Shown: piece after piece, positions 1 to 64,000 of the stretch
How positions within the stretch are numbered: position 1 is the first letter of the stretch
Layout of the letters: each line of letters begins with the position of its first letter
Source of the DNA: an uncultured Candidatus Saccharibacteria bacterium
GTDB lineage: Bacteria; Patescibacteriota; Minisyncoccia; Sungbacterales; JACQCQ01
Direction: 5' to 3'
DNA: 64,000 nt
NCBI GenBank assembly: GCA_964494945.1
Contig: CAZBTX010000002.1
Span: 38,696-102,695 of the forward strand
Program-made: the position numbers and the translations under genes
The notes under the pieces: model-generated
What the model was told of the DNA's origin: nothing
Database searches by the model: none
Seen by the model: only the letters and a program-made list of their open reading frames with translations

Positions 1-553
1 GTTCTGTACCATCCATGCGCGGAGCGGCGTGGAAACCATGCGGGCTTTTCAGGACGCAGCGTTCAAAGTTGCCGAGGGCCAAGCCAAGCAGTATCAGATG
101 CCCGTCAGTGACTGGATGACCAGAATTCTCGGTGTCACCGTCCTCACCAGTGAGACCTACGATTCGCTCCGCAAACAGGGGCTCGTTGAAATGGTTTTCC
201 CCGCCTTCGAAGAATTCGCAAGACGTGAAGAGGACAGGGAGGTAGAGAAACTTGTTCTACGCCTCGCCCTGGATGCACATACCGCAGGGCTCGACGGCGT
301 TGTATGCCCATCGCGCTTTACGACAGCGGTACGTAAAGAGTTCGGGCCGGGCTTCATCATCGTGAATCCCGGCATCCGCTTTGCTGGCTCGCCAGCTGAT
401 GATCACACGAACCCGATGACGCCCAGCCAAGCTATCGCCGCCGGCGCTGATTACATCGTGATGGGCCGCCCTATCACCGGGGCCGCCGACCCCATCGCGG
501 CCGCGAAGCGCGTGGTTGATGAGATCGCGGAAGCGTCTGTGAAAAGAGCGTGA
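1..553 (+). CDS. pyrF: orotidine 5'-phosphate decarboxylase (PyrF), 5'-truncated at window edge
   Basis: The reading frame is open back to nt 2. C-terminal OMP decarboxylase-like motifs are present (DGVVC, NPGIR, ADYIVMGRPIT). The segment is GC-rich by eye compared with its neighbours. Confidence 0.55.
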   Translation, partial: FCTIHARSGVETMRAFQDAAFKVAEGQAKQYQMPVSDWMTRILGVTVLTSETYDSLRKQGLVEMVFPAFEEFARREEDREVEKLVLRLALDAHTAGLDGVVCPSRFTTAVRKEFGPGFIIVNPGIRFAGSPADDHTNPMTPSQAIAAGADYIVMGRPITGAADPIAAAKRVVDEIAEASVKRA

Positions 554-573
554 AGCGGTAGAAGCCACGCCGC

Positions 574-622
574 CCCGATTTACTGGGACGGCGTGGCTAG
601 ATTTTTTATAAACGCCGAATAT
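574..622 (+). terminator. rho-independent terminator after pyrF
   Basis: A 10-bp stem agccacgccg/cggcgtggct is followed by agatttttt. Confidence 0.55.
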
Positions 623-659
623 GGTATAGAGTAAAAGGCATAGCTGTTTCAATAAAATA

Positions 660-1523
660 ATGAGCACCTTAAAAGAGTTAAGCATACTAGACCCTTCGTA
701 CTCAAAACTTTTAAAAGAGACCCATTCAGCCCCGGAAAAACTTTTTGTCCGCGGGAATTTTAATATCAAACCCGATGATTGGACAATTGCTATTGTCGGT
801 ACTAGAAAGCCAACAGAATACGGCCGCACTATCGCGCGCCGTTTCGCCGAGGACCTGGCTCGCGCGGGTGCCGTGATTATCTCGGGGCTTGCCACCGGCA
901 TTGATAGCGAAGCGCACAGAGGAGCGTTAAAAGCCGGCGGCAAAACCGTGGCCGTCATCGGCTCGGGACTTGATCGCGCATCATTTTTCCCCAGTGCCAA
1001 TTGGTCGCTAGCCGAAACCATCGCTAAAGAAAACGGCACCGTGATTTCCGAATACGCAGAAGGCACGCCGGCTCTCCCTCATCACTTTCCCGAAAGAAAT
1101 AGAATTATCGCGGGATTATCCCAAGGCGTCATTGTAGTTGAGGCCCAGGAAAAAAGCGGGGCTTCCATTACCGCGCGCCTGGCGCTTGAAGAAAATCGGG
1201 ATGTTTTTGCCGTACCCGGCTCCATTTTTTCCCCCACCTCCGCCCTCCCCAACCGCCTTATAAAAGAAGGTGCAACCCCCATAACTTCGGCTGATGACGT
1301 TATGGATTTTTACGGCAAGACCAAATCAAGCATTCCGCCCGCTAATGGGTCATTTAACGGACTGGAAGCCATTATTATAGAAGCGCTCTCGGAACCAAGA
1401 ACGATTGATGACCTAAAACAGATGACTAAAGCCGAAACCGGCCCATTGCAGGCCTCGCTTTCGCTGTTGGAATTGAACGGGACTATCGCGGAAATCGCCC
1501 ATGGACAATATCAAAAAATTTGA
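660..1523 (+). CDS. dprA: DNA processing protein DprA (Smf)
   Basis: Rossmann-like DprA motifs GLATGIDSEAH, AVIGSGLD and FPERNRIIAGLS are present. The gene lies upstream of topA, the classic dprA-topA arrangement. Confidence 0.8.
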   Translation: MSTLKELSILDPSYSKLLKETHSAPEKLFVRGNFNIKPDDWTIAIVGTRKPTEYGRTIARRFAEDLARAGAVIISGLATGIDSEAHRGALKAGGKTVAVIGSGLDRASFFPSANWSLAETIAKENGTVISEYAEGTPALPHHFPERNRIIAGLSQGVIVVEAQEKSGASITARLALEENRDVFAVPGSIFSPTSALPNRLIKEGATPITSADDVMDFYGKTKSSIPPANGSFNGLEAIIIEALSEPRTIDDLKQMTKAETGPLQASLSLLELNGTIAEIAHGQYQKI

Positions 1524-1699
1524 CATGCACTACCACTCTATGGTTAGTATCTAGGATTAGTTATCAACTCGAACCGTCTTTTCAAAAACGTTTGCTTCTT
1601 CCGCCGAGAATCAAACTCGCCGACCTCCTCGCAATTCGCTTCGCGAAACCAACGTTCTCCGTCAGTCGAGCGTTTTGAAAAGAGGTTCTTCGTAAATTA

Positions 1700-3730
1700 A
1701 TGAACGTAGGAATGAAAGAAAAAAGTTTAGTCATCGTTGAGTCACCCACTAAAGCGCGTACTATCTCCGGATTTCTCGGGAGCAATTTTGTGATTGAATC
1801 AAGTTATGGGCACGTGCGGGACTTGCCTAAATCCAAGATCGGCATTGATTTTGAAAATAACTTTGAACCGAAATATATCGTCCCGCAAAAAGCCAAAGCC
1901 AACGTCAAAAAATTAAAGGAACTGGCAAAAAAAGCCAAAAATATAATTCTGGCAACCGACGAAGACCGCGAAGGCGAGGCTATCGCTTGGCATCTTATTT
2001 CGGCGCTGAATCTCGAAGATAAACCGGGAGGCAACATTCAGCGCATCGTGTTCCACGAAATTACCGAGCACGCCATCAAAGAGGCCATGGAAAGTCCTAG
2101 GGACTTGGACATGAAATTGATCAATGCCCAGCAGGCCCGCCGCATTTTGGATAGGATCGTGGGCTATAAATTATCACCGTTTTTGTGGAAAAAAGTAGCT
2201 CGTGGGCTTTCTGCCGGCCGGGTACAGTCGGTGACGGTCCGGCTTGTGGTGGAAAGAGAGCGCGAGATACAAAACTTTAAACCTGAAGAATACTGGTCTC
2301 TGGAGGCCGACCTCGAAACTGACGAAGGCGAAAAGTTTCGGGCCTATCTTACGAAATATCAAGGCAAGGCGGTTAGCAAACTGGATATTAAAAACGAGGC
2401 CGAAGCAAAACGCATCGCCGATGAGGCAAAAAAAACATCATGGATAGTCACCAACGTTGAGAAAAAAGCCAAGACCAGTTATCCCCTGCCGCCCTTCACC
2501 ACTTCCACTCTCCAGCAAGAGGCCTCGCGCCGTCTCGGTTTTTCCGCGAAGCAAACTATGGTTCTGGCCCAGCAGCTTTATGAAGGAGTAGATACCGGCA
2601 AGGGGCAAATGGGTTTAATTACTTACATGCGCACTGATTCGCTGAACTTGGCGCAATCTGCCGTGATTGATGCCGCTTCATTTATTAAAGAAGTTTTCGG
2701 CCAAAATTATGTTTTGCCCAAGCCCCGATTTTTCAAAACCAAATCCAAAGGCGCCCAGGAAGCGCACGAGGCCATTCGCCCCACGAATCCGCACTTAACG
2801 CCGGAACTTTTAAGGTCGCGTCTGGATAAGCGCCAATTGAAACTTTATGAACTGATTTGGCGCCGATTTGTGGCCACTCAAATGCCGGAAGCCGTATTTG
2901 ACGCTACCACGATTGACGTAAAAGCCGGTGAAGCAATTTTCCGGGCTACGGGACAGATCTTAAAATTTGACGGATTCCTCAAGGTCTATCCGACCAAAAC
3001 CGAAGAAGTTATACTCCCTGAAGTTTCACCCGAAGAAGAAGTAAAATTGGTTTCCCTTGATACCCTGCAGCATTTCACCGAGCCGCCGGCGAGATACACC
3101 GACGCGTCACTTATCAAAACCCTGGAAGCCGCCGGTGTCGGCCGCCCGTCCACTTACGCCCCGACGCTTTCCACCATTCAAAACCGGGGCTATGTGGAAA
3201 AAGACGAAAGAAAAAGATACCGCCCCACGGATATGGGCATTATGGTAAACGACTTATTGGTGGAGCACTTCCCGGAAGTCGTGGATATTGAGTTCACGGC
3301 AAAAATGGAGGAAGAGCTGGATGAGGTGGCTGAAGGCGTCAAAGCATGGCAGCCGGTCATTCGCGAATTTTACGAGCCCTTCTCGCGGCATCTCGAAACC
3401 AAATACGAAGAAGTGGAAAAACAAAACCACGATGAGGCCACGGATGAGGCCTGCGAAAAGTGCGGGAAACCCATGGTCATCAAGTTCGGCAGATTCGGGC
3501 GCTTCATGGCTTGCTCGGGTTTCCCCGAATGCAAAACAACCAAGAACATCAAAAAAGAAGTTGTTTCCACCGGGGTTAAATGCCCCAAATGCGGTGAGGG
3601 AGACATCGTACAAAGATTTACCAGAAAAAAGAGATTATTTTTCGGCTGCTCCAGATACCCCGACTGCGACTACGCCACCTGGACCAACCCCAACGACAAG
3701 AAAAAAGAAGAGCTAAAAACCGAGGAATAA
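1700..3730 (+). CDS. topA: DNA topoisomerase I
   Basis: TOPRIM N-terminus (VIVESPTKA, GHVRDLP), the topo IA core, and C-terminal CxxC zinc ribbons (CEKCGKPM, CPKCGEGD). An alternative start at 1712 is possible. Confidence 0.85.
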   Translation: MNVGMKEKSLVIVESPTKARTISGFLGSNFVIESSYGHVRDLPKSKIGIDFENNFEPKYIVPQKAKANVKKLKELAKKAKNIILATDEDREGEAIAWHLISALNLEDKPGGNIQRIVFHEITEHAIKEAMESPRDLDMKLINAQQARRILDRIVGYKLSPFLWKKVARGLSAGRVQSVTVRLVVEREREIQNFKPEEYWSLEADLETDEGEKFRAYLTKYQGKAVSKLDIKNEAEAKRIADEAKKTSWIVTNVEKKAKTSYPLPPFTTSTLQQEASRRLGFSAKQTMVLAQQLYEGVDTGKGQMGLITYMRTDSLNLAQSAVIDAASFIKEVFGQNYVLPKPRFFKTKSKGAQEAHEAIRPTNPHLTPELLRSRLDKRQLKLYELIWRRFVATQMPEAVFDATTIDVKAGEAIFRATGQILKFDGFLKVYPTKTEEVILPEVSPEEEVKLVSLDTLQHFTEPPARYTDASLIKTLEAAGVGRPSTYAPTLSTIQNRGYVEKDERKRYRPTDMGIMVNDLLVEHFPEVVDIEFTAKMEEELDEVAEGVKAWQPVIREFYEPFSRHLETKYEEVEKQNHDEATDEACEKCGKPMVIKFGRFGRFMACSGFPECKTTKNIKKEVVSTGVKCPKCGEGDIVQRFTRKKRLFFGCSRYPDCDYATWTNPNDKKKEELKTEE

Positions 3731-3801
3731 TCTTAGTTGATTTAATATCTTACATATGCAATAAAGAGACAAGTAAAAAATCCGGCCGAAAGGAGAAGCT
3801 G

Positions 3802-4680
3802 ATGCTTATCTTGGTTAGAGAGTCCCTACCACGTTGGTATGGCCTCTCCTGGAGGCCGAAGGAAGTAGCTCTGGCTCTTTTCATCCATGATGAGTTCCTA
3901 CGAGAAGAAACGCGGCGAAGGATCGCCGATCCCGAGACCATCGAGGCAATAAAGCAGGAATTCAAGTTCGTCACTTTCGACGGCAGTTTCGAGACCGGCT
4001 TTGGGTTCGACGGCTCTCTCGCCTTCGAGAAGCGCGAGAATGACTTCCGATTTTTCCTCGCGCGCCTGCCGAAAATCCGCAGGCAACTCAAGTCGCACTG
4101 TAAGAGCTGCAGGGGTACCAAGAAGGACCAGTATCTGGGAGACAGGGAGTGCTTTGATTGCAGAGGCACGGGCAAAGAGGTGATTTATGACCACAAACCC
4201 GGCTACGCGCTCTCGGCGAGCCTAAACCTCTTCTTCCGAGCCGCCCGATTCATCGACCAGAAAACGTCGGCGAAACTTCCTCAGCTCTTCACCGTACACC
4301 TCGTAACAACACGGGGCATGCACGGTGCGGAGCTCGGCGGAGAGTACGGCATCGAGCTAGCGGATTGGCTACGCCGGCAAGTCGTTCAACAGAACCTCGA
4401 CGCCGTGACGGATGCAATGATGCAAGCTCACGGGAGGCTCATAGGAAATTATCTCTATGAGCGGTACCACTTCCGAGCAAGCGTTGGGAGTGCGAACGGC
4501 TCGCTCAATGTCAACTGCCCGGGAGATGCCTGCTGTCTCCATCCGGGTTACCGCGGCATTGAACCTGACGGGGGCTACGAGTTCTCTTCACACAACGTCG
4601 ACAATCCCCATCAGCAACTCACGCTCCTTGCGGGACTAGCCGCACTGCATGAGCGGGTGGATCAAGAGCTACCCGAGTAA
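3802..4680 (+). CDS. hypothetical protein with DnaJ-type CxxCxGxG zinc-finger pair (GC-rich island)
   Basis: AAGGAG Shine-Dalgarno 6 nt upstream of the ATG. Motifs CKSCRGTK and CFDCRGTG are present. GC-rich by eye. Its own terminator follows. Confidence 0.5.
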   Translation: MLILVRESLPRWYGLSWRPKEVALALFIHDEFLREETRRRIADPETIEAIKQEFKFVTFDGSFETGFGFDGSLAFEKRENDFRFFLARLPKIRRQLKSHCKSCRGTKKDQYLGDRECFDCRGTGKEVIYDHKPGYALSASLNLFFRAARFIDQKTSAKLPQLFTVHLVTTRGMHGAELGGEYGIELADWLRRQVVQQNLDAVTDAMMQAHGRLIGNYLYERYHFRASVGSANGSLNVNCPGDACCLHPGYRGIEPDGGYEFSSHNVDNPHQQLTLLAGLAALHERVDQELPE

Positions 4681-4681
4681 G

Positions 4682-4735
4682 ACCCATCGTCAGCAACAAA
4701 GAGGCCTGTTGCCGCGACGATGGGTTTCTTTGTTT
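4682..4735 (+). terminator. rho-independent terminator (nested hairpin)
   Basis: Stem cccatcgtc/gacgatggg encloses an inner gcaaca/tgttgc hairpin and is followed by tttctttgttt. Confidence 0.6.
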
Positions 4736-4751
4736 ATAAAAACTTGCGCTA

Positions 4752-6509
4752 ATGCTTAATTCATACTATCACTTGAGATACATTCTCATGTCGTTCGCCG
4801 AACTCAAAGAAAAAATCATAAAAAATTACGACACTACCGACATTACGCTTGTTGAACGTGCCTACAAATTCGCCGAAAAAGTCCATGAAGGACAAACCAG
4901 GAAATCGGGGGACGCCTATATCACTCACCCTCTAGCCATAGCTTCGGCGCTGGCCGATCTAAAATTAGACCAAGCCACTATCGCGGCCGCGCTCTTGCAT
5001 GACGTTATAGAAGACGGAGGTGCTACGGAGGACGACGTTAAAAAAGAATTCGGCGAAGATGTGGCCTTCCTGGTGGAGGGCGTCACCAAGCTCGGCAAAC
5101 TGAAATACCGCGGCGCGGAGAGGATGGCTGAATCCTTGCGTAAAATGTTCTTGGCTACCGCCGAGGACATTCGCGTGGTTTTAATTAAACTGATGGATCG
5201 CGCGCACAATATGGAGACCTTAAGGGCTTTGCCGGAAGAAAAGCAAAAACGCATCGCCCTAGAGACCCTGGAGATCTACGCGCCGCTGGCGGATCGCCTG
5301 GGGCTGGGCCAGTTAAAAGCACGGCTGGAAGACCTGGCTTTCCCCTATGTTTATCCCGAAGAATACCAATGGCTGCAAAATAACGTAAAAGAGGCGTTTA
5401 AAGAAAGAGTAAAATACATTGAGCATATAATGCCGGTAGTGCGCGAGTTGCTTTCCAAAGAAAACATTCCGGTGCTCGCCATGGATGCTCGGGCCAAGCA
5501 CCAATACAGCTTGTGGAGAAAACTCGCGAAATTTGACATGGACGTTACAAAAATCAACGACCTCGTGGCCCTTCGCATCATTGTCCCCACCGTTTCCGAC
5601 TGTTATCAGGCATTAGGAGCAATTCATGCCGGGTGGCGTCCGCTCCCCGGGAAAATCAAGGACTATATTGCTTTACCTAAACCCAACGGATACAAATCGC
5701 TTCACACCACCGTTTTCGGGCCTGACGGCGAAATTGTGGAATTTCAAATTAGGACCGAGGAAATGCATGAGGAAGCCGAGCATGGCATCGCGGCGCACTG
5801 GGCTTATAACGAACATAAAAAGACCAAAGGATATAAAACATCAGCGCCGTCCGAGGCCGACAAAGACAAGATACATTGGGTAAGCCAGTTAAAGGACTGG
5901 CAAAAAGACGTGCCCGACCCCAATGAATTCCTGAATTCCCTGAAAATTGAATTCTTCAAAAACCGCATCTTCGTTCTGACTCCCAAAGGAGACGCGATTG
6001 ACTTGCCGGAGGGCGCTACCGCGCTGGATTTTGCATACCATGTGCATTCTCAAATCGGGGATACCGCCTCGGGGGCTAGGGTTAACGGCAAAATGGTGCC
6101 ATTAAATCATGAGCTCTCCAATTTTGACGTGGCGGAAATAATTACGCAAAAAAATAAAAAGCCGAGCGCGGATTGGTTGGGGTTCGTAAAAACCTCCATG
6201 GCGCGCCGCCACATCACGTCCAAAATTCGCCGGGCCGAAGAAGACCGCAGATTTTCCGAGCATCAGGGTAAACAAATGGTGGAAGTCAGGGTTATCGCCA
6301 AAGATCGCGTGGGCTTGGTTAATGATCTAACAGCTGTTGTGGCTTCATTCAAGATCAACATTAAAGGCATGCGTACAGAAAGAGGTGAGCGTAGCCATCC
6401 TTTGGTTTTAATGAACTGCCCAGTAAAATCCAACGACGAAATGAGAAAACTCCTGATGAAATTAAAGAGCGTAAGGGGCGTGGAGGAAGTGGGTTATAGG
6501 ATTATCTAG
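4752..6509 (+). CDS. rel: bifunctional (p)ppGpp synthetase/hydrolase Rel/SpoT family
   Basis: HD domain (HDVIEDG), RelA/SpoT synthetase domain (NGYKSLHTTV), TGS domain (IFVLTPKGD) and C-terminal ACT domain. The true start may be at 4788 (MSFAELKEK). Confidence 0.8.
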   Translation: MLNSYYHLRYILMSFAELKEKIIKNYDTTDITLVERAYKFAEKVHEGQTRKSGDAYITHPLAIASALADLKLDQATIAAALLHDVIEDGGATEDDVKKEFGEDVAFLVEGVTKLGKLKYRGAERMAESLRKMFLATAEDIRVVLIKLMDRAHNMETLRALPEEKQKRIALETLEIYAPLADRLGLGQLKARLEDLAFPYVYPEEYQWLQNNVKEAFKERVKYIEHIMPVVRELLSKENIPVLAMDARAKHQYSLWRKLAKFDMDVTKINDLVALRIIVPTVSDCYQALGAIHAGWRPLPGKIKDYIALPKPNGYKSLHTTVFGPDGEIVEFQIRTEEMHEEAEHGIAAHWAYNEHKKTKGYKTSAPSEADKDKIHWVSQLKDWQKDVPDPNEFLNSLKIEFFKNRIFVLTPKGDAIDLPEGATALDFAYHVHSQIGDTASGARVNGKMVPLNHELSNFDVAEIITQKNKKPSADWLGFVKTSMARRHITSKIRRAEEDRRFSEHQGKQMVEVRVIAKDRVGLVNDLTAVVASFKINIKGMRTERGERSHPLVLMNCPVKSNDEMRKLLMKLKSVRGVEEVGYRII

Positions 6510-6520
6510 TTTTTGCCTTC

Positions 6521-7312
6521 TTATTTCTCTTTGCGTTTCCGTCTGAACCTAATGGGCCAAAAAGTTTCAATATCTTTTTTAGAAAAACCCCGTTGCCGAA
6601 GGAAATCTAAAACCTTGGTGGTTTTGGCTAATTCGGGCTCGTCGAGGTGGAGTTTCTGCAATTCTGCCCTCGTTTCTTCATCTAGATGGTGGAAAATTTC
6701 TGCAAATAATTCACGACTCGTTTCTACATCTAATACGCCTTCTTCTATGGCCTCAAACAGATCACTGAATGTCGCGTCTTGGGTAAGTGATACTGTTGTT
6801 AGAGCACCTTCGTTATCATCTTCTTTTTCCCTCAAAATTTCCCATTTCCTGTCTTTCTCCTTTTGTTTCTCTATTTTTTCTTTTTTTCTTTCTTCCTGAT
6901 TAAAAAGCTCCTTAGCGCGTCTATACTCTTCACTATCTATCCCATAAAGATACTCGGCGGCAACTATATTTGATGGTTGTTGCCCTAATAACTCTTGGTA
7001 AGTTCTGCGCGCTGTTTCTCTAACCTCATCTTCAGTAGCAATACCGGTGTTTCGAGCCATACGCAAAGCCATATCAACGCTATAACCCCTACGAAGGTCT
7101 GCTTTGATGACGCGGAGAGCGTATGTTTTTACTTTTTCTTCTGGTACTTCTATTTCTCTGGCTTTTTTTATTTGAGCCGCCCCTCCTTCCGAAGTATCCA
7201 GATCCTTAAGTATCCGCTCTCTTTTCTCACTCATCCCTTTTTGGTCTTCGGTCATAATTTCCTCCGCTTTCTGAAATTCTTCCGGCGTTGGGCTGTACTT
7301 TTCTTGAGGCAT
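6521..7312 (-). CDS. hypothetical Lys/Glu-rich coiled-coil protein
   Basis: Long ORF with a highly charged KE-rich central region. No recognisable domain. Lies directly downstream of parB. Confidence 0.45.
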   Translation of the reverse strand: MPQEKYSPTPEEFQKAEEIMTEDQKGMSEKRERILKDLDTSEGGAAQIKKAREIEVPEEKVKTYALRVIKADLRRGYSVDMALRMARNTGIATEDEVRETARRTYQELLGQQPSNIVAAEYLYGIDSEEYRRAKELFNQEERKKEKIEKQKEKDRKWEILREKEDDNEGALTTVSLTQDATFSDLFEAIEEGVLDVETSRELFAEIFHHLDEETRAELQKLHLDEPELAKTTKVLDFLRQRGFSKKDIETFWPIRFRRKRKEK

Positions 7313-7335
7313 AAGGGATTGGTATTTTTAGTAAT

Positions 7336-8349
7336 TTAAAGTGACACCCCGCGTTCTTTTAGCACCTTATCAATGATGGCGCGTAGTTCTTCGTCGGAAT
7401 AAAACTCAATTACTATCTTGCCCCGGTCGCCAATCTTTTGCACTTGAACTTTTGTTCCCAGCATTTCTTGCAGTTTGGACTGCCAATCGCGGGTTTCCGG
7501 GTCTCCAGGCGAGCCGAAGCGTTTGCGCGGTTTTAATTCCCTGCCTGAAAGACGGCGTGCTGACATTTCAGCATCTCTTACCGAAAGCTTAGAATTGATA
7601 ATTTCCTCGTAGAGCGCTCTCCGCTGGTCCTCACCGTCACCCGCCATCAGAATCGCCCGGGCGTGCCCCTCGGTTATTTCACCTTTGGCGATGGCGTCCT
7701 GCATATCCAGAGGCAACGACAAAAGGCGCAGAGTATTGGCCACCATTTCCCGGGACTTGCCGACTCTTTCGGCCACTTCTCTTTGCATCAGCTTGAAATC
7801 ATCAATCAACTGTCGGAAGGCTCTGGCGCGATCAATGGGACTTAGATCTTCGCGCTGGACATTCTCAATCAGCGCCAGTTCAAGCTTCATCCGCGCTTGG
7901 GGCTCCTTTTTGATAATGACCGGCACCTGATCCATCCCGGCCATGGCTGCCGCCCGCCATCGCCTCTCCCCCGCGATTAACTGATATTTTGTCTCAAGGC
8001 CCCGCGGCGTTTCCACTTCCACCCGGGAAACAATTATAGGTTGCAGCATCCCGTGAGTTTTCAGCGAATCGGCCAGATCTTTAAGAGCCGCTTCGTCAAA
8101 TTCGCGTCTGGGCTGATAGGGATTGGGTTCTATGCGGGAACGTTCTATCCAAAAAATACTTTCGTGCGCGCGGCGTTCGGTTAAGGGAGCTTCGGGTATT
8201 TCGGCTGATGGCGTGGTAAACCCCCACACCTTTTCTGGTTTCGCGGGAAAGGGTGTGGGGGTAAAACCCGCGGGTGGTCCGGCGGGCGCGGATGATTCCG
8301 AGGGTTCGGGGCCTTGTTTGATTGGATTTTGAGAAATTTCTCCTTCCAT
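7336..8349 (-). CDS. parB: ParB/Spo0J-like partition protein with Pro-rich N-terminal extension
   Basis: ParB N-domain motif GERRWRAA and HTH region ALIENVQREDLSPID are present. About 100 aa of Pro/Ser-rich extension precedes them. No parA is adjacent. Confidence 0.7.
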   Translation of the reverse strand: MEGEISQNPIKQGPEPSESSAPAGPPAGFTPTPFPAKPEKVWGFTTPSAEIPEAPLTERRAHESIFWIERSRIEPNPYQPRREFDEAALKDLADSLKTHGMLQPIIVSRVEVETPRGLETKYQLIAGERRWRAAAMAGMDQVPVIIKKEPQARMKLELALIENVQREDLSPIDRARAFRQLIDDFKLMQREVAERVGKSREMVANTLRLLSLPLDMQDAIAKGEITEGHARAILMAGDGEDQRRALYEEIINSKLSVRDAEMSARRLSGRELKPRKRFGSPGDPETRDWQSKLQEMLGTKVQVQKIGDRGKIVIEFYSDEELRAIIDKVLKERGVSL

Positions 8350-8570
8350 TACAGGTTTAGGATACCGTAGAGCTTATTCGTTGACAATGTAATCACGAAA
8401 ATCTAGTATTTTGATGCGCGCCGGAGTGGTGGAACCTCGCACCAAATTCCGAAGAAAAACTCTGGAATCACGCCCGCGGAAACGCCTGCGGCTCGCCGTA
8501 TCTTAACTCGGAACATAAAATGATAGAATTGGTGCGGGGCAGGCTGGCAGATTCACCCCGCACTAAATTT

Positions 8571-8654
8571 GCCGCTGTGGCGAAATTGGCATACGCGATG
8601 GACTCAAAATCCATTGGGGGCAACCCCGTGTCGGTTCAACTCCGACCAGCGGCA
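8571..8654 (+). tRNA. tRNA-Leu (anticodon CAA), class II with long variable arm
   Basis: Hand-folded. Acceptor gccgctg/cagcggc, 3-bp D stem, anticodon stem atgga/tccat with loop cTCAAaa, a variable stem-loop, T arm gtcgg-ttcaact-ccgac, discriminator A. CCA is not encoded. Confidence 0.7.
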
Positions 8655-9078
8655 TCAGAATACTCGGCAAATTTCAGTGTGGGGCGCGCAGGACTCAAAA
8701 TCCTGCGAGCGTAAGCTCATGAGGGGCAAAACGTGAATGTCTTCACGTCTTGCGGGAAATTAGCGTAGATTTATCGAAGCGTTAAAATTTCCCTGGGTTT
8801 CGCTGTGGGAAGCGAAACGACTCCCTCCTCCGGCACCAGAAAGGAAAAAGTAAGTCAGAGCTCGCCGCCTCGCAGAGCGAGGCGGCTCGCGCGTACTGCG
8901 TTTTCGGGCTGAATTCGAATTGGCGATTTTGCATTCGGGGAAAAATAATTTTTGGCCATACATTCTGAAATCCTAAACTCATAAATACCCTTGTTTTGTA
9001 GCCCAATTTTGCTTGACAACCACACTACTCTATGCTATGCTCTCGACATCGCGTGTCCAACCCCACAGGAGGATTCAC

Positions 9079-9543
9079 ATGCGCAAGTTCTTTGCAACCG
9101 GTCTCGTCGGTCTCGCCCTACTCGCTGGCCCTACATCTGTCGCACAAGCGCAGTGCCTGTTGTGCGGCGTCATCGGCTTTGCGATCGGCAGCAGCACGAG
9201 CGGCGTGAACGCCACTCCGCAGGATGTCTCCGGCGGTGGCGGCGCGGTGCTCTATATCGCGCCGAGGATCTCTGAACGCATCACCGAACCACTCGCTGTT
9301 CGCATAGCCTCCACTCCGGTCGCCGGTTTCTCCAGCGACACCGGATGGAACTACAAATGGAAAGGCATGACCATCCAGCAAATCTTCGAGAAGACGGTGA
9401 AGAATCCCGAGCAGTTTGTGGTGCTCGAAGTTATGCGCGTTGTCAATCCGAGCAACACCAACGCCGCGACGTTCTGGTTCGCCTATCTCGAAAAGCACAA
9501 GGTCGTCCCGCTCGAACGGCTCACGCCGCGCGAGCAGAAGTAG
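9079..9543 (+). CDS. small secreted hypothetical protein (signal peptide), GC-rich island
   Basis: AGGAGG Shine-Dalgarno at 9067-9072. N-terminus MRKFFATGLVGLALLAGPTSVAQA is signal-peptide-like. The ORF-track start at 9013 is probably too early. Confidence 0.5.
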   Translation: MRKFFATGLVGLALLAGPTSVAQAQCLLCGVIGFAIGSSTSGVNATPQDVSGGGGAVLYIAPRISERITEPLAVRIASTPVAGFSSDTGWNYKWKGMTIQQIFEKTVKNPEQFVVLEVMRVVNPSNTNAATFWFAYLEKHKVVPLERLTPREQK

Positions 9544-9916
9544 CCGCCCCAGCTTCGCTGGTGAAAGCCTCATGTTTGAAAGGAGCTTCGCGCTCACTTC
9601 AGCACGAGGCTTCTTTCTTTTTAATTCAAAGAGCAGTTGTATTCGCTTTGCGAATTCCTAGCCTAGTCCACCAAAGAAAAACTTGTCGTGCTCGAGACTG
9701 ATCCGCCTCTGGCGGAAAATTGTCAGCGGTGCGGCTCCCCGCCTGCGCCGAGGCTTCGGCTGGCAGGCGCCACGTTTCGGATTTTTCGCGGGGTGCTTTC
9801 CTCGCCGCCGCAGGCGGCGAAATGCGTTCGGACTAATTCAAGAATACTACGCCAAGAACAAACAAGTTTCGGTTTTTCCTATTTTTGATGGGTTTCCGCA
9901 ACGGAAGCCCATTGAC

Positions 9917-9956
9917 GTACTCACAGGACAATTCTATAGAATTGTCCTGTGAGTAC
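9917..9956. repeat. 40-bp perfect palindrome (18-bp arms around TATA)
   Basis: gtactcacaggacaattc-tata-gaattgtcctgtgagtac, followed by a second short palindrome ggagtcggactcc. Confidence 0.8.
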
Positions 9957-10100
9957 TGATTGGGAGTCGGACTCCTAAGTAATTACGACCATTTGCTAAT
10001 CAAGCGAATTGATTAGATTAGAACGCGGGTGTATAAATACATAGATAACCCACGGCCTTTTACAATAAATAATAAATAAAATAAATCTAGGGAGGCAATC

Positions 10101-10823
10101 TTGAGCAGATATGCAAAACACCACGAGCTTCTCGTGAAGCTCTCCCAGGTGGGGGCGATAAAGAAAGATGGGACGCGCCTAAAGATTCATGATGCGCATC
10201 CCGACCTTGAGCCGGCACCCGTTTACTTCAACCTCCGTACACCCAGAAACCCGAAGCCCGGCCCTCTTACTGAAAACCTCCTGGCTGAAATCGGGATTCT
10301 ACTCCGAAAAGAAGTACTGAAAGCAAACGTCCCATACGCGTGGTGCGCGGGAATTCCTAACGCGGGAACGGATATCGCCAAGTGGTTTTCGAGAATTCAC
10401 CTGCAAATTCCCATGCTCAAGCTCCGTAAGGATATGGTCGCTGAAAAGGTATGTTCCATATCCCTTGACGCACTACTGGAGGGCACGGATCCGTTTCTCG
10501 CGAGAGCAATACGGAGAGGGATGCCGGGCCTCTTGCTCGATAATGTGATAGGCGCCGCAACCTCAAAGTTCCCTTGGCTCGACTGTTTCAAGATGCACAG
10601 AATCAATATCTCGGCCCTAGTCGTAGTTTTTGACCGGGAGGAAGGCGGCGTGGAGGAAATCAAGCGCCGTTACAAAATCCCGGTGGTTCGTTTATACCAA
10701 TACCTCCCAGCACTTCGGGCGCTTCTCAACTCCGGAGAACTACCCCCAGACACTTACGAGGCCGCACTCCGTTTCCGCCGCAAGGTGATTGCGCTGACGG
10801 TGCCGAGCGAAGCACGTGTGTAG
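10101..10823 (+). CDS. type I phosphoribosyltransferase, orotate PRTase (PyrE)-like
   Basis: TTG start with GGGAGG Shine-Dalgarno. PRPP-binding-like motif GLLLDNVIGAATS and VVVFDREEGG are present. GC-rich by eye. Confidence 0.45.
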   Translation: MSRYAKHHELLVKLSQVGAIKKDGTRLKIHDAHPDLEPAPVYFNLRTPRNPKPGPLTENLLAEIGILLRKEVLKANVPYAWCAGIPNAGTDIAKWFSRIHLQIPMLKLRKDMVAEKVCSISLDALLEGTDPFLARAIRRGMPGLLLDNVIGAATSKFPWLDCFKMHRINISALVVVFDREEGGVEEIKRRYKIPVVRLYQYLPALRALLNSGELPPDTYEAALRFRRKVIALTVPSEARV

Positions 10824-10952
10824 CCCCCGCTCCGACAGCCGTCGGAGCGGGGAGTTGTTACTCCGTCCGCCGAAGGCGAATCTAGAATTTCGGCGGAGCC
10901 GACTCCTTGTGTAGAAAACGGCCCTGACGCCTTGTGCTTTAGCACGAGGACG

Positions 10953-11040
10953 TTTTATTTTATAAAGAATTTTCTTATGAGAAATTCCGTGATACTTCCG
11001 AATACAATACCGATTACAGCGCCGCCGCCAGTGACAGATT
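10953..11040 (-). pseudogene. C-terminal fragment of a PAP2 phosphatase paralog (partial duplicate of the 13118-13651 gene 3' end)
   Basis: About 85% identical by eye to 13121-13200. The minus strand encodes ...SITEFLIRKFFIK. The hairpin+agttgtta motif at 10823-10860 also matches 13088-13120. Confidence 0.5.
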
Positions 11041-11060
11041 TTTTATTCGATGATCTTAGT

Positions 11061-12224
11061 CTAATCTACTTCACGCCGCAAATGCTCAAGGAACGGTTCT
11101 TGTAGAACGTCCATATAAGATTGCCTGAAAAGTTCCATTATTTCTTCAAAAGAAATTTTATTTTTGACGGGAGCAAATTCATGTAATTTGTGCAAAGCAA
11201 CAATCGCAGTAAACATATCTTTAGCGTAGGTGGTTTTGGGTTTACCTTCAAACCGTTCAAATAAATGTTCGTCTATACCATCAAAACCGTGAGGAGAGGC
11301 TTTGACGGCATCAATAATCTCGGAAAGGTCAGATTCCTCTGGATATCCCCGAGGGCGCTCAACTGAATCCAAATCTATAATTCTGCAATCAAGCGTTATA
11401 TTATGGCGGGTAAGATACCCATGCGCAAAACCAAGGGTATGCATTCTGGCTACGTTTTCGCCAAGCGTATTTGCAAACCATTTAACATATTCTATTGGAG
11501 TAAACTCTTGTTCCGGTATCTCCAACTCTTGACTTACCATGAGCCGCGCATCCTCGAAAGAGTTGCGAGTGGGAGTTTTATACTTCGGATCAACTATGGA
11601 TAGATCGGCGATTCGCTCTCGCGTGCCGAAAGCGCGGATTTCCAAAGCAGGGTCGGAACTTAGAGGAAGTATTAATAGTTTCTTGGCTTCTTCAATCGAT
11701 ATCTTTTCTTGCGGTTCATTTCTTGTGAAATTGGTAACAATTTCTTTTAATTTAGTTATCGCAATAACACGATATGTTCTTATCCCACTTGATGAAAACG
11801 CTTCTGCCATTGAAGCGTCTTTTAAGGCAATAGCGTAATCGAGTATCCCACGCACAACTCCTTCACGAACCTCGTGAACAGGGTTCACTAAAAGCCCGCC
11901 GTCCCAGTATGTGAGGCTGCCAAGTCCTTTGATGTCAACATCGCGATATTTTTCTCCCTTATCATCCTCAAAAATTACTTGCCCAAGAATGGCGGAACGA
12001 CCATGACCCACCACGCCCTCAACTGTAGTATCTTTGGATTCTTCGTGAGTAGTTGCAAAAATACCAAGTTTAGTCGGTTTCCCCTCTTCCACGTCAAAAG
12101 GGGCATGGATGTGGGGATTGACCCATGCGACTTCATTTTTTACTTCTACTGCGGGAATGCGTTCCATTTTCGCTTCCCGCTTCCCCGCGCCTATTGGCAA
12201 TTCCGAGGATTGTTCTAAACTCAT
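11061..12224 (-). CDS. hypothetical protein with protein-kinase-like catalytic motif
   Basis: HGYLTRHNITLDCRIIDLD resembles the RIO/Kdo-kinase HGDLxxxNI...IDF catalytic loop. Nothing else is recognisable. Confidence 0.35.
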   Translation of the reverse strand: MSLEQSSELPIGAGKREAKMERIPAVEVKNEVAWVNPHIHAPFDVEEGKPTKLGIFATTHEESKDTTVEGVVGHGRSAILGQVIFEDDKGEKYRDVDIKGLGSLTYWDGGLLVNPVHEVREGVVRGILDYAIALKDASMAEAFSSSGIRTYRVIAITKLKEIVTNFTRNEPQEKISIEEAKKLLILPLSSDPALEIRAFGTRERIADLSIVDPKYKTPTRNSFEDARLMVSQELEIPEQEFTPIEYVKWFANTLGENVARMHTLGFAHGYLTRHNITLDCRIIDLDSVERPRGYPEESDLSEIIDAVKASPHGFDGIDEHLFERFEGKPKTTYAKDMFTAIVALHKLHEFAPVKNKISFEEIMELFRQSYMDVLQEPFLEHLRREVD

Positions 12225-12387
12225 ATAAATGCTTCAACTAGTTAAATTCTCGAAAGTCCAATTTGGCAAAGAATATTGAAAAATGCATTTAACCACACTG
12301 ATAACAATTTCAAGTTTTTCAGTTCGCAGTGTAAACTACTGAAATTCTAGCGAATTCCAGTTTGGGCGGCAAATTATTTGAAAAAAC

Positions 12388-12440
12388 AAAAGAGATGACC
12401 CGCTGTTCGCTTTAGCTACTAGGCGGGTCATTGGGCTGTC
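12388..12440 (-). terminator. rho-independent terminator downstream of 12461-12835 gene
   Basis: Minus-strand stem atgacccgc/gcgggtcat is followed by ctcttttgtttttt. Confidence 0.55.
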
Positions 12441-12460
12441 GAGGGAGTCTATCCTCCACA

Positions 12461-12835
12461 CTAGTTCAGAGCATACTCCCTACGGAGTAGGGGGCTGATC
12501 ATCATGATGAACCACACGAGCAGGTAGCCCATCACGAACGGGAGAATGGTGTAGATAGCGCCGGTCGTGCCGACCTCGAAGATTGACTTCATTCGCATGA
12601 CGAAGGGGGCACCGAACGTCACCCCCGCCATCGTCCCCACCACGACGGTGAAGACGTAAGTCGCGGAGAGGTTCGGCGAGAACCCCACCACGGCGAGGCC
12701 GAGCGCCGAAGCAAGCACGAGTAGGATTTGAGTCCCCCGCGTGAGCCAGGGGAGCAGGCCGGCCTCCCCGATCGCCGAGAACAGATCGACGGGCTTACCC
12801 ATATGCTTCTCCTTTCGTTCCTGCCTGCCCTTCAA
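12461..12835 (-). CDS. small hypothetical membrane protein (3-4 TM), GC-rich island
   Basis: Hydrophobic helices. AAGGAG precedes the internal MGKPVDLF start at 12804. The leader is strongly structured. Confidence 0.45.
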   Translation of the reverse strand: MKGRQERKEKHMGKPVDLFSAIGEAGLLPWLTRGTQILLVLASALGLAVVGFSPNLSATYVFTVVVGTMAGVTFGAPFVMRMKSIFEVGTTGAIYTILPFVMGYLLVWFIMMISPLLRREYALN

Positions 12836-13117
12836 TTAACTCAGGGCCAGGCCTTCGGAACATATTGCCGCAGTCTACGGCAACAAAGAAGAAACTAACC
12901 CCTTAACTCCCTCTTTGTTGCCGTAGAATATAGCTTATTTTAGGGTGCTAAGTTTCTAGTTGAATAGTAGCATATATATAGAAAAAGTCAAGGGGCCATG
13001 CCTCGTGGCGCAAAATGCGCCGTAAGGCAACCAAAACGTACGAAAAAGTGCGCGAGTTCCAAGCAGTACTCCGCGCCCTCAATCCCCCGTCCCGCTTGTA
13101 GTGGGAGCGGGGAGTTG

Positions 13118-13651
13118 TTATTTTATGAAGTACTTTCTTATGAGAAACTCCGTGATGCTTCCGAAAACGAGACCGATTACGGCCCCGCCGATTATATCAG
13201 TGGGCCAATGTACCCCCGCCATGACTCTGGCAACGCCGATCAAAAGCGCGGCCAAAGCCAGAACGTAAGCAGATTTTCTGTGGTAGAACCAAAAACTGGC
13301 CGCCAGCGAGAAAAAGAAAGCCGCGTGCCCCGAGGGGAACGAAGAACTGGCTTCATGCGGAATCAGGCGCAGAGTCTCGCCGAGTAACGCGAAGGGACGA
13401 GGCGAGAAAATCCATAAACGAATAATCTCCACCACGCCAAAACGTACGATCAAAGCTGCGGCGTAGGCGGCTGCGACTTTTTTTACGGCCTTACTGTGAC
13501 GCCGCTCCGTCTCCCAGAAAATAACCAGCGGCGCCAAAGCCGCGAGATACGGCAGCCAGCGCGCTATGAAAATCACAAGCGTATCAAAATAGTAATCAAC
13601 GCCCGCTAATCCGTTTAACCAAATAAAAATTGTTTGATCAAACTGGGTCAT
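13118..13651 (-). CDS. PAP2-family phosphatase (undecaprenyl-diphosphatase / BcrC-like)
   Basis: PAP2 motifs PSGH and SRVMAGVHWPTD are present. The protein is membrane-associated. Confidence 0.65.
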   Translation of the reverse strand: MTQFDQTIFIWLNGLAGVDYYFDTLVIFIARWLPYLAALAPLVIFWETERRHSKAVKKVAAAYAAALIVRFGVVEIIRLWIFSPRPFALLGETLRLIPHEASSSFPSGHAAFFFSLAASFWFYHRKSAYVLALAALLIGVARVMAGVHWPTDIIGGAVIGLVFGSITEFLIRKYFIK

Positions 13652-13713
13652 GGATACAGCGCTTGAAAAGCATCATTAGTCACTATAGTTACTATTTATT
13701 CACTGATCTGCTC

Positions 13714-13745
13714 ACTGTATCAGTAGGACGTCCTACTGATACAGT
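13714..13745. promoter_or_regulatory. 32-bp perfect palindrome with TAGGACGTCCTA core upstream of PAP2 gene
   Basis: actgtatcagtaggac/gtcctactgatacagt. Lies between the yerC-like stop and the PAP2 start. Confidence 0.5.
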
Positions 13746-13804
13746 ACGATGCCGGACTTTCACAGCCCACACTATACACTTCCGGTAAGGCCCACTCTAC
13801 GGCG

Positions 13805-14185
13805 CTAGCTTCTTATCTGTGCCGACGCGCCCAGAATCCGTTCTACTGCTTTGATCACTTGTTGGCCCTGTGACTCTTTAAAGAACTGACTAAACACCTT
13901 CCGATAACCTTCGCCTGACTTAAAAAGTTCCCGTTGAATAATGTGCACGGTAGTTTTGCTTATTTTCAGAACACGGCATATCGCGCCGTAACTATAACCA
14001 TGTTGCAGCAACACTGCTACCATCAGCCGTTTGGCCAGCATAATTTTTTCGGTATGGGTAAGAAGATTATCGAGGAAGCGGCGCAGTGGCTTCTCGTCGT
14101 TAATCTTCGCAAGAGTCCTCACAAGAGCGTCGGCGATCTGATGCTCCATCTCGCGTGAAAGCTGATTTTGAGATACTTTAGGCAT
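13805..14185 (-). CDS. TrpR-like DNA-binding protein YerC/YecD family
   Basis: C-terminal HTH GYSYGAICRVLKISKTTVHIIQR is typical of the YerC family. Confidence 0.6.
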   Translation of the reverse strand: MPKVSQNQLSREMEHQIADALVRTLAKINDEKPLRRFLDNLLTHTEKIMLAKRLMVAVLLQHGYSYGAICRVLKISKTTVHIIQRELFKSGEGYRKVFSQFFKESQGQQVIKAVERILGASAQIRS

Positions 14186-14210
14186 ACACCAATATTAATT
14201 AAAACCGACT

Positions 14211-14240
14211 ACTGTTACAATAGGACGTCCTACTGTAACG
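14211..14240. promoter_or_regulatory. near-perfect palindrome with the same TAGGACGTCCTA core in the yerC-like promoter region
   Basis: actgttacaataggacgtcctactgtaacg. One arm mismatch. Confidence 0.5.
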
Positions 14241-14273
14241 ATTAATTTATAACTGCTTAATGACAACTAGACG

Positions 14274-15092
14274 CTAAGACCTGGAAGCTAGGACGACGAG
14301 ATTCTTAAAAATATGCGCGATAGTTAATGGTCCAACACCGCCGGGCACCGGAGACAGCCAGCCATCTTTGGACTTTAAGCTTTCGGCGTCAGCGTCCCCT
14401 TTTAGAGAACCGGCGTCCATAGCAGTTCCCGCATCAATTATAACGGCGCCGTCACTCACCATGTTCCCACGAATAAGTCCCGGCTTACCGACACCGGAGA
14501 TAATTACATCCGCTTTTTGCAACTCTTGCCCCATGTCTTTTGATTCTTCCGTAAGCACGGCGAACGGCAAGTTTTGTGACAAAAGCCAGAGTGACACGGG
14601 CCGCCCCACGAGGCGCCCCGCGCCGAGAATTACGATTTTTTTTCCAACTAAGTTAATCTGTTGGCTGCCCAGTAGTGTTTTGACGGCCGCGACCACCGGC
14701 GGCAGTATTTTGGACCTCCCCGCCGCTAACGCCCCCAAGGACTTCTGGCTCAAACAATCTATGTCTTCCGCTTCGGAAATAGAGTTTAAAACGTACTGGG
14801 CGTTAACATTTCTGGGTAGAGGCAATTGCACTATCCAGCCATCATGCTCGGACTTTTTGACCAGTTCGGCGAGGCGGCGGCGCAGGGCCTTAGAATTTTC
14901 AGACGCTAAACTATAATGTTTCACTGAAACTCCCAGCTCGTGTCCTCTTTTTTCTTTTTCCGTGATAAATCTCTGTGAGATCTCATTCTCACCTATGGAA
15001 ACTATACCGAGCGAGAGACGCTTACTACCTATAAGAGTTTTTGTTTCTTCCAAAACTGAATCCGCGAGTGCCCCGCCGTTAAAAAAATTCAT
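14274..15092 (-). CDS. folD: methylenetetrahydrofolate dehydrogenase/cyclohydrolase
   Basis: Rossmann motif GAGRLVGRP and C-terminal VPGGVGPLT. Confidence 0.75.
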   Translation of the reverse strand: MNFFNGGALADSVLEETKTLIGSKRLSLGIVSIGENEISQRFITEKEKRGHELGVSVKHYSLASENSKALRRRLAELVKKSEHDGWIVQLPLPRNVNAQYVLNSISEAEDIDCLSQKSLGALAAGRSKILPPVVAAVKTLLGSQQINLVGKKIVILGAGRLVGRPVSLWLLSQNLPFAVLTEESKDMGQELQKADVIISGVGKPGLIRGNMVSDGAVIIDAGTAMDAGSLKGDADAESLKSKDGWLSPVPGGVGPLTIAHIFKNLVVLASRS

Positions 15093-15736
15093 TTGTGTTT
15101 AGAAAGCATTTGGTCCAAATCGGCTTTAGTTAGAATGCCCTTTCTCACCACCACGGGATTTTTTCTGTCCGTGAGATCAATAATGGTTGAGGGCTCGTTC
15201 GCGGGAAGCTCTCCGGCGTCAATCACGAGATCGGGCTTCACCTTGGCGTCTTGCAGAGCTTCCCAAAAACGAGTCAATGTTTTCGGCTGGGAAGGATCGC
15301 CGGAAATATTGGCCGAAGTGGAAATCAGCGGGAAATCAAGCTGTTTCGTCAAGTCATTTATAAAACGATTTTTGGGCAAGCGAAGCGCAATGGTTTGGGC
15401 GCCACCCGAAACTTCTTCCGGTACAATGTCTTTTTTGTGGAGCACCACCGTTACCGGCCCCGGCCATAAACTTGCCAAAACGCCCTCGGCCCAAAGGTCA
15501 ATGTAAGCGTATTTTCGGGCCATGGCTATATCGCGAACAAGCAAAATCATGCCTTTTTCTAAGGGTCTATGCTTAATTTTCAATATTTTTTTGACAATTT
15601 TCACATCCAGCCCGTTCCCGCCGATGCCGTAAACCGTATCGGTCGGATAAACAATTATTTTGCCGGCACGTAAAGCTTTGACCGCTTCAAAAAGAACTCC
15701 AAGGAAGGTGTGGCCGTTTAGTTCAATTATTTTCAT
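15089..15736 (-). CDS. tsaC: L-threonylcarbamoyladenylate synthase (YrdC/TsaC)
   Basis: YrdC motif YPTDTVYGIG. Confidence 0.7.
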   Translation of the reverse strand: MKIIELNGHTFLGVLFEAVKALRAGKIIVYPTDTVYGIGGNGLDVKIVKKILKIKHRPLEKGMILLVRDIAMARKYAYIDLWAEGVLASLWPGPVTVVLHKKDIVPEEVSGGAQTIALRLPKNRFINDLTKQLDFPLISTSANISGDPSQPKTLTRFWEALQDAKVKPDLVIDAGELPANEPSTIIDLTDRKNPVVVRKGILTKADLDQMLSKHK

Positions 15737-15748
15737 GGTCGTGGGAAA

Positions 15749-16258
15749 CTAACCGCTAACTTTAACATCAACACCTAGTCGTTTCAGTGAAACGATGAGT
15801 TGATGCGCATTTTTATAGACGAAGGCCTTCATTCCAGCTTGTTTTGCTTTCGCAACCAAATATTTGTGATCATCAGTAAATGCTACCTCGGAGGCCTTGA
15901 GCCCCATTGCCCGAGCCGCAAGAACAAAAGCCTGCTTTTTTCTTTTGCTGATGCCTGTTTTATAAGAAAGGCGTACTGGTCTAAATCCACGATAAACACC
16001 AGCCGCACGAACAATTTGAGCGTGGGTAGGAATAACATCGGAGAGAATTCCGACTTTATAACCGCTTATTCTAAGCTTTTGTGCTATTGCTAGAATACTT
16101 TTTTGCGGCTTTATTCGCCGTCTCGAAAATATAGGGAGAAGCTTTTTAACTTTTGATTTAGGCAGTTTGTATTTCTGCCCCAAGCTCTCCCACATTTCCT
16201 GCTCGGAGATTTTGTTTTCGGCAACCTTGGAAATATAAGCTGTGAAATCCGGCATCAA
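15749..16258 (-). CDS. HAD-superfamily hydrolase-like protein lacking N-terminal DxD motif (possibly truncated)
   Basis: C-terminal HAD motifs (K...FTDD, AGMKAFVY) are present, but no motif I is upstream within the frame. Confidence 0.35.
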   Translation of the reverse strand: MMPDFTAYISKVAENKISEQEMWESLGQKYKLPKSKVKKLLPIFSRRRIKPQKSILAIAQKLRISGYKVGILSDVIPTHAQIVRAAGVYRGFRPVRLSYKTGISKRKKQAFVLAARAMGLKASEVAFTDDHKYLVAKAKQAGMKAFVYKNAHQLIVSLKRLGVDVKVSG

Positions 16259-16380
16259 TTTTTCATGCGAAACATCTAGAATTTTTGCTGCTATTTTAGA
16301 AGCTTCATTTTTTCCAAGACTCTAGACCAGAACGCGGCCTACATCAAAATATATTCCACGAATCATATTAGTTAAAGTCT

Positions 16381-18999
16381 TTAAACCACAAAGTTAATCA
16401 ACCGATCACGAACGAAAACGACTTTTTGCGGCTCACTCGTCAAGAACTTGGCGGCTGCGGCATCTGCACGCACCGCGCTTTCGGCGTCTTTTTGTGAGAC
16501 ACCTCTTGGCAAATTTATCCTGCCACGCACCTTGCCATTTACCTGCACTATCAACTGAAACGTATCTTCATGAATAAGTTTTTCGTCATACGAAGGCCAA
16601 GAGGATTTATGAATTGAGCCCTTGTCTCTTTGCTGTCCCGATTCGCTTCGCGAATCGCGGATCCTCGATTTTTTGTCTGCGAAAAATCGGGACCATAACT
16701 CTTCCGCGATATGCGGCGCGAAAGGCGCTAATAATTGCAAAAATATTTTGACGTCTTCGCCCGAAACAGCCCCCGGAAACTCCTCAAACTCGTTCAAAAG
16801 TATCATGAGTGCCGAAATCGCTGTATTGTAGCGCAGCCCTACAATGTCTTCAGTTATTTTCTTAATTGTTCGATGAACTATTCTTTCCAACTTTTGATTT
16901 TTGAGTTGTAATTTTGATTTTTGACTTTTGATTTTTGATTTTTCAGAGTAGAACCTCCAAACCCGATTTAAGAATCTGGTCATCCCGGCAATCCCCGAAT
17001 CGCGAAAATCCCCGCCTTCCTGAAATGGTCCGGTAAACATCAAATAAAGTCGCAAGGCGTCAGCGCCGTAGGCCTTGATGTAATCGTCCGGATTTACAAT
17101 ATTCCCCTTGGATTTGGACATTTTGGCGCCGTCTTTGATTATGAGTCCGTGTGCACGAAATATCGTGAACGGCTCCTCAAAATCCAAAAGCTCCCAATCC
17201 TTGAATACCATCGTAAGAAACCGCGAGTACAAAAGATGCAGAACCGAGTGCTCCGCCCCGCCGATGTACATCTGGACAGGCAACCATCGCCGTGTAATTT
17301 CCTGATTCCACGGAATTTCTAATTCCGAATTTCTAATTCCTAAATTTGAACTTTTTGCATTCTCATTTTGAATTTTGATCTTTGAATTTTGCATTTTTAC
17401 GCTGGGATACCGAAGAAAGTACCAGGCCGAATCCAGAAAAGTATCGGAAACATCGGTTTCGCGACGCGCCTTAGCGCCGCACTTGGGACATTTTGTTTCG
17501 TAAAACGACTTAACTGACGCCAATGGCGACTGACCCGTCCCCGTGGGCCGAAAATTCTTGATAAACGGCAATTTTACCGGCAAATCTTTTTCCGGCACCG
17601 CCATCCAGCCCGGATTTTCCAGTTCGCCCTTATTAAATCCTTCCTTAATTTTGATTTTTGATTTTTGATTTTTGATTTTCCCCGCGCAGTTTTCACAGAA
17701 AACAAGCGGGATGGGCGGCCCCCAATAGCGCTGGCGCGAAATCAGCCAATCACGGATGCGATATGTGGTAACTTTTCTACCCTTTCCCTTTTCGCTAAGC
17801 CACTTCGTGATGGCAACCCTGGCCCCAGATGAAGTCATGCCACTGAACTGACCTGAGTCGTACAAAACTCCATCTTCTATAAAAACCCCTTCAATTTTTT
17901 CTTCATCGGCCGGTTTTATAGTTGGCTTCAGCGGTATATGGTATCTTTTCGCAAAAGCCACGTCGCGTTCATCGTGTGCGTCTCCAAATAGAGCACCGGT
18001 GCCAAAATTTATAAGCGCGTAGTCCGCAATCCAAATCGGTAACTCTTGGTTATTTAAGGGATTAACTGCTTTCGCTCCCCTTACTTCGATTCCTGTTTTT
18101 TCTCTTCCTTCAGCAGCCCGTTCAAGTTCAGACTTTTTAATTGCATTTTGAACGTAGTTTTCTATTTCTTTGCTATTTGATACTTGATTTTTTAATTCCC
18201 AGATTATCGGATGCTCCGGAGCCAACACTAAAAATGTAGCCCCCCAAAGCGTGTCTACTCTGGTGGTAAACACCTTGATACTTAAATTTTTGTTTTTAAT
18301 CTCAAAACTGATCTCCGTGCCCTCGGATTTTCCGATCCAATTCCTTTGAGCGATTTTTATTTTTTCCGACCAGTCAATTTTTTCAAGATTATTCAAGAGC
18401 CGCTCGGCATAATCCGTGGTCTTAAAAAACCATTGCTCCAGGTCTTTTTTTATGACCGCCGTGCCGCATCTTTCGCAATTCCCGTTTATGACCTGCTCAT
18501 CCGCCAGCACCGTTTTGCACGAAGGGCACCAATTAACTTTTGCCTTTTTGCGGTATGCCAAGCCGTGCTTAAACATCTGGACGAAAATCCACTGGGTCCA
18601 CTTGTAGTATTCTGGATCGTAGGTTTCTAGTCGCTCATTCCAGCTAAATCCGTTGCCGATGCTCGAAAGCTGCCGGTAAAAATTCTTTTCCGAAACCTTG
18701 GCCTGTTTGGCGGGGTGCTTGCCGATCTTCAGGGCGTAATTTTCCGAATGAATCCCGAAGCCGTCAAGTCCAATGGGCTCAAAAACGTCATGTCCTTGCA
18801 TGCGCTTAAAGCGCCCGTAAATGTCGGAGCCGGTAAAAGCGAAGACATTGCCCACATGAAGCCCCTCCGCCGAAGGATACGGGAACATCATTAAGTTGTA
18901 GTAGGGTCTCTTGGCTCCCTTAAAATTCGGCTCGTAGGTTTTATCCCTAAGCCATTTAGCTTGCCATTTCTTCTCAATTTTCGCCGGGTTGTAGCGCAT
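16381..18999 (-). CDS. leuS: leucyl-tRNA synthetase with three K/Q/S-rich low-complexity insertions
   Basis: HVGN (HIGH) and KMSKSKGN motifs plus a CP1 editing region. Insertions KIKNQKSKIKIKEG, KMQNSKIKIQNENAKSS and EKSKIKSQKSKLQLKNQK are encoded by (tgatttt)n repeats. Confidence 0.85.
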   Translation of the reverse strand: MRYNPAKIEKKWQAKWLRDKTYEPNFKGAKRPYYNLMMFPYPSAEGLHVGNVFAFTGSDIYGRFKRMQGHDVFEPIGLDGFGIHSENYALKIGKHPAKQAKVSEKNFYRQLSSIGNGFSWNERLETYDPEYYKWTQWIFVQMFKHGLAYRKKAKVNWCPSCKTVLADEQVINGNCERCGTAVIKKDLEQWFFKTTDYAERLLNNLEKIDWSEKIKIAQRNWIGKSEGTEISFEIKNKNLSIKVFTTRVDTLWGATFLVLAPEHPIIWELKNQVSNSKEIENYVQNAIKKSELERAAEGREKTGIEVRGAKAVNPLNNQELPIWIADYALINFGTGALFGDAHDERDVAFAKRYHIPLKPTIKPADEEKIEGVFIEDGVLYDSGQFSGMTSSGARVAITKWLSEKGKGRKVTTYRIRDWLISRQRYWGPPIPLVFCENCAGKIKNQKSKIKIKEGFNKGELENPGWMAVPEKDLPVKLPFIKNFRPTGTGQSPLASVKSFYETKCPKCGAKARRETDVSDTFLDSAWYFLRYPSVKMQNSKIKIQNENAKSSNLGIRNSELEIPWNQEITRRWLPVQMYIGGAEHSVLHLLYSRFLTMVFKDWELLDFEEPFTIFRAHGLIIKDGAKMSKSKGNIVNPDDYIKAYGADALRLYLMFTGPFQEGGDFRDSGIAGMTRFLNRVWRFYSEKSKIKSQKSKLQLKNQKLERIVHRTIKKITEDIVGLRYNTAISALMILLNEFEEFPGAVSGEDVKIFLQLLAPFAPHIAEELWSRFFADKKSRIRDSRSESGQQRDKGSIHKSSWPSYDEKLIHEDTFQLIVQVNGKVRGRINLPRGVSQKDAESAVRADAAAAKFLTSEPQKVVFVRDRLINFVV

Positions 19000-19086
19000 A
19001 CCGGGTAGTAGAAATTTGATTAAGCCGGGTTCGTTCGCCCGCCCGCGGCGGGCGAACCATCAAATTTTCACTACCCGGCATATACA
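18997..19086. mobile_element. MITE-like element with ~24-bp TIRs abutting leuS start codon
   Basis: TIRs cataccgggtagtagaaatttgat and atcaaattttcactacccggcatat flank an inner GC hairpin. The terminal cat is the leuS ATG on the minus strand. Confidence 0.55.
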
Positions 19087-19151
19087 AAGCTCACTATACA
19101 GGCGCTCTATCGCCGATTCAAGCCGAAACGGCGGACCCTTTTAACGCCTCG

Positions 19152-19198
19152 CCCGAAAAATTAACATTCTCGCATTCTTGAGAATATGAGAATGTTGT
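19152..19198 (-). terminator. rho-independent terminator for tatD
   Basis: Stem aacattctc/gagaatgtt with a T-run on the minus strand (aattttt). Confidence 0.5.
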
Positions 19199-20019
19199 TA
19201 AATGTTGAAAAGCTGGCGAGCATTTTTTGTTGTAATTTTACTCACTATATCAATATCTGTTCCTTTCCACTCGGCGATCTTAGCAACCGCGGCTTCCATG
19301 TATAGGGGCTCATTACGTTTGCCCCGATAAGGCATAGGAGCCACATACGGCGCGTCGGTTTCCAAGACAATTCTATCAAGCGGCACTGACTCAACGATGT
19401 CGCGATAACTTTCTGCAAACGTGATTACGCCGCCGAATCCCAGATAAAACCCCAGATCCATCAGGGCTTTGGCATCATCAACCGTGCCGCTGAAAAAATG
19501 GATGACGCCAGGGTTAGCGACATGGGGCATGTGACATGAGACAAGTAACTCAATCAAGTCGGCGAATGCTTCACGGCAATGGATAATTAACGGCTTTTTT
19601 AATTCTTTAGCAAGTTGAATTTGCGCTTCAAAAATTTCTTTTTGCTTTTTCCTTGTCTCTTGTCCCATGTCGCTTGTCGCTCTGTAGTAATCCAGTCCGC
19701 ACTCGCCTATGCCTAATACTTTGGGATGTTTGGCCAATTCACGAAGTTTTTCCAGATCAAAAACTTCCTCGGCGGGATGTTCTTTTTCCCACTCGTCGTG
19801 ATGCGTCGGCACAATATGCCCCGGATGGAATCCCACAGAGGCATAAACGCCTTCGGGATATTTTTCGGCAAGTTCTATGGCGCTTTGTGAAGTGGACTCT
19901 TGGGTTCCGACATTCACCATCCAAATTCCCGCCTCGAGCGCCCGCGAAATTACGGCTTTGCGATCTTCATTATAAACGGGAAACTGAACGTGGGTATGAG
20001 TGTCAATTAGTCGCGGCAT
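19198..20019 (-). CDS. tatD: TatD-family metal-dependent DNase/hydrolase
   Basis: N-terminal LIDTHTHV and the TatD fold. Confidence 0.7.
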   Translation of the reverse strand: MPRLIDTHTHVQFPVYNEDRKAVISRALEAGIWMVNVGTQESTSQSAIELAEKYPEGVYASVGFHPGHIVPTHHDEWEKEHPAEEVFDLEKLRELAKHPKVLGIGECGLDYYRATSDMGQETRKKQKEIFEAQIQLAKELKKPLIIHCREAFADLIELLVSCHMPHVANPGVIHFFSGTVDDAKALMDLGFYLGFGGVITFAESYRDIVESVPLDRIVLETDAPYVAPMPYRGKRNEPLYMEAAVAKIAEWKGTDIDIVSKITTKNARQLFNI

Positions 20020-20177
20020 GTGTTATGATATTTTCGCAGCAAGAGCGGCAAGGGGTTCATCCGGGGTTGGCCTGAGAGGATGATGGTGCGTACCCAAGCG
20101 CGCATCGTTTCAACATCCTGGGATTCACCTCCGCCCCCGCCGAGTGACATTCGGGCACACTTGGCCTTGCTGCTTTT

Positions 20178-21629
20178 TCATTTGCGCGGGAAAAGGGGGT
20201 CAATTTTTACACTAGGAATAAAAAGATAAAAACCCTCTGGAGCTTTTTTAATCCCTAGTCCACTTAAAATTTTTCTCGAAGAATCAGGCATAAGCGGCTG
20301 TAGCAGTTCAGCTATCTTACTAAGCACAGCCAGGGGTTCTATCAACATGGTCTTTCTCCTATCTTTTAAAAATTTCCATGGTTCCGTTTTATTGATTAAC
20401 TGATCAGCATAGGAAACAAGTTGTTGAATAATATTTATAGCACCATAAAACTCCAGCGACTCCATTAAGTTTTGATATTCCTGAGCCAATGAATCAATAT
20501 ATTTCTGTGATTCACCGCTTAACCCAAGAAGATTAATTTCCTGCTCGGCTGCTAGCGTAGTAATACGAGCTGCCAAATTCCCGATACCATTCGCCAAATC
20601 GGCATTGTATTTTTCGGTAAGTTTATCCCAGTCAAAATCGCCGTCCGCGCCGAAGGGAAATGCCGAGAGCAGAAGATACCTGGCGCCATCCACACCAAAT
20701 TTTTGGGTTATCTCATCCGGCGTAATGACATTACCGAGTGTTTTGGACATTTTCTGGCCGCCAATCGTGAAAAAACCGTGAGCAAAAACTTTTTTAGGCG
20801 GCTCTTCACCGGCCGCTAAAAGCAGGGCTGGCCAAACAACGGAGTGGAACCAAAGAATGTCTTTGCCGACTAAATGCAAATCCGCTGGCCAGCATTTTTC
20901 TTGGCTACCGTAGGTATAATAGTTAATCAGCGCGTCTACCCAAACGTAAACAGTCTGGGTTTCATCCCGGGGAATTGGTATCCCCCATTTGGTTTTCTTC
21001 ATGGAACGCGAAATGGAAATATCTTCCAATCCTTGGCGTAATTTACCCAAGATCTCGTTTTTGCGTTCATCTGGCGCTATAACCAGCTCGTCTGATTCAA
21101 TCAGTTTAATTAATTGATCCTGAAACTTGCTTAAATGGAAAAAGTAATTTTCTTCTTTGTGCCGCTCGGGGATAGTTTGATGGTCCGGGCATTTGTTATC
21201 AACTAGATCTGATTCGTTAAGAAATGCTTCATGCCCCACGCAGTAAAGTCCTTCGTAAATACCCTTGCTGACAAAACCGCGGTCATAAATTTTTTGCATG
21301 AACTGTTTGACGGTCGCCCCGTGATCGGAATCTGTTGTCCGAATAAAACGATCATATTGAACGCAGAGTTTGTCCCAAGTTTCGCGGAATACTGACGAAA
21401 TCTCATCAGCATAGGATTTGACGTCTTTGCCGCGAGCGGTTGCGGCTTTTTCAATTTTATCACCATGCTCATCCGTCCCTGTGAGCAAACGAACATCCTG
21501 CCCCATGGATTTCCGCCATCTGGCATAGACATCGGCCGCCACCGTGGTATAAGCATGCCCAATATGCGGCACGTCGTTGACGTAATAAATGGGGGTAGTG
21601 ATGAAATAAGGTTTTTTATTCATGCCCAA
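20178..21629 (-). CDS. metG: methionyl-tRNA synthetase (short form)
   Basis: HIGH motif (PHIGHAYT) and KMSKTLGN. Confidence 0.8.
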   Translation of the reverse strand: MGMNKKPYFITTPIYYVNDVPHIGHAYTTVAADVYARWRKSMGQDVRLLTGTDEHGDKIEKAATARGKDVKSYADEISSVFRETWDKLCVQYDRFIRTTDSDHGATVKQFMQKIYDRGFVSKGIYEGLYCVGHEAFLNESDLVDNKCPDHQTIPERHKEENYFFHLSKFQDQLIKLIESDELVIAPDERKNEILGKLRQGLEDISISRSMKKTKWGIPIPRDETQTVYVWVDALINYYTYGSQEKCWPADLHLVGKDILWFHSVVWPALLLAAGEEPPKKVFAHGFFTIGGQKMSKTLGNVITPDEITQKFGVDGARYLLLSAFPFGADGDFDWDKLTEKYNADLANGIGNLAARITTLAAEQEINLLGLSGESQKYIDSLAQEYQNLMESLEFYGAINIIQQLVSYADQLINKTEPWKFLKDRRKTMLIEPLAVLSKIAELLQPLMPDSSRKILSGLGIKKAPEGFYLFIPSVKIDPLFPRK

Positions 21630-22008
21630 AACGTCTTATTAGCCATAGCATAATCCAAGCTCCCGCGACATCAACGATGATATCTAATGCGGTATCCAAG
21701 GCGTACCATAGAGGCCCGCCATACTCGGCTGGTGTCGCGGAAACCAAAAATTCTATGACCTCAAAGACCGCTCCGATTAAGAAAACTGAAAAGAGAAGTA
21801 CTTTAGTCCGCGGGAAATAAGGATAGAAAAGACCGGCAACCAGCGCCCCTCCCAGAGTATGTACTGCTTTATCCCATTGGGGGAATAGGGTCCCGGTAGG
21901 CAAACCCGACGCCCAGAAATCCAAAAGGAACAGCAAAAGCAAAAGAAAAAGGGCGATGACTTGCCCCCCGGCAATCCCGGTCAGATCTGCTCTTGCCTTA
22001 CCAATCAT
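21616..22008 (-). CDS. small membrane protein, VanZ-like (tentative)
   Basis: 4 TM segments. KAVHTLGGALVAG resembles VanZ. Overlaps the metG start by 14 nt. Confidence 0.35.
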   Translation of the reverse strand: MIGKARADLTGIAGGQVIALFLLLLLFLLDFWASGLPTGTLFPQWDKAVHTLGGALVAGLFYPYFPRTKVLLFSVFLIGAVFEVIEFLVSATPAEYGGPLWYALDTALDIIVDVAGAWIMLWLIRRFGHE

Positions 22009-23051
22009 GCGCTGCTCTGCCTGCGTTTTTTCTTATCAAAATCATTCAGAAGCTCCACTAATACGGCGGTTACCGGCACCGCCAGCAAAAGTCCCAGAAT
22101 TCCCGCGAGTTCCGCGCCTATCAAAAGCGCTATAACCACCACGATCGGTGAAATGCCGAATGTGGTTTTCATTACCAGGGGTACCACAATGTGCGATTCC
22201 AACTGCTGCACCACTACATAAAGAATAATTACCATCAGCGCCAAAAAGGGACTTTGAAGAAAAGCTATCAAGGTAGCCGGAACAGCCGCCAGTATCGGCC
22301 CCGCGATGGGCACTAATTCAAAAATAGCGGCAATAAATGCGAATACCAAAGCGTATTTTACGTTAAGAAGCGTTAAACCAAGGTAGATCCCGACCCCTAT
22401 CAGGGCCCCCAAAAGCAGCTGGGCCCTCAACCACTGCCCCATTTTTTTCTGCGCCCTAAGCCACAGATCCACTGAATAGCTTTCGTATTTTAGGGGCAGA
22501 GCTATACGTATAAAGTCCTCGATCCCCTTTTCTTTTATGGCAAGATAAAATGACACCACTATCAGGATAACTACCGAAAATGCCCCACCGAAAAAACCGG
22601 AAGTGAACGACACCACCCCACTGGAAAATCCAGAGATATACTGTGACGGCTCCGCTAATAGGCCGCGGGCGTTTTCCCGAATGAAATCGATGAACGGTAA
22701 ATTACCGATACCCTGAATTTCACGCAAAACCTGCCGTTCAAATATCGGATAGGTAAGAGTGAAGCCCTGCAGTTCTTCCGCGAGCAACGGCACTATAAGA
22801 TAAACGGCGAATACCAGAGTTGAGATGGCCGCCAAAAAAATAAGTATAGTGGATAAAATCCGCGGAACGCGGAGACGCTGGAACCACTCAATGGCGGGTT
22901 CCATGGCCGAAGCCAGAACCACCGCAAATAAAAGTATCGCTACGATATCCCGTAACATATACAGCAGTACCAGCCCGAGTATCACGGAAAAGAACCTGAC
23001 CATTGTCCAGGTAGAGATATCAACGTAGTGGCGATTAACTTGTATTTGCAT
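22005..23051 (-). CDS. AI-2E family transporter (PerM/UPF0118)
   Basis: Multi-TM protein with AI-2E-like topology and conserved C-terminal region. Confidence 0.55.
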   Translation of the reverse strand: MQIQVNRHYVDISTWTMVRFFSVILGLVLLYMLRDIVAILLFAVVLASAMEPAIEWFQRLRVPRILSTILIFLAAISTLVFAVYLIVPLLAEELQGFTLTYPIFERQVLREIQGIGNLPFIDFIRENARGLLAEPSQYISGFSSGVVSFTSGFFGGAFSVVILIVVSFYLAIKEKGIEDFIRIALPLKYESYSVDLWLRAQKKMGQWLRAQLLLGALIGVGIYLGLTLLNVKYALVFAFIAAIFELVPIAGPILAAVPATLIAFLQSPFLALMVIILYVVVQQLESHIVVPLVMKTTFGISPIVVVIALLIGAELAGILGLLLAVPVTAVLVELLNDFDKKKRRQSSA

Positions 23052-23190
23052 ATCGGGTAGTAGAACTTCGGATAAGTAATAATACTATGAAACTACCGAT
23101 TTTCTTGCTTACAAGCAAATTTATTGAGTAAATCCCGTTATAAAATAATAGTCCGCTCTATCCCATCCGGAGTTTCACTACCCGACATAG
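23049..23190. mobile_element. MITE-like element filling the spacer between two minus-strand genes
   Basis: TIRs catatcgggtagtagaacttcggat and atccggagtttcactacccgacatag. The left terminal cat is the ATG of the 22005-23051 gene. The right end abuts the stop of the M16 gene. Confidence 0.55.
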
Positions 23191-23191
23191 T

Positions 23192-24460
23192 TTAGAGTTT
23201 TAGAAGCTTTTTGAACTTCTCCTCGTCCTTGAAGGGCCCGATGATGGCTAAGTTAAGCCGTTCCGGCCTAAATAGCTTTTTTGCTAACGCCTGAACTTGA
23301 GCTGGCGTTACTGCATCAATCTTAGCAAAAACTTCATCAATTGTAAGAGGTTTGCCAGTAAGCATCTCCTCGCTACCGACAAAATTGGCGACAGCATTAG
23401 AAGCCTCCATTGCGATAAGTGTGTGAGTTTTAATATACTCTTTAGTTCTTGTAAGCTCAGATACATTAACGCCCCGTTCTATCATCTTACTGTATTCACC
23501 CATAATAGCCGCCGTAGCCCTTTCAACATTGGAATGGGCCACACCGGCATAAGTTACTAAACACCCGCGATTGGAATAAGCACTGTGATCTGTCGCTATA
23601 TGATACGCAAGACCCAAACGCTCACGCACTGTATCAAACATACGCGAACTCCAGCTACCACCAAGAACTGTGGCTAGCATATCTGCGACATAACGGTCTT
23701 TATCCACCCCGGGAATACCACGAAATCCTAGCAAAATATGTGTTTGATCGGTTTCTTTAAAAATTACTTTCGTTTGAGGATTCTTATGTCGCAACTCACG
23801 GAACGAACCAAAAGGTTTAGGCTTGGTGGCACGAACCTTACTAAAAAGCGCTAATACTTTCCTTGTGACATACGATTCATCGCAATTCCCCGCTACCACA
23901 ACGGCAGTATTTTGTGCTGTGTATTGGCGGTTGAAATAATCCTTAAAATGTTTTGGCGTGAAAGAGCGAATATGCTCTTCGGTACCGCTGATATCCCTGC
24001 CCGCATTTTGATTGCCATAAAGCAACTTTTCATATTCAATGCCAACTTGACGCTCGGGAGTATCGGCAATCATGTGCATTTCCTCAATCACTACTTGACG
24101 CTCGCGATCGATTTCCTTTTGATCAAGCAATGAGTTGATATAGATGTCCGCAAGAATCTCTAGTGCTCGGTCAAGACGGGTCTTCGCAGTTTTTATGTAA
24201 TAACCGGTAATCTCGTGTGATGTAAAAGCGTTTTGTATACCGCCCATTTGGTTCATTTCACCTTTAATAATCTGCGGCGTGGGGCGTTTCTTTGTTCCTT
24301 TAAAGAACATATGCTCCAAAAAATGCGAAATACCAGCTTCTTTATTGGTCTCGTTGTCTGAACCTGTGCCGCAAAGAACAAGCACCGTCACAGTATTCGT
24401 GCCTTTCATGGGGGTGGTGATGATACGGAGTTTATTGGGTAAAGTGATTTTCTTAAACAT
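23192..24460 (-). CDS. M16-family zinc peptidase (insulinase/pitrilysin-like)
   Basis: HxxEH motif HFLEHMFFKG and the M16 N/C domains. Confidence 0.7.
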   Translation of the reverse strand: MFKKITLPNKLRIITTPMKGTNTVTVLVLCGTGSDNETNKEAGISHFLEHMFFKGTKKRPTPQIIKGEMNQMGGIQNAFTSHEITGYYIKTAKTRLDRALEILADIYINSLLDQKEIDRERQVVIEEMHMIADTPERQVGIEYEKLLYGNQNAGRDISGTEEHIRSFTPKHFKDYFNRQYTAQNTAVVVAGNCDESYVTRKVLALFSKVRATKPKPFGSFRELRHKNPQTKVIFKETDQTHILLGFRGIPGVDKDRYVADMLATVLGGSWSSRMFDTVRERLGLAYHIATDHSAYSNRGCLVTYAGVAHSNVERATAAIMGEYSKMIERGVNVSELTRTKEYIKTHTLIAMEASNAVANFVGSEEMLTGKPLTIDEVFAKIDAVTPAQVQALAKKLFRPERLNLAIIGPFKDEEKFKKLLKL

Positions 24461-24507
24461 GCGAAAGCATACTAGCTTATTTTTCTCTTATGGTCTAGGG
24501 TTTGGCC

Positions 24508-25881
24508 TTACTTGATTTTCGCGTTTAAGTATTCAACCAATTCCGAATCCTTAACTCGTTCCTGCTGCATAGTGTCGCGGTCGCGAACAGTAACGGAGCC
24601 GTCTTCTAACGTTTCAAAATCCACCGTGATACAGAATGGCGTGCCAATTTCGTCCTGGCTATAGTAGCGTTTGCCGATATTCCCCCGGTCATCCCAGGCG
24701 GTCATAAAATGCTGTTTTAGATTTCGATAGATAGCGCGTGCCCGCTCCACCAGCTCGGGCTTATTCGCAAGTAGCGGGAACACGGCGACTTTATAGGGAG
24801 CAATGGAGGGTGCAAGTCGCAGGACGGTGCGGTTCTCCTCCTCGTGATAAGCATCACAAAGAAGCGCAAATAGAATCCGCTCAACTCCTGCGGATGGTTC
24901 GATTACATATGGTATAAACCGCTCTTTAGTCTCCTCGTCGAAATAAGAAAGATTATCCCCCTCCCTAGTATGAGCCTGTAGATCAAAATTGCCGCGATTC
25001 GCAATTCCTTCAATTTCCTTCCGACCGAAAGGAAAATCATACTCAATATCTATTGTTGCTTTTGAATAATGTGCTCGTTCTTCCGTTGATTGTTCTCGTA
25101 AATGTATGTTGTTCAGACCAATGCGTTTGTACCATGCAAGACGCTCATCAACCCACATCCTGAAAGCTTTGTCATCATGTCCCGGCTTCACGAAATATTC
25201 CAACTCCATCTGCTCAAATTCGCGTGTACGAAAAATGAAATCCTTTGGATTGATTTCATTTCGGAATGCCCGGCCAATCTGCGCGATACCGAAAGGAACT
25301 TTAACTCGCATAGTATCAAGGATATTTTTGAAATTCACAAAAATGCCGCCAGCAGTTTCGGGGCGAAGATACGCGACCGAGGCATCGCCTTCCACGGGGC
25401 CGACAAAAGTTTTGAACATCAGGTTGAATTTACGCGGAAATCCTAGCGTATTCTTTCCGCCGCAACTCTCACAAACAACATCTTTAAAATCCGTGATTAA
25501 TTCATACGATTTATCCGAAAGGCCCGGAATCCTATTTACCTGTATTTTAATTTTATCCTCGCCGAAATCATCTGCTTTAAACCTTCTATGGCAGTTAGAA
25601 CATTCCACCAAAATATCAGAGAAGCCGATAACGTGTCCCGACGCCTCCCACACTTTTGGGTTCATGATAATAGCGGCGCTCAAACCGACAACGTCATCAC
25701 GCTCCGATACAACCGCCTTCCACCAAGCTTGTTTGATATTAAATTTCAATTCTGCGCCAAGCGGGCCGAAATCATAAAAGCCAGCGAGCCCGCCGTAAAT
25801 TTCCGACCCGGGAAAAACAAAACCGCGCCTTTTGGCGAGTGACACGATTTTATCCATAAGCGTCAGATTGTCCGCAGTCAT
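24508..25881 (-). CDS. glyQS: glycyl-tRNA synthetase (alpha2 dimeric type)
   Basis: N-terminal KRRGFVFPGSEIYGG is class II GlyRS-like. Confidence 0.8.
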   Translation of the reverse strand: MTADNLTLMDKIVSLAKRRGFVFPGSEIYGGLAGFYDFGPLGAELKFNIKQAWWKAVVSERDDVVGLSAAIIMNPKVWEASGHVIGFSDILVECSNCHRRFKADDFGEDKIKIQVNRIPGLSDKSYELITDFKDVVCESCGGKNTLGFPRKFNLMFKTFVGPVEGDASVAYLRPETAGGIFVNFKNILDTMRVKVPFGIAQIGRAFRNEINPKDFIFRTREFEQMELEYFVKPGHDDKAFRMWVDERLAWYKRIGLNNIHLREQSTEERAHYSKATIDIEYDFPFGRKEIEGIANRGNFDLQAHTREGDNLSYFDEETKERFIPYVIEPSAGVERILFALLCDAYHEEENRTVLRLAPSIAPYKVAVFPLLANKPELVERARAIYRNLKQHFMTAWDDRGNIGKRYYSQDEIGTPFCITVDFETLEDGSVTVRDRDTMQQERVKDSELVEYLNAKIK

Positions 25882-25896
25882 AAGTTGGTAGATTTA

Positions 25897-27783
25897 TTAC
25901 TTAACCACGCGCCAATCTTTGGCTGATGTCGTGGGGTCGCTTTTTAATTCCGTTGTCAGCGGCTCACCTGGCATTATTAAGTCCTGATTGGCAAAAATGT
26001 CGTGTCCTTTGGTTTCAATGGAGCTAACTAGCGCCGGTGTCTGGTTTATTTGATTTTCCCCGGGTGTGACACTGACAAGAAACGCGACCATGGGAGATGG
26101 TTTAATATTACCGGTTCCGGCGGGCACTGACCCTACTCGCCAAACTATGAGGCCAGACCCCTGGTCAAATGAAATTGAAGCATTAGAGGGATTTACCGTC
26201 CCCTCCCAAACGGCTCCGGGTGCCAATTTGCCGCGAACCTCAACGCCCGCGGTGTCATTAATGCTGTTAGCCAACTGCCAGATTATCACAAAACTGGTTT
26301 TCTGCCCTACTTTCGGCGGCAAGGGGCCCAGGGTCGGGATATATTGATTGTGGTACAGGGCCCGCGAGGAAAGTGTCAATTTCGTGGTGAATTTTGCCGT
26401 AATAATATCTTCGCTTGAAAGCAGAAGGCCTGATAGCCCCGCAGGTGCTTCGCCGGCGTTGATCACAGCACTTGAGGTAATGGTTGGGGTTTTTATATTA
26501 TCGGGAACTGTCGCTGATGTTCTTATGGAAAACTCCAGATCTCCCTCGCTTTTGGAAGGAAGCGAGGCGAAAGCCGGGAAGGAAGCGGCGTTCCAAACAA
26601 TTTTACCTTTAGCGCCATTGTATTCGCCGTCTTTTATTTCAAGTGTCGCCAGATCCAAAGTACTGTCGCCGAGCGCCACTTCCACGGAAATATTTTTAAG
26701 AGTAATGTCCAGATTGTTCTTGTAATGCAGTTGGAAGCGCAAACTATCACCGGGTTTTACCGTGATTTCTCTGGCTCCGTTGACTTTTTGCTCTATGGAC
26801 AAGGGTGGAGTAGCAATAGTTGAAATTTTCAAGGCTGTCTGATAGGGCATCCATTCTTTGGTAAGCGCGTTATACGGGCCGGCCTGGACCGTGAAGGTTT
26901 TGATCTCACCGGGGGCGCCGGAGATGGCGCCGTTAATGGTTATGCTGCCGGAATCCCCCGGAGCGATTGCTCCCAAAAACCAAACGGAGTCGCCCTCGCT
27001 GGGCGCGGGGTCAGCGGAAACAAAAGTAAATCCCGGCGGGTACTCAATACCCATATGCATATTTTCAAAGGGTGCTTGGGCATTAGAGGAATAATCAACG
27101 GTTATAACCACGTTTTGATTAGAGCGCAGATTGTCCGGCACGTTGATATTTAATACCAGTGGCACACGAACAATCTTGGTTTCGGCTTTGGCTTTAACGG
27201 CAAAACGCGCCGCGCCGTCCTCGGCGCGATACAATATAACGGCTTCAGCGGCTTTAACTTCCCCGGCTTTGCCGAAAAGTCGGGCTGAGACCTCAATGGA
27301 TTCTTCCTTGCCCGGCTCAATATCACCGAGGGTAATTCTTGTATGAAGCAGGTCAGTAGAATCTTCTTCGCGTTTTAGCGGAATGGAACCGCCAGGATAG
27401 GTGAACGAGAGTTCCACATCCTGCAGTTTTTTCGCGCCCTGATTTTTATATGAGACCTGATAGGTTGTTTTTTCGCCCGACTCTATCTCGTCTTTAACGA
27501 ATATACGAATAGTCAGGTCCTGCTTCTGAAATCCGAAAAAGAAAACACCGATAACGGCGAGAATCCCCACCAAAAAGACCGCCGCCGCAATCATCCCGAA
27601 CCTGAAGGATTTCCGCGGAGCATGACTTGGTGAAGGTTCTGCGGCGGTATTCCTCTGTATTTCTTCCCAGGATTTTTTGGTTTCGGTGTCGCCAATCTTA
27701 GGTCTACCGAAAAATTTCGGCTCAATTTCCGGCGTTTGGCCGGGCTCATAAAGAGAGTGTCTTGCGTCTTCCAATTTGCTCAT
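25897..27783 (-). CDS. large membrane-anchored surface protein with repeated beta-rich domains
   Basis: N-terminal TM helix followed by about 550 aa of Thr/Ser/Gly-rich repeated domains. No catalytic motif. Confidence 0.45.
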   Translation of the reverse strand: MSKLEDARHSLYEPGQTPEIEPKFFGRPKIGDTETKKSWEEIQRNTAAEPSPSHAPRKSFRFGMIAAAVFLVGILAVIGVFFFGFQKQDLTIRIFVKDEIESGEKTTYQVSYKNQGAKKLQDVELSFTYPGGSIPLKREEDSTDLLHTRITLGDIEPGKEESIEVSARLFGKAGEVKAAEAVILYRAEDGAARFAVKAKAETKIVRVPLVLNINVPDNLRSNQNVVITVDYSSNAQAPFENMHMGIEYPPGFTFVSADPAPSEGDSVWFLGAIAPGDSGSITINGAISGAPGEIKTFTVQAGPYNALTKEWMPYQTALKISTIATPPLSIEQKVNGAREITVKPGDSLRFQLHYKNNLDITLKNISVEVALGDSTLDLATLEIKDGEYNGAKGKIVWNAASFPAFASLPSKSEGDLEFSIRTSATVPDNIKTPTITSSAVINAGEAPAGLSGLLLSSEDIITAKFTTKLTLSSRALYHNQYIPTLGPLPPKVGQKTSFVIIWQLANSINDTAGVEVRGKLAPGAVWEGTVNPSNASISFDQGSGLIVWRVGSVPAGTGNIKPSPMVAFLVSVTPGENQINQTPALVSSIETKGHDIFANQDLIMPGEPLTTELKSDPTTSAKDWRVVK

Positions 27784-27922
27784 TGAGAATAATTATACCC
27801 CGTTAGAAATAGCATAAAAAGAACGAGATATGATGTGGGAGCTATTATATAACTAAGAACGGTTAGTATCTAAATGCTGGCTGCTAAATTTCTAACGGGG
27901 TATACCCCAATATTCAGTAGGG

Positions 27923-28573
27923 TTATATCGCATTGGCGGTTTGATTAAGAAAAAGGAACCTAAATCCCAAATATCTTTCAAATGACTGCGATACAAGACG
28001 CAAAATGCGTTTAAGGTCTTCACTGGATAGCGACTCACCCAAGGCCTTTTGGATAGTAAATTCTTCGTAGCGTTTTACGTATTCTCTCAAGTTATCGTCA
28101 CTGACCAAATCTGTATCGCGCGATAGCGCATATCCTAAAACCGAGAGTAAATTTAAGAGAAACCAAATAAGCGCCCTGTCGTGCTCGGCATCGGGTATGT
28201 AATTCTCTGTATCAAGCAATTTAAAAAAATCCGAAAGTACCCGCCAGATCGCTTTATCTTCACCTTCAAAAGCGATGGTTGAGAGTATAGTAGCAGCGGA
28301 GGCGGCTAATCTCTGTTTTTCCAAAGACGACACTATACCCAAGTGGGAATCAATTAACGACGCGCCAATCAGGCGATAGCCGCCCCTTCCTTCAACCAGT
28401 GTTATCTCGGTCTCGCTGAATATCTCCAGATGGCCCTTAAGTTTGGCGGATATCTTGCGAACTCCTTGAGCTACCGCGCGAATTAGGCCGAAACGCTCCG
28501 TATAGAGCGAGAAACTCAAATCTGCTTCCCCTTTTTCGGTATGTCCCAAAACAAATGTCCGGGTGCGGTACAT
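27923..28573 (-). CDS. recO: DNA repair protein RecO
   Basis: N-terminal OB-fold region (RTRTFVLGHTEKGEADL) and overall length fit RecO. Confidence 0.6.
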   Translation of the reverse strand: MYRTRTFVLGHTEKGEADLSFSLYTERFGLIRAVAQGVRKISAKLKGHLEIFSETEITLVEGRGGYRLIGASLIDSHLGIVSSLEKQRLAASAATILSTIAFEGEDKAIWRVLSDFFKLLDTENYIPDAEHDRALIWFLLNLLSVLGYALSRDTDLVSDDNLREYVKRYEEFTIQKALGESLSSEDLKRILRLVSQSFERYLGFRFLFLNQTANAI

Positions 28574-28686
28574 AGCTACGAACGCAAAAAGTAAAAATTA
28601 AATATCAAAATTATGGTATCGCTTCGCGATTAATTTTTGAATTTTGACTTGTCATTTTGACTTTTGATTTTTGAATTTTGATTTCA

Positions 28687-31600
28687 CTAGCGGATACCTA
28701 ACCAAAGCTTCTCGCCGCCCAAAGGCAGTTCGCGTTCCACGCGGAATTTGCGCTTGCCGCCAACAATAATTTTTACAGTATTGGTCTCCGTTTTTATCTG
28801 TTTTTGCCATTCGTTGATGACCGCGATGCCCTTCTCCGACCCGGCGCACTGAACAATTATTTTTTCCTTGGGCTTTAATCCTAAGTCACGGCGCAATTCC
28901 TGGATATTGCGAATTATCTCTCTGGCTATGCCTTCTCTTCTTAAAACTTCGGTAACGGCGGTATCCAACACCACCCCCACTTTTGACAATTTTTTATCAA
29001 TTACGATCTTTTTCACGTTAACTTCTTCCTGAATAAGGTCCAGTAATTCCGGGTATCGGCTTAATTCCAGCGTTTTGATCCTTAATTCTCCGAGCGGTTG
29101 GCGAACTTTGACACCGGCTGCGGCGCGCGCTTTCAAGGCATCGGCCGCAATACCGCGAACCGTACCCATTTTTTTCTCAAGTTCTAATTTTTGAAGTGCC
29201 CCATTGGGCTTAGGCCACAAAACCAAGTGCACGCTTTCTTCCGAGAGCTGGATTTTCTCTTTTAACCCTTGGTGAACGGCTTCGGCCGCGTACGGCACAA
29301 AAGGCGCCAAGACCAGAACCAGAGTTTTAAGCACTTCAGCCGCAACACCGGCCACTTCTTCCTTTTCCCGCTTATTTTTAGGTCTTTGGAAGCGGCGGCG
29401 CGACCTTCGCAAATACCAATTGGAAAAATCGTCAACGGTAAATGATTCTATAAGGCGCGCCGCTGAAACAATATCGTACTCGTCCAAATGCTCGGTGACG
29501 GCGCTAACAAGCTTAGCGAGGCGCGAAAGTATCCAGCGGTCCAGAAGCGAGGTGGAGGTTTGCCGCGGCTTTACGCGGCCTTCGGTATAGGTGTCAAAAA
29601 GCACGAAGGAATTCCAAAACGTCCCCAAAAATCCGCGGAGTTTGCCCAGTATGTCCTTCTCGTCAAATTTTTTAGGGTCGCCGGGAGCGTTCACGGTGTA
29701 AAAATACCAGCGAATGGCGTCCGCTCCGTATTTTTCTATCATCTCCCAGGGATTTACCGCGTTGCCTTTGGACTTGGACATTTTCTGACCGTTCTTGTCC
29801 AAGACATGCCCCAGAGAAATCACGTTCTTGTAAGGAACGCCCTTGCCGAGCAGAGTTGACTCCGCCAGCAACGTGTAAAACCAGCCTCGGGTCTGGTCCA
29901 CCGCTTCGCAAATATAATCGGCCGGGAAGAATTTTTTCTTATCAACCAAATCCTTGTTCTCAAAAGGATAGTGGCTCTGGGCGAAAGGCATGGCGCCGGA
30001 GTCAAACCAAACGTCCGCCACTTCAGGCACCCTCGTTTTGATACCACCGCACGAACATCTGACCTTCAGCTCATCAACGTAAGGGCGGTGCAGGTCCACT
30101 TCACCCTTGGCGTTTAACGGCAGGGGTTTTGGTTCATATATCTCATACTCCGCCGGCGCCAAATATTCGCCGTGCGGCTGTTTCCACTGCGCCATCATTT
30201 CCCCCTCGGTCAGTCCTTTCATCATGGCAAGCATCATCCAAGCGGGATCGGCGTGCGTAACTATCAAGATGGTTTGGCCGCGATATTTTTTCTCCGTCTC
30301 GCGAAAAAAATCTTCCAAGCGGACTCTTACATCCAGAAGCGACTCCCCGCCCTCGGGGGACTTAGAGAGTTTATCGCGCGGCGTTCTGAATAATTTGCGG
30401 TAAGCGGCGGCCGATTCTCCGTTCATAACACCCGCCCTGATCTCGCGGAGGCGCGGGTCAAAATTGATACTTAACCCGCCTAAAACTTCCGACACGATCT
30501 CGGCCGTTTCTTTGGTGCGAGTAAGGTCGGATGCGAAAATATGACTTATATTCTCGCCTTTAAGATAATACGCGGCCTCGCGGGTAGCGTGCTTGCCCCT
30601 CTCTGTTAAACTAAACGGCGTGGCTTCGGGCCAGGAAACCACGATTTGTTTCATGATATTTTCCGATTCGCCGTGCCGCATCAAAATATACCGGTTCCCC
30701 GAGCTCATGGCCCGCTCCGAAAGCTCACTCACAGAGGAAACGACGAGTATATCGCCGCAGGCGTTGCACTTCCAAATAGGGAGCGTTGTGCCCCAATATC
30801 GTTCCCGGGAAAAAGCCCAGTCCTTTTCTTCTTTCAGCCATTCGCCGAATCGGCCGCGTTTTAAATGCGCGGGCACCCAATTTATCGTCTCGTTATTTTT
30901 TAAAAGCTCCTTGCGAACGGCGTTAACCCTCACCCACCAGGACGACCGAGCGTAATACAAAATCGGCGTTTCGCATCTCCAGCAAAAAGGATATTCGTGC
31001 TCGTAGGCCTCTTCACGGAACAATGAGCCGGCGCGCTGCAAATGCTGCAGTATCAAAAGCTCCGTTTCCTTGGCTTTGACGTATTTGCCGGCGAGTCCGT
31101 CGCCGAGAGCGCCGATGAATTTACCGGCATCGGTCACGGTATGCACGGTCGGGAGCCCGTAGCGCTTGCCTAATTTATAATCATCGTCGCCGTACATAAC
31201 GGCCGTATGCACAATACCCGATCCCTCATCGGACTTAACAAAGTCGGCCTCGTAAATTTTGTAAGAATTCGCGGAAACCAGCTCCGGCACGTCAAAAAGC
31301 GGCTGATATGAAAGTCCAATGAGTTCCCGGCCGGAGAACGGCACGCTGGCCTTAGAGTCCTTAGGCAGTACCCCGCGTTTCAAAAGCAATGGGAAATTTT
31401 CCTGGCCCACGACGACCCAGTTGCCCTTTTTTTCCGGGTCCGGAACTCTTACGTACTGCATGGACGGAGAGACCGCAAGCGCCAAATTCCCCGGCAAGGT
31501 CCAGGGAGTTGTGGTCCAGGAAAGCAGGGCTACATTTTTCCATCTGGGGTCCTGGCTGGTTAATTTAAACCGGATGTAAACCGAAGCGTCCACGATGGAT

Positions 31601-32340
31601 TTGTACCCCAGCGCCACCTCGTGCGACGAAAGCCCGGTGCCGCATCTGGTGCACCACGGCAAAACCTTGAAATCCTGGTACAGGAGATCTTTCTTCCAGA
31701 ATTCGGAAATTATCCACCACAGCGTTTCCATGTAAGAACGCTCATAAGTGATGTAAGGATTTTTTTCGTCCAGCCAAAAAGCGATGCGTTCCGTCAGTTT
31801 TTGAAATTCCTGGACGTACTGCCATACCGATTCGCGGCATTTTTCGTTAAATTGCCGAATGCCGAATTTTTCAATGTCTTGTTTGGTTTTGAATCCCAGC
31901 GCTTTTTCCACTTGAATTTCTACGGGCAGTCCATGCGTGTCCCAGCCGGCTCTTCTTGGCACATAATACCCCCGCATGGATTTGTACCGCGGGATGATGT
32001 CTTTAAAAACTCTGGCCTCCACGTGATGGAATCCGGGTGCGGCGTTGGCCGTTGGCGGACCTTCGTAAAACACGAAGGTCTTGCCACGTTTCCTGGATTC
32101 CAATGATTTTTCAAAAATGCGTTTTTCTTTCCAAAATTTTAAGGTCTTTTCTTCTCTTGCGACAACTTCCGATTTAGGGGCCTCGGGAGCGGGCGGAGAC
32201 GAAAAAACTGCGCCGGACACGGTGTTAAGTGCGTTCCTAAAATGCTTTTTAGCTGATTTGCCTTTCTCCGTCGGCATAGCGGTCGCTCGATAGCTTTTTG
32301 GAAAACGCATGAAATCCCAGCGAGATTTCGTACTCACCAC
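28687..32340 (-). CDS. ileS: isoleucyl-tRNA synthetase (type 2) with inserted histidine-phosphatase (PGAM-like) domain
   Basis: PPTANAAPGFHH (HIGH), GWDTHGLPVE, CWRCETP zinc site and KMSKSKGN are present. About 190 aa containing RHGESEN...VTHADP sit between the CNACG and the DLHRPY core segments. The true start may be M22 at 32277. Confidence 0.8.
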   Translation of the reverse strand: MVSTKSRWDFMRFPKSYRATAMPTEKGKSAKKHFRNALNTVSGAVFSSPPAPEAPKSEVVAREEKTLKFWKEKRIFEKSLESRKRGKTFVFYEGPPTANAAPGFHHVEARVFKDIIPRYKSMRGYYVPRRAGWDTHGLPVEIQVEKALGFKTKQDIEKFGIRQFNEKCRESVWQYVQEFQKLTERIAFWLDEKNPYITYERSYMETLWWIISEFWKKDLLYQDFKVLPWCTRCGTGLSSHEVALGYKSIVDASVYIRFKLTSQDPRWKNVALLSWTTTPWTLPGNLALAVSPSMQYVRVPDPEKKGNWVVVGQENFPLLLKRGVLPKDSKASVPFSGRELIGLSYQPLFDVPELVSANSYKIYEADFVKSDEGSGIVHTAVMYGDDDYKLGKRYGLPTVHTVTDAGKFIGALGDGLAGKYVKAKETELLILQHLQRAGSLFREEAYEHEYPFCWRCETPILYYARSSWWVRVNAVRKELLKNNETINWVPAHLKRGRFGEWLKEEKDWAFSRERYWGTTLPIWKCNACGDILVVSSVSELSERAMSSGNRYILMRHGESENIMKQIVVSWPEATPFSLTERGKHATREAAYYLKGENISHIFASDLTRTKETAEIVSEVLGGLSINFDPRLREIRAGVMNGESAAAYRKLFRTPRDKLSKSPEGGESLLDVRVRLEDFFRETEKKYRGQTILIVTHADPAWMMLAMMKGLTEGEMMAQWKQPHGEYLAPAEYEIYEPKPLPLNAKGEVDLHRPYVDELKVRCSCGGIKTRVPEVADVWFDSGAMPFAQSHYPFENKDLVDKKKFFPADYICEAVDQTRGWFYTLLAESTLLGKGVPYKNVISLGHVLDKNGQKMSKSKGNAVNPWEMIEKYGADAIRWYFYTVNAPGDPKKFDEKDILGKLRGFLGTFWNSFVLFDTYTEGRVKPRQTSTSLLDRWILSRLAKLVSAVTEHLDEYDIVSAARLIESFTVDDFSNWYLRRSRRRFQRPKNKREKEEVAGVAAEVLKTLVLVLAPFVPYAAEAVHQGLKEKIQLSEESVHLVLWPKPNGALQKLELEKKMGTVRGIAADALKARAAAGVKVRQPLGELRIKTLELSRYPELLDLIQEEVNVKKIVIDKKLSKVGVVLDTAVTEVLRREGIAREIIRNIQELRRDLGLKPKEKIIVQCAGSEKGIAVINEWQKQIKTETNTVKIIVGGKRKFRVERELPLGGEKLWLGIR

Positions 32341-32575
32341 TCTCCTCGCCGTCCCTCGATAAACTCGGAGACCATGCCGACTCGTCGAGTGAGTGTTTCC
32401 ACAAAAGCTATCTTCGCTAGAGTGTTTTCTTAAGGTAGGCCTAAAAGGCCTTTTATTGAGTACCTTATCCTAACGGAAAAAAGATGAAAATGGAAGAGTC
32501 CCCTCGCTTCCCCTTGTTAAATAGCCGTCAACGTGGCACATTAAGGCAAATCCAGCTTCTGGAAGGAGGGAAAGA

Positions 32576-32908
32576 ATGGGCTTTCGAATGGAGATGAAAC
32601 GCGATGCAGTGAGAGGCGACGAGGTGCGCTTGAGCGAGTTCTCCGGGCCGGCTCATGTGATTCTGGAGGGAGCCGTCGTGGGTGGCGAAAGGGCCACGAT
32701 CGAGGTCAAGGCCGAGGGAGGAGGATTCCTTCTCACGCTAGCGAGGAAGCTCGAGGACGGCCGTGAGCAGAAACCTTTCATGGTCGGGGTTACAACTACG
32801 GGCCAGCTGGTGGTTGTGCATCCCGGCACCGGGTTCGTTGCGGACAGGTGCTGCCCGGACGTCTGGAGGACCAACCAGCCGACCTTTGCGGATGCGAAGA
32901 CGGCCTAG
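32576..32908 (+). CDS. hypothetical protein (GC-rich island)
   Basis: AGGAGG Shine-Dalgarno 7 nt upstream. Its own terminator follows. Confidence 0.45.
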   Translation: MGFRMEMKRDAVRGDEVRLSEFSGPAHVILEGAVVGGERATIEVKAEGGGFLLTLARKLEDGREQKPFMVGVTTTGQLVVVHPGTGFVADRCCPDVWRTNQPTFADAKTA

Positions 32909-32920
32909 GCCCGCTGTGGC

Positions 32921-32953
32921 GGGGGCGTCAGAGACGCCCCCGCCGTTTTTCTT
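32921..32953 (+). terminator. rho-independent terminator
   Basis: Stem gggggcgtc/gacgccccc with a T-run (gccgttttt). Confidence 0.6.
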
Positions 32954-33131
32954 CTTTAAAGCCCAACGGGCTACCTTGAGCAAATCTTAAGCGAAGATAG
33001 CTTTTCTGGAAACGCTGAGCGACGAGGCGGCATGGTTCACCGAGTTTTATGAGGTGACGCCGAGGAGCGACGCGAGTTTCAAATTCTCGCTGGGAATTTG
33101 AGACGTTTTCCAAAAAGCCATCGAGCGTCCG

Positions 33132-34748
33132 CTACATCTCCTCCGGCGCTGACATCCCCAAAAGCCAAAGTGCACGCTTTAAGACGATTTGAGTCGCAAC
33201 AGCTAAACTAGTACGAGCTTCTTTTATATTATCTTCCGCGTCTAAAATCCGGTTCTTTTCGTAAAAAACGTGAAAAGCGTTGGCCAATTCGTAAACATAA
33301 TGCACCAAACGAGATATACGATAATCGCCAGCAATATCTTCCAATATTTCTGGAAAACGAACTAACTTAGATATCAGCGTTTTCTCGGAATCCGAAGAAA
33401 GCAGTGAAAAATCAAATTTATCCGGCATTACTGCTCCCTTCCTGAAAATGCTGGCAATACGCGCGTGAGCGTATTGCACGTAATAAACCGGGTTTTCTTT
33501 AGAATGTTTTTTCGCAAGCGCTATATCAAAATCAATGTGCGTTTCCGGATTTTTTTCAAGAAAGAAATAGCGAACCGCGTCCAGCCCAACTTCGTCAATC
33601 AATTCATCAATGGTCACGTACACTCCTTTTCGTTTTGACATCCTGCGTTCCACTCCGCCTTCCATCAAACGCACGAGCTGCATGATGACAACCTCGGATT
33701 TTAAGAGCCCAACAATCTGGGCAACGGCCTGAATGCGGCCGATATAGCCGTGGTGATCGGCTCCCAGAATTAAAATCTTTCGGTCAAAACCGCGCTCCTT
33801 GGTTTCCAAATAGTGACCGCCGTCAGCTAAAAGATAAGTGAGGAACCCGTCAGAGGTAACCAGAACACGGTCTTTATCATCGCCAAAATCAGTTGTTTTC
33901 AACCACTGCGCATTCTCGTTTTCATACACCAGCCCATTTGATTTCGCGAGCTCCAGAAACCGCCCAACGTATCCGGCTTTGTGCAAATTAGTATCTTCCG
34001 AGGTCCAGCGATCAAATTTAATTTTCATTTTTTCTTCAACAGCCGGCTGGATCATAGTGCGCAAAAAGTCAGCGGCCACTTTTTTACCAAGCGCTTCCGG
34101 GTCGTCTTTCAGGGTTACACACTCGTCTTTATGTTCCCCAGCCCATTCTGAAATATGCTCGCCCCTGTAATATTCTTCGCTATCGGGGACTAGACCGGTC
34201 GAAGCTAAAATTGCTAATCCCAGCGTTCGCACTTGATTTCCGGCATCGTTAATATAGTATTCGCGTTCAACTTCATATCCTCGCGTTTCTAAAACTTTAG
34301 AAAGCACATCGCCAAAGAATCCGCCGCGGCCGTTAGCGAGTGTTAAGGGGCCGGTGGGGTTGGCAGAGATGAATTCTACCTGGATTTTTTCCGAGCTGGT
34401 TCTTTGATTCCCGTAATTCTCCCCACTCCCCAAAATTTCATGGAAAGCTGATTCTTTGGCCTTGCTGGTCAAGGTAATATTCAAAAATCCCGGGGCGGCT
34501 ACTTCAACTTTTTCAATCAAATCGTCTAGCAATTTTCCTTTCAGCGCCGCGGCCAACTTCATGGGATTTTCTTTCCTATCTTTGGCCAAAACTAAAGGCA
34601 AATTCGTGGCGTAGTCCCCGTATTCGGGCCTGGGCGGTTCGGACAGCGAAAACTGAATATCGTCGCCGATGCCCGCAATTTTCTTTAATATATTCCTAAG
34701 TTTTTCCCGCATTGGCTTCAGTTTACCCCCACACCAAAAATTCCCCAA
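33132..34748 (-). CDS. argS: arginyl-tRNA synthetase
   Basis: Class I core with EYYINDAGNQV and a C-terminal DALR anticodon-binding domain. Confidence 0.8.
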   Translation of the reverse strand: MGNFWCGGKLKPMREKLRNILKKIAGIGDDIQFSLSEPPRPEYGDYATNLPLVLAKDRKENPMKLAAALKGKLLDDLIEKVEVAAPGFLNITLTSKAKESAFHEILGSGENYGNQRTSSEKIQVEFISANPTGPLTLANGRGGFFGDVLSKVLETRGYEVEREYYINDAGNQVRTLGLAILASTGLVPDSEEYYRGEHISEWAGEHKDECVTLKDDPEALGKKVAADFLRTMIQPAVEEKMKIKFDRWTSEDTNLHKAGYVGRFLELAKSNGLVYENENAQWLKTTDFGDDKDRVLVTSDGFLTYLLADGGHYLETKERGFDRKILILGADHHGYIGRIQAVAQIVGLLKSEVVIMQLVRLMEGGVERRMSKRKGVYVTIDELIDEVGLDAVRYFFLEKNPETHIDFDIALAKKHSKENPVYYVQYAHARIASIFRKGAVMPDKFDFSLLSSDSEKTLISKLVRFPEILEDIAGDYRISRLVHYVYELANAFHVFYEKNRILDAEDNIKEARTSLAVATQIVLKRALWLLGMSAPEEM

Positions 34749-34908
34749 ATATAACGGCGGCGTCCTAAATTAGCTATTTATAATTTGTTCATAGAAAAAG
34801 AATCTGCCGCAATCTCTTTGCGGTAGTATGGGAATAAACTGGAACTTTACCCCAAAACAAAAGGGCGCCGCGTGCGTCCGCGGGCGCCCCGAGCCGACTG
34901 TCTGATAT

Positions 34909-35286
34909 TCACTTGGGGATTGAGTAGATTGCCCAGCCGACAGCGACAACTACACCCAGAACCGCGAGAACCAACACTCCGGCTAACACCCGCAAACACC
35001 ACGCCTTCGTCCAGCCAGTCAAGCATTGTATCTCGTCTATGTCCCCCTCAACCTCCGGGTGCGGGTTTCCGGCCAATACCTTGTCCTGGTCTCCGGTCAT
35101 GAGTCCTTCTCCTTTCTTCGGTAAACCGAGTTCTAACTGTTGGCGCGCCTTTTCTCGTTTTATCAGGTACTGGCTTTTTTCTTCACCAGAGACAAAACGT
35201 TTCCAGCGATGGATGATGCGTTCACTGACCCCGAATAGAATCACTCTGACTAAGAAGACCCAGGCCGTGAATCGGTTCTTGAACAC
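34909..35286 (-). CDS. hypothetical protein with C-terminal TM helix (GC-rich)
   Basis: ORF only. Weak support. Confidence 0.25.
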   Translation of the reverse strand: MFKNRFTAWVFLVRVILFGVSERIIHRWKRFVSGEEKSQYLIKREKARQQLELGLPKKGEGLMTGDQDKVLAGNPHPEVEGDIDEIQCLTGWTKAWCLRVLAGVLVLAVLGVVVAVGWAIYSIPK

Positions 35287-35372
35287 CCGGGACCTCCTTC
35301 TCGTGAAATTGGCTCACTAACTTACTTAAGGAAGGGTTAGCGAAACTAGGACGTGTTAAAGTTAAAGGTAGC

Positions 35373-35819
35373 ATGGAGCCCTACGCCGTCAATAGAAAAG
35401 CGTCTTTTGACTATGAGATCCTGGAGACATACGAGGCGGGCATTGAGCTTTTGGGATTTGAGGTGAAAGCCGTACGAGCCGGGCACGTAAATCTTGCCGG
35501 CGGTTTTGTAATCCCGAGGGGACACGAGCTTTGGCTCACCAACGTTTCCATACGCGCTTATCAGCCGCAAAATACCCCGCGAGGATATGATCCAGAGCGC
35601 CCTAGGCGGCTTTTACTGCATAAATCAGAGATCGCGACCTTAATTGGGAAGTCCCGAGAAGCCCGCTTGACCCTAATTCCCCTCCGTGTATATAGTAAAG
35701 ACCGGCGGATAAAGGTTCTCGTGGGCATTGCCAGAAAGAAACGTAAAGAAGACAAACGCGAAGCCATTCGCCGTCGGGACACGGAAAGAGAAGTGCGGAG
35801 AACTTTGTCCGACAAATAA
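35373..35819 (+). CDS. smpB: SsrA-binding protein SmpB
   Basis: The conserved SmpB sequence is recognisable throughout. Lies immediately upstream of the tmRNA. Confidence 0.85.
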   Translation: MEPYAVNRKASFDYEILETYEAGIELLGFEVKAVRAGHVNLAGGFVIPRGHELWLTNVSIRAYQPQNTPRGYDPERPRRLLLHKSEIATLIGKSREARLTLIPLRVYSKDRRIKVLVGIARKKRKEDKREAIRRRDTEREVRRTLSDK

Positions 35820-35877
35820 CCAATAACTAATAACCGCGTGCTATTTATTATTTGCTATTAGTTATTCGTAGAAACAC

Positions 35878-36310
35878 GGGAGCGCACTGATTCGACAGGT
35901 CATTTACATCAAGAAGAATTCAGATCGAGATGCCGAGCAACTCTCGCCTTGCCCTTCCGAATCTGTCATTTGACGGAGAATGAGGGTAAAAGAAATCTCG
36001 GCAAAACAAATACGTGCAAACGTATTCAAATTCAATGGCGCTTTTGCGCCCGCTATGGCGTAAGCCGTAGTTGCTTTCTCCGAAAAGAACTTCGGAGCAT
36101 CGGCCCGTACTCGCCCCTAGGCGGATTGCCGGTGTCATTTGGGGCTTGATTGCACTAACTCCGGTATGTGTGACGACAATTGCCGGAAACAGTCATGGGA
36201 TATTTTGCCGAATTTCAGAACCCATGAGTGAAATTAAATTCGGATATATCTGTAAATTATTTTTCTTGATGCTGACCTGGACGCGGGCTCATTACCCGCC
36301 GCTTCCACCC
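35878..36310 (+). ncRNA. ssrA: tmRNA (ssrA)
   Basis: 5' GGGAGCGCACUGAUUCGACAGG matches the tmRNA 5' consensus. The 3' end GGACGCGGGCUCAUUACCCGCCGCUUCCACC gives a T arm plus an acceptor that pairs with the 5' end. Putative tag ORF GCA AAC ... UAA at 36017-36064 encodes ANVFKFNGAFAPAMA. Confidence 0.75.
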
Positions 36311-36403
36311 CGTTAGTTCCTGGTGCTTAGTATCTAGTGCCTAGGAAGACAAAACGGCGTCAAAACTAGGTACTAAGAACTAGGGACTAGGCACTCCAAA
36401 AAT

Positions 36404-36910
36404 ATCCAAAAACGTTACCGCACAAATGAATACATAAGAGCCCCGGAACTTCGCGTCATTACCGATGACGGAAAGAATTTGGGCGTGTTAACGCTTGCCG
36501 AAGCGCTGGCCAAAGCCCGTGAACTCGGCGAGGACCTGATTGAAATAGCTCCAACCGCCAATCCACCCGTAGCCAAAATAATGGATTTTGGGAAATTCAA
36601 ATATGAACAGGAGCGTTCGGAGCGCGAACATAAACCAAAAAAGAGCGGCGGCGAAGTAAAATCAATACGCATCGGATTTAAGACGGGAAAGCATGACTTG
36701 GAGGTAAGGGCTCTGCAAGCCAAGAAATTCTTGGAGCGCGGCGATATGGTGAATGTGCTTTTGGCACTTAGGGGACGGGAAAAGGCGCACCGCGACTTGG
36801 CGGAGAGGAAGTTCCATGAGTTCTTGAAATTAATCCCGATTGATATTACACTCGACGGGGTCCCCAGGCGCATTCCGCAGGGTGTGACGGGAATGATAAG
36901 AAAGGCCTGA
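36404..36910 (+). CDS. infC: translation initiation factor IF-3 with non-AUG start
   Basis: The conserved IF-3 N-terminus RTNEYIRAPELRVI lies in frame upstream of the ORF-track TTG at 36479. The only candidate starts are near-cognate (ATC at 36404), consistent with infC autoregulation. Confidence 0.65.
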   Translation: MQKRYRTNEYIRAPELRVITDDGKNLGVLTLAEALAKARELGEDLIEIAPTANPPVAKIMDFGKFKYEQERSEREHKPKKSGGEVKSIRIGFKTGKHDLEVRALQAKKFLERGDMVNVLLALRGREKAHRDLAERKFHEFLKLIPIDITLDGVPRRIPQGVTGMIRKA

Positions 36911-36959
36911 CAGCGGCGAATGGCGATTAGCGAATGGTGAATAGGGGGTAAAAAAATCC

Positions 36960-37148
36960 GTGTTAAAAACCAGAAAATCCATAACCAAACGCATAAAAAT
37001 TACCTCTTCCGGGAAACTGCTCCGGCGGGTTTCGCGCAAGAATCATTTTAACGCCAAAGAGCGTCGTGCCACCCAGCTCCGCGGCAAGGGCGAACGAGCA
37101 ATTTACGGCGTATATGAACGAGAAATTCGCGCCGGTTTACACAACTAA
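36960..37148 (+). CDS. rpmI: 50S ribosomal protein L35
   Basis: GTG start. Basic 62-aa protein MLKTRKSITKRIK. Confidence 0.65.
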   Translation: MLKTRKSITKRIKITSSGKLLRRVSRKNHFNAKERRATQLRGKGERAIYGVYEREIRAGLHN

Positions 37149-37200
37149 GCTGCTAGTGCCTAGTTCCTAGTTCCTGGTGCCTAGTACTTGATACTCTTCT

Positions 37201-37554
37201 ATGAATTCTTATAAAGAACTGACGGTATGGCAAAAGTCAATGGAGTTAGTTCGTGTAATCTATCTTGCGACAGGGATATTCCCCAAATCTGAGATGTTCG
37301 GACTAACTTCACAAATGCGGCGAGCTGCCATCTCAATCCCATCAAACATTGCTGAGGGATTTAACCGGAGGCATAGAAAAGAGTTCGCGCAATTTTTATC
37401 AATAGCTTATGGGTCCGGCGCGGAATTAGAAACGCAGGTAGAGTTAGCGAAATCGCTACGGTTCATAAAAGAGCGTGGGTTTGAAAAATGTGATGCATTG
37501 TTACAAGAAGTTATGAAGATGCTGAATAAACTTATAGCTAACCTAAGACGATAA
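37201..37554 (+). CDS. four-helix-bundle protein (23S rRNA intervening-sequence protein / Avd-like family)
   Basis: LTVWQKS...FPKSEMFGLTSQMRRAAISIPSNIAEG matches the TIGR02436-type family. Confidence 0.6.
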   Translation: MNSYKELTVWQKSMELVRVIYLATGIFPKSEMFGLTSQMRRAAISIPSNIAEGFNRRHRKEFAQFLSIAYGSGAELETQVELAKSLRFIKERGFEKCDALLQEVMKMLNKLIANLRR

Positions 37555-37595
37555 TTTACGCTAGGGACTAGGAACTAGTCGCTAAGAACTAAACT

Positions 37596-37940
37596 ATGAC
37601 TCGAGTCAAAGGCGGCGTACACGCCCTGAAAAAAAGAAGGAAGACCCTAAAATATGCCAAGGGGTATCTTTGGGGCAGAAAATCCAAAGAGCGCCAAGCG
37701 CGGGAAGCACTTCTGCACGCCTGGGTTTACGCTTTCCAGCACCGCAAAAAGAAAAAAGGCGAATTTAGAGCGCTCTGGAACACCAAAATATCCGGGGCCT
37801 TAAGCGGACAGGGTTTCTCCTACAGCAAGTTCATAAACGCCTTAAATCAGAAGAAAATCGGCTTGAACAGAAAAATGCTGGCAACCATCGCCGAACAACA
37901 TCCGAAAGTGTTTGAAAAAATTGTGGCGGAAGTCAAATAA
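37596..37940 (+). CDS. rplT: 50S ribosomal protein L20
   Basis: The conserved L20 sequence is recognisable throughout. Confidence 0.85.
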   Translation: MTRVKGGVHALKKRRKTLKYAKGYLWGRKSKERQAREALLHAWVYAFQHRKKKKGEFRALWNTKISGALSGQGFSYSKFINALNQKKIGLNRKMLATIAEQHPKVFEKIVAEVK

Positions 37941-37947
37941 AAAAGTT

Positions 37948-37979
37948 GAGCCGCCCCTCGCGGGGCGGCTCATCGTTTC
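37948..37979 (+). terminator. terminator after rplT
   Basis: 10-bp stem gagccgcccc/ggggcggctc. Confidence 0.5.
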
Positions 37980-38457
37980 AGCTGATGCACCGCGCATCCC
38001 ACCAGCCGCGCGGGATGAGGTTGCTACGAAAGAGTGCCACAAGTTCCTTATAGTTCCGTGGATCTTGCAACCACATCCCAGCAAACCGTTCCGCGGACTG
38101 TTCATGCTCGAAGTCATAGAGCCAGAGAAATCTCATAGAAATTTCCGGCCCGCGAGGCAGAACGCCGAGATGATGGAACACTTCAAGGGCAATATGGCCC
38201 ATCTCATGCGCTACGTCTGTAAGACGTTCGCGAAGAGATCCTGCCGGTGTGATCTGGATCCGGTACCACCATGGATCATTTGCCACGGACCATCCACTTG
38301 TGGGAAAATAGTGAGCTCTCCCCCAGTTCCACGCCCCATGTCGCCCTACTTCAATTTCCCGGACACGTAACACCTCGAACTGATGACGCAGCCGCAGACC
38401 GCGTAACTGATCCAAACACTGAAAGAGCAGCTGATTCCAGTTGACGCCGGTCATCAT
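37978..38457 (-). CDS. putative HExxH zinc metallopeptidase (GC-rich)
   Basis: VAHEMGHIAL motif. Confidence 0.3.
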   Translation of the reverse strand: MMTGVNWNQLLFQCLDQLRGLRLRHQFEVLRVREIEVGRHGAWNWGRAHYFPTSGWSVANDPWWYRIQITPAGSLRERLTDVAHEMGHIALEVFHHLGVLPRGPEISMRFLWLYDFEHEQSAERFAGMWLQDPRNYKELVALFRSNLIPRGWWDARCIS

Positions 38458-38579
38458 CTCCTCCTGGAAACTTTAGATGCCCAAGTCTACCAAAAATTGG
38501 GAATGGTTGCCATTAAGCTGGCTTGCGAAGAAACCACTAAGTGGTTTTTTTGGTTTTACTTGATTGAAAGGAGAGTGCT

Positions 38580-38801
38580 ATGAAGAAATCAGAGAGTTTT
38601 TCATACCACCTCACGATTAGAATTAACTGGCGCGAGTTGAGACCAGAAAATCTTGCTGGCCATCTCGGCCAAGCAATGAGAGTGCATGCAGGAGATGATT
38701 GCCTCGGCTCAATCTCAATCATTGAGGTCCAGGAGCATTGGATTCGGACCAAAGTTGCAACTACTCTGATTCGTTTAATCCGCTGGATCTTCCAAGTCTA
38801 G
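38580..38801 (+). CDS. small hypothetical protein
   Basis: AAGGAG Shine-Dalgarno 5 nt upstream of the ATG. Confidence 0.35.
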   Translation: MKKSESFSYHLTIRINWRELRPENLAGHLGQAMRVHAGDDCLGSISIIEVQEHWIRTKVATTLIRLIRWIFQV

Positions 38802-38818
38802 CCCGCCTTCTGCGGGCT

Positions 38819-39601
38819 TCATATTTTTCTACCCAAAACCAGCGTCAGCAAAAATATCCCCGCGCTGGCAATGATCACCGCCGGCCCTGCGGCAACACCC
38901 CAAAGATAAACGGCTCCAACGCCAAGCATTACCGAAACGGCCGCGAAGGCCATGCTGATAATACCAAAACTATAAAGATTTTTCGCTACGTTCTTGGCCG
39001 CAGCCGCCGGTATTATGGTTAAAGTTCCCATAAGTAGCGTCCCCACGAACTTGATGCCGAGCGCCACCACTAAGGCCAGCATGAGAAGAAATACGAAATT
39101 GGCCAACTGAACGCGCAACTTGGAAGCATGCCATAAATCTGGAGCGGCGATGGAAAACATGATGCGTCGCGAGATTAAAACAGTTATGACAACTACTGCC
39201 AATGATGAAGCTATTGTAATCCAGGCCTCCAGCGGGGTAATTTTTGTTAGGTCGCCGAATAACGCTTCCAGAAGTTCCGGCTCGGGAGTTAAGAGAATCC
39301 CGGCAGCTAATGCTGCCGAAAATAAAACTCCCACAATGGCATCAATCGGTAAATTGGTTCTCTTCTCAAGTCCTGATATCAAAACTGCCGCTAAAAGCAA
39401 AAAAGCAAATGCTCCGATAAAAGGATTTAGATTAAATATGAGCGCTAGGGCAATTCCCGGCAGAGCCACGTGAGACAAGGCATCGGACACCAGGGACATC
39501 CGTTTCATTATCATAAAAACGCCTAAAAAACCGGCGGCGACCGCTGTCCCGAGCCCGGCCATTAAGCTGTAAAAAAGATTTGAATCAAGAAATTGGCTCA
39601 T
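38819..39601 (-). CDS. znuB: metal (Zn/Mn) ABC transporter permease
   Basis: Topology and motifs of the ABC-3 family. Confidence 0.65.
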   Translation of the reverse strand: MSQFLDSNLFYSLMAGLGTAVAAGFLGVFMIMKRMSLVSDALSHVALPGIALALIFNLNPFIGAFAFLLLAAVLISGLEKRTNLPIDAIVGVLFSAALAAGILLTPEPELLEALFGDLTKITPLEAWITIASSLAVVVITVLISRRIMFSIAAPDLWHASKLRVQLANFVFLLMLALVVALGIKFVGTLLMGTLTIIPAAAAKNVAKNLYSFGIISMAFAAVSVMLGVGAVYLWGVAAGPAVIIASAGIFLLTLVLGRKI

Positions 39602-40332
39602 GCTACGTGTTCTCCTTCTTTAGTATGCAAGTGATGATAAAACGTGGTCTCGCCGTAAAGTTTTTCCAACTGCTGGGGTGTTAAAACCTCATGCGGCTCG
39701 CCGGAGCAAACCAGCGATTTATTAAGGCAGAGGACCGAAGTGGCGTATCTGAATACCACGTTCAATTCGTGTGATACGAGAATAATAGTGATGCCGAATT
39801 TGTCCTGTAATTCGTGAAGTAAATTGTAAACCGTCTCTTCGCCGGAAATATCCACGCCCGCCGTTGGTTCATCAAAAAGAAGCACACTGGGCTTGTCAAA
39901 AAGCGCCCAAGCGATCAAAGCCCGCTGGACTTGTCCCCCGGAAAGAGTTGAGAGACGTTCGTTCATGACCGAGGCCGGCAATTCCACGGTCTCCAGCGCC
40001 TCACGGATTCGTTTATCATGATTTACCCAGGAAAGCAGGAAATTCTTCTCATGCAGCAGAAAAAACTCACGCACCGTAATGGGAATATTCTTGTCAATTT
40101 GAAAACGCTGCGGGACGTATCCGATACGTACATCCGGACGCCACCGAATCACGCCTTGATACGGCAATGTCCCTAAAAGCGTCCTGAAAAGAACGGTTTT
40201 TCCCGCTCCATTCGGCCCGATAATGGCCGTAACATCGCCCTCATTCACCGTAAAAGAGAGACCGGAAAGTATCTCCTCTTTTTCAATCGTGACCGACAAA
40301 TTTTCTACTTCAAGAATAGGATTTTTATCCAT
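39598..40332 (-). CDS. znuC: metal ABC transporter ATP-binding protein
   Basis: Walker A GPNGAGKT, signature LSGGQ, Walker B. Confidence 0.7.
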   Translation of the reverse strand: MDKNPILEVENLSVTIEKEEILSGLSFTVNEGDVTAIIGPNGAGKTVLFRTLLGTLPYQGVIRWRPDVRIGYVPQRFQIDKNIPITVREFFLLHEKNFLLSWVNHDKRIREALETVELPASVMNERLSTLSGGQVQRALIAWALFDKPSVLLFDEPTAGVDISGEETVYNLLHELQDKFGITIILVSHELNVVFRYATSVLCLNKSLVCSGEPHEVLTPQQLEKLYGETTFYHHLHTKEGEHVA

Positions 40333-40383
40333 GGTTAGAAATCTAACACGAAAATTTTAACTAGACAAAGCCCCTGACAAATT

Positions 40384-40465
40384 TATTCTATGTACTCTAT
40401 TTTGGTACTCTATTCCAACTGTTAATACCCTATGCTATGCTATAGCATGACATAGAGTACATAGA
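40384..40465. repeat. composite palindrome: 16-bp TIRs around ATGCTATAGCAT core
   Basis: attctatgtactctat ... atagagtacatagaat with a central tatgctatagcatg. Confidence 0.6.
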
Positions 40466-40470
40466 ATAAA

Positions 40471-41076
40471 ATGGGTATAGACAAGCATGGCAGGGTTAGC
40501 TATATCATGATGACGCGGAAGGGAGAAATTGCGAGATTAATATTGGGGATTCTCGCGGGGGCTGGAGTAGTTTTAGTCGCGGCCACGCTCCCCGGACTCG
40601 CGGTAGCGCTGAAGCCGTTCGCGCGAAAGAAAAACAAGCATCTTGAAAAACAAAGTCTTGAGCGAGCCCTCCGGCGCCTTTGCCAAAGACGACTGGTTGA
40701 ATTAGTGCCTGACCGCAATGGCAACTTTTCGCTGTTAGTCACCAAACTTGGTAAAAAACATCTCAAGAAACTGGACTTCGAGAGTTTAAAGCTTAAAATC
40801 CCAGAATATTGGGACGGAAAGTGGAGTGTGATACTTTTTGATATACCGGAATCGCGCAAAGCGGCTCGTAATGCGCTCCAACGAAAATTAAAAGAGATGG
40901 GCTGTTTCCAACTCAACAAAAGTGTGCTTGTACACCCCAGTGACTGTGAGGATGAGATAGATTTCACCAGTGAAATACTTGGGATCAGAAACTATGTAAT
41001 AACTTTTCAAACAACGTCTTTGGGACACCAAGAACATCGGGCCTTACACCACTTTAAGTTAAAACCGAGATCATAA
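40471..41076 (+). CDS. membrane-anchored winged-helix protein with Cas2/VapD-like C-terminal domain (tentative)
   Basis: N-terminal TM helix, a wHTH-like LERALRRLCQRRLVELV, then WSVILFDIPESRKAARNALQRKLKEMGCFQLNKSVLV, which resembles the Cas2 beta-alpha-beta core. Confidence 0.4.
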   Translation: MGIDKHGRVSYIMMTRKGEIARLILGILAGAGVVLVAATLPGLAVALKPFARKKNKHLEKQSLERALRRLCQRRLVELVPDRNGNFSLLVTKLGKKHLKKLDFESLKLKIPEYWDGKWSVILFDIPESRKAARNALQRKLKEMGCFQLNKSVLVHPSDCEDEIDFTSEILGIRNYVITFQTTSLGHQEHRALHHFKLKPRS

Positions 41077-41136
41077 CAAAGACTTTAACTACAAATCGAC
41101 AACATCAAAAAACACACCGCATACGTTCTACACACT

Positions 41137-41174
41137 CCTACCCTATACCATGCTATAGCATGGTATAGGGTAGG
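41137..41174. repeat. 38-bp perfect palindrome with ATGCTATAGCAT core
   Basis: cctaccctataccatgctatagcatggtatagggtagg. Confidence 0.8.
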
Positions 41175-41200
41175 AATTGGTCTTATTCACTTTATGTGAA

Positions 41201-42925
41201 TTACTTCAGCATCTGTAGCATCTTTTCTATGGGTAGCGTATTTATTATGTCTTTTGCCTCGCACCAGCCGCGACGAGCTTGGGCAATACCGAACTCCAAA
41301 AAGGCGAAGTGCGAGATAGCGTGCGCGTCTGAATCAATGGAAAACTTTATCCCAGCTTCGCGAGCTATGCGAATATGCTCGTCTTTCAAATCCAGCCGAT
41401 GGGGCTCGCCGTCAATTTCCAAAATGGTCTTGGTGCGCTTGACGGCCCTTAATATCTCGTCAAAATCCAGTTCTATCGGTTCACGCTTCTGTATCAGGCG
41501 GTCGGACAAATGGAAAATAATGTCCACGTTAGGATTTTCCATGGCGCGGATCACGCGCTTGGTCTGGTCGGCCCTAGATAATTTTAAATTTGTATGCACC
41601 GCCGCGCCAACGCAATCCAGCATCGCCAGAGTTTTATCGTTTATGTCCAATTTCCCGTCGGCGAGAATATTAACTTCCGCGCCTTTTAGAACTCTAAATT
41701 TAATCCCGCGCTTTTTTAACTCCAAATTAACTTTATCAATTTCAGCCATTTGGCGCACCAGCTTTTTCTCATCCGCGCCGCCTGTCATGGCGAGCGTCCG
41801 AGTATGGTCAGTAATCACAATATATTCCAATCCATATTTATATGCGGCCAGCGCCATCTCCATAATGGAATTATTTCCATCGGTCCAGTCGGTTTGCGTC
41901 TGCAAATCGCCCTTTAAATCCTTATACCCGATAATTCTCGGCAAATTATTTTTGGCGGCCAGTTCAATTTCGCCTTTATTTTCGCGCATTTCCGACTCTA
42001 CGTATTGAAGCCCGAGTGTTTTATAAACTTCTTCTTCGGTTCTACCAGCGATACGCTTTGCCCCCTTGAAAAGGCCGTATTCGTTCAGCTTGTATCCTTT
42101 TTTAATGGCGCGTTCTCTCAATGCCACATTATGTTCTTTAGAGCCGGTAAAATAATTTAGCGCGGCACCGAACGATTCTTCGGGAATCACGCGGATATCC
42201 ACATCCAAGCCGTTTTTCATCCTGACCATGGACTTGGTTTCGCCATGAGCGTAAACGTGCGCGACGTCCTTCATGCGCACGAAATTATTCATAACAGGCC
42301 GCGGTTTTTTAGAAACCGCGATAATATCAATATCCCCCACCGTTTCTTTCCAGCGCCGGAACGAACCGGCAATGACAAGTTCATCTACCCCTTTCCAGCT
42401 TTTTAGTTCTGATTCCAATTCTTTAACATATGGGCGAATATCGCCCAAAACAAATCTCCCGCCGTGCGATTTTACAAATTCAATGCCTTTTAAAATTTTA
42501 TCTTCCGATTTTTTGCCAAATCTCGGAAGTGTAGCGATTTTTCCGGCCTTGGCGGCTTTCTCCAGATCGGCAACGGTTTTAATTCCCAATTTCTGCCATA
42601 AGACCTTAATTCCTTTCGGCCCCACGCCTTCAATTTTGGTAAGCCCCGCGATATCCACCGGCAGTTTCTTTTTTAATTGCTCATATTCCTTGATGTGGCC
42701 GGTACTCACATATTCCTCAATTTTTTCCGCGAGCCCTTGCCCCACGCCGGGAATATTTTTCAAAGCCGGAATGCCGCCTTCTTTATAAACGCTCTTTACG
42801 TCCTCGGAGAATGACCCGACCGATTCGGAAGCGCGCTCATACGCTTGCGGCTTAAACGGCACGTCGTCCACGGCCATTAATTCCGCCATCTCCAGAAAAA
42901 TTTTGGCGAGTTCCTTATTTATCAT
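41201..42925 (-). CDS. polX: DNA polymerase X family protein with C-terminal PHP domain
   Basis: HhH motifs, a pol-beta-like NT domain (GSFRRWKETVGDIDI), and a PHP phosphoesterase region (ITDHT). The start is at MINKELAKIF. Confidence 0.7.
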   Translation of the reverse strand: MINKELAKIFLEMAELMAVDDVPFKPQAYERASESVGSFSEDVKSVYKEGGIPALKNIPGVGQGLAEKIEEYVSTGHIKEYEQLKKKLPVDIAGLTKIEGVGPKGIKVLWQKLGIKTVADLEKAAKAGKIATLPRFGKKSEDKILKGIEFVKSHGGRFVLGDIRPYVKELESELKSWKGVDELVIAGSFRRWKETVGDIDIIAVSKKPRPVMNNFVRMKDVAHVYAHGETKSMVRMKNGLDVDIRVIPEESFGAALNYFTGSKEHNVALRERAIKKGYKLNEYGLFKGAKRIAGRTEEEVYKTLGLQYVESEMRENKGEIELAAKNNLPRIIGYKDLKGDLQTQTDWTDGNNSIMEMALAAYKYGLEYIVITDHTRTLAMTGGADEKKLVRQMAEIDKVNLELKKRGIKFRVLKGAEVNILADGKLDINDKTLAMLDCVGAAVHTNLKLSRADQTKRVIRAMENPNVDIIFHLSDRLIQKREPIELDFDEILRAVKRTKTILEIDGEPHRLDLKDEHIRIAREAGIKFSIDSDAHAISHFAFLEFGIAQARRGWCEAKDIINTLPIEKMLQMLK

Positions 42926-43538
42926 CGGTCTTAATATCAGCTGAAATCTTTTCTGCGAATACCGAGTGGTAAAGGAGCACGAGTACGACCGTCCCCACCA
43001 GTGCCGTAAACCCCGCCACAAGAAAAAGCGTCCTAAAACCGTAGGCTTCAGTAATAAGCCCCGAGAGAGCCCCCACCGTGCCCACCGCCAGCGCCACGGT
43101 TACGTTCTCCACTCCCCATTCCAGCCCCTCCCTTTTTTTGTCTATGCCGCGGGTAAAAAGCGAGTACCAAGCGGGTAAATCAACGGCGCGTCCCAGACCC
43201 GCTAGGGCCTGGATAGCGTATATGTGCCAGGGATACTCGGCCACGGTAAACAGGAATAGGGCCGCTGTCGTAATGAAGGCACCAACGATGAGAAAAATAA
43301 AGTCGTCGCGATCGCCGTCGTGCCTGTCTATGAACCAGCCGATGGGAATTTGCAAGATCCACATGACCATGTAAATAGCCGTGGCGAATCCGGCCGTTTT
43401 CACGCTCCCGCCTTCTATGCCGGTGGCAATGAAAATCGGCAGAATCGGCCCCAAAAAACCTATGCCCGCCAGCATGAAGAAATCGGAAAGCACCAGCATC
43501 CGTATAATCGGGTTTATTCTTAGTGAGACAAGCAACAT
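42915..43538 (-). CDS. half-size MFS-like transporter fragment (6 TM)
   Basis: 207 aa resembling the C-terminal half of an MFS transporter. Overlaps its neighbours by a few nt. Confidence 0.35.
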   Translation of the reverse strand: MLLVSLRINPIIRMLVLSDFFMLAGIGFLGPILPIFIATGIEGGSVKTAGFATAIYMVMWILQIPIGWFIDRHDGDRDDFIFLIVGAFITTAALFLFTVAEYPWHIYAIQALAGLGRAVDLPAWYSLFTRGIDKKREGLEWGVENVTVALAVGTVGALSGLITEAYGFRTLFLVAGFTALVGTVVLVLLYHSVFAEKISADIKTDDK

Positions 43539-43541
43539 GAA

Positions 43542-44156
43542 CTAAAAAAGAGTTAATGGCCCGGATGGCTTGCCGGCATTAAACACTCCGACTGGCGTCG
43601 GCGCATCTTCTTTTAATAACTCCGGCAGTTTTTTAAAACTATTTTCCAGTTCTTTTAAGACCGCGCCGGCGCGGAGCGCGGCCGCGGGATGGAACATGGG
43701 AATTACGCGCCTTCCATCTACCCAAAAAACTTTGCCTTGATCGCGAGAAATTTTGGCCTCCGGCAAAAAATAATTCATGGAGAATCTCCCCAGGGGCACG
43801 ATAGCCTTGGCATCAATTATCTCAATTTGTTTTGCTAGATACGGCTTGTATGCCTCAATTTCTTCCGGCAAAGGGTCTCGGTTTTCCGGCGGGCGGCGCT
43901 TCACGATATTGGTGATATAAACCTCCTCGCGTTTCCAACCGTTGGCCAATATTAATTTATCCAAAAGTTTTCCGGCATTCCCCACGAAGGGGCGCCCGAG
44001 CCGGTCTTCGTGAAATCCCGGCGCTTCACCAATGAATAAAACATCAGTATCCGGACTCCCTTCGCCAAATACCAGATTGGCTTCTCCGTAAAGCGGCAAA
44101 GACTTATCTTTGACTATTTGCTCTTTTAATTCCTCCAATGCTTCGCTTTTAGACAT
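43542..44156 (-). CDS. udg: uracil-DNA glycosylase family 4
   Basis: GEAPGFHEDRLGRPFVGNAGKLL motif. Confidence 0.7.
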   Translation of the reverse strand: MSKSEALEELKEQIVKDKSLPLYGEANLVFGEGSPDTDVLFIGEAPGFHEDRLGRPFVGNAGKLLDKLILANGWKREEVYITNIVKRRPPENRDPLPEEIEAYKPYLAKQIEIIDAKAIVPLGRFSMNYFLPEAKISRDQGKVFWVDGRRVIPMFHPAAALRAGAVLKELENSFKKLPELLKEDAPTPVGVFNAGKPSGPLTLF

Positions 44157-44313
44157 ACCCGGTAGTAGAAACTCGAATTACGTTTTAGTTATTATATTCT
44201 GATTTTAATCAATATACCCGTATCCCTGAACTAAACCGAATTAGGTATTATCCCATATGGCTTCGCCTTCGAGTTTTCCCTGCCCGCCGGCAGGCGGGAC
44301 TACCGGGCATATC
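44154..44313. mobile_element. MITE-like element (left TIR starts at udg ATG)
   Basis: Left TIR catacccggtagtagaaactcgaa. Right end ggactaccgggcatat. Confidence 0.45.
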
Positions 44314-44393
44314 AGGTAGTGAAAATTCAACTGCTGTGACATTTGATGTTTCGCGAAGCGAAACATCCGTCGAATTTCTACTACCTAGCATAT
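44309..44393. mobile_element. MITE-like element, tandem to previous
   Basis: TIRs catatcaggtagtgaaaattcaac and gtcgaatttctactacctagcatat around an inner gatgtttcgc-gaa-gcgaaacatc hairpin. Abuts the stop codon of the 44395 gene. Confidence 0.55.
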
Positions 44394-44394
44394 A

Positions 44395-45537
44395 TCAAAA
44401 ACATCTGGCGATACCGGCACATGTTCTAGTAATCTCATAAATAACGCCGAGCATGAACATCGCGACCATCCCGTAAGCCGCTAACGCGGGAAAACGCCCG
44501 AGAACGCAGTGAACCGAAAGTGACTTCCACATACTGACAATCAAAACACCTTCGGTGCCTATCGTAAGAGCCCCTACGAAACTTATGACGCGAATAAAAT
44601 CAGAAATGCCCATAGCCACCAGGATAAACGGGAGAAACGAGGTAATGACCCAGGCCAAATTCTTTTTAACACCAAAATCTATATTAAGCAGTTCTTTGAA
44701 GGTAAGTCCGACGCCAATAAACGAAGTGATAATCGCCAAAAATCCGATGAGATTCCCTAAAATCGCCGCCGGCTCACCGAGTTTCTCCGCAATTCCCGAA
44801 ATCGCGTCCTGCGATACACCGCCGCCGCTGGAAGCCAATATGGCGGCGGTGAATAAGGAGTAAAGTACGGCTGGCGCCAGCGTCCCCCAGAGAATAACGG
44901 ACCTTAAATAACGGCCATCACTCGCCAATGTTTCTCGCACCCGAGGTATCACTGATGTTCCAGCTAGAGCGAAAAGAATTACACCGTAGGGTATCGCGGC
45001 GCGACTTACGTCAATTTTGGCGATAAACCCGAAGTTCCCAAAAAGAATCCCCAGAGTTATCAAGACGACCATGAAAAAAATCAGCATGGCGGAAAATACG
45101 CCGTTGATCTCGGTGGAGATCCAAGAATTGTAGAAAAAAACCGAAAGGCCGGTCACCAAAAATAAGATCACGGCCGCGTGATAGGTGAAATCGCCGAGCC
45201 AAGGCGCCATAAGCGCTCCAAGAAATTTTGTGCCCAGAATTACGTAAACCACCATAGCCCCCAAAAGTCCGGCGGATGATGATGCCGACGCGACCGCGCG
45301 CCATGATCTTCCCAAATAGTGCGAAACGTATCCCGGCAGTTGATGGAGCTCGGGGCGAGAAAGCACAATATCGCCATACATAAGATGAATGGCCAGTATC
45401 ACGCCGGTCAAAAATACAAGTTCTAAAACACCTAATAAAAATCCGGTTTGGGCGATAACGTAAGGTAACGCGAACATCCCCACCCCGATGATGGTACCAA
45501 CCAAGAGTGCCAGCGCTTGAAAGTAGCGGGCATTCAT
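44395..45537 (-). CDS. amino-acid permease-like transporter (about 11 TM)
   Basis: Polytopic protein. The N-terminal GVGMFALP motif resembles aromatic amino acid permeases. Confidence 0.4.
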   Translation of the reverse strand: MNARYFQALALLVGTIIGVGMFALPYVIAQTGFLLGVLELVFLTGVILAIHLMYGDIVLSRPELHQLPGYVSHYLGRSWRAVASASSSAGLLGAMVVYVILGTKFLGALMAPWLGDFTYHAAVILFLVTGLSVFFYNSWISTEINGVFSAMLIFFMVVLITLGILFGNFGFIAKIDVSRAAIPYGVILFALAGTSVIPRVRETLASDGRYLRSVILWGTLAPAVLYSLFTAAILASSGGGVSQDAISGIAEKLGEPAAILGNLIGFLAIITSFIGVGLTFKELLNIDFGVKKNLAWVITSFLPFILVAMGISDFIRVISFVGALTIGTEGVLIVSMWKSLSVHCVLGRFPALAAYGMVAMFMLGVIYEITRTCAGIARCF

Positions 45538-45542
45538 ACGAT

Positions 45543-46121
45543 TTATACCGAGGCAACTTTCTCTTTTTTAACCAGCTCTATCACTTTTTCCACCAACTTC
45601 TTAGGGTCGGCATCATAAATGATCTTCCCCGGCCCGCGATGGGATTTAGCCACAATTTCGTCAATTTCGTCAGCCGTGCCGCCGGTATCCGTTAATACGC
45701 CGATGGGTTTGTTGTCTTCAAAAGCATCCGTGAATTCATTTAAGGTTCCGATTCTGCCACAGGAAAAAATCACGGCGTCAGCCGAGCGCGTCAGCAGTAA
45801 ATTTCTGCCAGAGTAGCCAAATCCCGTGTAAACTATCAAATCGTGATAATCCAAGGGGAGTTTATACTCTTCCACATGTTCTCTTTCGGTGGCGGCCGGC
45901 GAGATGCCAATGATAAATCCTCCGGCTTCTTTGGCGCCAATAGCTGCCCAATATGGTGCCCCGGTGGTAGCGCCCGTTACCAAAACCGCGTTGCTTAGAG
46001 CGATCTGACGACCAAGTTCCTTGGTCATGGGAAGGGCATTGGGCGCGCAGTGGCCGGTCTCGGCCGCGCCCGAGACCGCGATTTTCAATTTCAAATGCAT
46101 GTGGGCTTCTTTGCCATTCAT
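45543..46121 (-). CDS. LOG/TIGR00725-family Rossmann-fold protein
   Basis: IAVSGAA...GATTG...GGxGTLNE pattern. Confidence 0.45.
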   Translation of the reverse strand: MNGKEAHMHLKLKIAVSGAAETGHCAPNALPMTKELGRQIALSNAVLVTGATTGAPYWAAIGAKEAGGFIIGISPAATEREHVEEYKLPLDYHDLIVYTGFGYSGRNLLLTRSADAVIFSCGRIGTLNEFTDAFEDNKPIGVLTDTGGTADEIDEIVAKSHRGPGKIIYDADPKKLVEKVIELVKKEKVASV

Positions 46122-46151
46122 ATGGTTTATTCTATCATGCTAAATTCCTAC

Positions 46152-47555
46152 CTAAATTAATTCCACGCGCTGACCTAGGGTCGGCGCGTCAGCCGGAATG
46201 CCAAGTTTATCCCGCACTTCCTGCACCAGCGCCAAAGACGCCTCTTCTTCTCCTTGCACGGCGTAAACGTGCGCCAGCGAGTCCTTCAAGTGCGCCACAA
46301 AATTGAACAGCCGGTCTTTGTCGGCGTGCGCCGAGTAGCCATGAGCTGTCAAGACTTCGGCTCGTACCGGAATTTCTTCACCGAAAATTTTAACCGAGTC
46401 AGCGCCGTCCAAAATTCGGCGTCCCAAAGATCCCTTGGCTTGATAGCCCGTGATTAAAAGCATGGAATTCTCATCCGCAAGATATCTTCGCAAATGATGC
46501 AAAATTCTGCCGCCCGTCATCATGCCGGAACCCGCGATGATCACTTTGGGCGACGGCACGTCGTTAATGGCTTTTGATTCTTCCACGCTCGGCGTATTTT
46601 TTAAGCCCTTGGAAGCGAATAGATGAGGGTGCTCTTCATGGAGTGTTTGAATTTTCTCGTTGTAGTAGGGCCAGTATTTTTCAAAGACCTCCGTGATCTT
46701 TATCGCCAAGGGCGAATCCACAAAAACCGGCATATCCGGAACACGTTTTTGGACCACTTTCTCGTTCAATTCAAAGATCACGTCCTGGGTGCGCTCGGTG
46801 GCAAAGGCCGGTATCATCAAAACGCCTTTTCTGGCGGCTGTATCCTCCATCACCCGCTCTAGGATCAATTTATCATCGCTTGACCCAATGTGGGCCTTAT
46901 CCCCGTAGACCGATTCAATCACGAGATAATCTATTTCGTTAACGACATCAGCTGGCGGGAGAAGCAATGATGTCTCGTTGCCTAAATCCCCCGTAAAAAG
47001 AACTTTCTTGCCCTGAACTTTAACTTCCACCATGGAAGACCCTAGAATATGTCCGGCCCGAAGCAGTGAGATCGTCATGTCTCCCACAGCCATCGCTTCG
47101 TGATATTCCAGCGTTTCCCATTGGGTCATGGCTTGGTCAATGTCGGGGATGTCGTACGTAATTTCTTCCTGACAATCCTTGGCTTCTTTCTCCATGATGC
47201 CATACCCATCTCTGATAATAAGCTCCGCCAAGTCCCTGGTCGGCGGCGTGGAATAGATCGGCCCGCGGAATCCTTCTTTTACGAGCTTGGGGATCCTACC
47301 GATGTGGTCCAGATGCGCGTGAGTGATAAAAAGAGCGTCAATTTCTTTAGGATTGAAACCAAAGGGTTTTGAATTGTGTGTTTCGCAAAAACGTCCGCCT
47401 TGAATTAATCCGCAATCCACCAATATTTTGGCGTTATCCGTTTCCAGCAAATAACAAGCGCCCGTAACCTCGCGGGCTCCGCCGTGAAACGAAAGAGTTA
47501 ATTTATTCATCGTCGTTGACATTCTAAACCGAGCTGACCCAAATGCCAATCTCAT
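46152..47555 (-). CDS. MBL-fold beta-CASP ribonuclease (RNase J/CPSF-like)
   Basis: HAHLDHIG motif and the beta-CASP region. The start is probably at 47522 or 47510. Confidence 0.6.
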   Translation of the reverse strand: MRLAFGSARFRMSTTMNKLTLSFHGGAREVTGACYLLETDNAKILVDCGLIQGGRFCETHNSKPFGFNPKEIDALFITHAHLDHIGRIPKLVKEGFRGPIYSTPPTRDLAELIIRDGYGIMEKEAKDCQEEITYDIPDIDQAMTQWETLEYHEAMAVGDMTISLLRAGHILGSSMVEVKVQGKKVLFTGDLGNETSLLLPPADVVNEIDYLVIESVYGDKAHIGSSDDKLILERVMEDTAARKGVLMIPAFATERTQDVIFELNEKVVQKRVPDMPVFVDSPLAIKITEVFEKYWPYYNEKIQTLHEEHPHLFASKGLKNTPSVEESKAINDVPSPKVIIAGSGMMTGGRILHHLRRYLADENSMLLITGYQAKGSLGRRILDGADSVKIFGEEIPVRAEVLTAHGYSAHADKDRLFNFVAHLKDSLAHVYAVQGEEEASLALVQEVRDKLGIPADAPTLGQRVELI

Positions 47556-47614
47556 GCGGCGTTTTACAAAACTCGATTCCGGTGGTAAAAAAGATGTAAT
47601 TCCAGCTTAAGGGG

Positions 47615-48112
47615 GTGAGAGAAGTGGCGACCATCGGACTTCTGCACGGCCACGACAGAAGCAGAAAAGGCACGCTGAACCGGCAAACCATCCAGCGCTG
47701 TAAAAAAGCTGTCGAGCTCTACAAGAAAGGAGCGATTGGCAAAATCGCCATCACCATCAGATCACGCAACCCCCTCGCGAACCTCGCCTGGGAAATGCGG
47801 CACTTTCTCATCACCAGCGGCATTCCGGAAAGCGACATCATCGTTCGCGCGGAGGGCGATGATACCGTAGGCGAAGTCCTGGCGTGTATGCTTTGCGTCA
47901 GTGAACGCGACGGCGTGGTATCAATCTCCAGCTGGTACCACATCCCGCGAGTTTGGTTCATTTGGAAGATGATATGCGGCAGACGAGTCAATCTCGCGCC
48001 GTCACGAGGCGGGGATTGGCTGGATGTCTCGCTTGAGATTCTCGCGTTCCCGGTATCATTTTTGCGGTTCCGGAAAAAGTCCAGAAGTCAGGCCCACCCC
48101 GCCCCGAGATGA
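47615..48112 (+). CDS. DUF218/YdcF-like protein (tentative), GC-rich
   Basis: GDDTVGE and SSWYHIPR motifs. Confidence 0.35.
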   Translation: MREVATIGLLHGHDRSRKGTLNRQTIQRCKKAVELYKKGAIGKIAITIRSRNPLANLAWEMRHFLITSGIPESDIIVRAEGDDTVGEVLACMLCVSERDGVVSISSWYHIPRVWFIWKMICGRRVNLAPSRGGDWLDVSLEILAFPVSFLRFRKKSRSQAHPAPR

Positions 48113-48173
48113 ACTCTCGGGGCGAATTCTTTCTATGCGTCCCCACAGGGACTCGAACCTTGGGGAATAATGA

Positions 48174-48245
48174 CGCCCTCGACAGGAATCGAACCTGTAC
48201 CGCGCCCTTCGGAGGGGCGCATTGTGTCCATTCAACTACGAGGGC
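48174..48245 (-). tRNA. tRNA-Arg (anticodon CCG)
   Basis: Hand-folded on the minus strand. Acceptor gccctcg/cgagggc, D stem gttg/caat, anticodon stem cgccc/gggcg with loop cTCCGaa, T arm acagg-ttcgatt-cctgt, discriminator G. Confidence 0.7.
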
Positions 48246-48618
48246 AATGTTAGACCGCGCTCGTTCCGCTCCCCTAAGACGGAAGTTCCGCTTACGCGGA
48301 AACTCTCGCGTCTCGCCGGCGAAACCCAGGGAAAATCACGTTTCGATAAATCTACACTTTTCCGATTATAAAAACAAAACCCATACGACACCGAGGTGTT
48401 ATATGGGTGAGGAGCGCGTTGCCGCTCTCCTAGCTTCTGCCAGCCGCTGGATTGAGGCCATTCCCTCCGACGTCTCGGAAAGGACGCCCGGCTGGGTGGA
48501 GAAACGGAACATCCGCACTCCTCACGCTTGGCGCGCGCCTTCTTATGAAGTTGTCAGGTGTGCATTCTCTACGGAGGTTTCTTCGTCTTCATCGGGTCTC
48601 CCGACGAGTACGTCTCGG

Positions 48619-48825
48619 CTAGTGGGTGTCCTTCTCGAACTCCCCGCTTCTCCGGAGCGTCTCCCGCACATCTTGTGGCAAGACGCTCACGACACCTCCC
48701 GGACCCGTCACCGAACGACGGCTTCTCTCCAGCTGCGCGATACGAAGACTTCGCGCTGCCTGCTCGGGTGTTTCCTTGCGTCGCGGGGTATGTCCGGGGT
48801 CCTCTTCAACAGCCGAGCTCACCAT
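48619..48825 (-). CDS. small charged hypothetical protein in GC-rich island
   Basis: AGGAGG Shine-Dalgarno 7 nt upstream. The caggaggattcac leader is identical to the 9064 gene leader. Confidence 0.3.
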   Translation of the reverse strand: MVSSAVEEDPGHTPRRKETPEQAARSLRIAQLERSRRSVTGPGGVVSVLPQDVRETLRRSGEFEKDTH

Positions 48826-48982
48826 GAGTGAATCCTCCTGAAAGAAAGATGCGGCGTTTTCGCCGTTACTGCGTTTTTACAAAGTGCTCCTCCTTTCTCC
48901 CATAAAGGCCTGGGGGTATTAAACAAATAATACGCCATATCCGGCGTATGCGTCAACAAAGGTAAATTCCCAACTTGCCCAA

Positions 48983-49480
48983 CTAGGTATGTCTATCCGC
49001 CACTGAAGAAGCCGCATAAGCGCCAGGTTTTGTAACGGCTGTGAAATTAAAACCTCTTACCATACCCACCACTTCATCCACAAAATTTCTGGTAAGCCCT
49101 TTATCGCCCACGTCAATATGTATCTGGTCCTGCCAGAAAATATCCTCGCCCAAAGTATCGCGAAGCCGCCCGCGAGTTTCTTGCGCCAGGGTGATGGAAG
49201 ACATGGTTTCGGCGTAAATCCGGTCCCGCACCTGGCGATAAATCGCGGGGCGTCCTCTAACATAAAAATAACGGCCGCCGTTCCCCACTCTACGAACAGT
49301 TAGAGCCGTTACGATGGAAACGGGCTTGTCGTAAGTGCCGGCCGAATCCGAGCCAATAATTATCTCATACTTATGCTCCGGCTTTTCGGCGATGTAGCCG
49401 GCAATTTCTGCCATAACCTCGGCCAAACTCAAAAAGCGCATAGTGCTTATCGATTGAAATATCTTTTCCGTGTCTGACAT
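48983..49480 (-). CDS. DUF458/YkuK-like RNase H-fold protein (tentative)
   Basis: IIGSDSAG...VTALTV pattern. Confidence 0.4.
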   Translation of the reverse strand: MSDTEKIFQSISTMRFLSLAEVMAEIAGYIAEKPEHKYEIIIGSDSAGTYDKPVSIVTALTVRRVGNGGRYFYVRGRPAIYRQVRDRIYAETMSSITLAQETRGRLRDTLGEDIFWQDQIHIDVGDKGLTRNFVDEVVGMVRGFNFTAVTKPGAYAASSVADRHT

Positions 49481-49501
49481 ATTAGTTCGTCTAAAATCCC
49501 T

Positions 49502-50086
49502 TTAAAAAAGGGTCGGCTCCCGGACTTCTTTTTCGGACATACGCTTCCAACTAACTGGTATAATTCTCGCGTTACTCCCTATCCTCGACTCCAGCTTTAT
49601 GTGCCCGTTGGAAACACCGAACTCAAATAGGTCTTTAGTGATTTTTACGTCGTCCAGGCAGTACTGGCGCAGTTTTTCAAGATTCCCCTCTTTATACCAG
49701 CGAACGGCTTCCAGTCCGTGCCCGGATTTTGACACGCCCAAGGTTGCTTTGGCAAGGTCAATTAATTTGGGGCGAAATCCCAGAACTCTCGTTGCTTCTT
49801 CCATTAGGTCAAGGGTATTTAGATTTCTTAGATTAAGATTTTTTAGATGCGGCTGTAAAACCCGATAATCAAAGTGTTTAATGTTAAATCCTATGACACG
49901 TTTGGCTTGGGAAAGCAGTATCTCAAATTTTTCTACTTCATGTTCATTAAAAGAGCTGTAAGTCATGTCACCATACGAATAAGCGCCTATCAATGAAATC
50001 CCCAAATTGGCAAAATCGGTTCTCCCGCCGACTTCGTGAAAGGCCTTCTGGGTTTCTACGTCAAAAACGATCTCGCCCCCAAGCAT
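49502..50086 (-). CDS. DEDDy-type 3'-5' exonuclease
   Basis: Exo I FDVET, Exo II GFNIKHFD, Exo III YCLDDVKIT. Confidence 0.55.
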   Translation of the reverse strand: MLGGEIVFDVETQKAFHEVGGRTDFANLGISLIGAYSYGDMTYSSFNEHEVEKFEILLSQAKRVIGFNIKHFDYRVLQPHLKNLNLRNLNTLDLMEEATRVLGFRPKLIDLAKATLGVSKSGHGLEAVRWYKEGNLEKLRQYCLDDVKITKDLFEFGVSNGHIKLESRIGSNARIIPVSWKRMSEKEVREPTLF

Positions 50087-50089
50087 AAA

Positions 50090-50581
50090 TTATTCCGGCG
50101 TTTTAATTTTCACTTTATCTCCAGTCAATATTTTATGCCTCTCCACAAATCCCGCTGGCACTTCCAGTACTTGGTCTACGGCAATCGGTGAAGAATAACG
50201 GAGAAGGGCCGCGTCAACGGAAGCAGCCAGTGGCGGTAATGCGTTGGTCTCGGTGCCAATCACAACACCGTCCCGGATCCAAATAATATCAATGGGAATT
50301 AACATACCTCTCATCCAAAAAACCTGCGGCTCGGGCTTTTCAGTCCTAAAAAGCATGCCTTCGTATTCGCCCAGGAACGTCCTACCCGCAAGACCCTTCT
50401 CGCGTTCACCTAGCGATTCAGCGAGAGTCGCTGATATTTTAGACCCCCCTATTTCTACAACAACTTCTTTACTTACCGAATTATTGCTAACAACCTGAAA
50501 TGTTAAAATCGCAACCCCCACCAAAATAAAAATTGTGAGTCCTGAAACTAGCCATAAAAATCCCCGAAAGTTTAAATTCAT
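50090..50581 (-). CDS. DUF192 family protein
   Basis: N-terminal TM helix and FWMRGMLIPIDIIWI motif. Confidence 0.55.
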   Translation of the reverse strand: MNLNFRGFLWLVSGLTIFILVGVAILTFQVVSNNSVSKEVVVEIGGSKISATLAESLGEREKGLAGRTFLGEYEGMLFRTEKPEPQVFWMRGMLIPIDIIWIRDGVVIGTETNALPPLAASVDAALLRYSSPIAVDQVLEVPAGFVERHKILTGDKVKIKTPE

Positions 50582-50585
50582 GAAA

Positions 50586-51248
50586 TTATGAACCAGTTTG
50601 ATACAACCAGTCAGCCAAAATTTTTAGATATTCGGGTTTCCGTTCTAGCATGGTTGTTCCATGCCCCGCGTCATGCAGTATTTCCATTTTTTTATCGCTG
50701 GTTGCGACCTCAAAAAGTTCTTTAGTGGAAGCGGCTGAATATTCATCATCCTCTGACGCCATAAAAAACACCTGCTGGCCTGTATGCAACTTGACCGCGG
50801 CATCTTTGGTTAATACCCCGCGATAATCAAGCCCCGGAGACAAAATTATCAATGAACGAATTTCCGGGTGAGCCGCCGCGTACACCAAAGCTAGGTTAGC
50901 GCCGATGGAAGCTCCCGCGATGGAAATTTCTTTCATCTTCTTTTCATTTTTTAAGAACTGCGACGCCGCCTCCACGTCTTGAATACTGGCTTGGTGGTCC
51001 TCGTCTTTGAAATTCTGATAATCCAACAAAGTGCCGTTGGGACCGGTTGTAGATTCTCCATGCCCCCTTAGATCAACGGCGAGCACTGAAAGCCCGTCCG
51101 CCACCAGAGCATTGGCAAATGCCGTCCAGGAAGCCCGAGTGGCGGGCATCATATGTAAAAGCAAAACGGCCCTGTCTCTGCCGCCTTCGTAATAGTCGCC
51201 GATGATACTGACCCAGTCTTCAGTTATAATGCCTACGCGTTCGTTCAT
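50586..51248 (-). CDS. alpha/beta hydrolase
   Basis: LAVDLRGHGES and a nucleophile-elbow region. Confidence 0.5.
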   Translation of the reverse strand: MNERVGIITEDWVSIIGDYYEGGRDRAVLLLHMMPATRASWTAFANALVADGLSVLAVDLRGHGESTTGPNGTLLDYQNFKDEDHQASIQDVEAASQFLKNEKKMKEISIAGASIGANLALVYAAAHPEIRSLIILSPGLDYRGVLTKDAAVKLHTGQQVFFMASEDDEYSAASTKELFEVATSDKKMEILHDAGHGTTMLERKPEYLKILADWLYQTGS

Positions 51249-51388
51249 AAGTAGAAGATATTATAACTTCAAAAGCTCAAAGCTCAAAGCTCAAAACAAT
51301 CCATAAGCATAAAAATGTAAATTCTAAACGTTTATAATTTTGAATTTAGAATTTGTTTTGGATTTTGAAGTTTGAATTTTGGATTTTC

Positions 51389-52594
51389 TCAATAGGCGTT
51401 TTTTGCGTAAAAATCTGCGCGAAATTCGTTAAAATCTCCGTTTTTTATCGCTTCCCGGCACCGCGCCACCAGCTGGTTCATGAAATAAAGATTATGGATA
51501 GTTGCGAGACGCTTGGCTAATAACTCGCCTGTACGAAACAAGTGATGTAAATAACTCCGCGTGAAATTGACGCAGGTCATGCACTTGCATTCCTCTCCAA
51601 TTGGCGATAAGTCCATCCGATATTCAGCGTTTTTTATGTGCAACTTGCCGGTGTCGGTGTAAAGCGTCCCGTTCCTGGCTTCTCGTGTTGGTACCACGCA
51701 ATCAAACAAATCCACACCCTCCCCTATAACATCCATAATTTCTTTTGGAGAGCCCATACCTAAAAGATGCCGCGGTTTTTCTTCCGGCAATGTGGAAGTC
51801 ATCCAGCCCACGACTTTTTTGATATCTTCCTTGGTGATACCTACTGGACCACCTAGACCAAACCCGTCAAAAGACATAGCGCCAATTTCCTTGACGCTTT
51901 TTTCTCTCAAATCCTGCCACACGCCACCCTGAATTACACCGAACATTGCCTGGTCGCTCCGGCTCTTAGCATCAATGCAACGCTTGGCCCAGCGTGTTGT
52001 TCTATCCACTGCGGCTTTGGTGTATTCATACGAAGACAGGGGCGAAGTGCATTCATCAAACGTAAAGAACATATCCGCCCCCAGCATCTCCTGGATACCC
52101 ACCGAAATTTCGGGAGAAAGTTCGAGGGTATTCCCCTCTCGCGGCGATTGGAATATGACTTTTTCTTCCGTGATTTTTATTTTTCTCGGCGCTTCAAGCT
52201 CGGTTTTTGTCAGATCGGCGGGCACATCTCCACCCGGAAAGAACGGGACATTTTTGCCGATACCATGGTCTGACCCGAATCCCATGGAAAATACTTGAAA
52301 TCCTCCGGAATCCGTCATGGTCGGGCCGTCCCAATTCATGAATTTCGCAAGTCCTCCGGCCTTGGCAATAACCTCATGCCGCCCATCCAGATATAAATGA
52401 TAAGTATTGGCGAGTATCACTTGTGACCCCGCATCATGTATTTCATCCGGCGTTAAAGTGCGCACAGATGCCAAAGTCCCCACGGTCACGAATGACGGCG
52501 TCTTAATAACGCCGTGCGGCGTTTCTATACGGCCGGCGCGCGCCCGACTTTTGGTGTCTATAGCTTCAATTGAGAAACTAATCGCGCTCATCAC
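51389..52594 (-). CDS. tgt: queuine tRNA-ribosyltransferase
   Basis: Tgt core and C-terminal zinc site CKCMTC...H. Confidence 0.7.
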   Translation of the reverse strand: MMSAISFSIEAIDTKSRARAGRIETPHGVIKTPSFVTVGTLASVRTLTPDEIHDAGSQVILANTYHLYLDGRHEVIAKAGGLAKFMNWDGPTMTDSGGFQVFSMGFGSDHGIGKNVPFFPGGDVPADLTKTELEAPRKIKITEEKVIFQSPREGNTLELSPEISVGIQEMLGADMFFTFDECTSPLSSYEYTKAAVDRTTRWAKRCIDAKSRSDQAMFGVIQGGVWQDLREKSVKEIGAMSFDGFGLGGPVGITKEDIKKVVGWMTSTLPEEKPRHLLGMGSPKEIMDVIGEGVDLFDCVVPTREARNGTLYTDTGKLHIKNAEYRMDLSPIGEECKCMTCVNFTRSYLHHLFRTGELLAKRLATIHNLYFMNQLVARCREAIKNGDFNEFRADFYAKNAY

Positions 52595-52711
52595 ACCTTG
52601 TTAATACTATGAACCCCTCGCGAAGAGAAGCGGCAACACGCCTTTACGCCGTCTACATTCCTGATACATTAAAACCACGCGCCCTACGATCAAACCATAA
52701 AGGAGACACCC

Positions 52712-53203
52712 ATGCCGGCAGCCAGATTACCGAGGGGTCCCAAAAGGCCTGTAGCAAAACCTACGCCAACGCCACGTCAGGATACCCTACGCATTCACAG
52801 TAGCATCATCGCGCGTCGCTTCGTACTCGCCAATATCCGAGGCGAGCAGGTCTTGGTACCCAGAAAAAGGGCGGAGCGGGAAGGACTTTCTTTTGTTCCT
52901 TTCCCGCAATCGTCACCGCCCAAACCATTGAGACTGCCGAGGTTGCCTAAGCGCCTCAAGGCGCCCGGGCCGCGAAATATTCCCAACCCGCCACCTTCTC
53001 GAATTCCACTAGCGGGTTTTGGGCTGATTGAGGTCCGCGGCAGAACCCGGATAACTAAGCTTCGCGCTAGAATATCCCAAACGGAGCCGGCGCCTTTGCC
53101 CACCTCGCGCGTCGTCTCGCCGCACCTTGCTCTCATCACGAGGGGGGGGACATACCCGCATCGTAAAATGCCGCCAGACGTAAAGAGAGCGGCCGTCAGC
53201 TGA
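52712..53203 (+). CDS. Pro/Arg-rich basic hypothetical protein (GC-rich island)
   Basis: AAAGGAG Shine-Dalgarno. Ends inside a palindromic terminator. Low-complexity sequence. Confidence 0.3.
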   Translation: MPAARLPRGPKRPVAKPTPTPRQDTLRIHSSIIARRFVLANIRGEQVLVPRKRAEREGLSFVPFPQSSPPKPLRLPRLPKRLKAPGPRNIPNPPPSRIPLAGFGLIEVRGRTRITKLRARISQTEPAPLPTSRVVSPHLALITRGGTYPHRKMPPDVKRAAVS

Positions 53204-53220
53204 CGGCCGCTCTTCTCTAA
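53186..53220. terminator. bidirectional palindromic terminator
   Basis: agagcggccgtcag/ctgacggccgctct, a perfect 28-bp palindrome between convergent genes. Confidence 0.5.
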
Positions 53221-53999
53221 TCAATTTCGTACGTAACGCTAACGTAAGACCTCACTTCATTCTGCCCCACTTGAATATCCGGCAACGGACCGCCGCCTCC
53301 ACCCTTACCAAAAGCTTCAGCACCGTAAATAATCGGCGGCTGACTCCCGCCGGATTCGGAATAATTCGTGATGCGCGCCAGTTTCACTCCCAGTTCTGAA
53401 GCCAGTTTTTCTGCTTTGGTTTTAGCATCAGCAATTGCTTGATTTCGAGCATCCTCTTGCGGTTTCTTGGGATCATCTACAGTGAACTGAAGTCCGGAAA
53501 CCTCATTGGCTCCGTTGGTAACAGCTCCGTTCAATATCGCCCCGACTTTAGCGAGGTCCCTGATCTTCAATTGAATGTCTTGTCGCACCGTATATCCCAA
53601 GAATTGCTGGCCGTTCTGCGAATAGTTGTATCTGGGATAAATGGAATAATTCACGGTCTTTATATCTTCATCTTTTACGCCCTGCGATTGGGCGTAATTT
53701 ATGACGGCATTGGCCGTTTTAGAATTCTTATCCTGCGTTTCCGCCAAGTTCGTGGACCCCGCCTCCGAAGAAACCGTAACTTGCACCGTCGCCACATCGG
53801 CCTTGATATAGGTCCTGCCCTCGCCAGCAACGGTAATGGAGCGAGTCAAATTCGGATTGGAGCCGATGAATTTATAGGCCTTAAATTGGCCCGCCGCCCA
53901 AATCGCGGCTGCCAGTGCTAAAACAATAAAGAAAAGCGACTTAGCGCCCGATTTTTGCCACCTCATACCCATTGGCGTTTGTGTGTCCATTTCATTCAT
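53217..53999 (-). CDS. SIMPL/DUF541 (BP26-like) periplasmic protein
   Basis: N-terminal TM helix and C-terminal VSVTYEID. Confidence 0.5.
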   Translation of the reverse strand: MNEMDTQTPMGMRWQKSGAKSLFFIVLALAAAIWAAGQFKAYKFIGSNPNLTRSITVAGEGRTYIKADVATVQVTVSSEAGSTNLAETQDKNSKTANAVINYAQSQGVKDEDIKTVNYSIYPRYNYSQNGQQFLGYTVRQDIQLKIRDLAKVGAILNGAVTNGANEVSGLQFTVDDPKKPQEDARNQAIADAKTKAEKLASELGVKLARITNYSESGGSQPPIIYGAEAFGKGGGGGPLPDIQVGQNEVRSYVSVTYEID

Positions 54000-54048
54000 A
54001 AAATTTATAAGTTAATTAAAATTTATTAAGCGCCTTAAAATTATAACC

Positions 54049-54297
54049 TCAATGCCCCAAAATTTCCACTAGCTTAACGCGGCCGGTAGTGCCGCATAAA
54101 ATTCTCACATTTGATTTCGCCGCGCCGAAATATTTGGCCATAAGCGCAATAACTTCTTGGTTAGCCCGATTTTCTACGGGAGCGGCCAGAACCCGCACGC
54201 GATAACTATCTCCAATTTTTTCAACGCTGGGGCGCTTAGCCCTTGTGATCACACGGACACTAATTTTCATATTTTCATATTTCCACGCGCTTACCAT
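54049..54297 (-). CDS. DUF167 (YggU) family protein
   Basis: ISVRV...APVENRANQEVIALMAKYF...VRILCG. Confidence 0.6.
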   Translation of the reverse strand: MVSAWKYENMKISVRVITRAKRPSVEKIGDSYRVRVLAAPVENRANQEVIALMAKYFGAAKSNVRILCGTTGRVKLVEILGH

Positions 54298-54714
54298 ATA
54301 TGTTTACGATAGGAAACATATATGGTAAAAGCGAATGAATCTGCAAGTGCACGAAATTGATCCATAAAAAGAATGGGCGGCGCGCCTTGCGGCGGCCGCC
54401 CCTGTGTGCGTCGGCGGGAGGTGATCAACCTCGCCAAAGATCTTGGAAAGTACCTCCTAACCGGGAGGGGGTTGGCCTCCCTTACGATTGCGCAGGCGCG
54501 CGATCACCTCCTTGGGAGACGTCTCTGCCACTTGGACTGCTTTTGTTTCCTGCTTCCCTTGGTTGTCGTGACCATTTGCGGTTCTCCGACGACACGGAAG
54601 TTCGCACGATAGCCCAAGATGTCAGCGAGACCCCCTTTCAGGTCGAGCAACGCGACCGAATACTTCCATTCTAGACCCTTATTTCTTTTTCGCATCTTTC
54701 TTTTTCAACAGCCA

Positions 54715-55497
54715 TTATTCTTTGGCTGAACGCCACATCATTTCAAAGATTGTGCGAAACGCATTTGCGATAACTTCACTTTCAATATTCACAGTGAAAT
54801 AATCCTTACTAATAGAAGAAATGAGTGTTCTGTCGCCGAAAATACCTATGTCCATTTGGAATAGCGGAAATTCCTTGGAGATAAATCGCGTGTGTTGATA
54901 TTCGTTGTCATATTCTTTCACATAAGCGCGAGCTTCTTCGGTTTCATATAGTATTCCCCGCACCGTAAATTCCGGCGAATAAGTTACGTAATGGAATTTT
55001 TTCATGGTGCGCGGAAAGGCCTCTTTAAAAAGCTCGAGATTACCCATGTAGAGCATATCGCCCCTGATTACAAAAACCTCATCGTAGGCGCGGTCTAGCG
55101 CTTCTTTCCCCTGATAGATCATTACGCGCGGCTTCCCCATCCCCCTCTGAAGGAGCGACTCTAATTGAGGAATAGCTTCCTTTAATTCTTTCAGTCGAAA
55201 TTCGGCTTCGGTGACCAGCTTCTGCGGGGGCTGCGGTACAAAGAATGTCTTCTTACCGCGTACGGTTTTCGTCACCAGGCCTTTTTCTTCAAGCGATTGT
55301 AAGGCAACATACGCCGTCGGGCGCTTAATGCCGGATTTTTTCGAGATACCCAGGACGGTTGCTTCTCCAAGCTCAAGCAGGCTCGTATAGAGCCGGGACT
55401 CCTTATCTTGAAGACCAAAAACCCATGGTGTTTTAGTAGTATTCATGAACCCCAGGATAGAGCTAAAACTCTGATTTGTCAATATTGCTGACAACAT
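54715..55497 (-). CDS. TrmB-family transcriptional regulator
   Basis: N-terminal wHTH (LYTSLLELGEATVLGISKKSGIKRPTAYVAL) plus a C-terminal effector domain. The likely start is 55446 (MNTTKTP). Confidence 0.55.
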   Translation of the reverse strand: MLSAILTNQSFSSILGFMNTTKTPWVFGLQDKESRLYTSLLELGEATVLGISKKSGIKRPTAYVALQSLEEKGLVTKTVRGKKTFFVPQPPQKLVTEAEFRLKELKEAIPQLESLLQRGMGKPRVMIYQGKEALDRAYDEVFVIRGDMLYMGNLELFKEAFPRTMKKFHYVTYSPEFTVRGILYETEEARAYVKEYDNEYQHTRFISKEFPLFQMDIGIFGDRTLISSISKDYFTVNIESEVIANAFRTIFEMMWRSAKE

Positions 55498-55553
55498 TAT
55501 TACATTTTTTAATCTAGTTTTTTCTATTTTTAGCCATTTTTATGATATTTGTA

Positions 55554-55582
55554 TTGACATTATTGACAAATTGCGATATGTA
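55554..55582 (+). promoter_or_regulatory. putative sigma70-like promoter for 55631 gene
   Basis: TTGACA, 17 bp, TATGTA. A tandem gattcgata/gattcgatc repeat lies downstream. Confidence 0.35.
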
Positions 55583-55630
55583 TTACAAAAGATTCGATAG
55601 ATTCGATCCTTCACAATAAGGAGAAACGGC

Positions 55631-56218
55631 ATGTTCTACGACTGGGTCTGCCAAGCTATTAATCTCCCCAACTACGTCGACAAGCGCCAGGCGCTCACGA
55701 CCCTCGTTTCCCGATGGGCGGTGAAGTACCCGCTGATCGCGGAGGCCATGGCTGGACGCGCAAGTTTCGAGAAGACGGTGGAGCCGATCGTGTCCGAGAA
55801 TCTCAAGATCCGGTATCTCCGCTACGGCGCTTGCGCCTCGGAATCGTTCCGGGGGAAAGCGGGTGAGATCGCGGAGAAAGTGAAAGATGTTTTCTACCTT
55901 CGTGGTATCGCCGAGCACCGTGTCTTTCCTTACGTGGAATACTTCACTATTTTAGCCGTACCTTTGTCAATCATGCTCGGGTTGTTGCTCTTATCCCTAA
56001 AAATGCAGGTCTTCAGGCCGGAAATAGAGCTATGGCTCGTCAAGCAACTGCTCTTTTGGGGAACGGTGGTGATTTTCTGCTTCTGGCTTCTCCTCTGCTT
56101 GACGAGTGAGTATGGAATAACTCGCGGGAGACAAGAAGCTGCGAAAATCATCACGTGCCAGGCTCGCTTCCTGGATGAAATCTTCGCGAAGCTCCGTAGC
56201 GGTGGGTCGTTCAACTAG
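55631..56218 (+). CDS. hypothetical membrane protein (GC-rich island)
   Basis: AAGGAG Shine-Dalgarno. Two TM helices. Its own terminator follows. Confidence 0.45.
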   Translation: MFYDWVCQAINLPNYVDKRQALTTLVSRWAVKYPLIAEAMAGRASFEKTVEPIVSENLKIRYLRYGACASESFRGKAGEIAEKVKDVFYLRGIAEHRVFPYVEYFTILAVPLSIMLGLLLLSLKMQVFRPEIELWLVKQLLFWGTVVIFCFWLLLCLTSEYGITRGRQEAAKIITCQARFLDEIFAKLRSGGSFN

Positions 56219-56225
56219 AACCAGC

Positions 56226-56267
56226 CCGGCCGCTCTCCTCGGGGAGAGCGGCCGGACTCACTTTTTA
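56226..56267. terminator. bidirectional rho-independent terminator
   Basis: 13-bp stem ccggccgctctcc/ggagagcggccgg with a T-run. Confidence 0.6.
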
Positions 56268-57649
56268 ATATCTTTTTTCTTTTTCAACACCGCTTGGTTT
56301 TCTTGGTCGGCCCTAGGTTGGTAATATTTCCTCCCGCGCAATTTCTCCGGCAAATGTTCCTGCGAAACTTTAGCATCCAAAAAATCATGGGCATATTTAT
56401 ATCCTTTGTGATATCCCAGATCTTTCATGAGCTTAGTTACCGCATTCCTTAAATGTAGCGGGACGGGCAAAGCGCCGTGTTCTTTTGCGTCAGACAACGC
56501 GGCCAAAAGTCCAGTATACGAAGCGTTGGACTTCGGCGCCAAAGCCAGATAGGTCGCGCCGTGCGCTAAGTTGATCATGGCTTCCGGCATCCCCACATGC
56601 TCCACGGCTTCTGCTACAGCAATAGCTACCACTAATGCCGTTGGCAGGGCGTTTGAAATATCTTCCGAGGCAAAAATTATCATGCGGCGCGCAATGAATC
56701 TCGGGTTTTCTCCCGCCTCCACCATGCGCGCGAGCCAATACAAAGCCCCGTCCGGATCCGAATCGCGCATGGATTTGATGAAGGCCGAGATGACGTTATA
56801 ATGCTCCTCGCCTTTTTTGTCGTATCTTATGGCTTTTTTCTGGAGGGCATCCTCCACCATCTTTTTTGTAATCTTTATACTCTTAGCGGCATCTTTGCTC
56901 ACCGTCTTATTCTCTAATTCGCGCGAATTAGAGAATGCGGTATTCGGGGTGGAGAGAACAATAAATTCCAGCGCATTCAGCGCCACTCTAGCATCTCCGT
57001 CGGCAAATCCAATCACAGCGTGCTTGGCGTCCTCGTCCAACTTGGCCTTGCGCGTTCCTAATCCACGCGCCAAGTCGGAAAGTGCTCTATCAATAATATT
57101 TTCAAGCGCATCATCAGTAAGCGGTTCTAAAACCAAAACCATGGAACGGGAAAGTAGAGGCGAGTTAAGTTCAAAAGAAGGATTTTCGGTGGTGGCACCG
57201 ATTAAAATAATCGTGCCGTTTTCCACGTAAGGCAAAAAGGTGTCCTGCTGGGCTTTGTTGAAGCGGTGGATCTCGTCAACGAATAAAATGGTTTTGCGTT
57301 TTTCAAACTTCAGTCGCCTTTTGGCGTCTTCAATCAGTTTGCGCAGCTCCGGGACGCCGGAAGTGGCCGCCGAAAACGGCTGAAAAAATCCTTTGGTCTT
57401 TTCCGCGATGATGCGCGCCAGCGTAGTTTTGCCGGTTCCCGGCGGACCCCACAAAATCACCGACCGCAACTCGTCTTTTTCAATGGCTGTTCGCAAGGGC
57501 TTCCCCTTCCCCACAATCTCATCCTGCCCGTGAAAATCGCCGAAATCCCGCGGCCGCATGCGCTCGGCCAACGGCTCCATGCCTTTTATATTTTCTTCAA
57601 ATAAGTCAGTCACAGTGAAACTATTATACTCCCGCCGTCCCGAAGGCAT
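56258..57649 (-). CDS. rarA: replication-associated recombination protein A (AAA+ ATPase) carrying in-frame palindromic insertion
   Basis: GPPGTGKTT Walker A and MgsA_C region. An FSNSRELEN insert is encoded by the 28-bp palindrome. Confidence 0.75.
   Translation of the reverse strand: MPSGRREYNSFTVTDLFEENIKGMEPLAERMRPRDFGDFHGQDEIVGKGKPLRTAIEKDELRSVILWGPPGTGKTTLARIIAEKTKGFFQPFSAATSGVPELRKLIEDAKRRLKFEKRKTILFVDEIHRFNKAQQDTFLPYVENGTIILIGATTENPSFELNSPLLSRSMVLVLEPLTDDALENIIDRALSDLARGLGTRKAKLDEDAKHAVIGFADGDARVALNALEFIVLSTPNTAFSNSRELENKTVSKDAAKSIKITKKMVEDALQKKAIRYDKKGEEHYNVISAFIKSMRDSDPDGALYWLARMVEAGENPRFIARRMIIFASEDISNALPTALVVAIAVAEAVEHVGMPEAMINLAHGATYLALAPKSNASYTGLLAALSDAKEHGALPVPLHLRNAVTKLMKDLGYHKGYKYAHDFLDAKVSQEHLPEKLRGRKYYQPRADQENQAVLKKKKDIKK
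56909..56936. repeat. 28-bp perfect palindromic element inside rarA
   Basis: attctctaattcgcgcgaattagagaat. Confidence 0.85.
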
Positions 57650-57726
57650 ATCAGGTAGTAGAAATTCGAACAAGCAACCACTTGTTCGCCGTAAGCTAAC
57701 ACTCGGATTTTCACTACCCGGCATAT
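57647..57726. mobile_element. MITE-like element abutting rarA start codon
   Basis: TIRs catatcaggtagtagaaattcgaac and ctcggattttcactacccggcatat around an inner gaacaag/cttgttc hairpin. Confidence 0.55.
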
Positions 57727-57872
57727 TACCTTAAAATCTTGACTTTTTCATACTTTATGATAAGTTATTGTCGTCCTTTAACTGGCTGGCGTGGACGGGC
57801 CAATCTACCACGCAAAACCTTCTCCGCGCACTGCTCCGGTAACCAGCCCGGAGTACCGCAAAGGAGATACAA

Positions 57873-58409
57873 ATGACGACGCACCTTGAATGGGTCTTCA
57901 AGAACACCCTCGGCGGACAGGGGTACTTCGTGTATACCCCAGCCAACGCATGCGAGGACCTCCGTACTGGGGAGGCCAATGCCGTGCTGTTCAAGCTGGA
58001 CCTTAGCGACACGGCACGCTACTCCTGGAAGGATCACCCGCTCTTGCTGGAGATCGAAAAGATCCAGCGGGGCGAGATTCCTCTCTTCAGAGCCAACGTC
58101 CTAGAAATCTCCGATTGGGACGAGCTGAACAGCGCTTTTCAACTGGAGCGCGGTTGGGGTTACATCGACCTCCTCGACGGATCGGTAGCTGAGTTCATTG
58201 CGGCCGAGTTCGATGTCGGACAGAAAAAGAATGGGGAATGGACGAGTTGGAGATTCGGGAAGATCGTGGCGGTGAGGCAGAGATTCCGGCTCGACCGAAT
58301 CGCACGGATCGCCCACCTCGTCGAGGAATATCTCCATCAAGTAAGAAAGACAGAGCCGGCGAAGATCATTCGCATTGCCAACTTTCTCGAGCTCGACGCT
58401 GTAAGGTAG
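57873..58409 (+). CDS. hypothetical protein (GC-rich island)
   Basis: AAGGAG Shine-Dalgarno 6 nt upstream. Confidence 0.45.
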   Translation: MTTHLEWVFKNTLGGQGYFVYTPANACEDLRTGEANAVLFKLDLSDTARYSWKDHPLLLEIEKIQRGEIPLFRANVLEISDWDELNSAFQLERGWGYIDLLDGSVAEFIAAEFDVGQKKNGEWTSWRFGKIVAVRQRFRLDRIARIAHLVEEYLHQVRKTEPAKIIRIANFLELDAVR

Positions 58410-58580
58410 GAGTATGCGGGTGAGGCGAGCGGTCCACCGTCTCGATAAGCTCGGGGCAAGCAAACGCTCGCAACAGCCGGGGATACCCCTCGGCTGTTTC
58501 TTTTTATATTTTCTTTCTATATTTCCATCAGCGCCAGTTGCCGCGGCACCCGCACATAAGTATTTCAAGTATTTCGGTAT

Positions 58581-58626
58581 GCTCCCTACTCTATCTTATG
58601 CTATAGCATAAGATAGAGTAGGGAGC
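58581..58626. repeat. 46-bp perfect palindrome with ATGCTATAGCAT core
   Basis: gctccctactctatcttatgctatagcataagatagagtagggagc, between convergent genes. Confidence 0.8.
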
Positions 58627-58727
58627 TAAGTACGCAACGAAACAGAAACATGTAAACGAGTATAGAAATATAGAAACGAGCCGGGAGAGTAAGAGAAATG
58701 AAAAACTGCCCCAAATGGGGCGGTTTT

Positions 58728-58982
58728 TCAGTTAAATCTGTCTTCCTTCGCGTGTCTTGAAACTTCTTCGGCAAGCATTTTGACTTTCTCCTCGTCCATT
58801 TCCTTCATCTTCTTCCAGAGGTTGGAGCAGTGATCGCAACCCTCGGCGTTCTTAATGTAATCATCGTAGCGGTAAAGCGAAGACGAATCCTCACTTAACT
58901 GCTTTACGAGGTCGTGATTGTGGTCTTTTAGCATTTTTCTTTTCTTTTTTAACCGGCTCTTTGGAGACAACCGGCGTTTCAT
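58728..58982 (-). CDS. small hypothetical protein (CxxC), overlaps upstream ORF in another frame
   Basis: ORF only. An internal Met at 58934 follows an A-rich run. Confidence 0.3.
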   Translation of the reverse strand: MKRRLSPKSRLKKKRKMLKDHNHDLVKQLSEDSSSLYRYDDYIKNAEGCDHCSNLWKKMKEMDEEKVKMLAEEVSRHAKEDRFN

Positions 58983-59217
58983 TTTTGATTTCGACCTTTG
59001 GCGCGACTTTTTGTTTTACCACCACGCCAGAATTTAAACCGCCGTCAACCGGTGCTTCACGCAGCCGGGATTTGGTGTGGGGGTTAAAAAATTTCTCTAT
59101 TAAAAGTTTTATCTTCTCTCTGGCTTCCGGAGTATCGTTAAATTGACGGCGGATAGCCGCTTTTTCCTGCCTGATATGCCGTCTAAGACCCTTGGAAAGT
59201 CGCGCAAATTCAACCAT
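58891..59217 (-). CDS. small basic hypothetical protein
   Basis: ORF only. The Lys-rich C-terminus ends in an A-run shared with the next ORF. Confidence 0.35.
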   Translation of the reverse strand: MVEFARLSKGLRRHIRQEKAAIRRQFNDTPEAREKIKLLIEKFFNPHTKSRLREAPVDGGLNSGVVVKQKVAPKVEIKNETPVVSKEPVKKEKKNAKRPQSRPRKAVK

Positions 59218-59265
59218 AACCTAAAGAGCATAACAGGTAGCAGAAATTCTAACAAGTAACTACCA

Positions 59266-59303
59266 GCGTACCCCCTCCCACTACGATACTCTAGAGTATC
59301 GTA
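59266..59303. repeat. 38-bp perfect palindrome (TCTAGA core)
   Basis: cctcccactacgatactctagagtatcgtagtgggagg. Confidence 0.8.
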
Positions 59304-59314
59304 GTGGGAGGAAT

Positions 59315-60250
59315 TTACGAACGCGAAAGGGCTTTACGTTTTTCTATGGCGGCCAGCAGTGCCTCGCGAATGCCGTCAGTTGAATATCCATAGGTCGGAT
59401 AGCCGCCGATCTGTGCCGAACCCTCCGCTGGTTTTTTAGGATCTATATAAGTATCGTGAAAATCAGTACCGGCGGTTTTTAGTATCTTATATTTCTCCGA
59501 TAGTGTTATCAAGAATTCCGTGCCATCCTCATCAGCATTTGAAAAAACTTCAATGCCATCTAGTCCTTGCTCCAAAAACTTGCCAAGAGTTTCTTCAACT
59601 AATTTATATAATTGATTTTTATCTTTTATAACCATGCCCATGGGTATAAGCGGATGCGACCAAATCGCGACACCCCCCGCTTCGTGTATTACTTCGGCCG
59701 CTTCTTCGGGTGTTAGCGAACTATGAGATACAAAAACACTCTTCGGGGCCTCATCCGCTAAATAAGCGTTGAAAAGATCCTGCCGAGTTACGATGTTTTC
59801 TGTTCGCAGTTTCTCTACATTCGCGGGATTTTCCATGATTTCCTCCGCGACATGTACACGGCTTATGACTCCCTTAGCTCTTTTATTCACCGCCTCAAAT
59901 TCCACCGCGAAACCATAACGCTTCAGATTTTCTATGCCGTTTTGGGCGCGCGTTTCCCGCGCACGCTTAAAATCTCCTAGTATTTGTAAAAGGCGCTGAT
60001 GGCTACAATCAATCCCAAACCCCAGAATATGAATTCCCCATTTTTCATACTCACACGAAAGTTCAATCCCCGGTATCACCTCCATACCAAGTTCCTTCCC
60101 GGCCTCCAATGCTTCATTAATGCCGCCAACCGTGTCGTGGTCGGTGATGGCTATGCTTAAAACGTCGTTCTCTTTCGCCATTTTCACGCATTCCCGCGGA
60201 GAAAACTTGCCATCGGAAGCGGTAGTTTGAATTTGATAATCAATTACCAT
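59315..60250 (-). CDS. PHP-domain phosphoesterase
   Basis: N-terminal ITDHDTVGG motif. Confidence 0.6.
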   Translation of the reverse strand: MVIDYQIQTTASDGKFSPRECVKMAKENDVLSIAITDHDTVGGINEALEAGKELGMEVIPGIELSCEYEKWGIHILGFGIDCSHQRLLQILGDFKRARETRAQNGIENLKRYGFAVEFEAVNKRAKGVISRVHVAEEIMENPANVEKLRTENIVTRQDLFNAYLADEAPKSVFVSHSSLTPEEAAEVIHEAGGVAIWSHPLIPMGMVIKDKNQLYKLVEETLGKFLEQGLDGIEVFSNADEDGTEFLITLSEKYKILKTAGTDFHDTYIDPKKPAEGSAQIGGYPTYGYSTDGIREALLAAIEKRKALSRS

Positions 60251-60343
60251 GGTTCTTAGTTTCTAGTTTTAATTTACAGTTGTTAGTTTCTTGTTTTAGT
60301 ACAGAAAACTAAAACCAAAAACTAAGAACCAAGAACTGAGCCG

Positions 60344-60763
60344 TTAGACAAACTCTGGCACAAACTCGGCTTCCCAGTGATGCAACTTAGTTCGCTGAAT
60401 TCCGCTACCCACAAGCGCCACGGCGTGAATCTCTTCTTCTACATGGTCAATATGCTTCCCTATAAGTTCGCATTCAATTTCTTTGTCGGAAAAATGAATA
60501 ATATCCATCGCGGAAAATACCGCATTATGCATCTCATTCTCAAATATCACGTTATCCAAGAATTCCCCCAGAAGATCTGAAAGATTCTTGCCATGTGTGT
60601 GCGCCCTAACTCTTACCGTCTTTCGATTTTCCGGTGCGACATCAGGCCGCAGAAGCGCCGCCAAGCCCAAAAGAGCGTTGCCAAAAAGTTCGCGTTCCGA
60701 TGAACCCCAGACCCTAACGCGGGTAACGCCGTCTTTACCAAAAATATCGTATTTCAACTGCAT
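60344..60763 (-). CDS. archease-like protein (tentative)
   Basis: About 140 aa with an archease-like pattern. Confidence 0.35.
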   Translation of the reverse strand: MQLKYDIFGKDGVTRVRVWGSSERELFGNALLGLAALLRPDVAPENRKTVRVRAHTHGKNLSDLLGEFLDNVIFENEMHNAVFSAMDIIHFSDKEIECELIGKHIDHVEEEIHAVALVGSGIQRTKLHHWEAEFVPEFV

Positions 60764-60765
60764 CG

Positions 60766-61740
60766 TTATTCTATAATAACGTTTCCCCTTCCTTTGGCTA
60801 TATACCCTATCTCAAAAACTCTTTCCTTATTTATAAGTAGCTTCTTGATTGTGGCTAACGACTTTCCCGGCACAATTAGCACAAAACCGATGCCCATATT
60901 AAAAGTCCGGAACATTTCTCTCCCGGAAATACCGGATTTCTTTTGGATTTCAAAAAAGATCTTCGGCACAAGCCAGGAATCTTTGTTGATAATCGCATCT
61001 ACCCGAGACGGCAATATTCTATGAAGATTGTCGTAAAGTCCGCCGCCTGTAATATGAGCCGCGCCGTGGAGAATACATCTTTTCATAACCGGCAAGATGC
61101 TTCTTACATAAATCCTTGTAGGCCGAAGTAAATCTCTACTGGGTTTTAAAATTTTATTTACCAAACTAAAGCCATTTGAGTGAAGTCCTGAAGAAGTAAA
61201 TCCCAAAATTATATCTCCGCTTCGTATTTTACTCCCATCAATGATTTTCTCTTTTTCTACTACGCCAACAGCAAAACCGGCTAGCCCCATACGGTTTCCG
61301 CCATAGACATCTGGCATTTCTGCAGTTTCGCCCCCCACAAGAGCACATCCCGCCAATTTGCATCCTCTCGTCATACCGCGAATAAGCGTGAACAAAAATT
61401 GCTTTTGACCAAGCCCTAATCCCACATAGTCAAGAAAAAAGAGTGGTTCCGCGCCCATTGCGAGAATATCGTTAACATTCATGGCCACCAAATCAACGCC
61501 GATGGACTTAAGGTTTTTCAGCCGAATCGCCATATCAAGTTTAGTACCAACGCCATCAGCACTAGAAACTAATATGGGATTTTTATATCTTTTTAAACTA
61601 AAAAGGGCGCCGAAGGGCCCAATGTCGTCTAGAACTTCTGCTCGTCTGGTACTCTTAACCAATTTTTTGATACGAGAAATAATTGAGTTCGCAAATCTCA
61701 AATCTACTCCTGATTGTTTATAGCCCAATCTTTTCATCAA
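60766..61740 (-). CDS. purM: phosphoribosylformylglycinamidine cyclo-ligase (AIR synthetase)
   Basis: N-terminus YKQSGVDL, SADGVGTKL, and the PurM C-domain. Confidence 0.7.
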   Translation of the reverse strand: MMKRLGYKQSGVDLRFANSIISRIKKLVKSTRRAEVLDDIGPFGALFSLKRYKNPILVSSADGVGTKLDMAIRLKNLKSIGVDLVAMNVNDILAMGAEPLFFLDYVGLGLGQKQFLFTLIRGMTRGCKLAGCALVGGETAEMPDVYGGNRMGLAGFAVGVVEKEKIIDGSKIRSGDIILGFTSSGLHSNGFSLVNKILKPSRDLLRPTRIYVRSILPVMKRCILHGAAHITGGGLYDNLHRILPSRVDAIINKDSWLVPKIFFEIQKKSGISGREMFRTFNMGIGFVLIVPGKSLATIKKLLINKERVFEIGYIAKGRGNVIIE

Positions 61741-63040
61741 ATAAGGTTTTGAGTTCTTCTATTACTACATTCCTATCATCCCACGGAATTTTTTTGCCGC
61801 CAGCAACCGCGATTGCCGACTCCGAACCCTTGCCCGTAATTATAACTACATCTCCGGCCCTAGCTGATGAAAGTGCTTCCCGAATAGCAAGCCGTCGGTC
61901 TTCAATTATTTTAGACCGGCCGCCGCTCGCCTCAACTCCGCGTCTGACATCTTCCATTATAGAACGCGGGTCTTCGTTATAAGGGTCTTCATCCGTAATG
62001 ATAACTTTAAAGCAATACTCGCCGGCAATTTTACCCAGTTCCGGCCGTTTCCATTTGTCCCTGCCTCCGCCCGTCGCTCCTAAAACACAGATCAGCTTTT
62101 TTGCACCGCCACTTAAAGTTTTATAAACCTGTCTCAAAGCATTGGGCGTGAAAGCGTAATCCACCACAACCGAAAAATCTTTGGCCTTGATTTCCTCCAT
62201 TCTCCCCGGAACACCGCGAAAATCCGCGAATGCCTTTCTTATTGATTCATGCGAGATGCCAAAGGCCTCGGCAACCGCAATGGCGGCAAGCATATTCTCG
62301 GCATTAAAGAGGCCTTTAAGTGGTGAAGCGACTTCCCATCCCTCCGAAAAATACAAATGAATACCGTTATCCCCAACCTCGTATTTTGACGGCCAGAGAA
62401 CCTTAGATAATTTAGACCCGGCGCCCACACGATAATTCAGCATATAACCGATTTTTTGCTTGGCCTTGAACGAAAGAAAATAATCGGCGTTTTGATCTCC
62501 TAAATTGACAACCGCAACCCCCTGCCCGCCAAGCCCTTTGAATAACTTGCCTTTAGCGCGCTTGTAATTTTCAAATCCGCCGTGCGCTTCCAGATGCTCC
62601 GGCGTTAGATTGGTCAATACTGCTGCGGCAAAAGGAATATATTTGTGCCGAAATTGTTTAATACCTTCTGATGTCACTTCCAGTATCACGTGTGTGACTC
62701 CGGATTTTTTAGCGTCTGACAAGAACTTTTGCACAAAGAATCTCCCCGGCATTGTCATTTTGAATTTGTTCTCAACTTCCTTGTCGCCAATTTTAAACCT
62801 TATAGAAGATAAAGAAGCAACTTTTTTGCCATCCGCCTCAAAAATACGGTGCAGCATTTCCACTACCGTGGATTTGCCGTTGGTGCCGGTAACGCCGATG
62901 ACGATAAGCCCGCGTGCCGGGAAGCCGTAAATAATAGCCCCAGCGGTGGCCAACAACCAGTGATAAGCCGGCTGGAAAAAGCGAAAAATGGGTTTGGGTA
63001 TTACATATTCTCGAAAGAAATAGAAAATCCGGTCTAGCAT
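61718..63040 (-). CDS. murE: Mur ligase family protein (MurE-like)
   Basis: GVTGTNGKST P-loop, with Mur ligase middle and C domains. The start is probably MLDRIFYF at 63040. Confidence 0.55.
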   Translation of the reverse strand: MLDRIFYFFREYVIPKPIFRFFQPAYHWLLATAGAIIYGFPARGLIVIGVTGTNGKSTVVEMLHRIFEADGKKVASLSSIRFKIGDKEVENKFKMTMPGRFFVQKFLSDAKKSGVTHVILEVTSEGIKQFRHKYIPFAAAVLTNLTPEHLEAHGGFENYKRAKGKLFKGLGGQGVAVVNLGDQNADYFLSFKAKQKIGYMLNYRVGAGSKLSKVLWPSKYEVGDNGIHLYFSEGWEVASPLKGLFNAENMLAAIAVAEAFGISHESIRKAFADFRGVPGRMEEIKAKDFSVVVDYAFTPNALRQVYKTLSGGAKKLICVLGATGGGRDKWKRPELGKIAGEYCFKVIITDEDPYNEDPRSIMEDVRRGVEASGGRSKIIEDRRLAIREALSSARAGDVVIITGKGSESAIAVAGGKKIPWDDRNVVIEELKTLFDEKIGL

Positions 63041-63047
63041 AAAGCGA

Positions 63048-63932
63048 CTATACCACCTTGCGGGCGAGTTGGTAGAGCGCGTACCAAATCGGCCGGAAAA
63101 CCACATCAAAAGCAAGAGGATGAGTCTTAGACGTTCCGCCGAATCCTTTTTTGAAACGGGAGATGCCGGGCCACTTAATTTCATCAATACCCCACAAGTC
63201 ATAGGTGGCGCATCCGCGCCTTCTGGCTTCCTGTATAATCCGCCAGTGCAGGAGATACGGCGCCATCACGTTTCGCAATTCGTAATTTGAAGCGCCGTGA
63301 AGGTAAGTAGCCGTTCCTTTGTAAAAATTCACCAGAGCCGCCGCCGCGACTTCTTTTTTGTAAACTGCAAAAAACAATCTATTCTCTAATTCGCGCGAAT
63401 TAGAGAATAATAAATGCTCGTAGTGCGATTTGGGATGCAAATGAAAGCCATCACGCTTGGCGGTTGCGGAAAGCAGCTTGTAAAACTCTTCAACCGCCTC
63501 CGTGCCGCGCTCTTCTACCGCCACCCCGTGCCGCTCGGCGACTCGTATGTTGTATCGCGTTTTTTCGTGCATACCGCGAAGCAGTTCATCATCGGATTTT
63601 GTCAGATCAATCAAAACCGTCTCCCGCGGCTGTAGATTCAGCGCCGGAGATACTTTCAAATTACTTGTCGCTTGTCGCTTGTCGCCTGTCGCCAATTCAT
63701 TTTCTGGCTCAACGCGAATAAAGATTGGACTATCGGGGAGCGCCCTTAATGCTTTGAAAAATCCCTCGACATTTTTAATTTCCGGCCGTGGGCAGTACCA
63801 ATAAAAAAATCCGAATGGCAAATTGTGTTTGAAGAAAACCGCCGATTCACTACCAAAGACGAGACGATGGGTCTCCCGCCCATCCAGTTTCTGAATTTCT
63901 TCCCATTCTTTGTACTGCAAAAATGATGGCAT
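63048..63932 (-). CDS. FemAB-family peptidoglycan bridge-formation protein carrying in-frame palindromic insertion
   Basis: YLHGASNYELRNVMAPYLLHW is FemAB-like. An FSNSRELEN insert is encoded by the 28-bp palindrome. Confidence 0.5.
   Translation of the reverse strand: MPSFLQYKEWEEIQKLDGRETHRLVFGSESAVFFKHNLPFGFFYWYCPRPEIKNVEGFFKALRALPDSPIFIRVEPENELATGDKRQATSNLKVSPALNLQPRETVLIDLTKSDDELLRGMHEKTRYNIRVAERHGVAVEERGTEAVEEFYKLLSATAKRDGFHLHPKSHYEHLLFSNSRELENRLFFAVYKKEVAAAALVNFYKGTATYLHGASNYELRNVMAPYLLHWRIIQEARRRGCATYDLWGIDEIKWPGISRFKKGFGGTSKTHPLAFDVVFRPIWYALYQLARKVV
63381..63408. repeat. 28-bp palindromic element inside FemAB-like gene
   Basis: attctctaattcgcgcgaattagagaat, identical to the rarA copy. 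Confidence 0.85.
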
Positions 63933-63942
63933 CCCTACCTAT

Positions 63943-63970
63943 CTTCTCTAATTCGCGCGAATTAGAGAAG
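63943..63970. repeat. intergenic copy of the palindromic element upstream of FemAB-like start
   Basis: cttctctaattcgcgcgaattagagaag. The 26-bp core is identical. Confidence 0.85.
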
Positions 63971-64000
63971 GTGAGTTATATACTTTACTGGCGGTTTTGG

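Follow-up and report, generated by a model that had tools for sequence, protein, structure and literature searches.

The closest described relatives of the regulator examined here are the HisR (YerC/YecD) proteins of Firmicutes and other phyla, which share its fold and Pfam family and provide its best sequence and structure matches. HisR recognizes a palindromic operator with two half-sites spaced 6 bp apart. The operator has the consensus cacTTTAnnnnnnTAAAgtg and is linked to genes for histidine biosynthesis or transport, and about half of hisR genes carry an upstream site, which corresponds to autoregulation (PMC9413887).

The same fold is found in Escherichia coli TrpR, a helix-turn-helix dimer that depends on a small-molecule corepressor and whose operator lies over the trpR promoter. 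Other repressors act from pairs of sites. Looping repressors bind a pair of similar operators separated by a few hundred bp, of which one lies at the promoter and the other farther downstream; examples are lac O1 and O2, with a spacing of 401 bp, and lambda CI, whose OL and OR sites flank the immunity region. Lambdoid phages carry the repressor gene between the two operators, and from phage to phage the specificity of the repressor changes together with that of its operators. Work with CcpA, CodY and PurR has described roadblocks, in which a promoter-less operator within a transcribed region can stop the elongating polymerase. To our knowledge, transcriptional control is almost uncharted in CPR/Patescibacteria, whose genomes are tiny and encode few regulators. 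Here we analyze a TrpR-type regulator gene and the palindromes on both of its sides in a 64-kb stretch of DNA (the window), together with homologous loci.

The regulator gene and its two palindromes

The window regulator belongs to the Trp_repressor family (PF01371), scoring 39.4 bits against a cutoff of 27 over residues 19-100, and a Candidatus Sungbacteria protein has the same sequence (100% identity). The window regulator scores below the cutoffs for the YerC/YecD (HisR) equivalog TIGR02531 (33 bits, cutoff 42.2) and for TrpR proper (TIGR01321; 16.5, cutoff 67.25). Thus, the "YerC-like" label given to this protein in a sequence-only reading holds at the level of the Pfam family but not of the equivalog. 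Profile searches matched the protein to PDB entries 3kor, 3frw and 3g1c. The same entries are the best structural matches (target-normalized TM 0.72-0.81) to an AF2 model with a pLDDT of 79.8, and E. coli TrpR comes next at about 0.7; the model predicts seven helices in an all-helical TrpR fold with a helix-turn-helix. TrpR Arg84 is replaced by a hydrophobic residue in the window regulator. Relatives of the regulator in CPR bacteria are about 140 aa long, compared to fewer than 100 aa for HisR, and have an invariant MPKVS.N N-terminus and a basic C-terminal tail (P.KGS....RRW) that is missing from HisR. The tail found in most homologs, TLPVKGSPSSMRRWKRAL, is also missing from the window regulator, and the protein might be impaired without it. 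The spacer between the regulator stop codon and the downstream palindrome has weak nucleotide similarity to the tail-coding region of one homologous locus (L001), and an attempt to rebuild the lost tail from this spacer yielded nothing beyond that weak similarity. We also considered a second regulator paralog in the window, but the only candidate, a weak tblastn match at 38916-39140, lies inside a 260-aa integral-membrane ORF beside an ABC ATPase-like gene.

Coordinates of the features at the regulator locus are collected in Table 1. The downstream palindrome reads ACTGTATCAGTAGGACGTCCTACTGATACAGT and is perfect in all 16 arm pairs, confirming the earlier description of a 32-bp palindrome between the regulator stop and the PAP2 start. 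It begins 59 nt past the regulator stop codon and ends 62 nt ahead of the PAP2 ATG. The upstream palindrome, GTTACAATAGGACGTCCTACTGTAAC, matches in 12 of 13 arm pairs around a core at 14221-14232 and ends 28 nt ahead of the regulator ATG. A near-identical palindrome had been claimed for the regulator promoter at 14211-14240; it is indeed present, but that interval includes non-palindromic flanks. The two palindromes are 497 bp apart, measured center to center. Both have the 12-mer TAGGACGTCCTA as their exact core, and they share the 18-mer CA[G/A]TAGGACGTCCTACTG with one difference.

Table 1. Features of the regulator locus in window coordinates
Feature	Position	Strand	Remarks
PAP2-family membrane phosphatase, 177 aa	13118..13651	-	PF01569, E 8.5e-20
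Downstream operator (predicted)	13714..13745	.	Perfect 32-bp palindrome
Spacer, regulator stop to downstream palindrome	13746..13804	-	Maybe decayed C-terminal tail codons (tentative)
TrpR-family helix-turn-helix regulator, 126 aa	13805..14185	-	PF01371, E 6.6e-10
-10-like hexamer TAATAT (inferred)	14192..14197	-	17 nt past TTGTAA, 6 nt before ATG
Upstream operator (predicted)	14214..14239	.	26-bp near-palindrome; lineage-specific palindromes at equal position in homologous loci
-35-like hexamer TTGTAA (inferred)	14215..14220	-	Inside promoter-proximal arm of upstream palindrome
folD	14274-15092	-	Gene adjoining regulator in window layout

Searches of the whole 64-kb window found no third copy of the exact TAGGACGTCCTA 12-mer. 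When two mismatches were allowed, one extra match appeared at 35347, against a chance expectation of 1.06. The family-level motif CARTAG-N6-CTAYTG has a chance expectation of 0.26, and three or more matches occurred in none of 100 shuffles. Its exact matches are the two palindromes only, and with one mismatch a third match appears at 56620, within a 488-aa ORF and with no extended symmetry. We rejected 35347 and 56620 as additional operators because both are at chance level and the latter lies inside a long ORF. The search for further sites thus returned only the original pair within the 64 kb; sites elsewhere in the genome, and with them a larger regulon, are possible.

Conservation of the paired palindromes

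We compared 33 distinct homologous loci, eight of which came from a profile search of 1.84 billion representatives. The proteins are 21% to 73% identical to the window regulator where measured, and the loci are apparently all from CPR/Patescibacteria, as judged from the named records (Sungbacteria, Levyibacteriota and metagenome-assembled genomes labelled Saccharibacteria). At 30 of these loci, the regulator is flanked by two palindrome copies that match within the locus and differ between lineages, with TAGGACGTCCTA, TAGGCCGGCCTA, ATAGACTAGTCTAT, ATAGACCGGTCTAT and GATAGTATATACTATC among the variants. Every locus has exactly two copies, and the 3-6 kb of DNA around it contains no others. Of 19 representatives, 17 had a score shared between copies of 16 or more, compared to a mean of 7.2 and a maximum of 12 in shuffles. 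At 14 of 16 position pairs, both arms have changed and the dyad symmetry has been kept; 84.9% of cells are complementary, versus 68.7% in shuffles and 29-45% in slid controls. Two paralogs within one metagenome-assembled genome (L002 and L004) each have their own palindrome. The downstream partner is stable within each orthogroup: PAP2 at seven loci, an M50 protease at six, ScpA at three and RNase H at two. At 50% identity, the family as a whole falls into at least 847 clusters (E <= 1e-10), from which the layout was examined in the 33 loci.

Because nearly all relatives share this layout, each with its own palindrome, both copies are very probably binding sites of the encoded regulator. The proposal of two cognate operators thus receives strong comparative support. 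A candidate determinant of specificity is a hypervariable residue of the recognition helix (H, F, W, Y, S or N), which tracks the outer half-site bases and aligns with Thr83 of TrpR, a DNA-contact residue (PMC9413887). At one locus (L039), similarity between the two copies runs into the first eight codons (MAQVSKRP) and then decays, which suggests that duplication or gene conversion helps keep the copies alike. Such a contribution would make the co-variation weaker as proof of shared binding.

These sites differ from those of the known systems. The operators have a CA(A/G)TAG-N6-CTA(C/T)TG core extended to 24-32 bp rather than the cacTTTA-N6-TAAAgtg of HisR, and there are no his genes nearby; the window regulator is accompanied by folD and PAP2, and its relatives by M50 protease, ScpA, RNase H and RecJ genes. 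HisR sites form a dispersed regulon, whereas those described here bracket the regulator gene. At E. coli trpR there is only one operator, with nothing comparable past the end of the gene, in contrast to the two predicted for the CPR cassette.

Candidate promoter elements and the downstream copy

The upstream palindrome of the window overlaps a candidate promoter, TTGTAA-N17-TAATAT, which matches the consensus at 8 of 12 positions and falls below the promoter-scan threshold. AT-rich palindromes readily mimic -10 and -35 hexamers. L001 has the same geometry (TTGTAA-N17-TATAAT). Among other relatives we found TTGAAG-N17-TGgTAATAT in L043, TTGACA-N17-TATCAT-8 nt-ATG in L042, TTGACA-N18-TATCAT-9 nt-ATG in L040, and TACTAT-6 nt-ATG in L010, L015 and L023; in relatives with clear sigma-70 promoters, the -10 element sits 6-9 nt from the ATG. 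The palindrome covers the spacer and -10 element in L040 and L042, and the -35 element in L043 and L001. Because the -10-like hexamer of the window is only 6 nt before the ATG, we infer that the regulator mRNA is leaderless or nearly so. The upstream palindrome thus overlaps promoter elements of an apparently leaderless gene, directly ahead of its start codon, which argues for autorepression and supports the autoregulation originally proposed for this gene.

The downstream copy has a different setting. Its promoter-proximal arm reads CTGATA instead of TTG.. and therefore provides no -35-like element; the downstream copy of L004 likewise has CTG where TTG is expected, those of L040 and L042 have no -35 element, and that of L043 has no -10. 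A minus-strand promoter or terminator scan reported no site at the downstream palindrome of the window. In the family, this palindrome lies just past the regulator stop codon whatever gene follows (PAP2, RseP, ScpA, RNase H, RecJ, ComEC or a convergent gene), and in full-length homologs it often begins 0-10 nt past the stop. Since the downstream palindrome is family-wide rather than PAP2-specific and has no recognizable promoter, it looks less like a classical operator of a dedicated PAP2 promoter than like a part of the regulator cassette that would serve as loop partner or roadblock.

The gene downstream of the cassette is co-directional with it and encodes a PAP2-domain protein (PF01569, 71.3 bits against 27.2) that resembles YbjG/BcrC-type undecaprenyl-diphosphatases. 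It scores 80 bits against a cutoff of 229 for NF008813, and we therefore describe it as a PAP2-family phosphatase of unproven substrate. PAP2 occupies the same position in L001, L002, L005, L016 and L019, and in L020 as judged by N-terminal similarity only. The order folD, regulator, palindrome, PAP2 is kept in seven diverged Sungbacteria-type loci, which makes control of PAP2 plausible.

The same conserved order could mean that the downstream palindrome is a classical operator within a separate PAP2 promoter, which would give the regulator a second promoter to control in addition to its own. The last codons and stop of several full-length homologs (CTATAA, TTATAA or CTATAG) resemble a -10 hexamer 4-10 nt before the palindrome, and a TGG-containing -35-like hexamer lies 17 nt upstream (CTGGAA-N17-TATAAT in L003 and TTGGCG-N17-TATAAA in L015), an arrangement in which the operator would span about +1 to +30 of an internal promoter; in the window, TATAGT lies between the regulator stop and the palindrome. 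Yet these hexamers fall on conserved codons (RRW...L-stop) and are missing in L002, L004 and L005, and the scan of the window found no minus-strand promoter-like site across 13652-13804. The palindrome also precedes unrelated genes, and convergent ones in L007, L035 and L040, and in L028, L030 and L033 the next ATG is only 3-6 nt past it. We regard a separate PAP2 promoter as unlikely, though it deserves some weight. The dedicated PAP2 regulon initially envisaged is only partly supported.

The remaining explanations dispense with the palindromes as a pair of repressor sites. Both could act as RNA or single-strand hairpins, whether as terminators or insulators, as mRNA-stabilizing stem-loops, or in translational coupling of the downstream gene to the regulator. 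They do form stable hairpins (-26.1 and -14.8 kcal/mol, z-scores about -5), the downstream copies often lie 0-10 nt past the stop codon and end 3 nt before the next ATG in the ScpA group, and hairpins would be expected to show symmetry co-variation equally. Against this, the minus-strand bases after the downstream and upstream sites (GAGCAGATCA and AGTAGTCGGT) contain no U-tract and the terminator scan reported none, so we rejected a rho-independent terminator identity. Arm mismatches show no G:U wobble bias (17 GT/TG, 12 AC/CA and 22 transversions), which led us to reject selection for an RNA hairpin. The upstream palindromes of L040 and L042 lie over the spacer and -10 element and are therefore not transcribed from that promoter. 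The L005 group retains a non-complementary center of 6-8 nt in both copies, and a hairpin function needs no sequence shared between copies, yet 30 loci share it. We consider a hairpin role improbable.

It is quite improbable as well that the downstream copy is functionless, a tandem-duplication leftover of the regulator 5' region kept similar by gene conversion. The extension through eight codons in L039 fits this explanation, as do the copies of L005 and L044, which are identical over 28-36 nt including the non-palindromic center or flanks. In nearly all loci, though, similarity is limited to the palindrome, and 30 of 33 loci retain the layout, with protein identities as low as 21% where measured, in a family of at least 847 clusters. 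Downstream copies also keep their own dyad by compensating changes (CCATTAC...GTAATGG downstream versus CCAATAC...GTATTGG upstream in L045), and gene conversion is hard to sustain between repeats of 24-32 bp that lie 500 bp from each other. Least probable, in our view, is a small mobile or recombination cassette in which the palindromes are terminal repeats for a transposase-type helix-turn-helix. Genomic contexts vary over the family, and there are weak similarities to IS630/Tc1-type transposase domains (HTH_23, HTH_SB, and NF033545 at E 0.0018). These are far under the cutoffs (17.8 bits against 100 for NF033545), cover the helix-turn-helix only, and belong to a 126-aa protein with no catalytic domain. 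Copies never exceed two per locus and occur nowhere else in the 64 kb. Within an orthogroup, the gene neighborhood stays stable as the palindrome diverges, a sign of vertical descent. We therefore rejected a transposon identity for the cassette.

A proposed self-bracketed repressor cassette

We think it likely that the window encodes a TrpR-fold CPR repressor bracketed by its own operators, with autorepression from the upstream site and looping, roadblock or both from a promoter-less downstream site that gates PAP2. The locus would be one member of a large CPR/Patescibacteria family of TrpR-fold repressors. According to this model, a symmetric dimer of the 126-aa protein would recognize half-sites of the form (T)A(T/C)CA(G/A)TAGGAC in both palindromes. 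The weak promoter would start transcription at or just before the regulator ATG, and because the upstream operator overlaps its -35-like element, occupancy would shut off regulator synthesis. Repressor bound at the downstream operator could act jointly with the upstream site by closing a DNA loop of about 500 bp, or could form a protein roadblock that halts polymerases from the regulator gene before they reach PAP2. In either case, expression of PAP2 would be gated by the same repressor and its ligand. One or both mechanisms could operate. The matching palindromes with their dyad symmetry, their conservation and co-variation over the family, the protein fold and the placement of the sites around the start and stop codons are observations, whereas binding, the promoter with its leaderless start, the loop or roadblock and the influence on PAP2 belong to the model.

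The spacings of 447-567 bp found in the family are close to the distance that most favors DNA looping. They show no periodicity, and we rejected helical phasing of the two operators. LacI and CI have no sequence or fold relationship to the CPR regulator, and the likeness would be one of mechanism only; moreover, the genes at the window locus are all co-directional, and no divergent promoters are involved. Roadblock repressors offer an analogy that fits a promoter-less copy between the regulator and PAP2. The sites of CcpA, CodY and PurR belong to global regulons, whereas the site described here is a conserved private feature of its regulator's cassette.

A broader proposal, which we offer tentatively and hold to be possible rather than probable, is that CPR bacteria contain hundreds of diverged cassettes of this kind. 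In each, a TrpR-fold protein on two private operators at the ends of its gene would form a loop of about 500 bp, a roadblock or both, and serve as a ligand-controlled valve within long co-directional gene arrays. Fast diversification of specificity would keep paralogs orthogonal.

The literature searched contained no description of a self-bracketed TrpR-type cassette in CPR/Patescibacteria or Saccharibacteria, and the only relevant paper was the HisR study (PMC9413887). The locus opens a large and apparently undescribed subfamily of TrpR-fold regulators whose probable operators can be read from the DNA on both sides of the gene. It offers dozens of testable protein-operator pairs, with a candidate specificity residue at the position equivalent to Thr83 of TrpR. 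The promoter-less 3' operator points to built-in looping or roadblock control, which may gate expression in long co-directional arrays with few recognizable terminators. For the genome represented here, the model predicts control of a cell-envelope PAP2 phosphatase by a ligand-sensing repressor. If the broader proposal is correct, the architecture would be one undescribed for any transcription-factor family, and the cassettes would amount to a natural collection of orthogonal repressor-operator pairs, from organisms in which gene regulation is barely charted.

The regulator locus in the window

Two palindromes bracket the regulator gene, a perfect 32-bp site and a near-perfect 26-bp site that share the 12-mer TAGGACGTCCTA, which confirms the pairing claimed in the sequence-only reading. 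Both sites had been located correctly, but the span given to the second was slightly too wide. The search for further sites proposed there showed that the 12-mer has no third place in 64 kb. Exact matches to the family-level motif CARTAG-N6-CTAYTG were also confined to the two palindromes in this window, with a single additional match carrying one mismatch at 56620, within a long ORF. The chance expectation for this motif is 0.26, and three matches were found in none of 100 shuffles.

Genes, palindromes and other signals at the regulator locus
Feature	Position	Strand	Remarks
folD	14274-15092	minus	gene call and domain search
upstream palindrome GTTACAATAGGACGTCCTACTGTAAC	14214-14239		26 bp, one mismatched pair
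-35-like hexamer TTGTAA	14215-14220		in right palindrome arm; 17 nt to next hexamer
-10-like hexamer TAATAT	14192-14197		6 nt before regulator ATG
regulator gene (126 aa)	13805-14185	minus	gene call and Pfam
downstream palindrome ACTGTATCAGTAGGACGTCCTACTGATACAGT	13714-13745		32 bp, perfect
PAP2-family gene	13118-13651	minus	gene call and Pfam
G+C-rich inverted repeat TCCCGCTTGTAGTGGGAGCGGGG	13090-13112		directly past PAP2 stop
terminator-like hairpin with T-run	13005-12989	minus	~110 nt past PAP2 stop
sigma-70-like promoter TTGACT-16-TACTAT with upstream TG	12991-12964	minus	good match; overlaps the hairpin
next gene	12461-12835	minus	preceded by the sigma-70-like promoter
two ORFs (124 aa and 387 aa)	11061-12835	minus	no Pfam match at E <= 0.01

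The terminator-like hairpin and the promoter after PAP2 mark a recognisable unit boundary, and no such boundary was seen among folD, the regulator and PAP2. The scan rated the G+C-rich inverted repeat as terminator-like on the plus strand only, where no gene ends. The 124-aa ORF probably encodes a membrane protein.

Paired palindromes in homologous loci

We gathered 46 homologous loci (handles L001 to L046), 33 of them distinct, from a genome-collection scan, a metagenome scan, and exact look-ups of homolog hits and divergent members. The divergent members came from searching 1.84 billion cluster representatives, 847 of which had E <= 1e-10. Judging by the few named records, the family appears to be restricted to the Candidate Phyla Radiation (CPR). 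A palindrome just upstream of the gene and a matching one just downstream were present in 30 of the 33 distinct loci. Three loci depart from this layout: L031 has no palindrome pair, its stop codon overlapping the next gene; L035 has a degenerate downstream copy; and the L038 contig ends 80 nt past the stop codon. When the two flanks of one locus were compared without gaps, the top match scored 16 or more in 17 of 19 representatives; shuffled flanks averaged 7.2 and peaked at 12. High cross-locus scores arose solely between loci with related palindromes. Each locus carries exactly two copies, with none elsewhere in the 3-6 kb fetched.

The palindrome sequence varies by lineage: GTACCAATAGACTAGTCTATTGGTAC in L003, GTACAATAGACCGGTCTATTGTAC in L010, L015 and L021, TATCGATAGTATATACTATCGATA in L019, AATAGTTCGGTTAACCGAACTATT in L008, AGTATACATGTATACT in L007 and TTAACATACAGTACTATATAGTACTGTATGTTAA in L044. 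L002 and L004 are paralogs from one MAG (CAYJUX01, ERP125453_co1_304), found in folD-X-PAP2 and tlyA-X-M50 protease contexts, each carrying a palindrome of its own (ATCAATGGTATATACCATTGAT and ACAGTAGGCCGGCCTACTGT, respectively), consistent with orthogonal repressor-operator pairs. The L035/L037 subgroup has a composite site of two direct CCAATAC followed by two inverted GTATTG repeats, CCAATACACCAATAC...GTATTGTTGTACTG (2440-2500 in both loci, and again downstream in L037). This layout suggests that two dimers would bind in tandem, and tandem binding of dimers is known for TrpR.

Thirty-four sites from the Sungbacteria-type subfamily were aligned without gaps. Hardly any change is seen in the inner half-site CA(A/G)TAG or its complement; the variable positions are those at the centre and on the outside. 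Both arms have changed and yet kept dyad symmetry at 14 of 16 position pairs, and 84.9% of cells are complementary, compared to 68.7% with shuffled partners and 29-45% with slid ones. Arm mismatches comprise 17 G:T, 12 A:C and 22 transversions, so G:T is not preferred, and the L005 group retains a non-complementary centre in both copies. These two features argue for selection on a symmetric duplex site rather than on RNA pairing.

The most variable recognition-helix residue (SKTTV-H/F/W/Y/S/N) aligns with the Ser of HisR, the YerC/YecD repressor, and Thr83 of TrpR, a DNA-contact position (PMC9413887). Proteins with H are found with the outer half-site T(T/G)ACAG, F or W with TATCAA, Y with GTACAA, S with TACCAA, and N with G(T/G)(T/C)CAA. 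That the residue tracks the outer bases is only suggestive, because the association is confounded with phylogeny.

Promoters and the two palindrome copies

In relatives with unmistakable sigma-70 promoters, the upstream palindrome coincides with core promoter elements. It covers the spacer and -10 element in L042 (TTGACA-N17-TATCAT, 8 nt before the ATG) and L040 (TTGACA-N18-TATCAT, 9 nt). Its right arm holds the -35 element in L043 (TTGAAG-N17-TGgTAATAT) and L001 (TTGTAA-N17-TATAAT, 8 nt before the ATG). In L010, L015 and L023, TACTAT stands at the right edge, 6 nt before the ATG. The window has similar geometry, but its candidate matches only 8 of 12 consensus positions and falls under the promoter-scan threshold, and promoter calls within such AT-rich palindromes are fragile. 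We infer that the window regulator has a weak promoter and a leaderless or nearly leaderless mRNA; occupancy of the operator would occlude this promoter. In the window and L004, the upstream site has a single asymmetric base pair, and this pair creates the TTG of the -35-like hexamer; the downstream sites have CTG instead.

In many full-length homologs, the downstream palindrome begins 0-10 nt past the stop codon; in L007, L008 and L046 it reaches into the stop codon or the final codons. Wherever this could be judged, it lacks the other promoter half: the -35 is absent in L040 and L042 and the -10 in L043, and the window and L004 have CTG instead of TTG. In most loci the gene that comes next runs in the same direction, and which gene it is varies with the orthogroup: PAP2 preceded by folD and the regulator (the window, L001, L002, L005, L016, L019 and L020), an M50 (RseP-type) protease preceded by tlyA and the regulator (six loci), ScpA (three), RNase H (two), and RecJ, ComEC or a family-1 glycosidase in one locus each. 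L007, L035 and L040 have a convergent gene call in this position. In the ScpA group, the next ATG is just 3-6 nt past the palindrome, which leaves no room for a promoter. The missing promoter half, the varied or convergent neighbours and the ScpA spacing together mark the downstream copy as a predicted component of the regulator cassette itself. It could act jointly with the operator at the promoter by forming a DNA loop. The palindromes are 447-567 bp apart, centre to centre, across loci (497 bp in the window), a spacing close to that at which looping is easiest, with no sign of helical phasing over this range. Protein bound at the 3' end of the gene could also act as a roadblock that gates read-through into the next gene. 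One stable downstream gene per orthogroup argues that gating matters for that gene. This linkage also supports, without proving, the earlier proposal that the regulator controls the window PAP2 gene. The promoter scan found no promoter-like site before PAP2 on the minus strand.

An internal promoter is possible for some loci, with a -10/-35 pair in the last codons of full-length regulators and the palindrome at +1 to +30. Under the conserved ending ...RRW(K/R)xALxxL-stop, the codons for Leu and stop form a -10-like hexamer (CTATAA, TTATAA or CTATAG; in L003 a perfect TATAAT), and a -35-like hexamer containing TGG lies 17 nt ahead of it. These elements occupy the last ~10 codons just before the downstream palindrome in L003, L015, L001 and like loci. 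However, they coincide with conserved codons, so codon conservation could produce them by coincidence, and they are missing from other loci. Function as RNA hairpins (terminator, mRNA stabiliser or translational coupling) is disfavoured by the missing U-tract, the position of the upstream palindrome over promoters and the lack of wobble bias in the arms; such a role also requires no likeness between the two copies.

The downstream copy might instead be a neutral duplication remnant, kept alike by gene conversion. In L039, the downstream copy extends past the palindrome into a repeat of the regulator's own first eight codons (ATG GCA CAA GTA AGT AAA AGA CCA, MAQVSKRP) and decays afterwards (1950-2050 versus 1460-1530). 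We read this repeat as left behind by tandem duplication or gene conversion, and as a hint of the way a second operator arises or stays matched. Yet neutrality cannot easily explain a layout that persists in 30 loci, with protein identity to the window regulator as low as 21%, or the symmetric compensating changes inside downstream copies such as that of L045. Sub-threshold HTH similarity to IS630 raises the idea of a mobile cassette, which is unlikely given the stable synteny and the presence of just two copies.

The regulator family and related systems

The regulator passes the Pfam Trp_repressor threshold (39.4 bits, threshold 27), but is below the NCBIfam cutoffs for YerC/YecD (33 bits, cutoff 42.2) and TrpR proper (16.5 bits, cutoff 67.25). 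These scores assign it to the Pfam TrpR family and to neither the HisR nor the TrpR equivalog. The "YerC-like" part of the label in the sequence-only reading therefore fits only loosely. A profile from 18 homologs matched the YerC-like structures 3kor, 3frw and 3g1c (E 2e-9 to 5e-7), and the AlphaFold model (pLDDT 79.8, seven helices) superposes best on the same structures, followed by E. coli TrpR (target-normalised TM 0.7-0.8). A Candidatus Sungbacteria MAG encodes a hypothetical protein with 100% identity to the regulator.

Firmicutes YerC is now named HisR, a histidine-dependent repressor with 20-bp palindromic sites (cacTTTA-N6-TAAAgtg) and frequent autoregulation (PMC9413887). The CPR proteins differ from HisR in their length of ~140 aa, an invariant MPKVS.N N-terminus and a basic tail that is conserved at the C-terminus (TLPVKGSPSSMRRWKRAL, with P.KGS....RRW as the general form). 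In the Sungbacteria-type group, the N-terminal M-P-K-V-S-x-N shows little or no variation, and M-[PSATG]-[QKR]-[VI]-S is recognisable in most very divergent members. The codons of this N-terminus vary at third positions, indicating that constraint acts on the protein, and it may be a DNA-contacting arm. The window regulator stops short of the tail found in most homologs of ~141 aa. L010 and L011 (122 aa) are truncated in much the same way, and their palindrome likewise lies far from the stop codon (68 nt). Faint nucleotide similarity between the 59-nt spacer past the window stop codon and the tail codons of L001 suggests that the tail was lost through a premature stop.

No description of the CPR subfamily or its bracketed layout was found in the literature searched, whose scope excluded most subscription journals. 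The palindrome-flanked element would work in the manner of a TrpR/HisR-type repressor that is autoregulated and has an auxiliary operator. Its nearest mechanistic analogies are lac O1/O2 and the lambda immunity region, where operators lie on either side of the repressor gene and specificities co-vary.

Follow-up and report, generated by a model that had tools for sequence, protein, structure and literature searches.

The question raised by this locus is why a repeat with inverted ends should stop, at several unrelated genes, exactly on the start codon. The window (the whole 64-kb stretch of a Candidatus Sungbacteria MAG that was analysed) contains five complete elements, E1 to E5, and one internally deleted remnant, with inverted arms of about 22 nt each. 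The first-pass annotation had noted repeats at these six sites and offered two readings, a MITE-like mobile family that re-creates start codons or a conserved 5′-leader RNA structure. Repeats at all six sites do exist, but their exact ends had to be revised to the following coordinates, which include a duplicated TATG.

18997-19082, minus strand: E1, a non-autonomous element (element proper 19001-19078, arms 19004-19019 and 19060-19075)
19079-19082 and 18997-19000, minus strand: TATG copies of E1, the second containing the leuS ATG (18997-18999)
16381-18999, minus strand: leuS ORF (identity by Pfam), its ATG being the CAT end of E1
19093-19100, minus strand: extended -10-like box of leuS, TGTATAGT, upstream of E1 and 10 nt before its 5′ TATG copy
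23049-23189, minus strand: E2 (element proper 23053-23185; fold z -4.2)
23186-23189 and 23049-23052, minus strand: TATG copies of E2, the second containing the ATG of the AI-2E transporter gene
22005-23051, minus strand: AI-2E transporter ORF, its ATG being the CAT end of E2
44154-44311, minus strand: E3 (element proper 44158-44307; the 3′ TATG, 44154-44157, contains the udg ATG)
43542-44156, minus strand: udg ORF, its ATG being the CAT end of E3
44279-44298, no strand assigned: 20-nt GC palindrome that splits the 5′ arm of E3 precisely at the GGTAGT/GAAAA junction
44308-44392, minus strand: E4 (element proper 44312-44388), with flipped arm polarity, the GTAGAAA arm lying upstream
44389-44392, minus strand: 5′ TATG of E4, 2 nt after the permease stop TGA (44395-44397)
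57647-57725, minus strand: E5 (element proper 57651-57721; TATG copies 57722-57725 and 57647-57650)
59229-59267, minus strand: internally deleted remnant (full 3′ arm 59236-59251 and GGTAGT of the 5′ arm 59259-59264)

Read in gene sense, the layout is TATG / YCN GGTAGTGAAAAYYCGA … TCGARTTTCTACTACC N′GR / TATG. The core GGTAGTRRAAAYT, with up to one mismatch, occurs 11 times in the window against 0.71 expected, and the 25-mer arm consensus three times against none expected. A window scan allowing four mismatches returned exactly these arms plus noise, and the inverted arms were also called by a repeat search. The arms of one element are never identical: one carries GTGAAAA and the other GTAGAAA. 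This GA/AG difference thus leaves a conserved tandem mismatch in the folded strand, G·U/A·C as RNA and G·T/A·C as DNA. In the folds of all five elements the terminal stem pairs the AUG, with z between -3.2 and -6.7, the RNA fold of E1 reaching -51.6 kcal/mol (z -6.7).

Regarding their surroundings, each element had been said to fill exactly a spacer between same-strand genes. This holds only for E2, where the stop TAA of the upstream M16 peptidase gene lies 2 nt before the 5′ TATG, and for E3 and E4 taken together, which stand in tandem and have one TATG (44308-44311) in common, an arrangement that is frequent elsewhere too. It does not hold for E1, which leaves 111 nt upstream, nor for E5, which sits in a divergent intergenic region. 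The coincidence of the terminal CAT with a downstream ATG stood for leuS, the AI-2E transporter gene and udg. For rarA/mgsA, the ATG within the TATG copy at 57647-57650 is an in-frame internal ATG of a longer ORF call: the upstream ATG of E5 is in the same frame with no stop between and would add 25 codons, so that the call runs through E5 to 57724, and it is the 463-aa form, the shorter one, that agrees with the Pfam domains. The supposed solo end at 59229 turned out to be the internally deleted copy, since GGTAGT from the other arm is still present; the ATG of this copy (59229-59231) opens no long ORF, and the adjoining gene starts at 59217. The GC palindrome of E3 is found as an identical insertion at the identical arm position in three loci of other CPR lineages (L035, L036 and L054).

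Within the window, n elements go with n+1 copies of TATG. Across the family, an exact 4-nt direct repeat flanks 49 of the 76 two-armed copies, and 8 more have a repeat of 3 or 5 nt. In 16 of the 49 the exact repeat is not TATG (CTCA, CTTG, AAAG, AATA, CATA and others; p about 2e-18). The flanking TATG is thus shown to be a 4-bp target-site duplication (TSD), the family TSD being 3-5 bp and mostly 4 bp, and because insertion duplicates TATG the host gene keeps its ATG.

Comparison with relatives, which the first-pass annotation had proposed as a check, found the elements polymorphic at the udg and leuS junctions. At udg, the window reads TATG/E4/TATG/E3/TATG-TCT after the permease stop, and the empty site reads CATGA-TATG-TCG in two loci (L219 and L220) and CGA-TATG-GCA in a third (L222). 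At leuS, the empty site of L259 is TGTATAGT-N12-ATGCGC with a single ATG, and the leuS ATG is occupied in the window and in L258, in each by a different element. The box TGTATAGT is kept in all three, 7-12 nt from the first ATG; it is promoter-like, and we infer from the consensus alone that it may be the leuS promoter. Presence at identical positions in all relatives, which would have spoken against mobility, is therefore not met, as both sites are empty in related Sungbacteria and have one ATG there. Moreover, coding elements of 308 bp that are 99.1-99.7% identical lie at two otherwise unrelated loci, each on a start codon. These data confirm that the elements are mobile and not a conserved leader. 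Within the population no polymorphism was found: wherever contigs encode identical udg or AI-2E proteins, their elements are the same too. There was also no sign of a recent burst inside one genome, interior identity being merely 0.68 against a background of 0.60.

The family extends well beyond this genome. Searching with the pattern GGTAGTAGAAAYTYGA, which imposes no constraint on the flanks, we retrieved 76 copies with both arms from 119 genome loci; MAGs labelled as Patescibacteria account for nearly all of them: Saccharibacteria and Sungiibacteria, and the Parcu-, Doudna-, Harrison-, Portnoy-, Jorgensen-, Nealson-, Yanofsky-, Lipton- and Komeilibacteria. In total, 158 unique insertion sites with these arms were collected, and one Parcubacteria MAG has at least 12 copies in its sampled loci. 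The gene-less units measure 55-160 nt and their interiors are unrelated. The outermost three arm positions are variable yet complementary in 61 of the 76 copies, and 46% of them have a stable hairpin after the 5′ arm. These units show four traits of a MITE: terminal inverted repeats, a TSD, small non-coding multicopy units, and presence or absence at orthologous sites. As to a fifth, an autonomous partner with the same ends, a partner exists, but its only gene is a GIY-YIG nuclease, whose action as a transposase is inferred. Since a single repeat family occurs in very distant CPR lineages, horizontal exchange among these episymbionts is implied.

Viral contigs (IMG/VR) gave 35 pattern matches, none with a partner arm or TGGTATG, and the element was not seen there; without a partner arm in any of them, we regard these matches as chance, and they serve as a control. 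An Rfam search of the whole window at gathering thresholds matched only a tmRNA and two tRNAs, leaving the elements without a hit. The arm string AATTTCTACT is also the start of the Cas12a repeat handle; there is neither array spacing nor a cas gene here, and we take the likeness for a probable coincidence. In the literature on CPR MITEs, GIY-YIG mobility and YhbQ/UPF0213, we found no published description of such an element.

The first-pass annotation was unaware that the family reaches many Patescibacteria lineages, that it has a GIY-YIG-encoding parent, and that the CAT is half of a 4-bp duplication.

In metagenome loci, the same arms enclose a gene. Genes of one tight GIY-YIG clade (about 90 aa, YhbQ/SLX1-like) lie exactly between them, at fixed distances, in 75 of 80 loci, and the copies of the window are thus MITE-like derivatives. 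The full-length element has 305–327 bp and consists of two inverted arms of about 22 nt and a single gene for a GIY-YIG nuclease of about 90 aa; this coding partner is seen in L062, L115 and L120-L132. Towards their 3′ end, the interiors of the MITEs look like the part of the nuclease gene that encodes the C terminus. A divergent GIY-YIG relative in L220 has arms that co-diverged with it and retains the TATG duplication; neither the window nor L218 has an insertion at that site. In about 225 loci, two-armed elements did not exceed 344 bp, and no other transposase gene was seen enclosed by arms. By tblastn, the window itself has no GIY-YIG gene of this clade; the rest of the genome lay outside the scan.

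Pfam assigns the enclosed ORF only to GIY-YIG/T5orf172 (PF01541, E 1e-16) and to no recognised IS transposase class. The catalytic residues Y6, Y17, R27, H31 and E51 are invariant, and the protein is a catalytic core of about 90 aa with no DNA-binding domain beyond it. The closest solved relatives are the UPF0213 proteins BH0048/EF2693 (best PDB matches 1zg2 and 1ywl) and SLX1, and the AlphaFold2 model has a mean pLDDT of 85. The match to I-TevI is weak (E 0.014 by sequence, Foldseek E 1.7): the protein belongs to the YhbQ/UPF0213-SLX1 branch, not to that of I-TevI. Beyond this clade there are 3,248 more distant relatives. Other YhbQ-like GIY-YIG genes in CPR loci have unrelated contexts and lie beside tRNA genes.

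The coincidence with start codons is real. At 96 of the 158 unique sites an ATG at +4 opens an ORF of at least 60 codons, and 41 sites have no recognisable start codon. Polarity relative to the ATG is 102:9 (about 11:1, some 90% in one orientation; p about 2e-21), and T stands at -1 in 87% of targets. Non-coding TATGs in the window are start codons in 21 of 73 cases versus 46 of 50 for insertions (p about 8e-21), a census that relies on crude ORF calls and one window only. Thus, a strong preference for T-ATG is shown. Insertion at non-ATG start codons was considered for the CTTG, CGTG and CCTG duplications and rejected; no ORFs are opened there, which points to a sequence preference for nnTG and not to the start codon itself being recognised.

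In 26 of 36 cases (p about 2e-6) the captured upstream ATG shares the reading frame of the nuclease ORF, giving a peptide MPGSENS…, and in 38 of 47 this ORF stops 20-21 nt short of the host ATG. Most genes of the window have no Shine-Dalgarno sequence and show TAnnnT near the ATG. A conserved uORF ending at the 3′ arm, as translational coupling in the MITEs would have it, was rejected on account of scattered stop positions, and there was no excess of length classes favouring in-frame read-through to the host gene. A consensus scan for an internal sigma-70 promoter in E3 and E4 did no better than shuffled sequences. By eye, many of the 120-135-nt copies contain a (C)TGGYA(taat) motif, for which a promoter role is not shown.

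Taken as a whole, we consider it likely that the six sites are non-autonomous copies of a tiny Patescibacteria/CPR element with the GIY-YIG protein as its inferred mobility enzyme. That this protein catalyses movement is an inference and has not been shown. What it recognises would be the arms in hairpin or cruciform form, and TATG would be the target that it nicks; the gene-less copies, including all of those in the window, would be mobilised in trans. The start-codon pattern may then follow from the TATG preference, from harmlessness through duplication and from selection in a compact genome, the setting being a genome that is 89% coding, with mostly Shine-Dalgarno-less and near-leaderless genes. 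In such near-leaderless genes, a 5′-proximal ATG could suffice for expression of the element; that the upstream TATG copy keeps the host initiation context and the downstream one restores the host ATG is shown. Translation of the host genes, essential leuS among them, behind a hairpin that pairs the AUG might rely on re-initiation once the element ORF or a short uORF has been read, on a promoter inside the element, or on the long hairpin being processed. Every step of this mechanism is without experimental or transcript support.

GIY-YIG enzymes hydrolyse DNA and none is known to perform strand transfer, so the joining of the ends to a staggered target cut remains unexplained, and a trans-acting transposase encoded elsewhere cannot be excluded. 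In that case these would be ordinary MITEs moved by a conventional transposase –DDE, for example– and the GIY-YIG gene a passenger or a homing gene colonising the element. Terminal inverted repeats with a 3-5 bp TSD are indeed the classic signature of DDE transposition, and the tRNA-side location of other YhbQ-like CPR genes points the same way. Nevertheless, we find this reading unlikely: a passenger is hard to reconcile with clade genes placed precisely between the arms and at a constant distance from each, with arms that co-diverged with the divergent relative, with a MITE interior resembling the end of the nuclease gene, with an ORF preferentially in frame with the captured ATG, and with the lack of another transposase between arms in the loci searched. 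The GIY-YIG gene could also be a free-standing homing endonuclease gene that homes without an intron, spreading into the cognate empty allele through double-strand-break repair alone, the short copies being its decay products left in place. Phage genes of the seg/mob type are typically GIY-YIG ORFs that sit between conserved genes and hardly disturb them, and presence or absence at one locus between related genomes would agree with homing. But homing makes neither target duplications nor inverted termini, it does not account for a 99%-identical element at two loci with nothing else in common, nor for gene-less copies with unrelated interiors at many unrelated genes of one 64-kb window, and the protein lacks a DNA-binding domain beyond its core; we regard it as very improbable.

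The leader RNA of the first-pass annotation, a vertically inherited 5′ structure (thermometer, riboswitch or RNase III site) that sequesters the start codon, has in its favour the pairing of the AUG in all five folds with significant z, the complementary outer arm positions and the hairpin present in nearly half of the copies. Arm complementarity is equally expected of transposon ends, and as an origin for the elements this reading is refuted by the TSDs with their varying sequences, the empty orthologous sites, copies at unrelated loci before unrelated genes, unrelated interiors, the coding versions and the lack of an Rfam match. It is extremely unlikely, although an effect of the hairpin on expression remains possible as a secondary one. 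Palindromic units of the REP/REPIN kind, moved by a RAYT (HUH/Y1) transposase, deserve almost no credence. They are suggested by the GTAG in the arms and by hairpins whose mismatches are conserved, features also of REPINs and IS200/IS605 ends. REPINs and IS200/IS605 insert without target duplication; here duplications are present, the enclosed gene is consistently GIY-YIG, and an unsystematic look at the loci revealed no Y1/HUH gene inside the arms or next to them. The reading of the first-pass annotation that is supported, by the TSDs, the empty sites, the near-identical copies and the coding partner, is that of a MITE-like mobile family re-creating start codons.

For the GIY-YIG element, we can only tentatively suggest a further-reaching statement, which may well prove wrong: that a GIY-YIG nuclease alone drives it, making it the first DNA transposon family of that sort and, at 305-327 bp, the smallest known autonomous mobile element, and that it takes over the start codon of the host gene to translate its own ORF, the duplication giving the host a new ATG, and has spread horizontally through Patescibacteria. 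If the GIY-YIG protein is the mobility enzyme, it would represent a new enzyme class in prokaryotic DNA transposition and set a new lower size limit of about 0.3 kb for an autonomous element, and if this reading of a novel transposon is true, hundreds of gene-less copies have been seeded before genes, including essential ones. Even apart from that, its harmlessness is unusually precise, as the start codon is hit and regenerated, and this ties transposons to Shine-Dalgarno-less or leaderless initiation. Hairpins of 20-25 bp over the AUG of genes such as leuS are thus natural test cases for initiation by CPR ribosomes. The elements also give rise systematically to annotation artefacts in CPR genomes, such as the 488-aa call of rarA against the 463-aa form, 'MPGSENS…' peptides and inflated intergenic spacers. 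Finally, there may be practical uses for a 90-aa nuclease that combines a defined DNA structure with a tetranucleotide preference.

Among known systems, UPF0213 (YhbQ, BH0048, EF2693) and SLX1 are nearest to the element protein in sequence and fold, and the catalytic residues are conserved. The substrates of SLX1 are branched and stem-loop DNA, in keeping with an element able to extrude a hairpin or cruciform. Unlike the element protein, UPF0213 and SLX1 are chromosomal genes of repair or of unknown function, and we found no report in the literature of their being mobile or framed by inverted repeats. With the T4 seg and I-TevI homing genes, the element shares a selfish gene that is GIY-YIG only and lies between host genes with little disruption; it differs in being reduced to the core, in its inverted arms and TSD, in its many unrelated loci and in its gene-less derivatives. 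The very small enzyme, the tetranucleotide target and the strict polarity resemble IS200/IS605, as do the imperfect hairpins with conserved mismatches, which suggest recognition of folded single strands. However, IS200/IS605 use HUH/Y1 enzymes and subterminal hairpins and make no TSD, whereas here the inverted repeats are terminal and the TSDs clear.

The Correia/NEMIS elements of Neisseria have 26-bp inverted repeats and a TA duplication, and their transcript is processed by RNase III. Like them, the gene-less copies are short and non-coding, with terminal inverted repeats of about 22-26 nt and a TSD; they are numerous, intergenic and often beside gene starts, they would be transcribed along with the gene, which would let the arms pair into a long RNA hairpin, and their presence is polymorphic between relatives. 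Unlike Correia/NEMIS, they have a T-ATG target with a TSD of 4 bp instead of TA, end exactly on the start codon with a polarity of about 11:1, have a GIY-YIG coding partner in place of a recognised transposase, and show an invariant GA/AG asymmetry in arms of another sequence. The family is also common to many CPR lineages of class or phylum level, and its likeness to Correia/NEMIS is functional only.

The first-pass annotation had observed something real in these intergenic repeats, and its main interpretation, a MITE-like mobile family, was right: they belong to Patescibacteria-wide inverted-repeat elements of ~0.3 kb with a GIY-YIG gene, and to their MITEs, which land on and regenerate T-ATG starts. 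All six sites that it named are present in the window sequence. The 13-nt arm core gave 11 matches against 0.71 expected, the earlier 25-mer consensus gave 3 against 0, and a scan allowing four mismatches retrieved exactly the inverted arms of E1 to E5 and of a remnant, with the remainder at chance level. In gene sense, a complete copy is laid out as 5'-(T)ATG-YCN-GGTAGTGAAAAYYCGA … variable interior … TCGARTTTCTACTACC-N'GR-T-ATG.

Elements of the window and their downstream genes (all genes on the minus strand)
18997-19082: E1, outermost CAT is the start of an 872-aa ORF (LeuS)
23049-23189: E2, outermost CAT is the start of a 348-aa ORF (AI-2E transporter)
44154-44311: E3, outermost CAT is the start of a 204-aa ORF (family-4 UDG)
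44308-44392: E4, orientation flipped relative to the other window copies
57647-57725: E5, ahead of rarA (RarA/MgsA)
59229-59267: remnant

The sites stood as annotated; the exact ends did not, as the 4-nt repeat at each end belongs inside the true element limits and one TATG is common to E3 and E4. That each element exactly fills its spacer holds for E2 and for E3 plus E4, not for the remaining sites, and the supposed solo end (59229-59268) is instead a copy with an internal deletion, and no gene starts at its ATG. The coincidence of the terminal CAT with the start codons of leuS, the AI-2E transporter, udg and rarA was borne out by the ORF list and Pfam; for rarA, the domains agree with a start at 57649 and not with the ATG that lies upstream in the same frame, at 57724. 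Mechanical ORF calling gives rarA as 56258-57724, with 25 extra codons through E5, where the upstream duplicated ATG reads in frame into the gene without a stop.

In RNA folding, the terminal stem pairs the AUG in all five complete copies (z from -3.2 to -6.7). The arm pair is never a perfect mirror: in the window, and in essentially every copy elsewhere, one arm has GTGAAAA and the other GTAGAAA, which places a tandem G·U(T)/A·C mismatch at the same point in folded DNA or RNA of either polarity.

Further repeats were observed within and beside the elements. Elements from four different CPR lineages have a perfect 20-nt GC palindrome (CCTGCCTGCCGGCAGGCAGG; in the window, CCCGCC…) inserted at GGTAGT^GAAAA of the 5' arm, the site of the conserved mismatch; this marks either a subfamily that spread horizontally or a second, precisely targeted mini-element. 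In 46% of copies the GTGAAAA arm is followed by a GC-rich hairpin of variable sequence (interior segments: 1%), and ~20 nt beyond it there is often a (C)TGGYA(TAAT) motif, which looks like an extended -10 box and also like the 3' end of the element itself. A second repeat family consists of perfect 40-46-nt intergenic palindromes with the core ATGCTATAGCAT (3 matches against 0.06 expected).

Other features
GC palindrome, identical arm position: window 44279-44298 (E3); loci of other genomes L035 (~593-612), L036 and L054
GC-rich hairpin: MITE copies of 100-160 nt (loci L001, L006, L064, L087); E1, 19029-19053
ATGCTATAGCAT palindromes: 40437-40448, 41136-41175, 58581-58626
Other perfect palindromes: 9917-9956, 59274-59311
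tmRNA and two tRNA genes (Rfam matched nothing else in the window): 35878-36310, 8571-8654, 48174-48245

To look beyond the window for the arm consensus, we scanned a GTDB-based collection with one genome per species (596 Gb) for the pattern GGTAGTAGAAAYTYGA, which leaves flank and partner arm unconstrained. At least 119 loci match; ~1000 chance matches are expected for a pattern of this length. The second arm lies 55-317 nt upstream in 76 of the matches listed, and those in non-CPR genomes lack the partner arm. The same pattern in 2.9 million viral contigs, serving as a chance control, gave 35 matches, none with a partner arm. The two-armed copies carry MAG labels from Saccharibacteria, Parcubacteria, Doudna-, Harrison-, Portnoy-, Jorgensen-, Nealson-, Yanofsky-, Lipton-, Komeili- and Sungiibacteria and 'Patescibacteria group'. 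A few bins with matches have doubtful labels, one 'Gammaproteobacteria', one 'Bdellovibrionales' and one 'Woesearchaeota'. Thus, one family is common to very distant CPR lineages, and a strain-specific repeat is excluded. The window itself belongs to a Candidatus Sungbacteria MAG, and identical proteins occur in NCBI GCA_016181625.1.

Copies whose arm and flanks are typical of the family also occur at loci labelled outside Patescibacteria: L020, L024, L060 and L118 (Gammaproteobacteria MAG), L039 (Bdellovibrionales) and L092 (Woesearchaeota). Both arms are found in all of them except L092, which has only the 3' arm, then CGGTATG. These copies reflect either mis-binning or mislabelling, or transfer beyond CPR.

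Among the matches listed, an exact 4-nt direct repeat lies outside the arms in 49 of the 76 two-armed copies, and a 3- or 5-nt repeat in 8 more. Most are TATG, and 16 matching repeats are not (CTCA, CTTG, AAAG, AATA, AAAA, CCTC, CATA, AATG, TATA and others; p ~2e-18 at a generous chance of 1/64 per pair). Direct repeats of variable sequence are an insertion signature that a hairpin does not explain. The outermost three element positions (YCN/N'GR) vary between copies, yet are complementary in 61 of the 76, with G·U in 6 more.

Related Sungbacteria keep the gene order LDcluster4, amino-acid permease, udg, MFS, and their permease-udg spacer is 4-6 nt, against 238 nt in the window, where the junction holds two elements and three copies of TATG.

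Filled and empty sites in the window and in related Sungbacteria (L handles)
Permease-udg, L219/L220 (udg 71% identical): permease stop TAA, then CATGA-TATG-TCGAAAGC
Permease-udg, L222 (udg 77% identical): TAA-CGA-TATG-GCA
Permease-udg, window: TGA-TA-TATG / E4 / TATG / E3 / TATG-TCTAAAAGC
leuS start, L259: TGTATAGT-N12-ATGCGCTATAAC, no element
leuS start, window: TGTATAGT-N10-TATG / E1 / TATGCGCTACAAC
leuS start, L258: a different ~150-nt copy at the identical ATG

Between tatD and leuS, L258 also has an RVT_1 reverse-transcriptase gene (181-1281), where the window has only spacer and E1.

Two genome-scan copies of ~315 nt contain an ORF for a ~90-aa GIY-YIG protein (Pfam, E 1e-16), and the proteins of one Komeilibacteria and one Harrisonbacteria MAG are 69% identical. 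A protein search returned 538 cluster representatives at E<=1e-8; all taxon-specific source names are Patescibacteria, and a few read just 'bacterium'. Every context fetched has the same frame: TATG / CCA-GGTAGTGAAAATTCGA, 8-14 nt, ATG…ORF…TAA, (G), TCGAATTTCTACTACC-TGG / TATG-host gene. When metagenomes were scanned with the GIY-YIG family alignment, both arms stood at fixed positions in 75 of 80 loci, giving elements of 305-327 bp, plus one of 344; the remaining five had decayed or interrupted arms. The arms co-vary between lineages (GGAAGTG/CACTTCC, GGCAGTG/CTACTGCC, AAATGCGA/TCGCATTT). A more divergent relative in L220, inserted between udg and the MFS gene and missing from the window and the locus L218, has different, again inverted arms (CCCGGTGTTACA…TGTAACACCGGG) and keeps the TATG duplication. 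Coding elements of 308 bp, 99.1-99.7% identical, occupy two loci with nothing else in common, both at a start codon and each adjoining a short gene-less copy. Across ~225 loci, no two-armed element exceeded 344 bp, and the arms enclosed no other gene. In many gene-less copies the final ~15 nt ahead of the 3' arm (…TTCGATGAnAAAAG) look like the part of the nuclease gene that encodes the C-terminus (…TCGAAAAATTAAG), which fits an origin by internal deletion.

Two other GIY-YIG contexts were observed. A subfamily of coding elements (L135-L137, L140, L141, L144, L153, L161, L164, L200, around the GIY-YIG gene) lies in a recurring GGTGGACCGG-type context, with TGGA or GGA duplication and not at start codons; its flanks look like part of another repeat. 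Other YhbQ-like GIY-YIG genes of CPR genomes lie directly downstream of tRNA genes (L007 ~6500-6800, L015 ~1950-2250, L096 ~4550-4850, L103 ~440-700), without the TATG-element arms and with another conserved sequence on their two sides (…CACTTCGACTCGCTTCGC… / …GCGAGGCGAAGTGCCCTGAGCC…). These genes may mark additional GIY-YIG-associated elements.

In the family alignment, the catalytic Tyr6, Tyr17, Arg27, His31 and Glu51 are invariant. Among solved sequences, the UPF0213 proteins BH0048 and EF2693 come closest, then SLX1; Foldseek with an AlphaFold2 model (mean pLDDT 85) matches these too, and I-TevI far more weakly. Among 1.84 billion 50%-identity representatives, 10 score below 1e-30 and 3,248 below 1e-10, so the arm-associated clade is tight (65-75% identity) despite its wide host range, which suggests, by inference, horizontal spread or strong constraint.

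In all, we assembled 158 unique insertion sites, of which 97 are gene-less and 61 coding.

Contexts of the 158 insertion sites
96: ATG four bases past the TTTCTACTACC arm, opening at least 60 codons
8: start codon one base off (3-bp ATG duplication)
7: start codon on the opposite strand beside the other arm
6: ATG, then another element or a short ORF
41: other contexts, including the GGTGGACCGG-context subfamily, a stop codon (pnp in L130) and Shine-Dalgarno-like GGAG sites

With respect to the ATG, insertions favour one polarity over the other by 102:9 (p ~2e-21), and T precedes the ATG (-1) in 87% of reconstructed targets. The region upstream of the target is AT-rich; of 85 such regions, only 8 have Shine-Dalgarno-like motifs and 32 have TAnnnT within -16..-5. 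By our own crude ORF calls, the 400 TATGs on both strands of the window include 319 in coding sequence, 21 T-ATG starts and 52 elsewhere; start codons make up 29% of the non-disruptive ones, against 46 of 50 insertions (p ~8e-21). Copies with CTTG, CGTG or CCTG duplications open no ORF, so the enzyme seems to read sequence (nnTG, best TATG), not the start codon itself. A further cause must underlie the excess at true starts, selection or a feature of initiation regions being candidates.

The ATG of the upstream duplication is open and in frame through the arm in 26 of the 36 distinct ORFs of coding copies that have it (p ~2e-6), giving MPGSENS(T/I)xI-MF(Y/H)YVY…, and the nuclease stop lies 20-21 nt ahead of the host ATG in 38 of 47. 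The arm-encoded MPGSENS opening many database GIY-YIG proteins is, like the rarA extension, an annotation pitfall. A Shine-Dalgarno sequence is missing from most window genes, and in many a TAnnnT -10-like box stands 6-12 nt before the ATG (e.g., 27784-27813, 45538-45567, 41046-41075), the conserved TGTATAGT upstream of leuS being an example. Judged from sequence alone, this suggests that leaderless or near-leaderless mRNAs may be widespread in this Sungbacteria genome. In such genes the 5'-proximal ATG would be the whole initiation signal: landing there would give the element expression, and the duplication would leave the host gene an ATG. E1 stands in front of leuS, which is essential, so expression must be possible with this arrangement. 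The host ATG might be reached by re-initiation, from a promoter inside the element, or once the long hairpin has been cleaved; no route has been shown. The promoter scan was negative, and the uORF of gene-less copies has no conserved end.

A conserved 5'-leader RNA, the first-pass alternative, would be inherited vertically and keep the same position in all relatives; this fails at udg and leuS, whose sites are empty in relatives, and mobility is supported. Target duplications, empty sites and copies at unrelated loci contradict this reading, and equally pure homing and a REPIN/RAYT system. What the data show is an element that moves, duplicates its target, has a preference for T-ATG, inserts with polarity and is associated with one GIY-YIG clade. 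We infer that the nuclease would be the mobility enzyme. In the main rival, which we consider improbable, a conventional transposase would act in trans and the GIY-YIG gene would merely be carried along as a passenger. This rival draws support from the chemistry, the weak point of our inference: GIY-YIG enzymes hydrolyse DNA and are not known to carry out strand transfer, so if the nuclease is the mobility enzyme, host repair would have to join the ends. The nuclease could plausibly recognise a folded hairpin or cruciform, given its structure-specific SLX1/YhbQ branch, the invariant stem mismatch and the polar insertion. attC sites and IS200/IS605 ends are recognised as folded single strands, a parallel to both mismatch and polarity.

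We found no published description of the element, arm sequences included; subscription journals were mostly uncovered, and a prior description is not excluded. Conservatively, the architecture is IS/MITE-like, and it would be a new class of element if the nuclease proves to be a transposase. Structurally, the gene-less copies qualify as MITEs. The one criterion that rests on inference is a recognised transposase in the partner, whose only gene is that of the putative GIY-YIG mobility enzyme, and the partner belongs to none of the recognised insertion-sequence enzyme classes. It differs from I-TevI/seg homing endonuclease genes in lacking a DNA-binding domain and in having duplications and arms. 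Correia elements are alike in placing a hairpin ahead of genes, and IS200/IS605 in the tiny enzyme, tetranucleotide target and polarity, but the defining features of neither are met.

What the first reader, a model, noticed from the sequence alone, without database searches (positions are those of the whole stretch)
30100..30730. Histidine-phosphatase (PGAM-like) domain inserted inside isoleucyl-tRNA synthetase
IleS here has 1217 aa. About 190 aa sit between the conserved WKCNACG segment and the DLHRPY...DVWFDSG segment of the catalytic core. The insert carries the histidine-phosphatase hallmarks RHGESEN (catalytic His), SDLTRTKETA and VTHADP. The flanking IleRS sequence is contiguous in one frame with no stops, so this is a genuine in-frame domain insertion and not an assembly join. 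A phosphatase module in an aaRS could act on a nucleotide (Ap4A, ppGpp, a 2',3'-cyclic or 3'-phosphate tRNA end) or could be a regulatory pseudo-enzyme. I do not know of this architecture being described.
Basis: partly seen in the sequence, partly recalled or inferred. Interest (0 to 1): 0.8.

Follow-up and report, generated by a model that had tools for sequence, protein, structure and literature searches.

The report
Phosphatase domain nested inside isoleucyl-tRNA synthetase
The essential enzyme that charges tRNA with isoleucine here carries a complete, apparently active phosphatase inside it; in related tiny bacteria the same phosphatase is a separate gene wedged between the arginine and isoleucine tRNA-charging genes, so the two clearly work together, for a purpose nobody has described.

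Summary
The ileS ORF (28687-32340, minus strand) encodes a type-2 IleRS. About 202 residues (aa 546-747, nt 30100-30705) replace a 6-residue loop inside a CxxC…CxC zinc knuckle. The insert is a branch-1 histidine phosphatase (Pfam E=6.5e-33) that folds confidently and resembles PhoE and PspA.

It is not unique to this genome. All 120 best IleRS homologues and 46 Patescibacteria genome loci carry it. The catalytic R-H-R-E/D-H residues are kept in 149 of 151 copies.

New here: in 80 metagenome loci the same phosphatase is either a free ~190-aa gene in an argS→phosphatase→ileS operon (55 loci, IleRS ~960 aa) or is nested in IleRS (24 loci, ~1170 aa). It is never both. One locus has it fused to ArgRS. 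The IleRS tree needs at least 3 switches between the two states. Rarer forms are other IleRS sites, tandem copies, ValRS and a TsaC fusion.

It is therefore a dedicated partner of class-Ia synthetases. The substrate is unknown; I favour a nucleotide or tRNA-end phosphate. A hitch-hiking metabolic phosphatase or mutase is not excluded. No paper describing it was found.

The parts
28687..32340 (-). ileS ORF: a type-2 (eukaryote-like) IleRS carrying the nested phosphatase. It is 1217 aa from GTG 32340. The true start is more likely ATG 32310 or ATG 32277.
   Evidence: ORF. NCBIfam TIGR00392 ileS scores 836.5 bits against a cutoff of 621.4. Pfam finds tRNA-synt_1, Anticodon_1 and DUF5915. The closest solved structure is 1ILE, E=1e-238. 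Start-codon candidates are, and the inverted-repeat arm overlapping codons 1-10 is.
30100..30705 (-). The inserted segment, aa 546-747: a histidine phosphatase domain with short linkers.
   Evidence: The two-part alignment to 1ILE shows query aa 546-747 replacing Tth residues 482-487. The span between the zinc ligands is 227-256 aa in 116 homologues.
30196..30687 (-). Pfam His_Phos_1 match, aa 552-715.
   Evidence: E=6.5e-33, 114.5 bits. AlphaFold model of the domain alone: pLDDT 92.6. Foldseek to PspA, PhoE and GpgP gives TM 0.75-0.78.
30673..30678 (-). R555-H556 of the RHG motif. H556 is the predicted phospho-accepting nucleophile.
   Evidence: Present in 119 of 119 full-length homologues. 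All complete domains in the exhaustive search have R-H at these positions.
30517..30519 (-). R608, the second phosphate-binding arginine (motif SDLTRTKETA).
   Evidence: Present in 118 of 119 homologues. Invariant in alignment A2.
30442..30444 (-). E633, the predicted general acid (motif RLREI).
   Evidence: E in 129 and D in 20 of 151 complete domains.
30253..30255 (-). H696, the second catalytic histidine (motif VTHADP).
   Evidence: Present in 118 of 119 homologues and 150 of 151 domains.
30757..30768 (-). C525-x-x-C528, the first half of the zinc knuckle that hosts the insert.
   Evidence: Both Cys are present in 119 of 119 homologues. They align to T. thermophilus C461/C464.
30049..30057 (-). 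C762-x-C764, the second half of the zinc knuckle.
   Evidence: Invariant columns C741/C743 of alignment A1 in trimmed numbering. They align to T. thermophilus C502/C504.
32023..32034 (-). GFHH (aa 103-106), the class-I signature motif in its non-canonical G/AXHH form.
   Evidence: Position. It aligns to HVGH of 1ILE. The family consensus is PGIHH. The motif's significance is described in PMC10485003.
29770..29784 (-). KMSKS loop (aa 853-857). It is intact, so the synthetase core looks functional.
   Evidence: Invariant K-M-S-K-S columns in A1.
33132..34748 (-). argS (ArgRS, 538 aa), the upstream operon partner. It has no phosphatase domain here.
   Evidence: Pfam finds Arg_tRNA_synt_N, tRNA-synt_1d and DALR_1. 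argS directly precedes the phosphatase gene or ileS in 72 of 79 metagenome loci with a free or nested domain (53 of 55 free, 19 of 24 nested), and in the one remaining locus argS itself carries the phosphatase and precedes ileS.
27923..28573 (-). recO, directly downstream of ileS. The same gene follows the ArgRS-phosphatase fusion in L049.
   Evidence: Pfam RecO_N. Synteny with L049/L050.

Best explanation
**What it is (shown).** The segment is a complete histidine phosphatase of the short PhoE/PspA type. It has every catalytic residue and sits in the zinc-knuckle loop of the cell's type-2 IleRS. It is the same gene that sister Paceibacteria lineages keep as a free ~190-aa ORF between argS and ileS, or fuse to the end of ArgRS.

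**Chemistry (inferred from the family).** His556 attacks a phosphomonoester. Arg555, Arg608 and His696 hold the phosphate. Glu633 protonates the leaving group. Water then releases phosphate from the phospho-histidine.

**Role (inferred).** It is a phosphatase that works alongside class-Ia synthetases. Its substrate is something these enzymes produce or must handle. I favour a nucleotide-linked phosphate: either an adenine-nucleotide product or by-product of aminoacylation, or a phosphorylated 3' end of tRNA that has to be cleared before charging. Nesting or fusing the domain simply places it where that substrate appears. The variety of attachment points suggests that proximity matters and exact geometry does not.
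For: **Identity and intact active site.**
- Pfam E=6.5e-33.
- The catalytic residues are kept in 118-119 of 119 IleRS homologues and in 149 of 151 domains overall, including every tandem copy.
- The fold is modelled confidently, with PspA, PhoE and GpgP as nearest structures.

**Functional coupling to synthetases.**
- In 80 metagenome loci, 55 have a free gene: 49 show the full argS>phosphatase>ileS arrangement, and 5 of the other 6 are cut by a contig end.
- 24 have the domain nested in IleRS.
- 1 has an ArgRS fusion followed by ileS.
- No locus has both a free and a nested copy. IleRS ORFs have a median of 962 aa where the gene is free and 1174 aa where it is nested.
- Nine further free-gene loci looked up one by one, for six different free proteins including a more distant group, show the same neighbourhood.

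**Repeated, independent joining.**
- The IleRS tree needs 6 state changes, with a minimum of 3 across 100 bootstrap replicates.
- At matched IleRS divergence, nested and free domains are as similar to each other as nested domains are among themselves.
- Other attachments exist: two further sites in IleRS, tandem copies, ValRS, the ArgRS C-terminus and TsaC/Sua5. All these hosts are ATP-using, AMP- and PPi-releasing enzymes of tRNA charging or tRNA modification.

**One anecdote.** A single locus places HIT and NUDIX nucleotide hydrolases between the phosphatase gene and ileS.
Against: - No substrate was tested, and nothing in the sequence points to one. The domain is below the curated cutoff of every specific subfamily, and its pocket looks like that of broad-specificity small-molecule phosphatases.
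- Operon membership can be a historical accident, and a fusion to an adjacent gene such as ArgRS needs only the loss of a stop codon.
- The extra genes found inside the operon are heterogeneous; HIT/NUDIX was seen once.
- The tools did not return model coordinates, so I could not measure how far the phosphatase active site lies from the aminoacylation site or from the tRNA path.
- The ValRS and TsaC cases are rare. One ValRS example sits on a 3.9-kb contig at 2x coverage.
- The loci were fetched with patterns from one free-gene subclade, so the counts are not an unbiased census.
Confidence: 0.45

Rival explanations
1. Hitch-hiking metabolic enzyme. The domain is an ordinary small-molecule phosphatase, or the divergent 'missing' phosphoglycerate mutase of Parcubacteria. 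It has nothing to do with translation, happens to live in an essential, well-expressed operon, and has been fused to its neighbours by chance.
For: - The nearest relatives are broad-specificity or metabolic phosphatases: PhoE, PspA, CobC, GpgP and TIGAR.
- The small monomeric S. pombe PGM aligns over its full length.
- Database annotators call the free form 'PhoE' or 'putative phosphoglycerate mutase'.
- Jaffe et al. 2020 report PGM as absent in several shallow Parcubacteria clades, 'possibly too divergent' to detect (PMC7304191).
- A fusion to an adjacent ArgRS gene is mechanically trivial.
Against: - The dPGM models are far below their cutoffs: 72 against 225 bits and 29.7 against 81.7 bits.
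- Typical dPGMs align only to the N-terminal half of the clade profile.
- Adjacency does not explain nesting about 500 codons inside ileS, repeated at least 3 times.
- It does not explain the use of three different IleRS sites, including in a genome where argS is not a neighbour.
- It does not explain the ValRS and TsaC fusions.
- It does not explain the strict either-free-or-nested pattern.
Confidence: 0.25
2. Protein phosphatase or regulator. Like the family members SixA, PGAM5 and Sts-1, the domain removes phosphate from a protein. The target would be the synthetase itself (for example after attack by a HipA-type toxin kinase on the KMSKS region) or a partner. This would keep charging active or tune it.
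For: - The family includes phosphoprotein phosphatases (established knowledge). A weak SixA similarity is seen (TIGR00249, E=4e-5).
- Tethering at several surface sites of the target protein, and tandem copies, would suit an enzyme that acts on its own host.
Against: - The SixA score is far below cutoff: 23 against 74.5 bits.
- The domain has a PhoE-like cap segment that SixA lacks, since it is collinear with PhoE.
- No kinase gene recurs in the operon.
- No phosphorylation of IleRS or ArgRS is known in these organisms.
Confidence: 0.1
3. Immunity module. The domain destroys a phosphorylated natural inhibitor of class-I synthetases, such as an aminoacyl-adenylate mimic. It would be comparable to the GNAT and HIT enzymes that detoxify peptide-nucleotide antibiotics, protecting an epibiont that lives among antibiotic producers.
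For: - The host IleRS already carries the G/AXHH motif linked to mupirocin hyper-resistance.
- IleRS proteins with a GNAT domain exist (NCBIfam NF040702), and one protein has both the phosphatase and a GNAT domain (P0224).
- HIT and NUDIX genes sit in one operon variant.
Against: - This is purely circumstantial.
- No such inhibitor of ArgRS or IleRS with a hydrolysable phosphomonoester is known to me.
- Very broad and ancient conservation across Paceibacteria is unusual for an antibiotic-immunity function.
Confidence: 0.07
4. Inactive structural or regulatory module (pseudo-enzyme) that only stabilises the zinc-knuckle region or binds tRNA phosphates.
For: - Some lineages have a shortened insert without the cap segment and GGES motif, and have also lost the zinc-ligand cysteines (L038, L044-L046). 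This shows the region tolerates remodelling.
Against: - The catalytic pentad is kept in 149 of 151 copies, even though overall identity within the domain is only about 38%.
- Even the shortened versions keep RHG, Arg, Glu and His.
- The free-standing orthologues cannot be structural parts of IleRS.
Confidence: 0.03
5. Assembly chimera or frame artefact joining a phosphatase gene to ileS.
For: None found.
Against: - There is a single frame without stops and even base composition across the junctions.
- The same junctions occur in 120 database homologues and 46 genome loci from independent assemblies.
- The full-length model is confident.
Confidence: 0.01

Closest known systems
PhoE (Geobacillus stearothermophilus YhfR, PDB 1H2E/1EBB) and PspA/iPSP1 (Hydrogenobacter thermophilus, PDB 4IJ5): short branch-1 histidine phosphatases
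   Same: Same fold and size (about 190-210 aa), and collinear over the whole length. Same catalytic Arg-His…Arg…Glu…His set. They are the best profile matches (125 and 113 bits) and the best Foldseek matches (TM 0.75-0.78).
   Different: They are free-standing metabolic enzymes with no link to synthetases. Identity is only 24-27%. The NCBIfam PspA model scores 62.8 against a cutoff of 350. The substrate here is unknown.
Type-2 IleRS (T. thermophilus 1ILE; Priestia megaterium IleRS2 8C8U-W)
   Same: Host enzyme: collinear catalytic core, editing domain, anticodon-binding domains and type-2 C-terminus. The zinc-knuckle cysteines are conserved.
   Different: Here about 202 residues replace a 6-residue loop between the two halves of the zinc knuckle. 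The signature motif is the natural GxHH variant, not HxGH.
IleRS containing an N-acetyltransferase (GNAT) domain (NCBIfam NF040702 'ileS_w_GNAT')
   Same: It is a precedent for an IleRS that carries an extra catalytic domain. One relative (P0224) has both a GNAT and the phosphatase.
   Different: A different enzyme family at a different position. The window protein scores 297.6 against a cutoff of 1999, so it is not a member.
Bifunctional RNase H / acid phosphatase (M. tuberculosis Rv2228c type; NCBIfam NF005567 PRK07238)
   Same: A CobC/PhoE-like histidine phosphatase fused to an enzyme that acts on nucleic acid. It is one of the best NCBIfam matches for the insert (72.5 bits).
   Different: It is an end-to-end fusion to RNase H, not a nested insertion in a synthetase. 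The score is far below the cutoff of 326. The reason for that fusion is, to my knowledge, also unexplained.
CP1 editing domain of class-Ia synthetases
   Same: It is a hydrolytic domain nested in a loop of the Rossmann-fold catalytic core of IleRS, ValRS and LeuRS. That makes it an analogue in architecture, and possibly in the logic of a second or third active site on one synthetase (established knowledge; Pfam layout).
   Different: It has an unrelated fold and chemistry (ester hydrolysis of mischarged tRNA), is universal in these enzymes, and has a known function.

Membership tests
Histidine phosphatase superfamily, branch 1 (Pfam PF00300) | Profile match above the curated gathering score | tested here: met
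   114.5 bits against 21.7, E=6.5e-33, aa 552-715.
Histidine phosphatase superfamily, branch 1 (Pfam PF00300) | Catalytic core: RHG histidine nucleophile, two arginines, a second histidine and an acidic proton donor | tested here: met
   R555, H556, R608, E633 and H696 are present. They are conserved in 118-119 of 119 homologues and in 149 of 151 domains.
Histidine phosphatase superfamily, branch 1 (Pfam PF00300) | Alpha/beta fold of the phosphoglycerate-mutase-like type | tested here: met
   AlphaFold model with pLDDT 92.6. Foldseek probability 1.00 to PspA, PhoE, GpgP, TIGAR and dPGMs, with TM up to 0.78.
Histidine phosphatase superfamily, branch 1 (Pfam PF00300) | Phosphoryl transfer through a phospho-histidine intermediate | not testable with these tools
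   This needs an enzyme assay of wild type against H556A.
Cofactor-dependent phosphoglycerate mutase (dPGM) | Score above the curated cutoffs of the dPGM models | tested here: not met
   NF038349 dPGM_arch 72 against 225; TIGR01258 29.7 against 81.7; GpmB NF002901 57 against 261.
Cofactor-dependent phosphoglycerate mutase (dPGM) | Full-length collinearity with dPGMs, including the C-terminal half | tested here: not met
   Yeast, human and bacterial dPGMs align only to profile positions 6-110 of 189. Only the small S. pombe enzyme aligns over its full length.
Alpha-ribazole phosphatase CobC (TIGR03162) | Score above the equivalog cutoff | tested here: not met
   73.1 against 162.9.
Phosphoserine phosphatase PspA (NF045917) | Score above the equivalog cutoff | tested here: not met
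   62.8 against 350.
Phosphohistidine phosphatase SixA (TIGR00249) | Score above the equivalog cutoff | tested here: not met
   23.4 against 74.5.
Isoleucyl-tRNA synthetase (TIGR00392), type 2 | Equivalog score, class-I signature and KMSKS motifs, editing domain, type-2 C-terminal domain | tested here: met
   836.5 against 621.4. GFHH and KMSKS are present. The editing region aligns to 1ILE and to the isolated editing-domain structures. DUF5915 is found at the C-terminus.
Isoleucyl-tRNA synthetase (TIGR00392), type 2 | It is the organism's only, housekeeping, IleRS | not testable with these tools
   Only 64 kb of the genome is available, and no second ileS is in the window. The HMM scan and the ORF list show one class-Ia IleRS, one LeuRS and one MetRS.
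IleRS with GNAT domain (NF040702); MupA/MupB (NF000257/8) | Score above the exception-model cutoff | tested here: not met
   297.6 against 1999; 755.6 and 750.7 against 1900.

The most novel reading that the evidence does not exclude
The phosphatase is a third catalytic site of the synthetase that repairs or licenses tRNA. It would remove a 2'/3'-phosphate, a cyclic phosphate, or a toxin-installed (toxSAS-type) pyrophosphate from the terminal adenosine, so that IleRS, ArgRS and ValRS can charge the tRNA. If so, a conserved tRNA-end surveillance step is built into, or encoded next to, class-I synthetases across a large part of the Candidate Phyla Radiation. The repeated moves of the gene into and out of ileS would then be selection for channelling damaged tRNA directly into charging.
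Probability: 0.15. Interest if true: 0.9.

Novelty: new variant of a known kind. Interest (0 to 1): 0.7.

Why it matters
Aminoacyl-tRNA synthetases are among the best-studied enzymes, and new catalytic modules in them are rare. Those that are known (editing domains, appended signalling domains) have taught a great deal.

Here an apparently active phosphatase is tied to IleRS and ArgRS across a very large, uncultivated bacterial radiation, in three ways:
- a conserved operon;
- mutually exclusive free and nested states;
- several independent fusions.

That is about as strong a genomic argument for a shared function as sequence data can give, yet no known step of aminoacylation needs a phosphatase. 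Finding the substrate would either reveal an unrecognised step in tRNA or nucleotide handling in these minimal cells, or identify a missing metabolic enzyme of Parcubacteria.

It is also directly testable. The free form and its insert-less IleRS give a natural split version of the nested enzyme. For annotation, it explains why NCBI labels these proteins only 'class I tRNA ligase family protein'.

Tried and rejected
- **Artefact or chimera:** rejected.
- **Unique to this genome:** rejected. It is lineage-wide.
- **Assignment to a specific phosphatase subfamily** (CobC, dPGM, GpmB, PspA, SixA): every curated cutoff is missed.
- **A single ancient insertion:**
  - The neighbour-joining tree of the 200-aa domain was too poorly resolved to decide.
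  - The IleRS tree with bootstraps argues for at least 3 switches.
  - Ancient paralogy of the free and nested copies is not supported.
- **'Split IleRS' in L054:** it is one in-frame TGA at a conserved Trp, not a split at the insertion site.
- **A recurrent fourth operon member or a HIT/NUDIX theme:** not supported. The genes in the operon gaps are heterogeneous.
- **Pyrophosphatase idea:** the literature searched says nothing useful about pyrophosphatase in CPR, and whole genomes could not be scanned with these tools.
- **More ValRS-type hosts:** the last large protein search, run with the ValRS-embedded domain, returned only free ~190-aa proteins.
- **Genome scan with a diverse alignment:** the first attempt failed because there was no conserved stretch. 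It was repeated with closer sequences.
- **Structured RNA in the argS-ileS gap:** no credible Rfam match.
- **Geometry of the phosphatase site relative to the tRNA path:** not possible, because model coordinates are not returned.
Full report
**1. The observation**

The window has one uninterrupted ORF at 28687..32340 on the minus strand, 1217 aa counted from a GTG.
- WKCNACG at aa 523
- RHGESEN at aa 555
- SDLTRTKETA at aa 604
- VTHADP at aa 694
- DLHRPY at aa 749
- DVWFDSG at aa 776
- KMSKS at aa 853

Pfam finds the following:
- tRNA-synt_1 in two pieces
- His_Phos_1 at aa 552-715 (E=6.5e-33, 114.5 bits against a cutoff of 21.7)
- Anticodon_1
- the type-2 C-terminal DUF5915

NCBIfam calls the protein IleRS (TIGR00392, 836.5 against 621.4).

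Against T. thermophilus IleRS (1ILE) the alignment falls into two collinear blocks. About 202 residues (aa 546-747, nt 30100-30705) replace Tth residues 482-487. They lie between the zinc ligands C461/C464 and C502/C504, which correspond to C525/C528 and C762/C764 here.

Base composition is flat across the junctions.

Two small corrections apply. The net insertion is about 200 aa. The first 10 codons of the GTG-start ORF lie inside an inverted repeat, so ATG 32310 or ATG 32277 is the more likely start.

**2. The insert is a real, folded and probably active enzyme**

A full-length AlphaFold model (1196 aa, 116-sequence alignment) has pLDDT 91.2 and pTM 0.85. The insert region scores pLDDT 93-98. 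The domain modelled alone reaches pLDDT 92.6 and pTM 0.89.

Foldseek places it with the short histidine phosphatases: PspA, PhoE, GpgP (Rv2419c), TIGAR and the small S. pombe PGM, with TM 0.75-0.78.

A profile of the clade matches PspA (125 bits), PhoE (113) and CobC (95) over their full length. Typical dPGMs align only over the N-terminal half. No curated subfamily cutoff is reached.

In 119 full-length homologues the catalytic residues are almost invariant:

| Residue | Present in |
|---|---|
| R555 | 119/119 |
| H556 | 119/119 |
| R608 | 118/119 |
| H696 | 118/119 |

The domain as a whole is only about 38% identical among homologues, against 60-70% for the catalytic core of IleRS. So the active site is conserved against a background of rapid divergence.

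**3. It is lineage-wide, not a curiosity of this genome**

All 120 best database homologues (48-70% identity) have the same Pfam architecture. The named ones are Sungbacteria, Jorgensenbacteria, Parcubacteria, Paceibacterota and Minisyncoccia.

A scan of species-representative genomes found 46 loci. All are from Patescibacteria, except one 3-kb contig binned as Nitrosotenuis. All have the domain at the same IleRS site.

NCBI mostly names these proteins 'class I tRNA ligase family protein'.

**4. The same phosphatase exists as a free gene beside ileS**

An exhaustive HMMER search with the insert alone gave 901 representatives at E<=1e-10. The best 150 are a mix of IleRS proteins and free proteins of about 190 aa that are just as similar, at 35-45% identity. 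Every free gene I looked up lies next to ileS, usually with argS upstream.

A metagenome scan then gave 80 loci, which I classified locally:

| State of the phosphatase | Loci | Detail |
|---|---|---|
| Free gene | 55 | 49 show complete argS>phosphatase>ileS on one strand, tightly packed. 4 show argS>phosphatase cut by the contig end. 2 show phosphatase>ileS without argS, one of them cut by a contig end. |
| Nested in IleRS | 24 | 19 have argS directly upstream; 4 of the remaining 5 are cut by a contig end. |
| Fused to ArgRS | 1 | Followed by ileS. |

No locus has both a free and a nested copy. Complete IleRS ORFs have a median of 962 aa where the gene is free and 1174 aa where it is nested.

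A more distant group of free genes also sits between argS and ileS, sometimes with extra genes in between. The free form is found in Staskawiczbacteria and other Parcubacteria.

The window itself reads argS (33132-34748) > ileS with the nested domain > recO. It shares wider gene order with a locus that has the ArgRS fusion and no ileS at that position.

**5. The gene has moved in and out more than once, and into other hosts**

I built an IleRS tree from 93 sequences with the insert removed (890 columns, Kimura distances, neighbour joining, 100 bootstraps). It needs 6 changes between the free and nested states, and never fewer than 3 in any replicate.

Four insert-bearing clades are interleaved with free-gene clades. 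The free-gene clades have 99-100% support and the deeper nodes 96-100%. The insert-bearing clades have 57%, 91%, 100% and 100%.

At matched IleRS divergence, nested-versus-free domain pairs are as similar (0.39-0.49) as nested-versus-nested pairs (0.35-0.51). The domain therefore seems to co-diverge with its genome, and ancient paralogy is not supported. The tree of the domain alone is too weak to decide.

These are distance trees on a biased sample, so the number of events is provisional.

Other arrangements also occur:
- two tandem copies at the usual site (P0138, P0206)
- copies at two other IleRS sites, after DVWFDSGAMPFAQ and after the KMSKS region (P0178, a complete gene on a 28.6-kb contig; P0232)
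- ValRS with one copy (P0269), or with four copies (P0121, on a low-coverage contig)
- an ArgRS C-terminal fusion, complete on 70-kb contigs from two assemblies (P0125)
- a TsaC/Sua5-phosphatase fusion (P0189)

These are documented. Every complete copy keeps the catalytic residues.

**6. What it most likely does**

*Shown:* it is an intact PhoE-like phosphatase, and it is genomically locked to class-Ia synthetases.

*Inferred:* it acts on something these enzymes make or must handle. All the hosts bind ATP and release AMP and PPi while charging or modifying tRNA. The variety of attachment points and the tandem copies suggest that proximity matters and precise geometry does not.

I therefore favour a nucleotide-linked phosphomonoester as the substrate: either an adenine-nucleotide product or by-product, or a phosphorylated tRNA 3' end. 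My confidence in that level of detail is about 0.45. My confidence in 'active phosphatase that is a functional partner of IleRS/ArgRS' is much higher.

The main rival is a metabolic phosphatase, or a divergent phosphoglycerate mutase, that merely lives in this operon. Points for that rival:
- its closest relatives are metabolic enzymes
- Jaffe et al. 2020 note that PGM seems to be missing in some Parcubacteria

Points against it:
- the dPGM models and the C-terminal half do not fit
- adjacency does not explain repeated nesting deep inside ileS, the other insertion sites, ValRS or TsaC

The remaining options are less likely. They are a protein phosphatase, immunity against phosphorylated synthetase inhibitors, and a pseudo-enzyme. 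The last is contradicted by the conserved active site.

I could not measure the position of the phosphatase pocket relative to the tRNA path, because the tools do not return model coordinates.

**7. Comparison with what is known, and novelty**

The domain is a member of the histidine phosphatase superfamily, branch 1: profile, catalytic residues and fold were all tested and met. It is not a member of any curated subfamily tested.

The host is a type-2 IleRS with the natural G/AXHH signature.

Known parallels are:
- IleRS with a GNAT domain (NCBIfam NF040702)
- the RNase H/acid-phosphatase fusion of mycobacteria
- in architecture, the nested CP1 editing domain

Six literature searches found no description. 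A 2026 preprint that annotated the domain architectures of 96,219 IleRS sequences does not mention a phosphatase, CPR or Patescibacteria.

The library covers open-access papers only, so an earlier mention elsewhere cannot be excluded. The architecture is also silently present in public databases.

I rate it a new variant of a known kind (a synthetase with an accessory catalytic domain). It comes with unusually strong genomic evidence for a function that is not yet understood.

Noticed in passing
window 32312-33098 (arms 32312-32418 and 32990-33098; ORF 32576-32908, + strand): The 790-nt gap between argS and ileS holds an element flanked by ~107-nt imperfect inverted repeats. These consist of three collinear blocks of 27, 17 and 17 nt, 88-94% complementary. 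The element carries a 110-aa ORF on the opposite strand with GC 0.60-0.64 (neighbours are 0.45-0.53), a strong Shine-Dalgarno sequence and a hairpin plus T-run terminator. It has no Pfam or Rfam match, and the repeat occurs only here in the window. It occupies exactly the slot where the free phosphatase gene sits in other genomes. Its left arm overlaps the first 10 codons of the GTG-start ileS ORF.
   Followed up: partly
window 32023-32034 (aa 103-106 of IleRS): The class-I signature motif is GFHH, and the family consensus is PGIHH. This is the natural non-canonical G/AXHH form that Brkic et al. 2023 (PMC10485003) showed gives IleRS2 hyper-resistance to mupirocin.
   Followed up: partly
window 16381-43021, minus strand: There is a dense run of translation and repair genes on one strand: LeuRS (16381-18999), TatD, MetRS (20178-21629), AI-2E transporter, M16 peptidase, a class-II synthetase (24508-25881), a DUF11 protein, recO, ileS, argS and further on PolX (41201-43021). 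The order matches locus L049/L050, where ArgRS carries the phosphatase and ileS is absent from this position. LeuRS and MetRS have no phosphatase.
   Followed up: partly
P0178 (L138:4001-8260), P0232, P0138, P0206, P0240: These are IleRS variants with the phosphatase at two other sites, or with two tandem copies at the usual site. The other sites are after DVWFDSGAMPFAQ (about query aa 790-805) and after the KMSKS region (about aa 918-929). The P0178 contig has DAHP synthase and an SLH-domain protein as neighbours and no argS. That does not look like a typical CPR genome.
   Followed up: partly
P0269; P0121 (L136/L137:366-3851): ValRS proteins carry the same kind of domain. P0269 has one copy at the equivalent site. 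P0121 has four copies, one at a further upstream site and three in tandem. P0121 is on a 3.9-kb contig at about 2x coverage and ends inside the fourth copy, so it needs confirmation. A search with the ValRS-embedded domain found no more examples.
   Followed up: partly
P0125 (L049/L050:5001-7070), L067:3381-5567, P0189 (L051:977-2140): There are two apparently independent ArgRS-phosphatase C-terminal fusions. Their domains are only 40% identical to each other, and each is closer to free or nested copies. There is also a TsaC/Sua5 (t6A synthesis)-phosphatase fusion, flanked by a HAD hydrolase and a PD-(D/E)XK nuclease.
   Followed up: partly
P0224 (1066 aa): This IleRS has three extra domains: an IS200-like Y1 transposase domain in frame inside the editing-domain region (aa 340-461), the phosphatase at the usual site (680-854), and a GNAT acetyltransferase at the second site (935-1063). 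It may be a real mosaic or a gene-calling artefact.
   Followed up: no
L054:4368-4376 (minus strand): An insert-less IleRS next to a free phosphatase gene has an in-frame TGA exactly at the conserved Trp of the YPHC-W-RC motif. This could be UGA read as Trp or a sequencing error. The contig also contains N bases.
   Followed up: partly
L139:5595-7540; L141:5582-8151: In a more distant free-gene group, extra genes sit between the phosphatase gene and ileS. One genome has an unknown 221-aa protein, a HIT-family hydrolase and a NUDIX hydrolase. Another has an alternative oxidase, a hemerythrin and an unknown protein. A small 40-57-aa ORF lies between argS and the phosphatase gene in both.
   Followed up: partly
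L038:1793-5056, L044, L045:4540-7815, L046: Some lineages have a shortened insert of about 165 aa. It keeps RHG, Arg, Glu and His but lacks the ~28-residue cap segment with the GGES motif. These IleRS have also lost all four zinc-knuckle cysteines.
   Followed up: partly
L062:4357-4998, L073:3392-4081, L118:4366-5001: Three loci share a homologous unknown ORF of ~215-230 aa (40-43% identity, no Pfam match) between argS and the free phosphatase gene.
   Followed up: no
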